A stretch of DNA of 61,894 nt, the filler included, from Dugesia japonica (lineage: Eukaryota), in assembly GCA_001938525.1 (NCBI GenBank). It is 4 parts of 4 records of this genome, joined end to end, with 100 filler letters (N's around TTAATTAATTAA, not from the genome) between each part and the next. Parts side by side here need not be neighbours in the genome. Positions count along the whole stretch, not along the records: positions 42,141 to 52,303 come from MQRL01381500.1; 3 more parts are not named here. One strand, 5' to 3'. A program made the position numbers and the translations under genes. How positions within the stretch are numbered: position 1 is the first letter of the stretch; every line of letters begins with the position of its first letter. The notes beneath the pieces are model-generated. The model had not been told where the DNA came from and searched no databases. It saw nothing but the letters and a program-made list of their open reading frames with translations. Below, one piece after another: positions 1 to 61,894 of the stretch.

Positions 1-43
1 TATTTTAATTATAATTATAATTTATAATTAATTATATATTATT

Positions 44-1440
44 TTGAGAACCATGCATATTTTTACAACAAGCAATGTAGGAAATATGTTCAGTTTTTAA
101 TTCTTAGTTTAAAAATACCAAATTTGTTTGGTCATTATAAGTATTTTCCGAATAAATAATTAATTTTATTTAAGGTGGGACATGATACCTAACCATTTTC
201 TATCTTTTGAACTAAAAATATTTTTACAACAAACCCTCTACAAAATATGTTTAGAATTTTATTCTGAATTGAATGCAGTCATTTACATGACCATGCGATA
301 AGTTATGGTCGAGAAATTTATAAAACAAGGTCAACTGTTCCAGTGCGCTAGTACCTTTATCTTGGAAAATAAAATTATTCATTTAGCAAACCCTATAAGA
401 AATATGTTCAGTTTTTAATTCTGAGTTCGAAGATACCAAATTTATTATTTTATCATAAGTATTTCTTGAAAAACTAATTTTTCATCCTTGGTGAGACATG
501 GCACCCAACCATTTTCTATCTTTTGTACTAAAATTACTTTTACAACAAACCTTATACAAAATATGTTTAGAACTTTATTTTGAATAGAATCCTGTTATTT
601 TCATTACCATACGACAAGTATTGATTGAGAAATCTATAAAACAAGGTCAACTGTTCCAGTGCGCTAGTACCTTTTCTGAGAGAACCGAGCATATTCACAT
701 AGCAAACCCTATACANAAATGNTCACCTTTCAATTCTAAGAAGATCCATATCAAATTTGTTTGATTATCATTAGTATTTCTAAAGTTCAATTTTTCATCC
801 TCGGTGGGTCAGGGTAACCGGGAATTTTCTATCTTTTGAACTATGCATATGTCTACAGCAAATCTTGTACATCAAATGCTTAGAATTTTATTCTGAATTG
901 AATACTCTTATTTTCATGATCATACAACAAGTTTTCGCTGAGATATTTGTAGATCAAGGTCGACTGTTTCAGTGCGCTGGTACCCTTTCTGAGAGAACCA
1001 AGCATATTCACATAGCAAAGCCTATAAGAAATATGTTCAGTTTTTAATTCTTAGTTTAAAAATACCAAATTTGTTATTTTATCATAAGTATTTCTTAAAA
1101 AAAAATAATTTTCCATCCTCCGTGAGACATGGCTCCTGGGCATTTTCTATCTTTTGAACTAAAAAAATGTTTATAACAAACCCTATGCAAAATATTTTTG
1201 AAATTTTATTTTGAATCGAATGCTGTTATTTTCATGACCATACGACACGTATTGGTTGATAAATCTATAAAACCAGGTCAACTGTTCCAGTGCGCTAGTA
1301 CTTTTTCCCGGAGAACCAAGCATATCCACATAGCAAACCCTATACAAAAAATATTCACGTTTTAATTCTAGGACGATTAATACCAAAATGGAAACTATAC
1401 GATAAAATTTGACCGAAAATTCTAAAAAATAAATTTTCAA
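44..1440. repeat. Tandem array, unit about 315 bp, about 4.5 copies, subterminal to the motif at 1601-1621
   Basis: Anchor ggtcaactgttccagtgcgctagtac recurs at about 329, 645, 958 and 1276. Each unit has two related halves. Confidence 0.9.
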
Positions 1441-1600
1441 TATTCGACCTTCCCGAGCTAAATTTCAACCGTTCCAGCCCGAATTCGAAAAATATTTTTA
1501 CATATTCGTATCGACTAATCAAAATGCTTCCATATCAAAACAGTCAAAACAATGAAATTAGTAAAACAGACGGCGGCCGGGGGGAGGGGGTGCTGTTCCA

Positions 1601-1621
1601 GTGCGCTAGTATTCATCTACT
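1601..1621 (-). repeat. Putative element terminus AGTAGATGAATACTAGCGCAC (Polinton-type AGT end)
   Basis: Aligns without gaps to six other 21-nt copies in the window and is followed by a C-rich tract. Confidence 0.6.
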
Positions 1622-1705
1622 TTTATATGTTGTAGTATGTCATAATTTTTAGATTTTTTATTATAATTTTTTTATTAAAATGACTGCAGACAAGTGTAAT
1701 GAATA

Positions 1706-1930
1706 TAACATGGTGGCAGCGGTTAATATAGATTCTTTAACTGAACGGATACAGCCAAAAAATACTGAAAAGAGATTGAACTAGAATCCTTTATAAAATA
1801 TGTTAGCTGTGTATGGAGATATTTCAATTGGTAATTGATTTTCAAAATCACAACTATTTTTAGACATAATTTATTTCAATTCTCAATTATATAATTATAT
1901 GAGAATAGAACCATAAATATGTTTATCTAA
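1706..1930 (+). mobile_element. Ty3/gypsy 5' stub: LTR end TAACA, tRNA-Leu-type PBS, gag start
   Basis: taaca-TGGTGGCAGCGGT at 1706-1723. The same junction and a similar gag start (TER..PK) occur at 53957. Confidence 0.7.
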
Positions 1931-1979
1931 AACTTAATCTATTTTTATTGGCTGAATTAATTAATAATTTATTATTTTT

Positions 1980-4340
1980 CTCATAGTATCGCATACCATC
2001 TTTCGTGAATTTTCTCAATTATTCGATAAGACCTTTAAATCTGTTTTGGCTTTTATTTCTTGTTTCTACCTTTATGAAGACATAATCTCCTACTTTGAAT
2101 TCTATAGTCACTTCTGACATTCTTTCTCTCTAAAACGCCTGACTATTACCTATTTTCTCTACTAATTTTCTTTCCCAATAAAATCGCAACCAGGCTCTTT
2201 TCAGCCAATTTCTGCTTTGTTGCGTGCATTGTAAATTCAATTTCCGGTAAAAGATCTGTCTAATCTATTGTGTCTCTCTCCTGAAGTGTTGCATTAATAA
2301 AATCTCCTGGACTGTCTATCAATTTCTCCGTTTGCATTCCGATGACAAGGCCTTTAAAAGTACAGCTTACTGTCTAACTTTTGTGCAAACTCTCTCATAA
2401 CTCTTGATTCGAAGGCTTTCCCACATTTTAGTCTTTTTTCTCTTGGAAAACGAAATCTCAATATCCACTTTTCAAAAATATGTTTTCGTATTGTTTCTTC
2501 GTCTTTTCCCAGCAGTGCTATAATAAACAGATATTTACTTAACTGGTCTATTATTCCTAGTATGTATTTTTTCTGTCCACTTGTTTCCCGCAATGGCCCA
2601 CACATATATGTGATTATGACCTCAAACAAATTGGTAGCTTCTAATCTCTTTGTCTTTTTCAGTTGCTGTTGTCACTACTTTGGTCTTCTGACAAATTTCA
2701 CAACTACAAACTATCTTCTGTATTTGACTTCACAAATTCTTTGCACTATATTTGTCTCTCATATATTCGCACACCTTCTCAACTCCTGCATTAAATAATA
2801 AATTTTGTACTTCTACTTTTCCACGTATTTTGTCATCCGAAATTTGAATTTCTTAATTATGTTTAATTGCGTCCAGTACTCTTGTTTTAGTCTTCATTTT
2901 TTCTTTACATCTTCATGTGGCATTTGACACTGTACACATACTTCACATCTAGGTCTTGATAACATATCTGCATCACCATGTTGAATTTCTTTTCTATATT
3001 CCAACACCATGTTTTGACTACTAAAAAATTAATCTAATGTTAGAATTGTGACTTAATTCAATACTTCGTCGTCATCATTAAAGTTAGATCTTTATGATAT
3101 GTTCTTAGAATAAATCTTTTACCATAAAAGTAATTTTAGAAATGCATACAGAAAAAATAAATAGCCCCTAAATCTTGAGTGTTATCCTTAGTCAACAACT
3201 CTTTCTCTTCCTTCTCGATCTCTCTGTAATAATACTGCACGAATTGTATCGAAACTGGAATATGTATCTAATATAAATTCTTTGTTTTTGTCTGTAAAAT
3301 ACAATATTGGCGCAGTCATTAGAGCTTTCTTCAAACCTCAAAAGTACCGTTTATTTCATCTGTCCATTCTAACTTTTTGTTGCTTGGTCCGCTATTCAAC
3401 TGTTCTAAAATCCCTGATTTTCTTTGCATAGTTGTCTGAAACTTCCTGCAATAATTACAAATTCCTAAGAAACTTCGTAACTTCTTTTCGCGGTTAGGCT
3501 TGCCAAATGGTCTTATTGCTTCTATTTAAACGGATCAATTCTAACAACATCTCTGCTCATTATGTGCCCAAGAAATTTTATTTCGCTTTGAAGAAACTAA
3601 AACTTTTCTGGATTACTTCTTAAACCAGCCTTTATTATTTCAGTCAATACTCTATGAATTACTTCATAGTGTTGATTTTTATTTTTCGTAAATATCAGAA
3701 TATCATCAAGATATACCATGGCTCATTTAATTCGACCTAACACTTTTGTCATCATCTCCTGAAATGTTCTTTTAAAATAATTTTGTTTGTGCTTCGTTGA
3801 AATCGCCGTGTTTTCTTGAAATTTTGTTCGAGCTTTACGTGATAGTATATATTTTGCTCAATCTAAATTACCCAGATTTTCATCAACATAGGAAAGACTT
3901 GTCTTTTCGTTACTGCATTCAATTGTCTAAAATCCAAACATGTTCTTGTGTGTTTCGTTTCTCTTTTCCAAACACAAATCAGTGGGAAATTCCATGGAGA
4001 GTTGCATTTCCGGTTAATATTATTATCGAAAAGGTTTTAGATAGCTTCGTTTAATTTTAGCTTATAAATGCATTGGTTGTCTATACTGTTTCACCAATTG
4101 TAATTATTTTGTGTTTTATCAGATGTGTGCGTCCTTCATGCCATTTATTTGCCATGAAAACATCTTCTTTATTTCCAATTATCTTAAATAACCGTTCATT
4201 GTCTTAAATCTTCAGAATACTTAAATCTCTTGTCATTCGTTATCCTTCTTTAATTTGTCTCTCAAATTTTGCTTCCATAATACAAATGTAATTTTCGAAT
4301 TTTTCATTAGTTTTACTGTACACTTTTTACTTTAATTAGA
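1980..4340 (-). mobile_element. Decayed Ty3/gypsy pol (RT-RNaseH-integrase)
   Basis: CLDFRQLN, YLDDILIF, FLGHIMS, RSFLGICNYCR, ADMLSR and the integrase segment KYILGIIDQLSKY, with many stops and frameshifts. Confidence 0.9.
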
Positions 4341-4792
4341 TGAAACTATTAATCATTATTAATTATTTTCATGCATTGTTTCAGTAACAGTCTTGTTTTC
4401 CTTCCAAACCATTACATTACCTTCTCTGACTTGTACAGTCCGATAGAGCGAATCCATCAAGGTCTTTAGCATCCAATGCGACTTCGTTCATAATTGAACT
4501 TATCAATTAGCTTGCGTAGTTTTAATTAGGCTAAGCTAAATTAGAGTATGTGCATCTCCAGTAGCAGGGCTTCCATCCGTTCAAATGTAATTGAACACCA
4601 CTATAATTGTTTTAAAAACAATCATTCATCATCGTCAATAACTGACTAGACTCAGATCCTTAAAATGGTAAGGAATTCCAAGGAATTTCAACTGTTACTT
4701 ATTTAATACATGGTATTTTTTATATTAGTTAGCACATTTAAAACATCTTTAACACATTTTTGATCATATTAATGGAACCTTTAAATACTATA

Positions 4793-5640
4793 AGTAAGGG
4801 GATACTACCGCACAAAAAAATCTGACTAGCATATCCCCTCCTCGCGGTCAGCAACATTTGGCTTACTGACTGTTTTACTATTTTTGACTGGTAATTTTGA
4901 CTGCCGTCCACTTTTGACTGCTGTTTTACTATTTATTTACCACTGTTTTACTCATTTTGACTGTTTTTCATACGTGTTTTACTATTTTTGAGTGTCAGTT
5001 TTTAGCCCAGCACCGCTATGGCATAGTTGAGCCACCGCTGTGGTAAAATTGTGTCGCGACACAGCTACACTGTGGTAAGATTGTGTCGACGGCACAGCTC
5101 CGCTGTGGTAAGATGCGTCGCCGCAACCACAAATGCATTGTGGAATGTTCACACTGACTAGCACAGCAAATCTGTGCTCAATTTTACAGATTATCATTTC
5201 TAACATGCTTACAAAACCTTCTCGTGAATCATTCAAGACCCTTTAAAATTTAATGTAACCGAGTCAATATGTGTATCGTTCAAACCTTAAGAAAATGACA
5301 AACTTTTTTAACGTGCTTACAAAACACTTATGATAGACCAATGAAAATCCTCGAAACTATTTAAATCTTTTAATATTTTGTTTTATACATTAAAATGTAT
5401 ATTGGTAAAACAATAATGAATTGGTGGACATTTCTATCATGTTTACAAAATCTTATGTTGAACTATTCAAGAGCCTTTAAAATTTTTTCTAATCATCAAT
5501 ATTGGTATCGTTCAGATTGTAATGAGTTGGCGGACATTTTTAGTATTATAAAACGTTATGAATAACCAATGAAAACTCTTGAAACTATTCAAGACCCTTT
5601 AAAATTTCATGTAATCAAGTCAATATGGATAATATTCGAA
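4793..5640 (+). mobile_element. Non-coding element starting with the 21-nt terminus motif, with internal short repeats
   Basis: AGTAAGGGGATACTACCGCAC at 4793-4813, then a C-rich tract and ctgttttact repeats shared with the 1621 end. ctgtggtaa.at.tgtcg occurs three times. Confidence 0.5.
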
Positions 5641-5655
5641 TTGAAATATAAAGAC

Positions 5656-5980
5656 AGTAGGTAGATAGTAGCGCACTGTATCACCCCTCGCCCTCTCACC
5701 CCTCGTTAACGTAATCCGATTATTACATAAGTGATCCAGTATTTTTCTAATGTAAATAGGCGGTGGCACACATTTGTGTGCATTACATAATGTAATTAAT
5801 TTCGTCGCGAGATTATTACATAAGTGATCCAGTATTTTTTATTTTTACTGTGTATTTAGTTGGGAAACCTTTATAGGCTTTTTAAGCAGTAGAATTTAAT
5901 AGGCTTTTTAAGCATTAGAATTTTATAGGCTTTTCAAGCATTAAAATTTTATAGGCTTTTTAAGCAGTAAAATTTTTCAT
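5656..5980 (+). repeat. 21-nt terminus motif plus subterminal direct repeats; possible left end of Maverick copy A
   Basis: AGTAGGTAGATAGTAGCGCAC at 5656-5676, gattattacataagtgatccagtattttt twice, ataggcttttt..agca four times. Confidence 0.55.
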
Positions 5981-6736
5981 GTGTATTTAGTTGAGATTTT
6001 TTGGGTGAGATCGAATCTGGACAATTTTTGGCTGGTTTAGGTGAATTTGGTTAGTTTAGTTTGGGTAATTTTTTGAGTGATTGGGTTAAATGTGGTAAAC
6101 TTTTGACAGTTTTAGGTGAAATTGGTCTCATTTTCCCTCGGGATTGGTTAGTTTAGGTAATTTTTGGGCGAAAAAGTCGAATTTGTTTAAATTTTCAAGT
6201 TTTTTAAAATTATTTTAAACTTTTATGGTAAATTGGTGAAATAATGTCGTTTTTGTTTAAATTTTCAGATTTTTAAAATTTTAAAATCAAATTTTTATGG
6301 AAAACATCCGAAATATCGAAAAATTTTTGAAAAAATTTTTTATCGAGATTTTTATATCAATCGATGAAGAATTCGATGGTGATTATTTTTCACAAATAAA
6401 AATTTTTCGAAAAATTTATTTATCATCTTTACATAATGTAAACATATCTTTTAGATAGAGAATTTTTTGTGATTCTAAATATTTAAAGCTAAAATCGCCA
6501 AAGTTAATACCCGATGAAGAAAAAAGGGTTTTGTTGTGAAAAATCTCAAATTTTGAATTTTGGTGCTCAATTTTCTCTGCGTACATAGTATAGTTTCAAA
6601 TTTGGTATTATTTTACTCAAGAAGGAAAAGTGACTATGCAAAGTTAAAATATAGTCCCGGCAAAAATGCCTCCTAACGAAGACATTCAGCAGTCCTCTCG
6701 GATTTGGTAACTTTTTTCGAAAATTCAAAACGTATC

Positions 6737-7204
6737 TCAAAATTCGTCAACAAGGTATATATTTGATAGAGAATTTTTCACTGATTCCAAATATGTAAAT
6801 ATAAAATCATCAAACATTATAGATAAAAGGTTTGCATAGAAAAAAACATGTACTTCCTTTTTGGGAGTCCGGGAAGGAATTTTAAAATTTAGAGAGGGTA
6901 ACTCGAATTTGAACATCAATTGTTGATTTAACAGGTTTGTTTGCTTAATAAAACATTTTAATATATTTACGATTCCAATCGAATTATTCTTTCTGCATAT
7001 GGTTATTGACGATTTCTTAGGCCTTCGATCATTACTATTAAAAATCAGGCTTTCTAACCTTTGAATTCGGGAATTCAAATTTCCAATTTCAGATTTAGAA
7101 TTAGTCCAATTCGAAGTACTACATTTTACGAAAGTTCGTGAGTGAAATCCATTAGTAGTAGCCATAATATTTTCACAATCAAAATTATTAGTTAATTTAT
7201 TCAT
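6737..7204 (-). CDS. Hypothetical 155-aa ORF with short coiled-coil-like segment
   Basis: ATG-initiated and long for this AT content; no family recognised. Confidence 0.3.
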   Translation of the reverse strand: MNKLTNNFDCENIMATTNGFHSRTFVKCSTSNWTNSKSEIGNLNSRIQRLESLIFNSNDRRPKKSSITICRKNNSIGIVNILKCFIKQTNLLNQQLMFKFELPSLNFKIPSRTPKKEVHVFFYANLLSIMFDDFIFTYLESVKNSLSNIYLVDEF

Positions 7205-7499
7205 ATTAATTGGTAAACATAATCGAGATTATTTTCAAAAAGATTATTTTTAAACAAATTTAACGTTTTTTTATTCTGGAATTAAAATTTTATCAATAGA
7301 TAACAAATCATAATATCAACAGCAATCAATGTCGAGTGCAATATATTTATAATAAATTTTTTTAAAATTTTTTATGCAATCCTGGTTATTTAAAATTTAT
7401 ATAAAACATATTTTCATTTTACAACTTATATTTTATTTAAGTTTACTTAATGTTGTTATTATTTTCTTAATTTTTAAAATAATTTATGTATAGTGATTT

Positions 7500-10480
7500 T
7501 ACTTTTAGCAAGGTCCCTTTCTTTTTTTTAATTGGACTTAGTGAGTATTATGCCAGTTTTGTGAAAATTCCAAATTTTTGCTGAAAAAGCAATGTTTGAA
7601 ATGACACAAGATTTCAGAAGCTTTTTTATTTGAGATTTCTGCACATCAATTTTCTTAAGAATGTTTTCTGTTGAAGGATGTATTGATCCAAGTGATCATA
7701 TGATGCAGGTTAGTAACTCCACTTTGAAATCCTGTTTAATTGATTGTTTTTCTTGTTTCAAAATGGCATATTTTTGTAGGTTTGCACTATCAATCTTTTC
7801 GAAATTATGCATAGAATCAATTAAGTATTTAATGTCAACTAAAAATATTTGCTTTTTTCCATATTGGTTATCATTAAATCAACTCGTTCTTTTGACTCTG
7901 GGACTATAAAACCCATATGATCTACCACAACAATCAATTCTCGATTATTCAATTCATTAGTTATTAGATTTAAGCATCCATTATGTCTTTCTTTGCTAAT
8001 TTCTAAATTTACAGTGCATTTTTGAATGACATGACGTAATGTTTCATCAGATAATTGGCATCGTTGACAACATCTTTCTTTAGTCGTTTTATTCCATGGT
8101 TTAGCTCTTGTTGAAAGACCATTAGTTCGAGCTTTGTGAGCAAAGTTTCATTCAAATTCGTTTATTTCGCTTTTAAAAATAAGTTTGTTTGTAAACGAAG
8201 ATACTTTTATCACGGAAATAATGAATTTGTTGATGATACTATTTTCCCATTTTTCTAAATATGACTCAGATAGTGCATTATGAATTGTTCTGGAAAGATT
8301 ATTTCGAGAAACTAAGCTGTAAGTATTAGTACCAGAAGTGTTTGGGGCTAAGTTCAAGTTTAGTTCATTCTCTTTAAATTCAAATGAAATGCTAATATGG
8401 TTTTTCTTTTTAAGGTTTTGTATAGCAGTGCGCAATATAATGAATCTTGTTTTCTTAGAAATTTTGTTGGTAAATTTTCTTTGCCATTAATCCATTCAAG
8501 ACATTCACTAGGATTGGCAGTAAGTTGATTAATTCGTGGAGCTTTGACAAAACACATCGAATCAAGATTTAGGTTTCTTGAATATTCATATTTAGATGTC
8601 AGAAGTCTGAAAAAATGAACAACACTTTACGTGTGATATTTGTCAAGTAAATCAGCACAACCCACTCCCCCATAATTAGTTGAAGTGTAGAAATAATAGA
8701 TTTCAGAGTGATGAGATAGATTCATAATCTTTCGCAATTGANTTCTTAATTTAGCCAGAGTTCCAATTTTAATGTTTCGTGTCCAAAACGGAAATATAAG
8801 CTTGGAATAAAGAAATATCTTATAAGCTTTGAGCTTTTGCCACCCAAATAGTTTCGAGTTTGTTATTTTTTCAGTATCAATAATAATCTTTTCGAGAATT
8901 CTAAAAGGGCTTTGATCATTATTGTCACCTACAGGCACACCGAGATACTGATATAATTCATGATTTTGTAACATCTTGATATACTTATTGTGAAGTATTA
9001 TTTTATTTCTGTTTTTTGTTTGAGGTGACTGAAAATATTCACATTTTTTTGGGAGAAATTCAAATCTAATCAATTTAGCTATTTCAATGACTTTTTAAAT
9101 AATTGCTTGAAGATCGTTAATGTTTGTTGCAATAACAGCAATGTCATCAGCATACGCTAACGTCTGAATAATAGAATTACCTAGCATGAAGGGCGGAATA
9201 TTTGTGGAATTGATAGCTTCTAAAACAGGATTAGTTGCAAAAGAAAATAATATCATTGATATTGGACACCCTTGTTTTACATCCTTTTTAATTGAAATAT
9301 TTCCTATTCTTAGGGAACCACAACAATAAAATGAGCTGGTGTTAGTGTAAAGTAGCTTTATGAGATTAACAAAATTAATAGAAACACCGTTAAATCTTTA
9401 TAGCGACCACATTTTTTCATGCAGAACACTACCAAAAGCGTCATTGATGTCTAACCATCCAATTGCAATTGGACTGTTTTTTGATATTTAGAATGTTCGA
9501 GAGCAGCAGATAAAATAGAGTTATGTTCGATGCATCCGTCATGCTCAGAACCACCTTTTTGGCTAATGTGCAAATTATCGTTAAATTTCTTTGCGTCGGA
9601 TTCTTTGCGTCAAGATAGCTGCAAACCATTTATATAGAACGGATAGTAAGGCAATTGGTCTCCAGAATTAAATTTTATCGTATTCATCATTTTTATCGGG
9701 TTTTGGTATCAAAGTAGTTTTGTAGGTTTTCCAGCTATTTGGAATTTGACCCAGAGAAATAATTTTATTATAGAATGCTGTAAGAACTTTTACCTCTGGA
9801 TCCAAATTTTCAAGTCACGATAATAATCTTGTCCATGAGTTGTGTTGTTAGTCCGCTTCAATACGTTTAACAATTCAATAGTATTAATTGCTTCTAGATC
9901 CAAAATAGATTCAGACTTTCTACCAAATAGTCTAATTGTTTCATCCCAGTTGCCAATTTCTGGGTCAAATTGATTAAAATGTTTGATTATGTTATCTAGA
10001 GTTGGTTTAATATTGATTTGATTATTATTAATAATTTTGTACACATTTTTCTTTATATCTTTTAAAAATTGAAATCTAACATCGAACCTATCCGATTGAT
10101 TATCAATGTATTTTTTTACCTAAATACGGTTTTCTAATATACGAATCAGATGATAAATGCGGAATTTGTTTTAGAATAATATTTTCGATCAAGTCCACAA
10201 TATATAAGCTCTCGATAGTAATGAATAATTGATTTTCTATCATTTTACGTTCATTTACAGATGTTTTATTATTTTTTTTTATTTCACTGTCACTTATTTT
10301 CAAAGGATTAGGACCATGGGAAATAATTGAAGATATACAATTAATAACATCAGCAATTTCTATCAAATTTAAATTAATAAGTGCACGATCAAGTGCAAAG
10401 TTTTTGATAAATGCACATAATAAAATATTACTGAAAAGACCAGAGCCACGAAAGTCATGTGGACATTTACCAAGGTTAGC
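7500..10480 (-). mobile_element. Decayed non-LTR retrotransposon with C-terminal restriction-like endonuclease (R2/R4/NeSL-group architecture)
   Basis: WRPIALLS, KQGCPIS, LAYADD (about 9145-9160) and YQYLGV RT motifs. CQRC..ETLRHVIQKC knuckle (about 8020-8075), RHN, then LVDIK...KY nuclease region. Confidence 0.88.
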
Positions 10481-10481
10481 A

Positions 10482-10710
10482 TTTAAAGGCAAAGGGAGTG
10501 TAGAAAGTTACAAAAGGTAACGGCATTTATTTAAATCCTTATCAAGAAAAAGATGTATATAATATTATAAATAATTTAATTAATCAATCAAACTTACCTG
10601 ATTCAGTCAAACCATTAATAAATGAAACAGGAAAAAAATTGAAATTAGGAGGTATTGTTAAAATAAAAGAATCAAAGCATGGTTTAGGAATATATATGAG
10701 ACCTTATTAA
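10482..10710 (+). pseudogene. C-terminal part of pX-like core protein
   Basis: GIYLNPYQ...KLGG...HGLGIYMRPY*, homologous to 40804-41033. Confidence 0.75.
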
Positions 10711-10768
10711 ACCTTTCGTTCCACACGCATAATGAGTGCGTTATTAAACAATTATTTTATATTTAAAA

Positions 10769-11612
10769 ATGTATGAAGATAGAATTACTTTATTAAAACA
10801 ATTAATCAAAGAACAAGATAAATATAATAATAAAGAATTATCTGAAAATACAGAATCAACAAATCTTAATTATGTTTTAACACAACAGCAAACACTTACA
10901 TTAAAAATATTAGAAAGAATAGATAAAACAATATTAACAAAACAACTAGCTTCATTTAAAAATATTAAACAAACTAAACCATCTATTAAGGATAAAAAAA
11001 GAAGATCAGCAACTTCCACCACCAATTGATACTGATAAATCTGAACCAGTTGATATGAATCGAGATATTACTAATCCAATAACAGCAACAATTTATCCTG
11101 AATTTACTGTCCAAACTTTAAATAATGTTAACTATAGAATTATAACTATTAATAAACATCCCTTTTTGCTTTATAAAAGAAATGGAACACGATATATGCA
11201 TTCGCAATTAGATAAAATTGAATTAGAATTTACAAAATGATTTAGAGAATTTACTTCTAGATAAAAACTCTAATAATAAAGATGAAAAAAACAAATTTTT
11301 AAACTTAATCAAATTATGTAAATCATCTACAACAAATAATTACAAAAAAAGTTTAAAACATTATGCTATATCTAATGACGGGCCAATAATTCAAGAAGGA
11401 AGGGGTATAATTAGTCATCTTTACTCAATTAGTGATTAAGAAGATGATGATAATCCTATTAATCTATTTATTGAACTAATTAAATTTTTTGCTGCTCAAA
11501 AACTGGACATAATAATGTTGATCAACAAATTAAAAGTATTCTTAGTAAATTAATAATTAATCATTTGATTTCAACAGTTAAGTATAATTATTTTTTGACG
11601 AAAAAAAAATAA
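10769..11612 (+). pseudogene. Conserved Maverick ORF (PZ-like C-terminus), frameshifted
   Basis: Homologous to 41052-41878; ends NPINLFIEL..FAAQK.GHNNV. Confidence 0.7.
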
Positions 11613-11613
11613 A

Positions 11614-12329
11614 ATGGAAAAGNAAATGGAAAAGCTAATTAATTTAATGAGTTCCAAATTCTTAACAACTATATCAAGACAATCAAAAACATCTAAATTT
11701 AAAATTGATTTTCCTAAAACTATAGAATTAAATAAAGACTTTATTTATGAATTAGGATTATTATGGTTTAGTTGTTATAATACTATTTTTAATATTAATA
11801 ATTCAATTAATAAATTTCAATTAAATGATAAAGTAATTGTGATTAATCCAGCGCGTATGAAATTAAAGAATTAAATGAAAAACTTAAATTATACAAAATA
11901 GAAATTAAAGCTGATTTATTTACATCTAAATGTAAATTAACTATTCCAAAAGTTCAAATATTACTTATTGAAAACACATCTTTCTTTCATACAATTTAAG
12001 GATTTAATCCGGGTGTTTATAATAAAGAAGGGAAATATACAAGTACTAATAAGATTCACATAATAAATATCACAGCAATAAATATTACTTGTGATTTTAT
12101 TAAAGGTAGTTATGTTAACGGTAAAGAAGAAAATGTTTTATATTCTTTTNCTATAAACACTGTACCTTTTGAATATAAATTTGTTGAAAGAATGTCTAAT
12201 CATTTTTATATTCTTGTAATTAAAAAATTAATTGAATCAATAAAGATTTCTGTTGTTGATGAATTTAATAATTTAAAAGATTTTAACGGTGAAACTATTA
12301 GTATATTTTTACATTTAAAATAGGTTTAA
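11614..12329 (+). pseudogene. Minor capsid protein (penton-like)
   Basis: F..TIEL..YELGL...YNTIFNI...INITCDFIKGSYVNG...LYSF...SVVDEFNNLKDFNGETISIFLHLK, typical of Maverick mCP. Confidence 0.85.
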
Positions 12330-12343
12330 TAAAATAATAAAAA

Positions 12344-12845
12344 ATGAATTATTCACTGATAAATCATACAGCAATTTACTATTCAATACTTGATTTTTTA
12401 AAAAGATTTGATATTAATACTAAAACAAATTTTGATTTAAAAGAATATTCTATTCAATTAAATTTACCTNTTCAAATATTAATGAACGATGAGCTTTATA
12501 AATTAAAGACAACTAAAAAACTCAATGGGCTTTAGAAGACCCAAAATCCTGAAAGATTTACCGTTATTAATAATTATCAAAGCTCAAATAAAAATGTATC
12601 TCATTGGGTTTGTTTCAAGGACAAACTATTTTATTTTGATTCATACGGTATTAAACCTACGGATGAAGTAAAAGCTTTTTTAAATAAAATTTTTTTTTAA
12701 CAAAATAAAAGTACAACCAAATGAAACAAATATATGTGGTATATTATGTCTTTATGCTTTATACATGTTGAACAATACAGGTATTTCGTTTGATAAAATT
12801 ATTGGTTCTATTTACTGAGATTTAGAAACACTTTTGAATAAATAA
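12344..12845 (+). pseudogene. Adenain-like cysteine protease
   Basis: SHWVC, YFDSYG and VQPNETNICGILCLY catalytic motifs across frameshifts. Confidence 0.88.
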
Positions 12846-12861
12846 ACAAAACAAAATAAAA

Positions 12862-13800
12862 ATGAGTACTTTTATACCTAGAAATATATTTGGTTCACCT
12901 AATCACTCAAGTGATTCATTTTTAGAAGATGTAATTAAACATACTGAAGCTAAATTAGCCAAACCTTTAAAACACAAGTTTAATAATAAAATTACTAGTG
13001 AGATAAATAATATTGATAAAGTTTATGTATATGAATCCGGCGATAAAATAGAAAAACTTAAAATAGAATAGATAAAATAGAAAAAGTTATTCAAGAACCT
13101 AAAACTGATAATGATNTTGTAAATAATAAATATTTAAAGAAATATACTAATATCAAATTAAAAATGATCTTCTTTGTGATACACATAATAGAACAAAGTT
13201 TAGAATAGATACCTTTATTACTAGAGTGAATGATATGATTGAAACTAAAATATCAAAATTTAAAACTAAATTAGATAAAGAAATTAAAGATCTAATAGAT
13301 AATGAAGTAAAATCTTTAAAAGATATAAAAAAAGTCGAGTTAAAATCAAATGATAATTTTAATCAAGTTACATTTATTTCTTTTAAAGAAAGGCAATATA
13401 AAAAGATTAAATCTTTACAAGATAATGTGAAACAAGTTGATGAAAATAAAATAGAAAACAGGAACTACTCATGGCCACAAAGAGTCTTCAAACAGAGTTT
13501 AACAATAAATTAAATAATAATGATTCAAAATTACATTTCTTTAAACATTTATATATTAATACTTTTAATAGTTATTTATTATCAAACATTAATATGAAAA
13601 AGTATATAATTTATAAATAAGGTTTTGGTTATCATCAAACTTTCTTTTTTGGTTTAGATAATATAAATGATAATTTAAATTATGAAGATCTAAGTGGTAA
13701 TGGATTAACTATAAAAGGTAAACCTGATTTAAGATAAAAAAATAAACCAGATGGAAAAATTTCTTATATTAGTCGTTGTGAGTATCGATTCATGAATTTC
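12862..13800 (+). pseudogene. Maverick ORF, possibly fibre/spike-like with coiled coil
   Basis: Directly follows the protease with a TAAAAATG start. EPKTDNDxVNNKYL resembles the fibre P..D..NK.YV motif. Confidence 0.45.
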
Positions 13801-14543
13801 GAATGTCTGAGATTTTTTAATTTTTATATTTAATATTAAGATTGGTTNNNNNNNNNNNNNNNNNNNNNNNNNNNNNNNNNNNNNNNNNNNNNNNNNNNNN
13901 NNNNNNNNNNNNNNNNNNNNNNNNNNNNNNNNNNNNNNNNNNNNNNNNNNNNNNNNNNNNNNNNNNNNNNNNNNNNNNNNNNNNNNNNNNNNNNNNNNNN
14001 NNNNNNNNNNNNNNNNNNNATTTAAAAAACCAATATTTTTGAAAAATATTTCATTAAGATTTCTCAGATTATTTGTTTGAAATTTGTGAATTGGTATTTC
14101 ATATTTTTATTTTTAATCAATAAACAATTTATAGAGACTTGTGAGACTTTAAATTTATCTAATAGTCGTAATAAATGTTTTTATTTAAATAAAGGAGATC
14201 AATTTATTTCTAATTATGAATTTAAAAAGACTTTGTATTTATTATTCTTTTTAATAGAGAAAGTTATTTTGATTCAGGTGTGTTTATAAGAAGTCATAAA
14301 GACAGTAAAACTTTAAGTCAAATTAGAACAGCAGCAAATAAAGCCTTAAAATATCCAAATATATTACGAAAATACGAAGATTAAAAAAATTTTGTATATT
14401 TGAATTATAACAAACTATATAAAGATAAAGAAGATAATTTATCATTCCTTAATACACCTAGAACTCACCCAAATTTATTATATATAAAAAAGAATGGAAA
14501 TCGAATTATTCTTAATCAAAATAATCAGTAAAATAAACAAACT

Positions 14544-15592
14544 ATGACTATAAATATAAATTTGGAATTTAGTAAACTAGTTATAGGAGATAAAAATACG
14601 AGTGGATTTATTTATGAGTGTTTATGTTATGAAACTAGTGGTAGTGAAACAAATAATAATGATAAATTTCAACAATTCTTTTTCAGTTATAGTTCAAAAA
14701 CAAGAGTAACGCGTGATGTTAAAAATGGTGAAACAAAATACGAAAGCAGTTCTAAGACTGTGCCAGAAACAATTATAAAATCAAAGTTTTATTAAAATAT
14801 AAAATATTATAATTAAAAATGGAAAAAGAATATGATCCTATTTATTCTGATATAATTGAAGTAGATAATATAGATAAAGATTTAGATCAACCAGTTAGAA
14901 CTGTATCTTTAGCCGATTATAAGAATAAACTAAGAACTTTAAGAATTAAAGATTTTGAAAATGATTTAACATTCTTAACTGATAAAATAAACCATTATAA
15001 TAAATTAAATAGAAGATGGAAAATATTTGATACAGATGTAAGATTTACTGATATTTTACTAGCACAAAATTATTATTACTATTATTATTATTATTATTAT
15101 TTTTATTATAAATATTATGATTATTATTTTTTTTATATATGTTGTAATTAAAATAATATGTATAATTCAAATTTAATAACATTTAGAATCGAAGAATGTT
15201 TATGAGCGTGGTGAATATTTTGTTAGTTTATATCATTTTTATAATTTGATAAATATCTATCTAGAATATACTAGAAGATATTGAGATGATTAATAAAAAA
15301 ATTTATGAAATTGAAAAAAACAAGTTAATTTTTATAACAAAATAATAATGGAAAATATATTTTTAGTACTAACCCAATTACCAAATTGAACAATTTAATA
15401 AAATATTCAGTTGTACTACGTAAAACTAGACAGTTTGGAAGCTTTTCTGATAGATTAAAACAACAAATGTTAAATAGAATCAAGTCATCATTTGAAAGAA
15501 TTTTGGAAGGTTCGTTAAATGCTGTGTTAACAAATCAATCAAAGATTTCAGAGAAATTGAATTCTATCTTTATATATATATATGTATGTTAA
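14544..15592 (+). CDS. Three tightly packed small orphan ORFs (14544-14795, 14819-15151, 15386-15592), probable Maverick accessory genes
   Basis: Same strand, intronless, 23-nt gap and TAAAAATG start at 14819, downstream of copy A across a gap. Confidence 0.4.
15069..15130. repeat. (TAT)n microsatellite
   Basis: Visible run producing poly-Tyr in ORF 14819. Confidence 0.9.
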
Positions 15593-15911
15593 TTATTTTC
15601 TGAACTCTAATAAAATAATTTTAATCTTTAAATTAAATTGTAATTTTAAAATGATATGAAATTACTTTCAATTATGATAATATTTAATATAACGTGTTCT
15701 GACATGAAATCTTTATATTTTGCAGTTCTATTCTTATTATTTATTACAAATTCAACTTATTTTAAGACTGCTAGGACACTATAAATGAAGATCATATTAT
15801 CATTATTTTTTATATTAAGAATAGCAGTTTTAAAAGGTTTGCAAGTATTGGTATATAACTGACAACCTGTTTAAATCACTAACTATAGTTATCTTAAAAT
15901 TTATCTCCTAT

Positions 15912-15932
15912 ACTTGGTAGATAGTAGCGCAC
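15912..15932 (+). repeat. 21-nt terminus motif (ACTTGGTAGATAGTAGCGCAC)
   Basis: Two mismatches to the 5656 copy; downstream sequence resembles that after 30704. Confidence 0.6.
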
Positions 15933-16269
15933 TAATAGGTATATAGGGCAGCACGGACAAAATACGCACCAGGATTTTTTTATGGTCAACTGTACCCCAT
16001 TTTAAGCATTTTGATTGGTCGCACATGTTTCCAGCGTTTTGATGTGATGAATTTTGTGTGAATTGATTACGTAACGCTTCCACGGTTATGTAATAATGAC
16101 ATCATATTTTCGTAATGTTCACATCATGACTGCGTAACGATTACTTAATATATTTTTACGATTCCTTGTTTAAATTAGGTCAAATTTTTTATTATTGGTT
16201 TAAATGTGATGGAATTATTTATTTATTTTTGTTTTAATTAAATTACTTTAATGGTACAGAGCTGTCTTT

Positions 16270-16675
16270 ACATTAATGCTTGGATTATGAAATCTAATCA
16301 TTAACGCCTCATACAACATCATTTCCAGCAATTCTTAAACTGCTTAGATAAAATTTTAAAATTTGAAATTTCAATGGCTGCATAGCAATTACTTTTATTT
16401 TTATTTTTATGCTCAGCAATATTACTACCACCAATAAAACAATTATGCTCTTGAAACCTTGTACAGAGATGACGGGCAGTCTCTTCAATGTATTTGGCAT
16501 AAAACCAATTACATTTTAATTGATAAACAAGGTTAGAACACAAACCAATTGGTGTATAGGATTTATTAACAAAGCTATTAACAATATTATGTGAGGTAGA
16601 GACAATGTTTAATAAAGGAATATCGTGAGCAGCTTTCAGAATCGAATTCTTAAACTTTTTAAGTTGTATTTTCAA
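16270..16675 (-). mobile_element. Penelope-like element GIY-YIG endonuclease remnant
   Basis: NLVYQLKC...KYIEETARHLCTRFQEH...SNIAEH...NFKIL, then EALMIRFHNPSIN in a shifted frame. Confidence 0.85.
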
Positions 16676-17195
16676 TGACGATTGACGACAAAGTGATCAT
16701 TTTCCATGTTGAAATGTTTATTTTTAATAATGAATCATATATTCTACATGATGACTTAGAAATTTAATGTGTTGTTTTAGAATTTTGTGTTATGAAATGT
16801 AATTTTAAAGCGTTGACTGAGAAATTTCAATGTGATGAACTATATTTTTAGCGTGGTGGTTTATAAGTTTAATTTGTTGGTTTAAATTTTTATTTGCTGA
16901 CTTAGAGATTTTATTATCTTCTAATCTTTAATTGTTATTGAATATTTCTGAGTAATTTATAAAACTTTTTAATAGAAATATACAATGTTTGAAATGTTTT
17001 ATTGACTTATGTATTTTTAAATAATTTTAATGATTTCTTTATAACAAAATCCAACTAATAATTAAACATTTTAAGATTTTTCCATTTAATTTAAAAAAAA
17101 AATTTATAATTTTAAATGAATCAATAAAATTTTGAAAAATACAAATAAGTTTGTAACCAAGATCCATTATCGTTTAAATCTATCAAAAAGTCATC

Positions 17196-17233
17196 ATATT
17201 CCTGAAGTTGAAAATTGTCGAAAATTTGAATAT
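17196..17233 (+). ncRNA. Degenerate minimal hammerhead-like motif
   Basis: atattc-CTGAAGT-tgaaaattgtc-GAAA-attt-gaatat: 6-bp stem I, one core substitution, weak stem II. Confidence 0.45.
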
Positions 17234-17544
17234 CTATTGTTAGATGAGTTTTGAGTACTTGTCGGATCATCAACATCAAAATTCAACTCCATGTTAAAAT
17301 TTATTTAAACAAAAACTAATAACAACATTATTTGTTTATTCAAACAAATTAAAACCTCATGCTCTAATTGAAAACTATTTTTAATAGATTTAAAATTTCA
17401 GATTCATTTAAAAATAATTTGAAGATTCTTTTAAAAATTATTTTCAATAAAACTTGTAAAATTATAGTTTTCATTCAAACACTTTAAAGATTTTTAATAA
17501 AAATATATGCTAAAAAATTTTACAAAAAGAAAAGTTGAGAAAAA

Positions 17545-18787
17545 CAGGTTTATTATAAGAAATGGATAAAAATTGTTCATTCAAAATATTGACCATCGCT
17601 GGACACTAATTTCTCATCTTTCCGGTAAAAAGTGGATTCCGCGTCGAAATGAAAGAAGCATTTTTTATGCTATCCAGGAATCCACCAATTTTTTGTTATC
17701 CTCATAAGAATGAAAACACTAATCAGGCGGGACATGGGTCATCGATCGGAAGATGTGAAAATCCGAAGGAGCAATATTTGGGAAATATGTCAGGTGCGGT
17801 AGTATTTCCCAGTTCAGGTTTTCTGAAGTATCCTTTAAAACTTTTCTCGTATGTAGGTGAGCGTTGTCATACGGTAAAATCACGTTGTCGGGTCTTCCTT
17901 TATAATTTGGTCTTTTTACCTATAAATCTTGACTCCGTTGTTCTATTTGGTGATTATAGACTTCTGAGGTGATCGTTTTGTTGGGTTTGAGCAGTTCGTA
18001 ATACACGACCCCAAGCTGATCCCACCATATACACAACATTAGTTTGGAATCATGGATATTTGGTTTGGCAATCGACTTTAATGGTTCTCCCTTTCTGCAC
18101 CATGATTTTCTGCGTTTTGGGTTGTCAAATCGTACCCATTTCTCGTCACCTGTAAGAATATTATGTAAAATTCTTTTCCTTTGATGCCTTTGAATCAGCA
18201 ATTTACATATTAATTTACACTTTTCCACGTCTCTGGACTTCAATTCATATGGTAGCCAATTTCCTTGTTTTCGTATCATTATAATTTACTTTAGGCGTCT
18301 GAAAATTGTGGTTCGACTGACATCTAATGATTTCGCAAGTTCTTTCTGCGTTGCAGTTGGGTCTTGATCGACTAAAGCCTCTAAATCCATATCATTCCGT
18401 TTCTTAGATTGTCCCGTGAGTATTTTATCCTCAGTAGCAAAATCACCACTTCTAAAGCACCGTTACCAGTATTTGCATGTTGAAATTGATGGTCTATATT
18501 CCTTATAGACTTTTGGCAGCATTTGGTGACATTCCAGGGCGCTTTTTTTCATTTGAAAGCCAAAAAGCAAAGCTTCCCACAAATGGCGTTTTCTTGGGAC
18601 AAATTTTGACATTTTGTTTGCTAAAAATAAAAATATCTTATGAGTATTTTTAAATGAAAATTATTGATTATAGTATAATTTTGTAATTGGAAATCACGAT
18701 GGACACGCAAAAAATTTGTCACATGTCATATACTGCGTATTACATAATCAACTGCATGACCTTTAAAATTAATGCACACACTTAATA
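17545..18787 (-). mobile_element. Mariner (DD34D, Mos1/mauritiana-like); transposase pseudogene 17577-18612
   Basis: MSKFVPRK start, WLPYEL, TGDEKW, YDNA, YFPNIAPSDF, SDGQYFE*. One TIR-like end near 18760-18787. Confidence 0.93.
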
Positions 18788-20919
18788 CTTGTTGTATATA
18801 TATTTATATTATTATTGGTTGTAGAACGGACATAAACATACCTGAAACAAATGGAGGTTCATTTAAAGAAAGAAAAAATTAAATAAGAAGACGCGTATTA
18901 AAAATCTTAATTATTGCAATAGATATGCAACACGATAACAACACAGTGAAACGTGCTTGAGAATTTTAGACTGCCCATAAAATATACAAAAAATATCAAA
19001 AATGCCCAAACATACACCTTTTTTCCTCAAAACATCATTTTTCAAGAAAAGCATTACATTACCCTCACATCACAAAAATATTTGATTTAAATTTTATAAT
19101 CATCACTAATTAATTATCCACAACATATTAGACAATCCACCATCAGAGAACATCAAAATTTTATATGACTAAGCTAGCTTTATGAAATCTGTTCATAAGA
19201 AAAACATGAAGAAATATCAAGCTCTCAGATCCTCAGCACAAATTTGCCTACCAAAATGGGTAATCAGGATAAATGACTTCATTGTCAGCTGCTTCGGCAG
19301 CTGGAGATCAGAAAACCACAACCTGCTTAAATCTATTCAACTATTCGACAGTTAAATTAAAAGTCTCAAATGTCAATGAATCTGGCCGAATAACACCACC
19401 TAGCAAAAACACAATCTCTCTAAAGCTGCCAGTAATCTAACAAGTTACTCATAAATCCTTGAAGCTAATGAAATCCTCCTCAAAAAAAGTAGAACACCTT
19501 GCACAATATCCTAACAAAAATGAATTGAATTCAGAGTCTGAGGTTAAAGATATATTTCAAATCGCTGGAAAGAACTATAATGTGATAAAAAAAAAGACGA
19601 TAATGTGATCATTAATTGTGTATTATTCTTTTTCTAGCATTGTCATTTCTCTTCTCCTTCTATCAGTCCAACGGCGCTGTAGCCACCGGACGGATAACTG
19701 ATGCTTCGGTATCATGTATCACATTTAATTATGACAAAAATATAATTTTGCTAAAAGAAAACTAAATAAATCTCAATAAATCAGTTAAATTTAAATATTA
19801 TTTATATAAATTTATAAATCATTACTTATTAATCCTAAAATTTATAATTATAAATTTAATTTAACAAATTAAATAATGGTCTTAACAATTAAATCAAAAT
19901 TACAATTATGAAATGTATTATTAAATATACTTATGAAAAATGATAATGAAATGAATGTAAAAACAGGTTAGTTATTTTCAATATTTTAAATGTAATTATT
20001 TATGAAATAATAATTAATTTTAACTTCATTGTAATAACTTTGACTTAATTTTTTACTTAGTTGTAATAACTTTCATGTAACTGTGAGTTTTAAAAATAGT
20101 CGCTGAATTAAGTAACAAAATAGTTATGGCTCATAATATCATCATAAACTTCTTGATTTGTCTTAAAATCCATCAACAAATCAATATTTATAATATTTTC
20201 ATTGGTCCTAACGTTTTAATTGTTCTATAAATATCAAATTAAATTAATTAAAAATCAAAATTTCTTTATTGTTTTTTATCTTCATTTATATTCATATTGG
20301 TATTCTAAACGAAATTTTAAAATATTTAAAGCATTTTAAAAATGAAACTTACTTTCTTTGTTTTAATGAAACGCTTAATGCACTTTGTATATAAGCAAAA
20401 TTTTAATTAATTATTTAAACTGATATGTTTAAACAAATAAATATTCTTACTATTCTTAATATTAATATTTAAATTATTTATTTAAATTTCTGACAGTAGC
20501 TGAAGTCAACTAGTGTTTCACCAACATAATGTAGTTGGTTCAAACACATAATTCCCTTGATAAGTTGGACTGCTATTAAGTCTTCGTCAATTTTGATTGT
20601 TCTTTTAAATTGTATGTGGCTAACCTAAATGATCTTAAGAGTCACTTTGGAAATGCATCATAACTCTGCGTGCCGCATATAAAATTATAACCAAATACTA
20701 GATGTAGACCCACTATAGACATTTTTTGGTGTGGAAAATTGTATCCTAATAAGTTATTATTATTATGTTTACTTCCATTCGTACATGTAAACATAGATAA
20801 TATAATAATAATATATGTTAAAAATACATAACACTAAAAATGAAATATAAAAAATATATTAATATAAATGAAATTTAAAAAGTGAAATTATTAAAAAAAT
20901 ATTTATTTTACTAGTATGA

Positions 20920-21160
20920 TATTTGTTTCTTCACTCTTTCACTTAGCTTTTGCAAATCTATCTCAATTTGGGTATTTATACATCGTAATTGGTGTTGCAG
21001 GTTATCGCCTGTTAGGTTTTAGCATGTTTTGTGTTTTACTACTTTGGTCATTATAAAATAAATATTTTGTAAAAGTGTGATAAACCTTGTGGGCCTGAAA
21101 AATATTCAAGGTGGGCCGCGTGAGGCCAGCAGGTTGGGTGTTGGCCATTCTTGTTCTAAA
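20920..21160 (-). mobile_element. hAT remnant (C-terminal dimerisation region and terminal sequence)
   Basis: LTGDNLQHQLRCINTQIEIDLQKL on the minus strand, beside a ggccgcg...ttggcca..cttgttcta hAT-like end. Confidence 0.5.
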
Positions 21161-21445
21161 TGATACTTTTGAGGTATATGTCGTCATTTATTTGTCAGAT
21201 TTAAATAATCTCAAAATTATTCTCTTTTTTAAATTTTCAACAAAATTTACATACAAGCTATTATTCAATAACTACATTTTTAATTTTGTTAATATTATTT
21301 GAAAATAAAAAACAAAATATTTTTGATAAAAACCTTTATTATAAAAGAACATAAAGAGAAACAATATTTCATTAATCATATTTCTGTACAATTGATTATA
21401 TAGTCCAGTAATCATATTTCTTATTGTATTTTCATAAAGGTTTTG

Positions 21446-22499
21446 GGGTCATCATTTTTTTTGACCAAGTTGTTCAAATTAAAAACATGATATAATGTAT
21501 TGATCAGATTAAAAATATGATAAAATTTTAAATTAAACAAAATATTGCTTGAGAACTTTTCATTTGAATATTTTGTCTCCACATCCATTTGTTTAGGTAG
21601 GACTCTAGAACCGTACCATAGATTCTTTTCATTCCGACAATTTTAATTTTCAGTTTTCCACAAATCGACTTTATTCTTTGTGTATTGGCACCACGATTTT
21701 TGTCAATAAATAGTAATTTGTGGTTGACTGTTAGATGAATGTAATTTTTATCATTCGATAATTTAGTATAAGCTTACCATTCATCACTCATTATGATAGA
21801 ACCCTTCTGAACAGTGGGCCTTATAATGGGGAATAATGTGGCAGCTGTTCTTTTCTCTACTAATTTCAAAAAAATATTTGCATTAGTCGAATCACCAACA
21901 ACTCCAAAAACCCATAACTAATTTTCAGGAACACGACCTCTGTGATAAGAAAAAAAATTACCAAAATAAAGAATCGTCTATTTGGACAATTCGTTATTNN
22001 NNNNNNNNNNNNNNNNNNNNNNNNNNNNNNNNNNNNNNNNNNNNNNNNNNNNNNNNNNNNNNNNNNNNNNNNNNNNNNNNNNNNNNNNNNNNNNNNNNNN
22101 NNNNNNNTGACTTTCGTGATCTACCCATGGCCCATAAATGTATCAAATGAATATATGAATTAAGAGAAATCTTAAATTTTTGGAACAATGATTTTCTTCT
22201 AATTGAAAAGTATTTCCTATAATTTGAAACAGTGTCATTGTTTCTCTTTGTATTGGATTCTTTAAATAAATTTCCACAAGAATCACACTTGTCTGATAGT
22301 AATAAGAGAGCATTTTCTCCGATAAAAAACTATATTACCAAATAAAATAACTATTTGAACAAATTTTATTTAGTTTTTTTATTTGTTAAAATAGTATTTT
22401 TATTTGTTAAAATAATTTTTGTTCAAATTAAAAACATGATGTAAGCAGATGTTCAAATTAAATAGATGACCCTAAAATTGTTCAAAAAAAAGATGATCC
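21446..22499 (-). mobile_element. Merlin (IS1595/ISXO2-like) DNA transposon, decayed
   Basis: YHRGR..WVFG..VEKRTAATL.PII..GSIIMSDEW.AY..HLTVNH..NTQRI. Imperfect TIRs GG(G/A)TCATC. 8-bp TSD AGGTTTTG at 21438-21445 and 22500-22507. Confidence 0.9.
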
Positions 22500-22650
22500 A
22501 GGTTTTGCTCTCGGCTCTTATTTCTGTAATTACATCTATACAGTTATTAAACTCTAATGGAACACTATTTTATTGTTATTTTTATTTCTGAAACTATTAA
22601 TTTATTGTTTTAAAAAAAAATAATCGAATTAAAACAATTAATTAATTTAG

Positions 22651-23028
22651 AATGCAACTCTAAATCAATCACTCTCAACATTTGAGATTCCTATTTACGG
22701 AAATAAGAATGGAAATAACGCCCAATTCATCAATTTATCAATATGTGATAAAAATGGTATGAAAGCCAAAATATTATTATTTTAATTATTTTATTCATCA
22801 GATTTTTCAAAAAATAAAACTCCTCTAGTAACTATGTTTATTTTATATAAAAATATCGATTTTTTCAACGAAACTGAAATTCTCGAGTTCAACATAAACA
22901 ATATACTTTCATATCCAAAGAAAGATACTGTTTACTTATTTAAAAATTCCGATATATTTTATTTGGGTTTAAATCAAGAAAGAAATGTTACCGTGAAATT
23001 CAAATTGGAAAAATATAATACTACTGAA
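22651..23028 (+). CDS. Two host-type exons (22651-22756, 22802-23028), GAIN-B-like extracellular region
   Basis: A 45-nt GT-AG phase-1 intron joins open frames. N-glycosylation sequons; FILYKN..FF and VTVKFKL resemble adhesion-GPCR GAIN strands. Confidence 0.5.
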
Positions 23029-24069
23029 GTAATAAAATTTTCTTTAAAATATTAATAAAATATGGTAATAATATTAATATGAACAATATAAATACAATTA
23101 GCAGTATTGTAATAGGTAGATAATGTTCCTGTTGTTACGTGTATTCAATTGTGAAAATTATTTTTTATTAGTTGAAATTTTAGGATAATTTCTTCTTATT
23201 TTTTCTTCCAGAGAAAAAGTTTTTAATGATGAAAATGTTCAATAAAAATCTTAAAAAGACAGAACTTTAAGCTGTACATTTTAGTATTATTGATAATTTA
23301 GCGAGTGGAGTTTATTGAATGACACTGACTAAAATTCAGTTTAAAACCTCTTAATTCCTGCGCAGACCATCATTTTATGAAATTAATATGGAAAATGAAA
23401 TTAGTGTGAAAACATGTTATAATTTATTGATTTTATTGTAAATTTTAAGTTAATTTAATGATTTCTTTTTTTTAATAGTGATTATTTTTATATATTTAAG
23501 CTTTTAAAATTAAATTTTATTAGTTAAATTTTATTTAATTAGTTTAATAATCCGTTAGATATTCTATTTTGATAATTTTATTTGTAGTTTATTTAATATT
23601 TTTATTAAGGTTAATTAGTTCAATGAGTTCGATTTAATGGTAATAAATTTATTTCTTATTTAGTAATCGTGTGAAGAAACCACTCAAATCCGGTAATAAT
23701 CACACAAAGATTTTAATCAAACTTCATTCCATTTGTATATAATGTGATTAAGTATTTTTAATATGATTAGATTTTTAAAACTATTTTTGTATAATATTAT
23801 TATTGTCCGGGTAAACAGCTAATATAAACTTTGAACCCTGGGAAAATCACTTAAAAATTGAATAGTTTGGTTTATTTAAACAATATGGGCTATTCCGTCG
23901 ATTTGCTGTGAAAAATCCAAAATAATCATGAATTATGTATTTGTTCTTCGCATAATTTCCTAACATTAGTGTAGAAATAGATGTTGTTTAGTCGCATTAA
24001 CTGTAATCGGCAGTTTTTTAAAATATATTTGGTTTTGTGTAGCTACTTCTTTTTAGTTATAAAACAACA

Positions 24070-24169
24070 NNNNNNNNNNNNNNNNNNNNNNNNNNNNNNN
24101 NNNNNNNNNNNNNTTAATTAATTAANNNNNNNNNNNNNNNNNNNNNNNNNNNNNNNNNNNNNNNNNNNN
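24070..24169. other. Artificial contig-join linker
   Basis: 44 N + TTAATTAATTAA + 44 N. Confidence 0.95.
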
Positions 24170-24345
24170 TGTATTTCTTCTATTGTTTTATGTATTTATT
24201 CTATTGTTTCATGTATTTCTTCTATTGTTTTATGTATTTCTTCTATTGTTTTATGTATTTCTTCTATTGTTTCATGTATTTCTTCTATTGTTTCATGTAT
24301 TTCTTCTATTGTTTCATGTATTTCTTCTATTGTTTTATGTATTTT
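24170..24345. repeat. 21-bp minisatellite, about 8 copies
   Basis: Unit tgtatttcttctattgttt(t/c)a. Confidence 0.95.
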
Positions 24346-24904
24346 GTCATCCAAAATTTTTATTTTCTTGATTAAATCTAAAAATTTGAGACATAATTTA
24401 TTTTACTACTACAACTCTGCTATTTGGAAATAATTATCATAGAAAAGAACTGATTGAAACTTTTTACCGAATTAACTCACTTTCTATTGGCGAAAAATAT
24501 TAAAAAATAATTATTTCCTTATATTTTCATTCTGGAAAATTTACTTAATATGTTAAAAACAATTATTTAATAATAATAAATAATCGTCAGACATATTTTC
24601 ATTAATATGACTAAAGAAAAATTAATTTTAAAAACATTAATTATAATTTTATAATTTTAAAGAGACATTAATTATAGGTTAATTAATTATAAACTGATGA
24701 ATTTAAGATGATAAATTTTAAATCCTATGAATTTTAAGCTGTTAAAATTTGATTCAAATTAATTTTAAGCAGCTCTATTTTATTTAATATAAAAGCTTAG
24801 ATCAAAATTTTGGTTTTATTTATTGATATTGGATAACAATTCGATATTTCGANNNNNNNNNNNNNNNNNNNNNNNNNNNNNNNNNNNNNNNNNNNNNNNN
24901 NNNN

Positions 24905-25109
24905 TATTCAAGATTTATGTTTATAATAGTAATAATTTTTGAAATAATTTATTTTTATTAAATTTTAATTGGTTTATTATTTTAAATATAATAAAAATAA
25001 TTAAAATAAATAATTAAATATAAAATAAGAATAAAAATTAACCAATTAAAATTTAATAAAAATAAATAATTTCAAAAATTATTACTATTATAAACCTAAA
25101 TCTTGAATA
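24905..25109. repeat. Long AT-rich foldback palindrome
   Basis: tattcaagattta...aattggtt is inverted as aaccaatt...taaatcttgaata. Confidence 0.85.
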
Positions 25110-26959
25110 AATTAAAAAGTCAATTCCTGACGAATCAATGAGTTGCGAAGAATTTATAAAAAACGAAAAATATGATAACGAATTTTGTGAAAATCTGTTT
25201 CTTGAAGAAGCAATGGAAAACTTATACATGTTAATTTAGAAAGAGGAAATAAAATAATGAATTTGGATGAAATTATCGAATGCAGAATGTTGAATGCAAC
25301 AGAAAATGAAATCAAAATGGGAAGTAAAAATAAAGAATTAATAACAACGAAATGGAATTATGCATTGAATAAAGAGACCGGAATAGTTTCCGAGTTATCT
25401 GATAGTAGAGAAATGAAAGTGAAACTTTTAAGTAAGCTGAACGAATCAATCAAAAATATTATGATCGATAAAGATAAAAGTGTTGTTTAATTTTAAGGAA
25501 GTAAAATTAAAACAATGAGCGTAAAAGAAGGGTTGGAACAAAAATATACACTGTTAATGTCATTAGTTCAATTTTTATGCGATGTTAAACATTTTTTTTG
25601 CAATATAAAATATGAATTTAAAATGTTGTTTTGTTTTAATTTTTTTTATTGCTCTTGATCAACAAGTTAAAGTAATTCAGTTAAAATAAAGTTAATTAAT
25701 GACTTTAACTTATTATTTAAAAATAAAAATCTAAATTCAGTTAAATTAAATTATATAAACTAATTTATTGATTTTAATTCGGTTGATTTTGTTTTAATTT
25801 AGGTTAAATGTGAATTATCAGAAAATTTTAATAAATAATCACGTTTTTGAAACAACTTTATTTTATTGTTTAATTAAATGAATTCATTTAATTTAATAAT
25901 TTAATTTCAATTAAGTTTGAATACTTTTGTTTAAATTACATTCTTTGGTTCCAAATTTTTAGAAAATTCTCATTAATAGTTCATTTTATTTAACATTTCA
26001 TTAAATTTGTTTAAATAATTAATTTTACTGCGGTTAATGTTAATAATTATTGTTTTATTAAAATAACGTCATTTCATTTTTCTTTCTCGTCTATTTGAAT
26101 GAAACAATGAGTTTTGCCGACGAATTAATTCACTTTCAACCGGACACTAACGAAAATAATTTAAATAACGAATTAAACTAAAAATGTAGTATCACTGAAT
26201 TCATTAAAAGGATTTTACTTAAATGAGAAATTTGTTTTTACGGGAATTAAGAAGTATTAACACTCTGGTCCGCTGAACCAAACCTGGGGGGCGGTTAATC
26301 CACTCCCACGGCAAAGAGTCACCGGAACCAAACCGAGATCGTGTAGGGGACGCGCGTCGCTAAAATGCTTGTGGTTTTCCCGAGTGTGCTCCTACTATCA
26401 CAGAAAAAACATCATTTAAACTCGTGAAAACCCAACAAATTTGTTAAACTACTCTAAAATTGATAAGGCAGTTCAATAATCTATCATATTATTGCAGATT
26501 TAATAGAATAGTATAAGTTTGATCTAAAGAAATAATGATTTAACTAGATAAATAATGGTTTTAACATGTAAAAATAGGTTTGTTTTTGTATAATATTGGT
26601 CTTATCATTGAAAATATGACTATTAAACCACATAAATTCAATAAAGCAATTGTTTTAGGTATGCTTCACTACATTCTTATTTATTCATATCTTATCAGTT
26701 AGAACAATACATTGACAAGCAAGTAATACCTATTCAATAATTTCTTCTTCAAATTATCTTTCACTAATTTCTATAGTATGTTTCTTTGCTTTAAATTAGA
26801 GAAAAGATACGTAAGAACAAGACTAGGAAAGAAGCAAGTAGGACAGGATAATGGCGAGAGACCTAGTGAGCGAGGATAAGAAAAAGCGAGATAGTAATAT
26901 ATTATTTACTAGTAGTGAATAAAAGTTTTCTGAAATGTACACGAAGTCATAAATTTCCA

Positions 26960-27880
26960 AAATCATTTTTAAACGATGGAAAAATAATTTAAATATTTAC
27001 TAGAAGTAAATTAAATGTTTTCAAATTTACTAAAGGTATGCTTTAATCTTTTTTTGAATAAAATTTACATCCTTTGTAATATTAAAATTAATAATCTTTC
27101 TATCAAGAAAGCTAAATTTTGTTAGTTTTTCACTTTTAAATAGAGTATTAATTGAAGTTTGATTTATTGAATTTGAAATTTTATTAATAAAGTTTTTATT
27201 ATTAATAGGTTGAATATTTCCATCTAAATTGGAATATAGTTTTAAATTAAAATTAAAATTATCAATGTTAATTTTAACTTCTGTCTAATTTTTAAATTTA
27301 TATTTCTTTATAATTACAATTATTGTGAGAATAATTGTTGGACTTAACCATTGATCGGATTTGAGATTTCATAAATNNNNNNNNNNNNNNNNNNNNNNNN
27401 NNNNNNNNNNNNNNNNNNNNNNNNNNGCTTCGATCAAAACAAAACAAAATTTATTTGTAAAAAAGTTCAAATTTTCGACAATAGTCTTCTTCAGGAACAA
27501 AATCAAGGAATTAAAATCAAGATTAATGATTATAAATTAAGGATTACATTAATATTATTCGGGGGGGATTCACTTCAAAATTAAAAATGTTGGTTATTTT
27601 TCTATCTTATTGGATCTTATTTTTGCCTCCTAGTTAATTCAATATCCCCAATACAAAACTTTCTTTAGTAAAATATTAAAATTATCAGGCTACAATTAAG
27701 ACTCAAATGCTTCTATTCAGGCTAGAACTATTTCCAATCAACCTAGGTGTTGTTCGAAGGAATTTTCAAATAAGGAAACATCATCCTGTCCAATAAAGTA
27801 TTGTTTCCAATTTTCATAAGTCGTTGGAATATTGCTGGGGTTGAGCTCGGACTAAATTAAATTCTTTTAAATTCATACTG
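26960..27880 (-). mobile_element. Penelope-like element junction: decayed GIY-YIG 3' end, hammerhead, next ORF start
   Basis: QYFIGQ...FEQH and DNFNIL remnants. 27290-27500 is related to 31480-31660. Confidence 0.55.
27465..27498 (-). ncRNA. Minimal type I hammerhead ribozyme candidate
   Basis: gttc-CTGAAGA-a-gac-tatt-gtc-GAAA-at-tt-gaac: intact core, stems I and II, palindromic AATT in place of stem III. Confidence 0.65.
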
Positions 27881-27939
27881 TTCTCTCTTGGTATTGAATG
27901 GTGGTATTTTTTTATCCGCCAATTTACTTGGACACTGTA

Positions 27940-28330
27940 TCATCAATTAGATAATTCTAAAACGCTAAATATCTTTGCACCACCTAGTTCATAGAAAAGC
28001 TGAGAAGTTTTTGAAATAGGATAAATTGGTTTTATTGTGACTAAGTTTAACTTTTGGTAGTCAACACAATATCTTATGTCACCTTTTTTTTAGTGATACA
28101 TACTAAAGGTAAATTTCACGGATTTTCTCCTATTCTAATTATTTTTTTTTCAATAAACCTGTAATTAAATTACCCACTTTATTCTCAAGTCATACAGGTA
28201 TTCGTTTAGGTGAAACAGCGACCGGTCTTTCTTCTTTAGTGGCAATGCGGGGCTTTAGTTTTTTATAATGACCAATATTTATATTTATATTAAATATACC
28301 AGCGTATTTTAATATTAATCTCTTAATCTT
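27940..28330 (-). mobile_element. Ty3/gypsy RT N-terminal fragment
   Basis: GDIRYCVDYQKLNLVT...YPI...LGGAKIFS. Confidence 0.8.
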
Positions 28331-29008
28331 TTTCTATATTCTAGAGCAAGAGTGTCAAACTCATTCATATCTGCATCCTGCAAACAGTACTTGCTGGTTT
28401 TATAGGGACATACTTTCATTTTTGCTCTAAGGAATTGATAAAATATTTTATTTTTTCTATACTATCCACCATCTTTAAATTAGGGATGTAATTCTTGAAT
28501 TTCTAAATGTTTCGCAGCATCATTTCCAATATGAAAATTTGGCAGATTCTAAACCATGCTTAATGTATTCGATAAAAATTTGTGAAACTCTGCATTTGAC
28601 CCCATGCTAAAAGACGAATTACTGAACAATATTTAATTAATTCAAAACCTCTTTTATTTCATTTAATCTCAATATTTAAACATTTCTTTTTAGTTTAAAT
28701 ATTATATCATACTTTTCTAATTATAATTTACAATGTAAAGTTAATAATTATATTTCAAATCGAAGATTACTATTACAAAAATAAATAAATACACATTTTA
28801 GAAAAAAATAAGCGTATGAATTTGAAATTCATTTCTGAAATTCTAAATAAAAATTTCCAACTCACTTTACAAATTTCAATTTTTTCCCTACAACGCAAAT
28901 TAGTTATTTCCTTGACAAAAATTAAAAATTCTGAATCATAATTTAAATATAAATCCTCACAGAATGATATTTTGAATTTAAATAGATAGAAAGTATTTCT
29001 AAATTATT

Positions 29009-29980
29009 TTATGAAGAGATCGTTTTACTTGTAACAATAATTTCTGGTTTTCCATNACAAATTAGATTAATCAATAAATTACCAATTCCAGTGTAGAATT
29101 GAACAATATTGGAATATTCACCATCTTTATGTTTGTTATGTTTATCAAACTTTGTGATTGGTTTAACCCTAACTGAATAAACTTTATTCACTATTAAATC
29201 TGAAAGTTGGTATGTTTTTGAATCTGAATCGATTAATTTCAATTTAGATTTATTCGTGAAAAGTATTTATTGATTACTATTAACATTAATTGTATTATTT
29301 CTTGAATCATTATTCCAATATTCCAATTGATAATCGATACATTTATCTGAACCAGAATATGTCCAATTTATTCTGCGCGTTGTTTCATATCCTGATGAAA
29401 TATTTTCCAAGTTCACTTTAGATAAATCTAATTTAACATTGTAAAAAATTATTTAATAAACTTAAAATCGATTTTACTTGGTGATAGTGTTGAATTACAA
29501 AATGTTTTGCTGTCTGGTGATGTTCCGGCATCGTTGAAAGTTGATATATTGAAACAATATTGATGGCACTGCATTAAATTAGTTATAGTTGTCTCAGTTG
29601 TATTATAGTTCGATTCTATTGAAAAATTCAAGTATTTTATTCTATATCCCATTATTGTATTATTGGTATTTTTAATTTCCTCGGCTGGCCATTTCATTAT
29701 AAAATAACTTTCATTTCTTTCTTTGAATTCTAACCGAGTTGTATTAGTTGGTTCTAGATTCACACAACATAAAATTTACAGTAAATCAATTTTTTACTTC
29801 CCAAATTATGTTCAATTGATTGATTATTTAACTCTTGAGTTTGATTTTGATGTCTTCCATAAATTTCTACAGAAAATCTCGATATCTTGTTATTAAACTT
29901 TATTGTTTCGTTGAATTTAGAATTGAAACTAATTGAATTATTCAAAAATTCAGAACAATTATTATGTGATCTATTCGTCT
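29009..29980 (-). CDS. Spliced fibronectin type III repeat gene or pseudogene (receptor/adhesion ectodomain-like)
   Basis: Two FN3 patterns (MKW..IMGYRIKY..ITNL..QY.FNISTFNDAG.SPDS and INW..YQLEY..LSDL..VYSVRV..GEYSN). Frames are joined by GT-AG phase-1 introns of 44, 50 and 54 nt. Both ends unresolved. Confidence 0.8.
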
Positions 29981-30703
29981 GAAATTAATAATGAACAATA
30001 ATGATAGGATATTGACAATTTTTATTGATAAAAAATATCAGGCCCGAAACAAGGAAGATGCAACTGTTACCGCAGCAAAAAATTATTTTATGATTTCATT
30101 TTAAAGTCGTTTACTGAAATGAAAAGATAGTCTGAAGCGTATGTTGAAAACATACAACCCAGTTTCTATATCCAAAACAATTTACGACAGTCTATAATAT
30201 CGTGATAATTATTTTTAAATGCAACTGTCGACTGGTTTGCTGTTGTCTGTAGTGTATCAGATATGATACGAAGTGATGCTTAAACTTCCATAATGATTTT
30301 TAAACTATTGGACTTTTAATAATAACTTATTTGATAATCAATTTCGTAGCTCGTGCCGCATGCATATGGATCCCTTAATGCATTACAAACACAAATGCCA
30401 CAGTTAATGGTATCACTGAACAAAGTTTCTGAAAATTCGTCCGATCAAGAAACGATCACTGGAACGATTACCGGACTTTTTACAAAACGGATCATATGTA
30501 ATCAATACACATACCTCAATTTGGAAGGTTCTTGCAAAAAGCGACAAAAATCATCCAAATTTGACCAGAATAATTATTATCGAGGAAATTTTGTATCTAA
30601 ATTTACCAAAAATCCTAACTGGTCTAATGTGCACAAATCCTCATTTATTATAAACGACTTATAAATTTAATTAATATTTAACTAATTTTATTTATAAGTA
30701 ACT

Positions 30704-32090
30704 AGTAGATAGATAGTTCAGCACATTTACAGTACACCCCCAGGGTATTTTTAAGGTCAAGTGTGCCTGATATTTAAGCGTGGGTTTGGTGGATATGGTG
30801 TGTGTGTGTGTAAAAGTAAAAGGGAACTTGAGGAGGGTGTGGGGTATTGATTTTAACTTTATCGGGAGTTTTATGATATGGGTGTGTTGGAATCCAAATA
30901 CTATATTAACTAAATGACGTACGGGGTAGGATCGATGGTTTAGTCTACAAGGGGTGGTAGCACACTATCACATCGTATGAGTTATCGCGCGTTCATTGTT
31001 TGGCGGTTTGTTTTGGTAAAGATTTGTGGGTAGTAGATTGATTTTGGTGGTTGATAGCTTTTTGGGGAAAAGGTGTGATGGAGAGTATGGTGGTTGTAGA
31101 TTGGATGGGAAATTGAGGATTTTTTAATTGATAATTTGATTGGTTAAGTTTGGTAAGTAATATAATGTGGTTAAAAAATTTCCGTCGGGCGAAAAGTGTA
31201 TGGGTAGAAAATCAATTAATTATAGATGATTATAATATTTAAATGAATTTATTTCGTGAGATGGGGGTGGTGTAATGAATTTTTGAAAAATGGTGATTTT
31301 TAATAAAAAATGATGATTTTATTTAAAATGATGTTTTATTGAAATTAAATATATTTTTTTAGCAGTCTTCATATTTTGCAAGGGATGGGGCAGTCTTGAT
31401 ATGTTAAATTTTAATAACATGATAAATTATTCCAAGAGAAAAATCTTTGAGAAATTTTCATTAAGTAATATTTAATCTATATTTAATATTGTATATTTAT
31501 TGTTTTACAATTGCAATAACTGCGAGAATATATTTTGGACGTAACCATTGATCATTTTTTAGAATTCATTTAAAATAAAAGCTTCGATCAAAATTGTTTT
31601 TTTTGTTTTTTGAGATTGATTCGGTATTTTGACTTAGTTTTCGTCAGGAATTGACTTTTGTATATATATATATATAGTCTGTATTTGATCGAATCATTTT
31701 TTTTATCACAATCGGAGATTTTGATCCTGTGGAAAGGGGTTGGGGGAAGTTTGATTTTAAAAATTTGTGTGTTTAGAAAGTTGTGACGGTTAATTTGAAT
31801 TGGGTTTGTTGTAGAAATAGTGTGTGTGTAAATGTAAAAGAGTTAACTCCAGAGGGTTATGGAGGAATTGATTTTAGAAGTTTTCATGAAATTGTCATGT
31901 AAGGACTACAATAATTTATATACATTGTCTAAAGGACGTCCGGGGTAGGTCGGATGGTTCTCTCTGCAAGGGGTGGTGGTACTGCATAAGTAAAGCTGAT
32001 GATTTACCGCGCGCTCATTTTTGGGATCTTAATAGGTTTTTCGGTATTTCTTGGGTTCCGGTGGGTTATGGCTTGTTGAAGAGGTAATAT
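30704..32090 (+). mobile_element. Non-coding element with the 21-nt terminus motif and a diverged internal duplication about 1.0 kb apart
   Basis: AGTAGATAGATAGTTCAGCAC at 30704-30724. 30800-31000 resembles 31820-32020. Confidence 0.55.
31619..31651 (-). ncRNA. Degenerate minimal hammerhead-like motif (Penelope-type)
   Basis: attc-CTGACGA-aaactaagtc-AAAA-tacc-gaat, sharing the gcttcgatcaaaa flank with the 27465 copy. Confidence 0.4.
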
Positions 32091-32092
32091 GA

Positions 32093-34570
32093 TAGGTCCG
32101 CACTGGCAGTTTTTTTATTAAATGGGTCAAATTATTCGTTATTTGTTTAAATGAGATGTAATTATTTATTATTTATTTAAATCAGGTGGAATTATTTTTT
32201 TTGTTTAAATTAAATAATTTTAATGTTTTCATTACAAAGAATTGTAACACATTACACTAAATTACATTCTATCTCACAAANATTTCATTCAATATAGTAA
32301 ACTCTAAGTAGCCACATAAAATTTCTAAACCAGTACATAAAAAGTATAATTCATCATGCTTAAGTTATATAAAAGTCATTAAAATTATTTATAAATACAT
32401 ATAAGTCAATAAAAATTTCAAACATTGTATATTTACATTTAAAAGTATTTAAAATTACACAGAAGTATTAAATAACATTTAAAGATTACATAGAAAATAA
32501 TAAAATTTCTACGTGAACACATAAAAATTCAAACCAACCAATTAAACTTATAATCCATGCCACTAAAATTATATTCCATAACGCTAAAATCCTATTTTAT
32601 TGGACAAAATTCATAGTCAACACATAAAAATTATAATCCATGCATTAAAATTACTTTTATCAAACAAAATTCTTAGACATCTCATAAAACCTCTAAGCAA
32701 ACACATTCAATTTCTAAGTCATCACATAATTTCTAGTTTGTTACATAAAATTTCTTAGTCAACACATATAAACTCTAATCAACAAGTAAACTTATAATTT
32801 GTCACACTAAAAATATATTTCGTCACATTGAAATTTATAAGTCAACGGTTTAAAATTATAATCCATCTCACAAAAGTCTAATTTGATTCATAAAAATTAA
32901 CACTGAACAAGTAAATTTCAAAGTCAACACATAAAAAAGTATATCGCACTAAAATTAAAATCTGTCACACAGAATTGTAACACATTACACTAAATTACAT
33001 TCAATCTCCCAAACATTTTATTCAATAAAGTAAACTTCCAAGTAGTCACATAAAACTTCATTACATACAAATTATAATTCATCATGTTAAAGTTATATAA
33101 AAGTCATTAAAATTATTTAAAAATATGCACAAGTCAATAAAACATTTCAAACATTTTATATTTCTATTAAAAATTTTATAAATTACACCGAGGTATTCAA
33201 TAACAATCAAAAATTACATAGAAAATAATAAAATTTCTAAGTCAGCAGATAAAAATTCCAACCAACAAATTAAATTTATAATCAATCACACTAAAAATAT
33301 AGTTCATCACATTAAAATTTCTAGGTCAACGCTTTAAAANNNNNNNNNNNNNNNNNNNNNNNNNNNNNNNNNNNNNNNNNNNNNNNNNNNNNNNNNNNNN
33401 NNNNNNNNNNNNNNNNNNNNNAAATATTTCAACATGGAAAATAATCACTTTGTCATGGAAAATTATAGTTTCATTACAAAACATAGACACTTCATCGTAG
33501 AATATACAGGTATCATTATGGTAAATACGCGAGTCATCAAAAAAAATTAGAGACAACTTTATAATTATTATAATTATTATGAATTAAAATTTATCTGTTT
33601 AAATTTAATAAGGATATAATTAAACAGTTTAAATTTAAGACAAATTAAAATTTATCAGTTTGAAGTTATTAAGAATCAAAGTTTAGCAGCTTATAATTAA
33701 GATGTATCAAAATTATCAATTTAAATTTAATATGAATCAAATTTTATCTGCTTAAAATTAATACAATTCAAAATTAAACAGTTTAAAATTAATATAANNN
33801 NNAATTTAAAATTGATCAGTTAGAATTAATGTTTTTTAAATTGATTTTTCTAAATCATATTAATTAAAATATGTCTAACAATTATTTATTAAACATATTA
33901 ATTAAATATGACTTGAATGGAATAATTTCATCATTATTTCGCTATTTTAACAATATCAAGTAAGATTTTTATTTAATTTGCTATATTATTAATTTTATTT
34001 TATATTATTTAGAAAAACTTATTATGATTTGTCTTAGATGTAGTATGACAATTTATTATGATCAATGTTATGAAATCTTATTTTTGATAAATGTTGCTAT
34101 AAATTTGATTAACTATGACTATAAGTAAAGAGTTATGTTATTTAAATTAAATGGTAATGTTTTTCTTAAATGATTTAATTTAAAAACTTTTACTAATGCT
34201 TTTTTTAATGATAATAATTAATGATTTTCTGTAATTATTTAATTTAAAGATTTTTTAATAACAGTTGACTTTGAATTCTTTACAATTTTGTGGATCTGGA
34301 TGTACCCAAACATTGTCTTCGACGATTAAGTGTTGCCCGGTGCTTCTAATGTTAATATTGCTCTGGAAAATATACTTTCTGGAAACAAAAATCAATAAAA
34401 TTCGTTAATTTTACTTAATTTCAACAAAAATTCAGAAATTTCACTTCATTTAAACAAAAAAAGAAATAATTCCATCCGATTTAAATAAATAATAAATAAT
34501 TTCATTTGATTTAAACAAATAATGAATAATTTGACCCATTTATTAAAAGAAACTACCAGTGCGGACCTAT
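32093..34570. repeat. Segment bounded by about 120-bp inverted repeats, containing an about 730-bp direct duplication
   Basis: ataggtccgcactgg... (32093-32210) is inverted at 34449-34570. 32235 and 32967 start alike. 33090-33340 recurs inverted at 16800-17045. Confidence 0.75.
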
Positions 34571-34616
34571 TGAAACAAAACAAAGCCCCCAAGTACTGCA
34601 ATTGAAAATCAAGTTG

Positions 34617-34718
34617 TGCCCGTGGGCTCCTATCGAAAAAACACTTTGCCCGTGCGCTCCTATGGAAAAAAATTGGGGTACAGAATGCACTGATCCCGTG
34701 CGCTCCTAAGTACCTACT
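34617..34718 (-). repeat. 21-nt terminus motif (34698-34718) with iterated cccgtgcgctccta
   Basis: Reverse complement AGTAGGTACTTAGGAGCGCAC; the core occurs three times. Confidence 0.6.
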
Positions 34719-34995
34719 AGAGTTTATGAGTGTTAGAAGAAAAATAAATGCTAGTAAAAATTATATTAATGACATAATTTTTCAGGTTTATATTGGGAAA
34801 ATCTTTAATGATTTCGTAATCGAGGACATATTCATTCAAAAATACATCATTCTTAATAAGCATTTAATTTAATATTACAATCAAACATGCATACCAAAAC
34901 CCATATGTAAAGTAATTTTTAACCCTTGTTTTCACAAAACTAATTTGTTAGTATTGTGTAATAAATTGGTAAATTTAATTTTCATTAATTAATTA

Positions 34996-35800
34996 TAACA
35001 TTCCCTCCTCCTTATATGGCTTTAGCCATTCTATGTTACGAACTACTTTGGTTCCATTTATGTCCATTAACCCGTAATTAATTTCGAGTAATTTATTAAT
35101 AATTCTAAATTAACCTTTAAATTTATTATTCTGTTTATTTCGGACACCAATTTTAATTAACACACGATCATCGATCTTAAATAATCTTTGTGTTCTACGC
35201 TCATTATCATAATTATTTACCCTATTATTAGCATTTATAATCCTTTTAATTTTGTCTCTTAAATTATTTGTCTTTTTTATAAGTTATTTCATCAATAATT
35301 TCATCATTAGTGCTAATTAATCTTTCTTTCAATATTCTCTTGCAAAATATAATTTCTGTCGGTGTAAAGTTGACACTTTTTTGAATGGTTGTGTTAGGTA
35401 AGGCCTCTTCTCATGTTTTTTTTATAATTTATCATTTAAACTAGAAGAAATCCAATCGCGTATTGTTCACAATTGTCTTTCAACTTGTTTATTTGTCTGA
35501 TGATGGTAAGGACTTGAATATTTAATAATAGAATTATATTTAAATGCCATTTTTCTAAAGGAATCTGAATCAAAACATTTACAATGATCTACATTAACTA
35601 TTTTTAATGCTCATATTTTAATATCAAATCATTGATAATAATTTTTGTGATAAAACTTTCATCTTGAGAACAAATAGCCTTTAATACAATATACTTACTG
35701 AATTGGTCCCCAAATATCTATATAAATACTTTGAAAAGTTTCTAATTCATTAATCTTTGTACATTGGTTTCTTTGCTTGTTCTTTGGTTTTTATGGGTTT
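34996..35800 (-). mobile_element. Ty3/gypsy integrase 3' fragment with PPT and LTR start
   Basis: YSSPYHHQTNKQVER..TIRDWI; AAGGAGGAGGGAA-TGTTA at 35013-34996. Confidence 0.8.
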
Positions 35801-36222
35801 AAATTTCTTTTAAATACGTAATTATCAGTCAGTAAAATCAATCATTTGACTATAATTTATACATTATTATATATATTTTTATTATTATATTTTATTATTA
35901 TATTTTATTATTCTATTTATATTTATTATATTTATATTCATTATTATATTTTATCATAGAAAATTAAGGACTTATCATACAAAATACAAATTTTACCATT
36001 AGAAAAGTTTGGATATAGAAAATATTTAATAGAGTTAATCTAGTCACTAATTATACCGCCTATATTCTATACATAGTCATTTAATGTGCTTAATTTTTCT
36101 ACTTTTTATCAATTTTCACTCATCTTTCTATCATTTTTCCTACTTTAGTCATTTCTCATCATTTCCTCATATTTCCTCTATTTACCCCTATTTAGCCATA
36201 TTCCATTATTTTCTACCATTTC

Positions 36223-36462
36223 AGTATAATTAAAATGGGCGTAATCGACCCCATACAATTTTTTTTCATTTTTTCGCCGTAGTAAAAATNATCACTTTTA
36301 TGGCTTTTCTATCCAAAAGAGTGAAAAAGGTAAAAAGCGTTTTAAATTGGAAAAATTCTTATAAAATTTGTAAATTTCAATAAATGAGAGATATTATTTA
36401 GAAAACGGCTCAAAAATGAAAACAAATCGCACGAGGTCGTTTACGCCCATTTTAATACTACT
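36223..36462. mobile_element. 240-bp MITE-like element with AGT termini
   Basis: Inverted ends agtataattaaaatgggcgtaatcgacc and agtagtattaaaatgggcgtaaacgacc; no TSD seen. Confidence 0.6.
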
Positions 36463-36776
36463 AAACTTTGATAAATTTACACCATCTTAAATAAATAAGA
36501 TAAATAAAATGTGTTACTATCTTTAGAGTTCCATACATGGAACATTTATTTATAGTAACTATATACAATTCAATTAAATTTAAATGGAATTATTAAATAA
36601 ATTTATAATTATGAGTAAACAATTAAAAGGATTTGAACATCCTCTACAGACTATAGTGGATATTTTCCAACAAAGAAATATTGATATAGAAACACAATTT
36701 AATTATGATAATTATTAATTAAATGGTTTTAAATAAAATTTTTGAGAAAAATAAATATTATAATAAGCCTAAGAAA

Positions 36777-38126
36777 ATGGCTACATCTGAACAGAAATCT
36801 AAGCTTAATTTGAATTATAATAAAGAATTTAAACATGATACATGTATTAAGAAAACTATATATTAAAGATTTCTCCAACATCTAGTTCTATTTCTAACTT
36901 AAATAAATCGGGGGACATTGCTTTACAATCTTTACAATCTTTGAGTCCTTTAGATATTTGTAACGCGCGATTATATTATAAAANNNNNNNNNNNNNNNNN
37001 NNNNNNNNNNNNNNNNNNNNNNNNNNNNNNNNNTTGAAATAACTCTTACTACAGATAAAGATGATATAACTTTAGAAAATAATTTCTTTCCTAATTTATT
37101 TAGTAATGTAAGATTGAAATTAGGTTCAACAGAAGTAGAATCAGTTTTAAATCCAGGAGTTTATTCATCTATGTTAAACTTTATTTTAACTGATTCTGAT
37201 TATAAAAAAGAATATGGAGAAATGGCTGGATGGATTCTAGATAACAGTGCGGGAACAAACAATGTTACAGGAGAAGATATTAATAATATTTATTATAAAA
37301 GAAAATTATTATATAATGTCACAAAGAAATTTGAACGTTATTTTGATTTAAAATATTTATTCGGATTTCTACAGAATTATAATAGAGTTATACATAATGT
37401 ATTTATCGAATTTATATGCATCAGACAAGTAGAAGACAAACGTCTATTTTATGGAGCAGACAAATCAACAGCTAAATGTAAGCTAACAACAATAGAGTTA
37501 CATATACCTGAGTGGACGCTTATTACAAGATCAGAAGTAAGTCTATTAGAAAGATTAAATACAAATAAATCTATATATGCAAATTATTTAAATAGAATTT
37601 GTTNTGTTATTGATATGGGTGAAGGATCAACATATTCTGTTAAATTAGCAAATTTAGCTTATAGACCAAGATATATTTTGATTGGTGTTAAAAATACAGA
37701 TATTTCTTTTCAAAAGAATAATAATTTATTTATAGTTACAGATGGAACNNNNNNNNNNNNNNNNNNNNNNNNNNNNNNNNNNNNNNNNNNNNNNNNNNNN
37801 NNNNNNNNNNNNNNNNNNNNNNNNNNNNNNNNNNNNNNNNNNNNNTATTTCCTTTTAGTTCATATGTAAATTGCTGTTAAGAATTTAAAGTTAAGCCACA
37901 ACTTAGTTTACAAGATTTCAATAAATTATATCCCATATTTTGTATTGATACTTCAGCACAAGACGATAAATTAGCGATTAATAATGTTAATGTTACTTAA
38001 GATTGTACAAAAGATACAGGTTTCAAAGCCAAATTATATTGTTTAATTCTTGAAAAAAAGAAAATTGAAATGAGATTAAGTGGAGAAACAATAGGTATAA
38101 TAGAAAATGTTAGAGGAGATGTATAA
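36777..38126 (+). pseudogene. Major capsid protein (double jelly-roll, Polinton type)
   Basis: NLNKSG, NNFFPNLFSNVRLKLGSTEVE...NPG..S.M...AGW, LKYLFGF..YNRVI, RPRYILIG, YPIFCIDTSAQ, LYCLIL. Confidence 0.88.
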
Positions 38127-38137
38127 TTTTTATAAAA

Positions 38138-38714
38138 ATGAATGAAAAAAATTGGTATTGTAATGTATGTAATTCTTCTACTTTACTTAAACATAAAGCT
38201 AGACATGAAAGAACGGATTAGAAATCTTAATTCCTCCGTCGGAAGAATAATTATAAAAAGATCNTCTATGATGACTAATTGTAAACCAATATATACATCA
38301 TTGACGATGACTAATCGAAATACTATTAATAAATTTCCTTGGGAGAAAACTGGTGGAATTATTCAATCTTCTAAAGTTACTTCATTATTATTAAAACCGT
38401 TTACTACTAAAAAATATCCTGGTGAAAGACATTTATTTAGACATAGTCATACTGGACCAAATACAAGATTAGATATTAGATTAGATGAAAATAATAATCC
38501 TTTACCAGGAGAAGAACCAATAAATAAAGTTGATTCTGCAACATTAAAACATGATATTGCTTATAAATAAAAAGATTTATGAGATAGACGTATTGATGAT
38601 GTAAATTTAATTCATGATTTAAATAATATTGAAAATCCTTCATTTAAAGAAAAGATTCAAAGAGCTTTAGTTAAATTAGCTATGAAAGGAAAAATATTAG
38701 TTGAGGAGGATTAA
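38138..38714 (+). pseudogene. Zn-finger-like N-terminus plus parvovirus VP1u-like phospholipase A2 domain
   Basis: WYCNVC..KHKARHER, then GERHL..HTGPNTRL...PINKVDSATLKHDIAY...R.DD. Confidence 0.85.
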
Positions 38715-39620
38715 ATAGAGTTTCTAAAGATATAGCTAATCAAAAGATTATTGAATAATCTAAGCAAGAACGCAAAGAAAAAGAGGAAAACGATACTAAA
38801 ATTATTGAACCGCAAGATGATCAAATAAATTATGCATCTAAATTGCACCATGAATATAGAAAAACAAAAAAATTTTTAAAAGTAGAAATACATAATAAAG
38901 ATCACACATGGGGATGCAATATTGAAGATATGGTTAAAAAATCCACCGACCACGAAAAGTTTCGTTATATTTTAGTTTGCATTGATTTATATACAAGATA
39001 TGCTTTTTGCATACCATTGATAAATAAAACTCAAGAATCTTTAAGAGAAGCTTATGAAAATATATTTGAAGAAAATAATAGAATACCGGATTATATTTGG
39101 TTTGATAAAGAATGAGCAATAAAATCAAAATACTTTGATAAATTTCTAAATGAAAATAATATTAAATTATACCACACAGAGAATGAAGTTAAATCAGTTT
39201 TTGCTGAAAGATTAATAAAATATTAATTAATATTTTACATCAATTGGCAAACAGGAATGGAATAAAGCATTATTAGATAAAATAGTTAATGAATATAATA
39301 ATTCAGTTCATAGCAGTATTAAGTTATCACCAAAAGAAGCATCAGAAAATCCCGAGAAAATAAAAGATATAATTAGTCAGCATAATCATGAGAATGATAA
39401 TATAATAAATAAACAAAGNNNNNNNNNNNNNNNNNNNNNNNNNNNNNNNNNNNNNNNNNATAAATTTGAAAAAGGATATACAACAAAATTTACTAATGAA
39501 ATTTTTATAATAACTAAAGTTTATCATACTAAGCTAATTACATATGGAATAACTGATTTAAATAATGAAGATATATTAGGAAGGTTTTATGATAATGAAT
39601 TACTAAAAACTAATTTCTAG
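38705..39620 (+). pseudogene. Retroviral-type (rve) integrase of Maverick
   Basis: KLHH, RYILVCIDLYTRYAF, IWFDKE, KSVFAERL, YNNSVHSSIKLSP, FEKGY...EIFII...GRFY. Confidence 0.93.
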
Positions 39621-39629
39621 GTGAATTAC

Positions 39630-40447
39630 TAAAATAAATTTTCAATAATCTCTTATTTTTCTCAATCTAAATAAATATAATTATATTTATCTTTGCAGTG
39701 ATTTCCAATAAAATTATCAAAGGATAATTTATCTGGCTTTATATTACTAATTAAATCTTGATAAACCATATCTTTATCTCTTTTGTTTAACTTGAAAAAT
39801 ATATAACAATTAGAATTATTTATTTATAATTATAGTTATTTTATTATAATTAAGTTTGAGAGATATAAATAACATTAGAATTATTATGTCTCCCTCGAGT
39901 AAAATATGATTTCTGAATATCTTGATTTTTCATATTTACTACATCGCCAAATATGACTAAATTCTTTTTATTTTTAGGAAGATTATCACAATAAATAATA
40001 TCTTCAGGTTTATTAGANAATGTAACATCAATTTTATTTTCCTCATTTATATATTCATTTTTGTTTTGTATATCAGAATTAATAATATTTTTTATACCAT
40101 TCAACAATACTATATGCAGTATTTACTTCATCTGGTATTCTGTCTTGATTATTAAATATATTTAAAATAACTTTCTTAGTTAAATTATTCTCTAAACCTT
40201 CTTTTAATATTTGTAATTTAATTTGATTTATAGTTGTAGAATAAAATATTAAATTGTTATAATCCATAAAATTATCAGCTAATAATATCTTCATTAATAA
40301 TACATTCTTTCCACAACCAGAATAACCAATAATTAATAATCTAAAATTATTCGGTAAAAGTTTATTATTAAATAATGTTTTATTTTTATTCCAAATTGGT
40401 AAGTCGGACACTTTGTGTCCTGTTGATGAAGTCAAATCCGTGTTCAT
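39630..40447 (-). pseudogene. A32/FtsK-like DNA packaging ATPase
   Basis: Walker A IIGYSGCGK, degenerate Walker B LVIFGD, YFTRGRHNN..VIYISQ. Confidence 0.92.
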
Positions 40448-40466
40448 TTTATTATTTTTAAAAATA

Positions 40467-41033
40467 ATGACTAAAATAACTGAAATTGAATGAAAAGAAT
40501 TAATAGATTCTAATAAATAAAAATCTGTTTTAATAAATAATGAAAAATATTGGATTGGTAAGAAAATTAAAGAAGCAGTTAAAAATGAAGAAACTGAAGA
40601 AGGAGGAATATTACCATTATTAGCTTTGATTTCTTTTATTGCAAAAGCCGCAGCGGTTGTAGGCGGATTAGGAACAGCAAGCGGGAGGAGTAGCAACAGC
40701 TTTTGCAAAAGCTAGAAAAGTTTCAAATTTAGGTGTAGAAAAACAAAAAGCTCAAGAGGAATTAAGACAATTAAAAGAAGGGGGGAATAAAATTATTCAG
40801 CTATTTAAAGGAAAAGGCATCGTTGAAAGTTATAAAGGTAAAGGAATTTATTTAAATCCTTGTCAAGGAAAAGGAATATATAATTTTCTAATGAATTTGA
40901 TTAATCAATCAAACTTACCCGATTCAGTAAAATCAACAATAAATAAAACAGGTAAAAAATTAAAATTAGGCGGCATGGTTAAAGTAAAAGAATCAAAACA
41001 TAGGTTTTTGGAATATATATGAGACCTTATTAA
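40467..41033 (+). pseudogene. pX-like virion core/membrane-active precursor
   Basis: EGGILPLLALI..AKAAAVVGGLG resembles adenovirus pX GG(F/I)LP. Repeated GKG(I) motifs and a GIYMRPY end. Confidence 0.7.
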
Positions 41034-41051
41034 ATAAATAGATATTTAAAA

Positions 41052-41878
41052 ATGTATGAAAATAGAATTACTTTATTAAAACAATTATTCAAAGAGCAAG
41101 ATAAATATAATAATCAAGAATTATCTGAAAAAAACTGAATCAATCATTTTAAATGATGTTTTAACTCAACAACAAACACCTACATTAAAAGCTTTAGAAA
41201 GAATAGATAAAACATTATTAACAACACAACTTGCTTCAATTGAAAATACTAAACAAACTAAACCAGCTATTAAAGATAAAAAAGGAAAATCAAGAACAGC
41301 AATCATTATTAATTGATTTTGATAATTATAAGCCGGTTGATATGAAACAAGATATTACTAATTCAATAACGAAAACAATTAATCCTACATTTACAATTGA
41401 AAAAATANNNNNNNNTAATTATAGAATTATAACTATTAATGATCATTCCTTTATTCTTTATAAAAGAAACGGAATGTCATATTTTTATTCTAAAACACAT
41501 AACTTAGAAATTATATTTACAAATGATTTAGAGAATTTAATTTTAGGTAAAAACTCAAATAATAAAGATGAAATTAAGAAATATTTAAATTATGCTTTAT
41601 CTAATGACGAACCAATAATTCAAGAAAGAACTGGAATACAGACGAATGTCTTAAGGCAAAGCCTGCGAAGCCCAATAAGTCATTTAAATTCAATTAGTGA
41701 TGAAGATGATGACGAAAATCCTATTAATCTATTTATTGAATTAAATAAATTATTTGCTGCACAAAAAGCTGGACATAATAATGTTTATCTACAAATTAAA
41801 AGTATTCTTAGTAAATTAAGAACTTATCATTTGATTTCAACAGATAAATATAATTATCTTTTAAAGAAAATTAAATAA
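41052..41878 (+). pseudogene. Conserved Maverick ORF (PZ-like C-terminus)
   Basis: Ends NPINLFIELNKLFAAQKAGHNNV..IKSILSKL...LI, matching the Maverick (D/N)P..L..L...AG helix motif. Confidence 0.7.
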
Positions 41879-41909
41879 TAAAAGATTTTCAATTTTTTAA
41901 GCAAATAAA

Positions 41910-42040
41910 ATGGAAAAAGAAATCAAAAAGCTAATTAATTTAATGAGTTCAAAATTCTCAACAACTATCTCTGCACAATCAAAACCATCATAATTTAAAA
42001 AACCATTTAAAATTGATTTTCCTACACCTATAGAATTAAA
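41910..42040 (+). pseudogene. Minor capsid protein N-terminus, truncated by gap
   Basis: Homologous to 11614 onward. Confidence 0.8.
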
Positions 42041-42140
42041 NNNNNNNNNNNNNNNNNNNNNNNNNNNNNNNNNNNNNNNNNNNNTTAATTAATTAANNNN
42101 NNNNNNNNNNNNNNNNNNNNNNNNNNNNNNNNNNNNNNNN
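42041..42140. other. Artificial contig-join linker
   Basis: N-run with TTAATTAATTAA at 42085-42096. Confidence 0.95.
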
Positions 42141-42730
42141 TAATAATAATACTAATAGTTGCAATAGTTGCGTAATCTTTAATAAATCTACGGTAGTAAT
42201 TTGTCAATCCCAAGAAGGTTTGAATTTGGGTTGCACATATTGGAATAACAGCCCATTTTACTTTATTAATAATGTCATCAATTGTTTCAGCACCTTTAGA
42301 ACTGATTGTAGGACCAAGAAATTTTAGTTTTGATACATTAAATATACATTTTCAAGATTTATTTTGAGACCAGATTGTTCAATTAGTTCCAATACATTTT
42401 GTAAATGTTTATCGTGAATTTCTTGTGTCTGACCAAAAATCAAAATGTTACCAAGATAAACCAATATATACCAGTAAATAACATCTTGTTGAAAATTTTA
42501 TACATTAATTCTTGAAATGTTGCAGGAGCGGTGCATAATCCAAACGGCATGTGACTGAAAAAAAATTGTCATATTTTTGTGCTGAAAGCTGTTTTTAATT
42601 TTGACTTCTCAGTTAATTCAATTTGATAATATGCCTGTAAATGTTATGATGCAAAAATATGTTGATGCCAAACTCAAATAGTCATTCAAGCCATACGTGT
42701 GTAATGCAGTTGAATAACTTTCAGATATTA
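42141..42730 (-). mobile_element. Ty3/gypsy RT fragment
   Basis: AYYQIEL, MPFGLCTAPATFQELM, QTFLGLTNYYRRFI. Confidence 0.85.
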
Positions 42731-43759
42731 TTTAGTGACACTACATTTTCTACCAGACATAACATCACCACTATTGTATCCTTGATCAACACATAAATAT
42801 TATTATTTATCACATTACAATTACAATTTATTTCCAAAATCAAACTTTTTTTTCAATTATTTTTGAAAATTTCAATATCGGTAAATATTTTCAAATAATA
42901 AATTGAGCTTAGAAGTGGGGGATCAAAACCTTACCTGGCTACGTCTTTGAATTGTATTCTACAAATTCATATCTCGTCAATATACCAGTCATTTATCGCT
43001 ATCTTTGGATTCTAATAATTTTATTTTCATTTGAGAATGCACTTCATCATGTAAACGATGGATTCGTTTTCTCTTTACGCGGTATATGCGCAATTTGTTG
43101 AATGCTTAATGGAGAATGATTCCAAATAAAATCTCTGAATAATCGATAGTTCTTTAAACTATTAATATCATCTTTTGTTCCACTGCAAAGTTATACTCTT
43201 AATTAAAATAATAATACTAATTAATTTTTTAATAAATTCACTGTACGCGCAAGCTAATTTATGTTCTAGAATATGTTCTAGAATATGTTAAATATTATCA
43301 TAATTAAAGTTTTCAAAATCCATTGTTATTTTATCCATAAATATTAATTTTTTTATTCTTTTTGTTTAATTTATGACATGGAAAAAACAATTGTATTTTG
43401 CGTTAAATAATGCATTCATAATCAAGAAAATTAAACTATACAGTTACAGGATGTTTATTGTTATAAAACATTTATTTTTAAATTAAAATTTCAAATGATA
43501 TTTGTCTTCTATTGTTAAATGAAAAATTTAGCAACGAAATAATAGTCTTTTGTTTATAAGAATACGAATAAACTTTTTTATTCAATTATTTTTATTATAA
43601 TAAAAGAAGGTTTTCATTTCATTTCGAAAGAAATAAATAAAATAGAAAGAATGATAACGGATTTGGGTTTTAATTATTTATTAAAAAACATTATTTTAAC
43701 AAATTTTGATGATCAAAATTTTTTTAAGATTTTATAAATATTGTTTAATTCTAAGGTTC

Positions 43760-44430
43760 CTAGAGACATGTTATAATAAATATGATTTAATCCAGAACAA
43801 AAGAATACTGGATGACAATTTTTGAGAAAAAATACAAAAATTGTTGTGTAACTCAAGAGTTAAAAGAGTGTGTGTATATATGAAAGATAAATACATTGGA
43901 GCGAAGTAGGTGGACCGATGCTGGAAACAAAAAGGCAGAAATTTTAATACATGGTTCTTATAGTATTAATAAGACTAGACGAGTAAACAATACAAAAAGC
44001 CATTTTGGAGAACTGGGTATTGAGATTTAAATGTCCGAGAGAGATAATATTAGATTGGAGAAGCACCTTTAATTCAAGACTTTGGCCAGAATTTCTGAAG
44101 AAGCTGTACATTAAACTCTGTTTCTCTTACTCGATATCGCCACAGTACAAATATACAAATTAAAAGGCAGTTTTGGAAAATTCGAAAGTTGATTAATGTA
44201 ATTTCAAATTAGGCAAAACTTTCTATGGATATAATACCTGCCATGAAAACTACCAAAGAACGAAAACTGTAAAGTGCACAGCGCAATTTGTATTCAAAGA
44301 TCATCATCATATAACTAAAAGAATTCATTACAGACAATATGCAGTACAACATATGTATGAAAAACGCTTATGAAGATTAATATGGAGAAACTTAAAAAGT
44401 TCTTAAAGGAGAGAGTTATAAGATAAGGTA
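43760..44430 (+). mobile_element. Ty3/gypsy integrase fragment
   Basis: WVLRF.CPREI.LD...FNS and FSYSI.PQY...QI.RQF remnants, like the other gypsy copies. Confidence 0.6.
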
Positions 44431-45096
44431 AAATCTTTTTAAAAAGAATTTGAAATTTAAACTTATATAATTATATTAACCAATTATTTTATACTAACTA
44501 GTATTAATTAATTGTATTAACTAATAAATAATTTTAATTAGGAAACTTATTTTAATGTAATATGCTTATATATGTTATATTTTTATAATCTCTTNNNNNN
44601 NNNNNNNNNNNNNNNNNNNNNNNNNNNNNNNNNNNNNNNNNNNNNNNNNNNNNNNNNNNNATCTCAATATTTTATTGAAAATTCTTTATCAAACATGTTA
44701 TGAATTTTCATCAGATAGACGGCTTTCACTCGATACTTAAATATTTCCAGTCAATCTATCAAAAAGTGAAGATAATTAAAAGTTTGCCAATCATAGTCCG
44801 CTCGAAATTTTATGTACTATAAAGGAAGAAGTGGAATTTAAGAATAAAAGCAAAAAAGTTAAATTCATTGTGATAAAACAGATAAGTCCAAATCTAATAG
44901 GAGGAATGGAATTTTAGAATAGAATATAAATGCGGATACTAAATAATAAGATGATTAACAAGTTAAACTTATATTTGTAATAAAATAGCAATATTAAAAA
45001 AATCAAATTCATTTTAATATTTTGAATATTTATTTATAAGTATTCAGTAATTTGAATTTCGATATATTTAAATATTACTATAATTTAAATATATCA

Positions 45097-45117
45097 AGTA
45101 GGTAGATAGTAGCGCAT
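45097..45117 (+). repeat. 21-nt terminus motif (AGTAGGTAGATAGTAGCGCAT)
   Basis: 20/21 identical to 5656-5676; C-rich tract and short direct repeats follow. Confidence 0.65.
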
Positions 45118-45484
45118 ATAAACAATCCCTCCCTCCGCTGGCAAAGTGTTTATAAATTTAGTGTTTAAGACATTGGACCTGTTTATGAATTTAGAGATTT
45201 GACCTTTTACCCATGTGCAAATGTACGCGTTTGACCTTTGGACCTGTTTAAGTATTTCAGGTTTTTATTTTAATTTAATTGTTTGATTTAATTATCATCT
45301 TTTTGTTGAAGAAGTCATATTTAACTACTTACAAATTATAAGAAGATAAAGTTATTTAAAAATAATTCTGAAAAATTATAAGATACATTTATGATGCATA
45401 TGTGGTGCGATTGTTATATTTAACTACTTTTAAATCATAAGTAGATAAATTATTTAAAAATGATTAAAAAAATTTTTAAAAATG

Positions 45485-46314
45485 TGTTGGGATGAAACAC
45501 TTATATAGAGAAGGAAATCGAAGCTAGAGATCGGCATATATAAAGGGGGTAAATCAAAGGAAATCCGTTAGAAACAAATAGCGTTGGAAGAAGTAATATA
45601 AAACCTCAGGTCAACCGACAATCAAACTAACAATGAACATCTACCGAAATAGAAGGAAAAAGATTTTTAATGGACAAATGTAACCTGCATCAAAACAATA
45701 ATTAGAAAATAATATTAAATAATATTAAATACGAGGAAAAGTAAATTTAAAGAAGGATCAATTAAGGATAAATTATTAATTAAATTTGAATGGAAATTAA
45801 AACTAAATTGGACGAAAATCTGTTTTTTGTGAATAACTTCACTCCGTAAAATCAGGAAGAGTTCTGGTAAGAAAATCCAAAAAGAAAATAGTAAGAAGCA
45901 TTGAAATTTGTTAAGAAGAAAATCTTACCACCATCCAGAGGGTCGCTGTAGGGATTTCAAGATTGGGCCAATAAGGAACCTGAAAATAAAAATAAGATAA
46001 AGCACAATCAATCACATGAGGTTTTAAAAATAACCGCTAATTGTAACTCTAAAACAATTTTAGAAAATTGGCACTAGAACCAATAGGAAGACAAAAATTC
46101 CGGTTAAAAATAACCAACGAATATAAACAAAGTTGGGATGTGAAGAAACATCATATACAAGGAAGCATGAAATTAGCAGATCATCACCAAAACACACTAC
46201 TAAATCTCTCGTAAAACTAACAAACAATTCGTTAATTCTCAAAAGAAAAACCCTCGGCAGAATTTTGTTACGATATCAACAAACAGAAATCGACGTGATC
46301 AGTTATCGCGCATC
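45485..46314 (+). mobile_element. Probable short LTR (45485-45632) plus decayed gag/protease remnant
   Basis: TGTTGG...CTAACA ends with internal TATATAAA. Downstream YHHPEGRC knuckle-like and KFRL remnants. Confidence 0.45.
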
Positions 46315-47039
46315 ANNNNNNNNNNNNNNNNNNNNNNNNNNNNNNNNNNNNNNNNNNNNNNNNNNNNNNNNNNNNNNNNNNNNNNNNNNNNNNNNNNNNN
46401 NNNNNNNNNNNNNNNNNNNNNNNNNNNNNNNNNNNNNNNNNNNNNNNNNNNNNNNNNNNNNNNNNNNNNNNNNNNNNNNATGTTATGATAAATTAAAATA
46501 AATTAAATATAATTTTAGCTCTAATTATTAATTTATTAAAAAAAAGAAAAACCTTTTATTAACAGTGAAATGAGTTTTTAATTTTTTTAGTTGTATCAAA
46601 TAGGTTATCTAAGAATCATATGTCCACCACCGGATCTACAAACTGAACGAGTTGGTTGAAGTTAATCCAGGTATGAGCGTGAGTAATTACCCCAAAATTC
46701 CCTATAAATATAAGCAAATAGTCACTCATTATAGTGACTTAAGTTTCCGTTGTGGTTAATTTCGCTATAGTAACCAGGATGAATCAATCGAGGTACAATA
46801 ATTCTTTTTTGCATGCACACATACTGTCCTTTACCTATAGTGTGTAATACTAGTCATTACAGATTTTTTGGTGCTATGCAATTACTCTCCGCAATTATTT
46901 AATTTGCGAACTTCGGTCAAATCATTAAGATTTACAACAAGAATATTATTCTATTATTACGAGGGAAAATACAAAATTCAGCGCAACTCCCAATTTTAAC
47001 AAATTCGAGTAAAAGATAATCGAAAACTGATTACACCGA

Positions 47040-47580
47040 TATAATATCATTATCATCATAAAGGTTGTTGTCACTCTTCCTGTTATTAATATTATCACTA
47101 CTATTATTAATATTGTCATTTTTAGTATTATTAATATTATGACTATTACCGTTATTAGCATCTTCATTATTGATATTCTTGAAAATAGTATTACTGACTT
47201 GTCGTGATAATTGTTATTAGTATTGATGGTATGATTACTATTATTTTTTCTATTGGCACTATGATTATTAATATTGTTATCCTGGTTATAGTTATCCGCA
47301 ATACGACTATCCTTACTAAAATTACTATTAACATGGCTTTCTTTAGTATGGTTCTTGAAGGATATTATCCTAATCATTTTAGTAAAGGATTCTGCCATTA
47401 CTGGTGATGCTAGTAGCTATTATTATACGTTCTAAGATTACTATTTTCATATATTAATACTGTCGATTATTGTTATATGTATTGCAACTATTATTAAATT
47501 TATTATTATGATCAACGCTAGCATTATCCTGATATCATTAATATTGTTATAATGGCGACCGTCAGGTTAGTAATATTGTG
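47040..47580. repeat. Degenerate (ATT/AAT)n low-complexity tract
   Basis: Gives Ile-rich or Asn-rich translations with scattered stops. Confidence 0.7.
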
Positions 47581-47657
47581 CGGTAACAAGAGAAAATTTT
47601 TTTTGTTGTTCAGCCCTGAATTTAATAATTACCATTGACGGTTTAATTCTTTAGTTC

Positions 47658-47840
47658 ATGCCAGTGGAGCTACGCCGTACCCTTCGATGGATAAAACAAC
47701 AGCGTCAAACTGCCCGGTTAAGACAGTTAATAGATCATCTATTGACTAAAGGGAAGATTGAGCATCCAGACGAAACGGATCTGTGTTGCTTTGCAGAAAT
47801 GTTCCCCTTAATAACAGGAGTCGACTTAGACGTGGATTGA
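47658..47840 (+). CDS. Orphan ORF1 of cassette (60 aa)
   Basis: ttctttag|ttcATG; AATAAA at 47868; GC-richer than flanks. Confidence 0.6.
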   Translation: MPVELRRTLRWIKQQRQTARLRQLIDHLLTKGKIEHPDETDLCCFAEMFPLITGVDLDVD

Positions 47841-47965
47841 TTCCTTTTGTTGGTATTACTATCATGAAATAAAATATATGTACAACCTTGTTGGCGTGTT
47901 ATAGCTACTTATATAATTTTTTTTTATATTATTTGTAATAATCATTCTCGTTCTTTAATTAGATA

Positions 47966-48314
47966 ATGGAATCTATATGAGAACGTATAATAGATCGGCG
48001 GACTCATTGCCTGAATTTCCGACGACATCTTAACCCCCACAATTTTGATGTGGGAATCTTGGCCGATAGGTCTAATCTGCCCCCGGTGGAGGCCATCGTA
48101 GCCCGAATACAGGATTTCAGGGAGCGACGTAGCCATCATAATTGGACAGCGCCTGACCGGACCCTTGTCACAACCTTCCAGTATCAACCAGTAGCTCCAG
48201 CATTTGCCATACAGGCACTTATCAATAACTTACTCTGGGGGGGTAAGAGAACCTTTGGGTAGCGAGGATTCAGAGAATTCTGCACCCGCAACTGACTCAG
48301 CAACTACTCCTTAG
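47966..48314 (+). pseudogene. Orphan ORF2 of cassette (early TGA, probable indel in G7 run)
   Basis: ttag|ataATG is in frame with ORF 48050-48262. A shifted frame runs to TAG near 48314; AATAAA at 48339. Confidence 0.55.
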
Positions 48315-48532
48315 GAGTCTAAAATTTTTTTTGGTCATAATAAATATCTTGTTGTCTTCAGATTGTTTTCATCATTTTTTTTTGATTTCGAAATTAACTT
48401 TAGGAGCAAGTTGTAAATGTACTATAATAATGTCAGTCAAAAAGATAGCTATTCACTTTATAACGTTTGATTGGTTTTAAAATTCTTTTAGTGCATTCAT
48501 CGTTAAATCGTTCTACAGCTCCTACCGAATGA

Positions 48533-48850
48533 ATGAGGGAACCCATTCAAGACATAGAGCTTACATGGGACCTATATCGACTGGCAAAACGCCGATGGGA
48601 GGCAGAAATAGCTGTTGCCAACTGTAAGGTGGCTCGCTATAAGAAAAAGTGCATCACTTTTAAAAAGATGGCCGAAGCCTCTCACTTGCAGGAGCAAACT
48701 TGGAAGAGACAAGTTGAATCCTTTGCGGAAGTTATCCGGCCCAGCCATGACCGAGAAAATAAACTGGTGGAGAATTTATTGTTCCTACGAGAGAGAATGC
48801 CTCTCGAACCATTGAAGATCGAGAAGGTCACCCAAACTCACCGGAACTAA
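48533..48850 (+). CDS. Orphan ORF3 of cassette (105 aa, coiled-coil-like)
   Basis: Acceptor ttcttttag ends at 48491; AATAAA at 48873. Confidence 0.65.
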   Translation: MREPIQDIELTWDLYRLAKRRWEAEIAVANCKVARYKKKCITFKKMAEASHLQEQTWKRQVESFAEVIRPSHDRENKLVENLLFLRERMPLEPLKIEKVTQTHRN

Positions 48851-48966
48851 CTCGCGATTATTTTTCGTTGTAAATAAATTTGTCACTTTATCTGTCTTAC
48901 GAGTTTATCTTAATGTTTACTTAAATTCTTGTGCCAAGTTACCATATACTAATCTAATTTCTTTCA

Positions 48967-49350
48967 GTGCCACTAGTCGATTTCCCTAACAGTCTTTGCC
49001 GATGCTATCGTATCCTGCGCCGTCAGTTACTGGAGCGACATTTAAAGAGTAAAGCAGATCAGGCCTTTCTTAAACATTTAGCCCAGCAAAACCAACTAAT
49101 AAAAAGGCTGGATTTAATAGTGAAGAAACAGAGTGACCTAGCATCCCAAACCAAGGCTCTGGAAGCAGAAACAAAGCAACTATTACAAAGGAAAATAGAA
49201 TTTCTAAAACAATACATAGCAGACCTTTCACGCCAGATGGGTCAGCCAACTTGGGTCCAATGGGACGACAATGAAGATGTCACTGTCTTCCATTTTTTAG
49301 TGCCTGACGCAGACCAGTGGTTAGACCCTGGCATGCTAGACGAATTATAA
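48967..49350 (+). CDS. Orphan ORF4 of cassette (127 aa, coiled-coil-like, no own start ATG)
   Basis: Branch-like TACTAAT at 48947, tttctttcag acceptor ending 48967, AATAAA at 49361. Confidence 0.7.
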   Translation: MPLVDFPNSLCRCYRILRRQLLERHLKSKADQAFLKHLAQQNQLIKRLDLIVKKQSDLASQTKALEAETKQLLQRKIEFLKQYIADLSRQMGQPTWVQWDDNEDVTVFHFLVPDADQWLDPGMLDEL

Positions 49351-49436
49351 ATGTCATTTAAATAAATGTTTCGAGTATCCTTAGCTTAAATCTTTTGTGT
49401 AAATTAATGGAAAATAGTGAACTCGAATAAAAAGGC

Positions 49437-49610
49437 TTATGGGCGTGCACCTCCCATTAAGAGAGAGGTCAACCACCATATGACGAATACCTGACGCAGG
49501 GACGTCAGGGTAAATTCTTGAACGGGTTTCTCTGAGGGCTGTTTTACCTCAGCCATCTTTTTCCTACTACCCAACTCAGGTGGAACCCCAACAAATGAAT
49601 TTTTTTCCAT
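49437..49610 (-). CDS. Convergent 57-aa orphan ORF with hydrophobic C-terminus
   Basis: MEKNSFVGVPPELGSRKK...RQVFVIWWLTSLLMGGARP*. It spans the GC-richer block and is below the ORF-track cutoff. Confidence 0.4.
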   Translation of the reverse strand: MEKNSFVGVPPELGSRKKMAEVKQPSEKPVQEFTLTSLRQVFVIWWLTSLLMGGARP

Positions 49611-51217
49611 TCATGTTGCACATGCAGTATTTAATAAAAAATTAACACATATACACATATATTAAAGTACTTTGATATATTTTCATTGACTTATGTCATG
49701 ACATTATGTGTAAGTTTTGTAAATTTTCACTGACTTCTATGCAACTTTTGTAAAATTTCATCGTGTTCAATGTAATTTTTAAAAAAATGTTTTCATTGGT
49801 TTACATAGGAGTTTGAAATTTTTTGGGGACTTCAAAATAATTTATAAAATATTTCATCGACTTCTCTGTAATTTATTAAAAATTGTAATGACTTCTATGT
49901 AATTTTTGAAATATTTTAACGACATAAATGTATTACAATTGAAATATGTATGTAAGATAACAAACAAAAGACAATTATGAGAAAGATATATTTAAAACAT
50001 ATACATGTTTTTTATTAGTCACATAAAATTTCAATCAAAATGTCTTAATTTTTCATTTCTTTATCATTTATGACTTTATTTGACAGACAATCAGTCATTT
50101 TATCATCAACTTTATTCTTATTTGTAGGTGTATCAGGCATTTTCTCATCAATAGGAACATAATTTATGGATGCATCAGGTATTTCTTTATCAATAATATA
50201 TCATTTAGTTGGGTATAACTCATCGGTTTTTCTGTCGATTCATCTACATCACTCATTTCTACATCAATTTGTTGAACATCATATACTATTAATAATTAAT
50301 TAACCAATTAATTATTTATATGTTCAATTATATTGTCTATAATTTTATACAAATGCATTACTAATCAGTTTTTAAGTTTATATCAGTCCTTTGTTTATCT
50401 TACATTTTCCTTGCTTAACATATATGTATGATGCACATATGGATTAATATGTATAACATTTTAATATTCCTCCGGTCGACGTTAATATTATTTTACATGG
50501 ATGAGTATATTTGATGTATTATGTGTATTATATAGGTCTATTGAGTTTATCGAGGATACGTAGTTGTATATAACATGTTTATTCTATATATTTAATTGTA
50601 TGTATGAGGATTATTGTAAGTTCTAATTAGTTCAATTAAGTTATTTATATGCACTTAAGACCTATTAGTTTTCTGTGTATAATACCCATTGGTTCTATGT
50701 GCATTGTTAGATGAGTTTTGAGAACTCGGATTATCAAAAACAAAATTTAACTCCAAAAATTGTATTTCAAATAAAAACTATAACCATCATTATTTGTTTA
50801 ATCAGACAAATTAAAACTTCATGCGCTAATGGGAAATTATTTATCACAAATTTAAAAATTTAGATTTAAAACTTGATTTCAATTAATTTGAAAATTTACA
50901 GAAAATTATTATTTTTTAATGACACATCTTTTTAAAATTTTCATAAAATTTCAAAACAAAAAATGATCATTAGTTATTAATATATCCTTTAAAATTTTCA
51001 TAAAAATAACATAAAATTTTCAAACTAAAATCACCTGCTAGTAAATTATTATTTCAAAATCGTCTGAACTTTCAAAACAAAATTTTCATTTCCAAAAGTT
51101 TTAATTTATTTTAATTTCTTAATTAATTCGTGATTTTGAACTTTTTCTAAAAAATATTTTTTAATAACACAATTTCCAATCAGAGAACAAAAAATTTAAC
51201 TCGCTTCTTAACAACTC

Positions 51218-51390
51218 ACATGTATAATTCCAATTGGTTTCATGTGTATAAAATCCAATTGGTTTTCTGTGTATAAGACCCATTGGTTTATTGTTTATAA
51301 GACCATTGGGTATGTAATGTGTATAAGACCCTGTATAGTTTATTGTGTATAAGATCCATTGATTCACTGTGTATAATACCCATCGGTCTC
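51218..51390. repeat. Minisatellite of about 24 bp
   Basis: tgtgtataagacccattggttt-like units, with related units at 50650-50700. Confidence 0.8.
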
Positions 51391-51474
51391 ATAAGTTAAT
51401 AAGACTTTATTAGGTTTATTGTTTGTATTATATGACTTTATATGTTTTTTTGTTTGTATTTTATAACTCTAGAG

Positions 51475-52303
51475 AAGCGTTTCTCAAATTGTGTTTCACG
51501 GAACCTTAGGTTTCCATGAAGCACAAATATGGGTTCCGCCAGTAAATTTTAAAACATAAGTTAGTTAGTGTTCTCAATAGAATGTGTCCAATTCTGCTTA
51601 TTTTAAAAATAACTGTAAGTACAAATGTTTTTGTAATACTTAAACTTTTATCAACTATTAAATTAATTTCAATATTATTTAAGCAACGTCTTGTTCATTA
51701 TCTACAAATTATACTTTGCAGTAAAATATTAGTCAATAGTTCCTCAGCACCAGCCAAATTACGTCGTCATTTTGAAATGAATCATTTGAGATATGAAGAT
51801 AAAGATATTGCTTTTTTTAAAAGAAAACTGGAAGAATATAACAAATCTAACCTTTTCATTACAAAACCCTTTAAAACCAAAGTCTTCTTATAGAGTAAGT
51901 TATTGCATAGCAAGTGTATTGACGTGTGCAGTGATGACACCAAGGCTATGATAAAAAAAAGGCTGGTGTTGTAGCACGCATAAAGACTGTAGCAAAGAAC
52001 TGCACCAGTAGTCACTGCATTCTTCATAGACATGCATTGGTCGCTAAACATAAATCAACTTCATTTAAAACTGTGTTGGATGAAACAGTGCAAATTATAA
52101 ATTTCGTTAAAAGTCCTTCATTAAAATCACGACTGTTTAAATTTTTTTGTGAAGATATGGGTAGTAATCACACGACTCTTCTGCTGCATACATAGGTCCG
52201 TTGCTTATCTTGATGTAACAACCTCGTTAGATTATTTGAATTACGGCAAGAACTTTCAATATATTTTACGGGTGGCAAATTTAAATTATTTGATCGATTG
52301 ACA
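51475..52303 (+). mobile_element. hAT (Buster/Charlie-like) transposon, internally deleted and decayed
   Basis: TIR-like gcgtttctcaa; PAKLRRHF, CSDD..AM, HCILHRHAL, INFVK...SRLF..FCEDMGS.H.TLLLHT.VR.LS. Confidence 0.9.
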
Positions 52304-52403
52304 NNNNNNNNNNNNNNNNNNNNNNNNNNNNNNNNNNNNNNNNNNNNTTAATTAATTAANNNNNNNNNNNNNNNNNNNNNNNNNNNNNNNNNNNNNNNNN
52401 NNN
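52304..52403. other. Artificial contig-join linker
   Basis: N-run with TTAATTAATTAA at 52348-52359. Confidence 0.95.
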
Positions 52404-53190
52404 ATCCTTCTTTATAAGAAGTTTTTTGATCTTCTCTACGTTTTTTTCAAGACTTTATTTGTTTGTATCTTCTAAGATGTAGAGCTGTCATGAACTTTCC
52501 TCTTGGTCTTAAAAGGCCATTTATAAAAATCTTGGTTCTTGTTTCGACTTTCAATAAGACCTCATCACCGACCGCAAATTGTCTTTTGGTTAGTATTTAT
52601 TNNTCTTTCTCTTTGNGTACTCTTTGAGTATTTGTTTTGTACCATTTTTCTCTGCTAATTTTCTTCCCAAATACGATTTTATCAGGAAATGTCCAATCGG
52701 TTTTCTTTATTGTATCATTCAAGTTAAATTCTATCTCTGGTAATACATCCACTCAATCTGAGGTTTTAGTTTCTTTAATTGTTGCATTTATCATATTCGC
52801 ATAGTTCTAAATTGTCTGTCGATTTGTCGATTTGCCGATTTGTGTTAAGATGATACAAACTCGAAACTTGAGGGTTATTCCATGTTCAGCTGCAAAATCC
52901 TTCATTAATTGAGACTCAAATGCTCTTCCACAATCAACTCGAATTTCTCTCGGACACCCGAACTTTAATATCCACTTCTTCATTATTGCTTTCCGTATGG
53001 TAACTTCATGTTGTNNNNNNNNNNNNNNNNNNNNNNNNNNNNNNNNNNNNNNNNNNNNNNNNNNTTTCTCTCGGACACCCGAACTTTAATATCCACTTCT
53101 TCATTATTGCTTTCCGTATGGTAACTTCATGTTGTCTTTTCATTTATATCAAGGCTTTATACCTATTACATTGATCTATTAATAGTACTT
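52404..53190 (-). mobile_element. Ty3/gypsy integrase fragment
   Basis: KWILKFGCPREIRVDCGRAFES...LPEIEFNLN...FAVGDEVL. Confidence 0.85.
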
Positions 53191-53956
53191 GGGTCATTAA
53201 AGTTGGACAAAAACTATAAACAATTATTTTTTATTTGTGTCCATTAAGCATTCTCAAGATTAGACTTTAAGTGATAGTTTTTTGATCAGTGACAAAGTCA
53301 TTATCGAATAATGTATGCTTTTTACGTTGAGAGAAGAAAGGTTTTCAAAAGTTTTCAAAATTTCTCCGGTTTATACTATTTTTCTCAGCTCTAGACGAGA
53401 TTTTGTGATCAGCGTAACATTCCATATCGAATAGATTAATTTATAATTAAATTTGAGAACAAAATATTTTTCGAAAAAAATATTTTTTAAGATCATTCTG
53501 AATCTATTGATTTAAAAATCTCGACAAAAATGTTTTTTTGATATTTGGGATATTTACTGGATTCTATAAAAAATTTTATGCTTTGAGTGGAAATGATTTG
53601 AAAGTTAAAATGATTATTTTGAAAGAAAGTTTGATCTAAAACTTTGCAGCTGAAATTCTTTTTAAAAATCTTAGATCATTTGAATTAAAATTTTGAAATT
53701 GAAATTATTTTTTAAAAATATTAAAAAAGTGTTTGAATGAGAATTAAAATTTGCAGCTGAAATTATTTTTTTAAAAATATTCAAAATATTTTTGAATGAA
53801 TCTGAAATTTTAAATCTATTAGAAAATAGTTTCCAATCAGAGCACGAGGTTTTAATTTTTTTGATAAAACAAATAATGATGTTATAGTTTTTATTTTGAA
53901 ATAGATTTTGTGAAGTTGAGTACTTAGATTATCAAAAACAAAATTCAAATCTCATC

Positions 53957-56900
53957 TAACATGGTGGCAGCAGTAAACCCCGGTGCGATCACAGAAAGAT
54001 TGTTGCCAAAATATTTTGCAGGGCGATGATCTAGAAAAGATTATCAAACGGTGTAAAATAAACTTTAAGGCAAAGAACATCGTTATTAAGATAGATCACG
54101 AACGTTAGGTAACATGTATCCTACATAAAGATTTAATGGAAGCATATGTAAAGATATTCAAGAAAGCGGATGGATATCGAGAGAGATTGCGATTAGCCTT
54201 TGAGAGCATAATAAAAAATTTACAGAATATTGTAAGCTATCAACACTTGAGGTGTTTTTTAAAAAAGTGGAAGATTGGGTCGATAAATATTTAGCAAATG
54301 GAAAGTTGACGAAAGAAAAACTCTTATCAAAAATGCTAATAATTTGTGCAGATTTTAGAAAAGCAAAATAAGAGATTATCATGCAAAAATTAGTGAAAGT
54401 AGAAGATTTAAAAGAAACGTTATCATTGGTTGAAAAAATGGAAAGACGAGAACTTATTAATGAAGTAAAGAGTTATGCGGTTGTAACACGTGGAGAACGC
54501 TTAGGAGTAAGGAGACAAGATATTGAGAGATACAAAAAGAACAGAACCACAGTGTTGGACATGCCATAGTTATGGGCATACAAAAAGAGAGTGTCCAAAA
54601 AATTCTCTTGTTGAATGCTAGACTTGTCACAAAAAAGGGCATTTAAGAGGAAATTGCCCAGATAAGAAAACACCAAAATGTTTTGGGTGTGTTAAGTTGG
54701 GTCATATCAAAAGGATATACATTGAAATTGTATGTAGTAGATGTAAAAGACCGGGCTACAGAGTGGAAAAATGCTATTCGAAACATTAATAAATCTAGAC
54801 TAGATGAGAGAAGATACAATTTTAAAAGCGGACAACAAACTAAAGATTAGAGTCGGGCCAAACCAATTCATGCCATTCAAAAAGTAGATGATGAAGAGAA
54901 TGAAGAAATAATTTCTAATAGCATAATAGAAAATGAAGATCCAAGAAGAGAAGAAAATGGAGGGCTCCACCAGTAGTGGAGTTGGTTAAAGCCATTCATT
55001 AAACGAGATACCGTTTGGATATCATCAAGACACTGAGAAATGGGATGGGACAAGAAAAGTGAGAGAAAAGATTTACAGATTCCAAAAAGAGAAAGTTTTA
55101 ATGATACGGAAGTTAACAAAGCAGAAGTAATAGGAACAAACAAAGAGGAAATAAACGTAAAAATTTCGTGTGATAAGATGCAAGGAGACCGCGCATTTCA
55201 GTGATGATCAAGGTTGAATAGTTTGATTGTTTGTTGGATACAAGAGCAAGAATAAATGTGATGAGCATGAAAGGATTTCATAGACTCGGATAAAAAATGT
55301 TAGAGAAAAGCGAAGAATGATTGCATTGCGCGAATAACAGCTCATTGGAAACGATTGGAAAGATACGTGTCAAAATTCTAGTTTCATAGGTGTGCAAGGA
55401 AGTAACATTTATAATAGTAGATAAATTAACATCAATTTAATTGGTGAAGTGGAATTTCAAAATACCTTTGGGAATCATCTTCAGAAAAAATGCAAGGTAG
55501 ACATCAATAATAATCGAGAAAGATTTGTTTGCAACATCAAGGCAATATTTGGAAGGCAGATACCGACAGGTGAACGATTGAGACATGCAATTGAGATTCT
55601 AGATATAAAAAAGATCATAAACTGACTGCGATTATTCAGAATAATGAGGATGTGTCTATGGCGGATAAATGGGACATTGGATGTAAACACTTAACGAAAC
55701 ATCAAATAATCACTAAAGAAGGTCCAAGCAACATAAAGCCGTATCGCCAACCAATGAATCTAGAGATAAAATTGTAGAGACAATCAATAATCTATATGAT
55801 AATGGTATCATCCAGAAGTGTAATTCGCAATGTAATACGTCATTAATTTGAGTTTGGTAAAAGGAAAAAAGGATATATGATTATGCTTAAACTTTAGGCA
55901 GCTCAATGCAATAACAGAAAGACAAGCTTTTCCTATACCAAATGTTGACAAAATGCTAAATGCTTTGGAAGGTATGCAGTATTTTAGCTCAATTGACTTG
56001 GTAAATGCATACTACCAAGTGGAGGTCAGTGAAGATTCTCAAGAAAAGACGGCGTTTTCTACCAAACAAGGGTAATTTTGTTTCAATAGAATGACTTTTC
56101 GAATTTCAGCAGCACTACGTAAGTTTCAGAAAATGATGAATAAAGTAATCGGGAAAATTAAAGGAGCAATGGTTTATCTATATGATATTCTCATATTTAC
56201 CGAAACAAAGGAGTAACATTATGAAATAATCAATAAAGTATTAACAGAAATTAAGAAAGCTAGTCTAAGAGTTAATACGAAGAAATGTCAATTCATGCAA
56301 AAGGAGATCAAATTTTTATCAGTAACAAAGTGTCAAAACCGATCCAACTTAAATATTAGCAATTAAAAACTTTGGTAAACCAAAATGCCTCAAGAAAATG
56401 ATAAGCAATTTAGGAATATGCAATTACTATCGCAAGATTATTCGAAAAACGCTAGATTGCTAGAAAAACTGTGCAGTGGGCCAAGTAACAAGAAAATTGT
56501 ATGGGCGAATGAATTAAAAGAAGTCTTTAATGGAATGAAAGAAGTACTAATGATGTATCTAATATTATGTTTTCCAGATAAAATAGAAGATTTATTTTGA
56601 ACACGGATGCGAGTTTCTATGCGATAAGACCGTATTATCTCAAAAGGACAACATTTGGCAAGAAGGAGTAATTGCATATGGGTCACACGCATGTTGTACT
56701 ACACGGAAAGAATTGCTCTCAATTGACTACTTTTGTATTCATTTCAGACATTACTTATATGGGAAGAGATTTATACTCAGAACAGATCATAAAGCCATCA
56801 CTTTTATGCTAAATACCAAGAAGCNGATTACATCACAGTTTCAAATCTGGATTAATTATTTGAGCAGTTTAGATATAAATTAGAATATAGAAAAGGATCG

Positions 56901-57110
56901 CTTCATATAAATGTAGTTATCTTGCCAAGTGGTATATGCGATACATGTACACAATATTTAATGTCACATGATGATCCGAAAAGTGAAAAATTAAAATTAA
57001 GGATGTTAAATACAGTAAATATTCAAGAAAAACAAACCAATTTTGGTTAGAATGATGAAAGAACATGGATACCTGATGATAAAGTAGAATTTATAAGTGA
57101 TGCAATGATT
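53957..57110 (+). mobile_element. Decayed Ty3/gypsy element: PBS, gag, protease, RT, RNase H; integrase missing
   Basis: taaca-TGGTGGCAGC PBS, CCHC knuckles at 54551-54775, CLLDT protease, FRQLNAIT, YLYDILIF, TDAS, FILRTDHKAI. Confidence 0.92.
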
Positions 57111-59380
57111 CGAAAATATATTATATAATTAACAATATTCATACAGGTTGTATCAATCTCAACATACTTACGGGTCACATGAATATTTAATTATCAGAAA
57201 TATATCCTACTCACATCTCCCCCATCTGATAAGGCATAATCCATTCAATATTTCGAAAAACTTTAGTACCATCATTTTTCTTAATTTTATAGCTTCCATT
57301 GTGTAGTTTATCAATTATAGTGTATGGACCATAAAATCGTTTTTCTTGTTTATTTCTAACATCAATTTTACTTCAAACTTTGTCACTTATTTTAAAACTC
57401 TTTTCTGCTTTATTGTGCAGTTGATGCAGTATATCCTCATTGGTTAGAAATTTATCTGAGCTTTCAAATTTATCTGTACTTAGCTTTTTTCTAAAATTTA
57501 TTACTGCAGGACTTATTTTAGTACTTTTATGAATTGTTGAATTCATAGTAAATTATATTTGAAGTAAACTTTCTTCCAAATTTCTGAATAATTTGTCTTC
57601 GACACTGCAATATATCCAGTCTCTAATCGTTTGAAATTGCCGTTCAATTTGACCTTTTGCTTGATGGTGATATGGACTAGAATATTCTTTTTTAAAATTA
57701 AATTTCTTTGACAAATCTGTAAACATCGATGATAAAAAACATTTTCCATGGTAAACATGAATCGATCTTGGTGAACCAAACTTCAATAACTAACATTCAC
57801 TTAGAATCTTGATTAAAGTTTTATCATCTTGATTTTTAATGCTTTTAGTAAAATATATTTGCTATACTGTTCAATATTTCAAATATATACTTTTTTCCTG
57901 TGTTTTTCAATTTAAATGGTCCGCAAAAATATAAGTAAATAGATTCAAATGGTTCATTAGATGCTAATTTTAGGAATTCCTCTTTCGTTTTCATTGTATA
58001 AACTTTTCCTTCATAACATATTTTGCAATTCTAAATAATTTTCTTCACATATTCTTCAAAGTTTTCCATATAATACTTTTGTTTCATAAAATCGTACACC
58101 TTCTGAAATCCAGCATGACATAATGTCTTGTACGTTTCCGTAATGATGTCATTTCATTTATCCTTAGGAGTCTATATTTTATTGTTTTTAAAAACAATTC
58201 CGTCTTTATATTCAAATTTCCCTGTGTTTTTACTAGCAATCTTATTTATTATGTCATTAATTTCCTCATTATTTCTCTGCATTTTATATTTAATGATATC
58301 TTCATTTACAACTAATAAACAATTTTGGGCTTTTGTAGTTTTAGCATCAGCGTGTTGCAAATTACATTGTTTACACAACTGTTAATTCAATCTTGATAAA
58401 GCATCTGCGCTTTAATGTTTCTCTCCTTTTCTATAATCCAACTTGATATTTAAATTGCTGAGAAAATCTATCCAATTTTGAAATTGAGCAGTTATTGGTT
58501 TCCCTATTGTTAACATAAAAATTATTGCTTTATGGTCTGTTCGCAATACAAATTGTTTTCCGTATAAATAGTGCTTAAAGTGTTGAGTAAAGTGAAATAC
58601 TGAAAGTAATTCTTTTCTCGTAATTCAGTATCCAACTTCATGTTTTGACCTACTTTTTGAACTGTAAGTAATCCCTCTTTCTTTTCCAAAATTATCTTTT
58701 TGGGACAATACAACACCAATACTGTTGAAATTTGCGTCCGTATCTAAAACAATTCACGACTGAAATCAGGGTGACATAATGGAGGAGCATTTGACATTAT
58801 CTCTTTCAGTTTCTCAAATGCAATTTCACATTCAGATGTCCAAATGATTTTCTTTTCTTTTGTACTTAATAAAGATAATAGTGGTTTGCTAGTTGAGAAT
58901 ATCATTCAATGAATTTCTTATAGTAATTAGTTAGACCCAAAAATCTTGTGACTTGTTTAACGCAACATGGTTTTTTAAATGTCTGTATAGATTTTACTTT
59001 ATCATAATCAGTCAATATTCCATCAGTATTAATTACGCGGCCTAAACATTTTATTTCCGATACTAGAAATGTGCATTTATTCGTAAACTAGATTTAGATA
59101 TCCTTTTAAAAAGCTTGTCGAAAATTGAAATATGATCATCAATTGTTTTCGAAAAAATTAAAATATCATCCAGATTTTTGTCATCTATTTGGTAAAACTA
59201 TTGGTTCACAATTTTTCATAATCAAATGCTTTAAAATATTTGTCTTTCCTATATCCCATTTATTTGCCATAAAAATATTGCTAAATTTAATTATTGTTTC
59301 ATAAAATGGATGAGTTTTTCCTATCATGTCTTTTGATTTTAAAGCTTCCTGTCTGTCAAAATCTGTTAAAAATGTTGCCC
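57110..59380 (-). mobile_element. Decayed Ty3/gypsy pol (RT-RH-IN) with PPT and LTR start
   Basis: LDDILIFS, LDTDANF, RTDHKAI, ADALSR, SSPYHHQAKGQIER, YGPY; GGGGGAGA-TGTG at 57223-57212. Confidence 0.9.
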
Positions 59381-59463
59381 AATAAAAATCATTAAAATTA
59401 TAATTTATTTAAATTTATTTTCTATTATTAAAAATAACTAAATCTAATTAATAAATTATTAAA

Positions 59464-60960
59464 ATGACAAATAATATTAGCATTTCTAAAGAATTTCAAA
59501 TAAAGAATGAAGAAAAAATTTGTAAGAATAATTCAGAAATTGAAACTTTATTTTTGAAAAGAGAATCATTATTGCAAATGTCAAATACAAAAGAAGAAAA
59601 AGAAAATGAAATAACAAATGAAAACTTTAGTTAAAATTAATTAAATTAAATGAAAAACATTCAACATCGTTCGTTTTTGATAACAAAAAAGATCAACTTA
59701 TTTTTGAAAATTTTAGAAATAATAAGAAAAATTCAATCAATCAACTAATTGATAAAAATATAGAAAAAAAACAGACAAATAATTCAAAAATTAAATTATC
59801 AAATTTAGAGAATTTAAAAGCTGTTAAAAGATATGATAAAAGAGAAACATTGCAAAGTATTAGTAGTGATTTGAATATATCTTCTGAAACTATTTGGTAT
59901 TGGTTTAAAATTAAAGAAAAATTAGTAAAATCCTGTTTAATAAGTTCTGAAAGTTTAAATGATGAAAATGCAGTAATAAATGAAAATATTGAACAAGAAA
60001 TAATTGAAGAAAATATTTTCACTAGAAAGAAAAGACAGCCAATATCAAAAATATCAATTTTAGATAAATTAAAAGCAATTAAAATGTACGGAAAAGGTGA
60101 AACATTGAAAAGTATTAGTTCGGCTTTCAAAGTAAGTGAATCATCTATTTTACTTTGGTATAATAATAAAGAAAAATTGCAAAATATTTATTTAAAGACA
60201 ATTGAAAATTCTATTGATAAAAGCCTTCAAGTAAATGAAAATAAAGATTTCAATGAAGAAGTAATTGAGGAAAATATTTTCAGTAAAATAAAAAGGGAGC
60301 CAACTCTAAAAATTCCAATTTCAAATAAATTAAAAGTGATTAAAAGATATGAAAAAGGAGAAATATTACAAAGTATAAGTAGTGATTTGAATATATCTCT
60401 ATCAGTTATCTTGTTTTGGTATAAAAATAAAGAAAAATTAGAGAAATTAGGTGTAAAAAGTTCTGAAAATTTGAATCATCAAAATACATTAAATAAATGA
60501 AAATATTGAACAAGAAATAATTGAGAAAAATATTTTCTCTACGAAAAAAAGCCAAAATCAAAAATATCAATTTTAGACAAATTAAAAGCAATAAGAAGAT
60601 ATGGAAAAGGAGAAACATTGAGAAGCATTAATTGCGATTTCAAAATAAGTGAATCAACTATTTTATATTGGTATAATAATAAAGAAAAATATTTATTTGA
60701 AGACAATGAAAAATTCAATTAATAAAAACCTTCAAGTAAATGAAAATAAAGATTTATTTGATTTCAACGAAGAAATAATTGAAGAAAATATTTTCACTAG
60801 AAAGAAACGAAGGCCAAATTTAATAATATCAATTTTAGAAAAAGTAGAAGCAATAAAAAAATATGAAAATGGAGAATGTTTAAAAAATTGTTAAAGATTT
60901 AAATATTCCAAGAAGAACGATTTTCTATTGTTTCATTAAAACGAACAAACTCAACAGAAA
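59464..60960 (+). pseudogene. Protein with five tandem CENP-B/psq-type HTH DNA-binding repeats, frameshifted
   Basis: Repeated R(K)KR..IS...KLK.IK.YEKGE.L.SIS....S.S.I..WY.NKEKL units of about 80-90 aa; no transposase catalytic domain follows. Confidence 0.75.
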
Positions 60961-61894
60961 CAAATTTCAATAATTGTAAAAGAATAAAATTAATTATAAT
61001 AAAAATAAATTTTCCTAATTTTAGCTTTATATTTTTTCATTTATTTCTTAATTTTATTTTCAGTTTTTAAATATTTAACAATCATTTAATTCTGATGAAT
61101 GTTTAATGCAATGTGAAGTTGACAAATTAAAAAATCCAGAATATTTGAAAACTCTATTTGTACATCCAAAAAAAGTTATTAAAAAAATTTCAAAAACTTG
61201 ATTTATTAAAAAATTTATTATTTAATCAAAATTTTAATATAACAAAGCAATTCTTAATCAAAATATGATTTTAGTAAGATTTCTATTCAAATCTCCACTT
61301 CGATTCCGTATTCATGATTGCCAGTGGAAATATTTTTTCCGTCCAATCTCACACCAAATGTTGTTTTAATTCCTAAATATGATAAAGTTAAATAGATAAA
61401 ATAGATCAGACAATGATAAACAAAATTTAATCTTTTACAGATGTGAATGATTATTTTATTACNGTACAAGAAACTTATATTTTCCTACATAGTTATAGAT
61501 AAAACACAATCAATTTTTTATCCACATAAAATCATTAATATCACTTAACTTAAACAAAATTTTCACGAAAATATTATAATATTAAAGTCATCAAGAAGCA
61601 CCTAAAGTTAATATTAATATTGCCCGAGAGCGACTAATTTTAATATTAATATTTCCCGCTAAGCTTCTAATGTCAATATTGTCCGATAGAAAATTCCCTT
61701 AAAAATTAAAAACCTTGGTTAATTAAAGAAAAAGTAATCTTTTCCGCCGATTTTACGTGAAAAAATTTCAGAAAAGTAATAATTTCACTTAAGTTAAACA
61801 AAAAATCATAAATATCTGTGAATTTAAACAAAAAATTTAATTGCACACTGATGACTCATCAAAAAAAAATAATCGTGAAATTCTGACTTTAAAA

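Follow-up and report, generated by a model that had tools for sequence, protein, structure and literature searches.

A candidate four-gene cassette within a solo-LTR-like unit of Dugesia japonica

LTRs are generally regarded as control regions without coding function, and in repeat libraries they are masked over their full length. MMTV sag and HIV nef each consist of a small U3 ORF, expressed from a spliced message that ends at the LTR poly(A) signal. Rows of acceptor-ORF-AATAAA units with ~100-nt spacers are known from the adenovirus major late unit and from nematode SL2 operons; in nematode operons ~100 nt separate the upstream 3' end from the next acceptor. Terminal-exon definition, in which use of an acceptor activates the downstream poly(A) signal, is also well known. 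The flatworm SL ends in AUG. Trans-splicing occurs in flatworms, where solo LTRs with 4-bp TSDs are usual (PMC4558846). The integrase-site consensus of LTRs is TGTTRNR...YNYAACA, R-U5 is generally more conserved than U3, and R can be as short as 11 bp (MMTV) or 21 bp (RSV) (PMC3601003). In insect ERVs of the springer subclade, env is spliced from an AU dinucleotide and its start codon is completed at the junction (PMC12992720).

Accessory ORFs in LTR elements are known, and a four-gene LTR layout with separate polyadenylation was not found described. A full-text literature search returned no LTR that carries several genes with separate poly(A) sites; Grohme et al. 2018 with its extended data and Repbase lie outside that search and may describe Burro-LTR ORFs. 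Excerpts of PMC3846280, bioRxiv 2021.04.23.441226, PMC8532177, PMC13238120 and PMC11410931 show none. The locus described here lies in a window of 61,894 nucleotides, the whole stretch of D. japonica DNA analysed (filler included). Four co-oriented frames, likely protein-coding, lie in a 4.1-kb unit with LTR-type ends (Table 1), and it is quite probable that they form a coding cassette borne by an LTR.

Table 1. Features of the 4.1-kb unit, in window coordinates
Feature	Position	Strand	Basis
Left TSD copy AATG, 4 bp	45481..45484	.	sequence
Solo-LTR-like unit, 4.1 kb, putative orientation, 164-N assembly gap inside (46316-46479)	45485..49593	+	7-bp TIR + TSD
Left short inverted repeat TGTTGGG, fits TGTTRNR	45485..45491	+	sequence + consensus
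TATA-box-like site, 52 nt inside left end, candidate second promoter	45537..45544	+	motif match only
AATAAA and acceptor-like AG, possible decayed fifth junction	46497..46590	+	motif spacing
Low-complexity stretch, Asn-rich, broken across frames	47033..47570	-	8 stops vs 16.8 expected, best frame
ORF1, 61 codons, own ATG 47658, phase 0, AATAAA 47868	47655..47840	+	acceptor 47654
ORF2 block, own ATG 47966, phase 0, broken, AATAAA 48339	47963..48314	+	acceptor 47962
ORF3, phase 1, begins TG, ATG 48533, 105 aa from there, AATAAA 48873	48492..48850	+	acceptor 48491
ORF4, phase 1, begins TG, 126 open codons, predicted 63-residue helix, AATAAA 49361	48968..49350	+	acceptor 48967
TATAWAWR 49346 and AATAAA 49361, candidate LTR promoter and main poly(A) signal, U3/R border	49346..49366	+	inferred
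Terminal segment common to many more copies, candidate R-U5, mildly structured (z -2.1)	49355..49593	+	depth
Right short inverted repeat CCCAACA, fits YNYAACA	49587..49593	+	sequence + consensus
Right TSD copy AATG	49594..49597	.	sequence

The cassette consists of four blocks in series, each preceded by an acceptor-like, pyrimidine-rich AG and followed by AATAAA. All four acceptors and all four AATAAA lie where a first-pass annotation of this DNA had placed them, and its distances from AATAAA to the next AG (~90, 147 and ~90 nt) were measured as 89, 147 and 89 nt. The blocks have a GC content of 0.43–0.49, compared with 0.23–0.29 in the spacers (100-nt windows) and 0.26 in the whole window. 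That annotation had described four GC-richer ORFs; the four blocks are present, but not all are intact, since ORF2 and ORF3 contain stops and ORF4 lacks an early ATG. It had also placed AATAAA within ~10–30 nt of each ORF end, which holds for ORF1 (27 nt from stop to AATAAA), ORF3 (22 nt) and ORF4 (10 nt) but not for ORF2, where the stop at 48260 lies 76 nt ahead of the signal. T-rich tracts, proposed as GT/T-rich, are strong behind 48339 and 48873 (top 1% and top 3% of the 183 AATAAA in the window) but middling behind 47868 and 49361 (top 17%). Further AATAAA occur within ORF3 (48758) and ORF4 (49098). To the left, an additional plus-strand AATAAA (46497) and an acceptor-like AG (46590) are 88 nt apart, as in the cassette. 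This pair hints, by its spacing, at further decayed units, and the openness of the frames around 46497–46590 is not significant.

The layout was compared with composition-keeping block shuffles (n = 1000), with a repeat of the layout defined as a pyrimidine tract with YAG, at least 55 open codons in which a single early stop was tolerated, and AATAAA no more than 45 nt away. The 1.85 kb between 47600 and 49450 contain three such repeats, the broken frame of ORF2 falling outside the definition. Three or more were reached in none of the shuffles (912 gave none, 82 gave one and 6 gave two). Outside the cassette the window has 11 such repeats, scattered, on both strands together.

The unit is a multicopy family. 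In X3, a public run of contigs that may be the source of the window itself, 4067 contig pieces match positions 46480–49900 at 85% likeness. The run has no recorded kind and was treated as DNA, since pieces that match this copy perfectly, including its flanks, have a depth of 9–10. Summed depth does not give a copy number; it is 64–273 left of 47630 (one low-complexity bin aside) and 317–592 in bins that are mostly spacer. It rises to 1351–1642 in ORF1, 2514–58,435 in ORF3 and 1026–2835 in ORF4, while ORF2 (572–841) is close to spacer level. The peak falls in the core of ORF3 (48710–48770), which more copies of the family share than any other stretch, so that work on function would best begin there. 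Across 49355–49584 summed depth is 20,085–37,332, and across 49585 it falls 99-fold, from 37,332 to 375. This drop led to the recognition of the CCCAACA ending at 49593, followed by AATG. One contig departs from the window at 49593, and three joints at 49573, 49573 and 49571 have sides of 21, 21 and 23 nt and so reach the same position, 21 nt being the shortest side given for any joint. The terminus shared across copies is the right end only, the left end lying beyond the 164-N gap and outside the matched stretch. Four joints (48768>48944, 48831>48980, 48768>49573 and 49281>49573) place ORF3, ORF4 and the terminus on single contigs. Because these joints unite them in diverged copies, the order ORF3-ORF4-terminus is a family trait. 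Reads and contigs from diverged relatives agree with the window over short cores of ORF1 (to 47803) and ORF3 (48710–48770), beyond which they differ from it.

Several features bear on coding capacity. GC by codon position is 0.56/0.36/0.45 over 404 codons, a pattern matched in 0 of 5000 shuffles for frames that had been picked for openness. Stops are depleted in ORF4 (p = 0.004) and ORF3 (p = 0.034), and less clearly in ORF1 (p = 0.11) and ORF2 (p = 0.19). The copy of the cassette in the window is decayed, with two of the four blocks broken. ORF2 carries a stop at codon 5 (47978) as well as that at 48260, and some other contigs have single-base deletions in it. The stop in ORF3 (48530) lies between the acceptor and the first ATG, and is absent from all five contigs listed at that position, each of which differs from the window there. 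In ORF4 the first ATG comes no earlier than codon 90 of 126; near its start, 2 contigs have an insertion and 3 a deletion, 3 nt apart, and the two changes together would leave the frame intact. Among the differences listed (40 of 401 rows), 16 of the 18 inside ORFs fall at codon positions 1–2. This is not the third-position excess of selected genes. The excess at positions 1–2 cuts both ways, most differences being private to this copy.

ORF4 is predicted to fold into a helix at residues 5–25 and a 63-residue helix at 28–90 (pLDDT 73), and is likely a coiled coil; of the earlier description of the proteins as partly coiled-coil, the model upholds that they are partly long-helical. The prediction for ORF3 is four helices at low confidence (pLDDT 54). 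ORF3 and ORF4 were covered by the searches of large protein sets and of folds. Neither gave a homologue among proteins of near length, Pfam and PHROGs gave sub-threshold coiled-coil matches only, and a search of PDB sequences with ORF3 and ORF2 gave no match. The best scores in the Atlas search (0.82 and 0.90) come with low recognition and are leads only. Fold search had been proposed as a check on the nature of the proteins and returned no match: at E ≤ 0.001 Foldseek found nothing for the ORF4 model in viral and pdb sets or for the ORF3 model in pdb. No locus related to the cassette was found in viral, metagenome and prokaryote collections; two candidate loci (L001 and L002) were taken as chance, with seed matches of 11 and 14 residues and nothing further in common.

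The 4.1-kb unit that contains the cassette is likely a solo LTR of a Gypsy-like retrotransposon. Its ends match the LTR consensus TGTTRNR...YNYAACA. The 49 kb upstream hold 62 candidate left ends with a TIR of at least 5 nt, one of which combines a 7-nt TIR with a TSD, against 0.005 such combinations expected in 49 kb. GC content is 0.22 in both flanks of the unit versus 0.28–0.42 inside. By self-blastn the two ends of the unit have no direct repeat in common, although the 164-N gap could hide one. Because the ends share no such repeat, the unit is read as one repeat and not as LTR-internal-LTR; were an internal region hidden in the gap, the ORFs would still sit within an LTR. No gag-pol, PBS or PPT is attached to the unit, and for this reason we only infer its class and orientation. 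The unit contains seven TATAWAWR on both strands, and near its right end AATAAA occurs at 49361 and 49426; both motifs are common in the window, AATAAA at 3 per kb. Two GC-rich hairpins at 49490–49550, in the best-shared terminal segment, are candidate packaging or poly(A)-control structures. The right flank of the unit is part of an AT-rich interspersed repeat with units of ~31 nt (49640–49930, 32100–33300 and 16700–17000). The first-pass annotation had proposed a multi-gene cargo of unrecognised proteins on a mobile element, which the copy family, the LTR-type ends and the TSD uphold. The carrier, there a mobile element or an endogenous virus, can be specified as an LTR-like unit with integrase-type ends and a TSD.

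The surroundings are a field of decayed elements (Gypsy, non-LTR, Polinton, Penelope-like, mariner and hAT), whose names beyond Pfam matches are given by eye. Polinton remains lie 5–10 kb left of the cassette and include frames for a double jelly-roll capsid (Pfam E 3.8e-16), a PLA2-like protein, an integrase-like protein and an A32-like ATPase. A second partial copy, 76–92% similar, is found 30 kb further left (10500–12300). A Polinton origin of the cassette was rejected: these remains (36982–42000) are outside the TSD-bounded unit and have no sequence in common with it. Asn-rich inserts have been described in rotifer Penelope elements (PMC3846280). A Penelope origin, suggested by the Asn-rich stretch and by RT N-terminal motifs seen by eye, was rejected as well, as stops in the frame are at chance level (10 vs 11.5) and no RT link was found for 47033–47570. 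As a candidate Penelope-like RT, the minus frame 46590–47069 gave one spurious fungal repeat (phmmer, 1.84 billion proteins), and the plus frame 46613–47041 gave nothing against longer proteins. The by-eye likeness to an integrase GPY/F module at 46950–47000 has no support from Pfam or protein search. Positions 46820–46850 resemble by eye what we take to be a hydrozoan spliced-leader sequence, and no donor follows; an acceptor-like AG followed by TG occurs at 46840. Other decayed elements, mostly recognised by eye, are a Penelope-like GIY-YIG (16319–16696, minus strand), a non-LTR RT with restriction-like endonuclease (7839–10500, minus), a mariner (17920–18285, minus), a hAT (51480–52300, plus) and a Gypsy gag-pol (54000–57000, plus). 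A 289-codon open frame at 59631–60876 consists of 261-nt repeats, each with a CENP-B/HTH domain (Pfam E 3.7e-10), and is a host gene or pogo-derived. On the minus strand, 29449–29775 looks by eye like a host-gene exon for a fibronectin type III domain, and the elements may sit in introns or the flank of this gene.

Given these features, there is about an even chance that the frames are accessory genes in a long U3, forming alternative last exons of one shared cis-spliced leader. If the unit is an LTR-borne coding cassette, such a leader in plus orientation becomes somewhat more likely than not. The orientation is suggested by the best-shared 240 nt at the right end, R-U5 usually being the conserved part. 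These 240 nt start just past TATAWAWR (49346) and AATAAA (49361), a short-R layout. On this arrangement R-U5 would be the last ~240 nt of the unit, and the ORFs would fill a U3 of ~3.9 kb. In a full-length element, the leader would be spliced from its donor onto any one of the four 3' LTR acceptors; alternatively, a promoter at the left of U3 could drive such splicing in any LTR. The choice of acceptor would activate the AATAAA behind the chosen block, so that the motifs predict a separate spliced and polyadenylated message for each frame. Three poly(A) signals lie upstream in U3 and would shorten the genomic RNA unless suppressed; unspliced genomic RNA would have to read past these inner signals to 49361. 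For ORF1 and ORF2 the start could be the ATG that each has 3 nt after the AG. ORF3 and ORF4, beginning with TG after the AG, could take their start from the leader, either through a last A that completes ATG or through an upstream ATG in phase 1. A single AUG-less leader ending in A would suit all four frames, and a phase-1 coding leader would suit ORF3 and ORF4. ORF4 needs an upstream exon because it has no other start before codon 90. The leader donor may lie in the missing internal region or in the 164-N gap, and none of the candidate donors within the unit gives the needed phase for all four frames. The small helical proteins would most likely bind element or host proteins; by analogy, they might help in particle assembly or counter host silencing.

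Three RNA runs were available, with 10.5 (X4), 13.6 (X5) and 11.6 (X8) million reads, corresponding to ~6, 25 and 25% of the runs. Silenced transposons often yield no transcripts. Reads matching the unit number 16, 133 and 24, respectively, of which 15, 125 and 24 match only in part, none at 99% or more. No read in the three runs crosses any acceptor, none of 15 joints comes from them, and read ends do not pile up. Neither this copy nor its near relatives appear to be expressed in these libraries.

The same LTR genes could instead be expressed as an operon, with the transcript cut at each AATAAA and the host SL trans-spliced to the next AG. Three of the four junctions, counting that at 46497–46590, have spacings close to the ~100 nt of operons (89, 89 and 88 nt; the fourth is 147 nt), and the spacers are T-rich. 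However, ~90 nt is also the minimum that could accommodate a cleavage site, a downstream element, a branch point and a pyrimidine tract. With an SL that ends in AUG, ORF1 and ORF2 would be read in frame but ORF3 and ORF4 would not: there the SL would open frames of 5 and 2 codons, and ORF4 offers no internal ATG until codon 90. No loose read end is seen at any acceptor in the three RNA runs. The cis-spliced leader is favoured because the four frame phases fit it better than one SL, and trans-splicing of an operon seems unlikely. A broader form of the idea makes the LTR a small operon in which a left-end promoter serves 4–6 genes, resolved into separate mRNAs by a spliced leader or by a shared leader with alternative poly(A) sites. 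Hundreds to thousands of solo LTRs would then be dispersed, self-contained protein-coding cassettes, still expressible after the loss of gag-pol, which is equally doubtful.

The unit could also be something other than a solo LTR, if its left end is due to chance or to a misjoin across the gap; the cassette would then be part of the 3' internal region of an LTR element or of a non-autonomous DNA transposon with short TIRs. The 164-N gap inside the unit, the roughly tenfold lower depth left of 47630 than in the cassette, and a length of 4.1 kb, long for an animal LTR, all point this way. Ginger elements also have TGTNR ends and 4-bp TSDs, but their TIRs measure 40–270 nt compared with 7 nt here (PMC2836005). 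In addition, a TIR plus TSD by chance is hardly expected (0.005 per 49 kb), and in six frames of 44661–46315 and 46560–47060 no transposase or integrase was found (Pfam, 12 read-through frames). Even an LTR starting at one of the TGTTGG further right (47848, 47889) would still contain ORF2–4. This origin is accordingly improbable.

Similarly little credit is due to an LTR on the minus strand, with the four genes antisense to it and transcribed from an opposite promoter near the left end. Precedents for antisense genes are the plant Tat-clade antisense ORFs and HTLV-1 HBZ. AATAAA occurs four times on the minus strand of the unit versus nine times on the plus strand, so minus-strand genomic RNA could read through, and the Asn-rich frame (47570–47033) is on the minus strand. 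Extra antisense ORFs are common in plant LTR elements (PMC7264820). However, the depletion of AATAAA on the minus strand is not significant (4 vs 6.0 expected, p = 0.28), and the best-shared 240 nt would become the start of U3, which is usually variable.

That the blocks are conventional exons of a single cis-spliced gene, or a non-coding GC-rich repeat with chance AG and AATAAA, is very improbable: the copy in the window has donor-like GTAAG in phase 1 at 48243 and 48624, two blocks are broken and neither homologues nor transcripts were seen, but every block closes with a stop and then AATAAA rather than a donor, the layout and codon pattern appear in 0/1000 and 0/5000 shuffles, and the ORF cores are more shared among copies than the spacers.

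If the favoured reading of accessory genes behind a shared cis-spliced leader is true, invertebrate LTR elements can reach the accessory-gene complexity of complex retroviruses, and the puzzle becomes how the genomic RNA gets beyond three U3 poly(A) signals. Protein families beyond the reach of database searches would also be added. In a planarian host, such genes may explain the great length of Burro-type LTRs.

Among known systems, the planarian giant Gypsy-like LTR elements Burro/GYPSM1 resemble the unit in their AT-rich invertebrate genome, thousands of copies and accessory ORFs, and Burro LTRs are kilobase-sized too (total >30 kb vs up to 25 kb internal; PMC6431247). However, the Burro accessory ORF lies upstream of the polyprotein, and the description in PMC6431247 on which the comparison rests names neither ORFs inside the LTR nor separate poly(A) sites. 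Terminons of bdelloid rotifers are retroelements that likewise bear several orphan ORFs in one orientation, with coiled coils, but they are Penelope-like, telomeric and hammerhead-bearing (PMC6431247), in contrast to the LTR-type ends and TSD here; for hammerheads, Rfam gave two chance matches (E 4.8–5, 43000–53000) and a relaxed core search no convincing fold. Plant Grande, RIRE2 and Retand (PMC7264820) and the ORF3s of bdelloids (PMC5408684) share family-wide orphan ORFs, some of them coiled-coil, with separate spliced messages. The same sources place these ORFs, one or two per element, within the internal region, in most cases after pol and ahead of the 3' LTR. The springer ERV env also has its start codon finished by splicing, as proposed for ORF3 and ORF4, but it is one large fusogen, and the leader supplies AU rather than a lone A or a phase-1 leader (PMC12992720). 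Turning to viruses and operons, the adenovirus late unit and SL2 operons show a similar row of acceptor-ORF-AATAAA units; the present cassette differs in lying inside an integrase-type terminal repeat, its processing being deduced from motifs. MMTV sag and HIV nef match what is proposed for ORF4, a small U3 ORF with a spliced message that ends at the LTR poly(A) signal. They belong, however, to vertebrate retroviruses and are single ORFs with no extra U3 poly(A) signals, compared with four or more ORFs in the unit described here.
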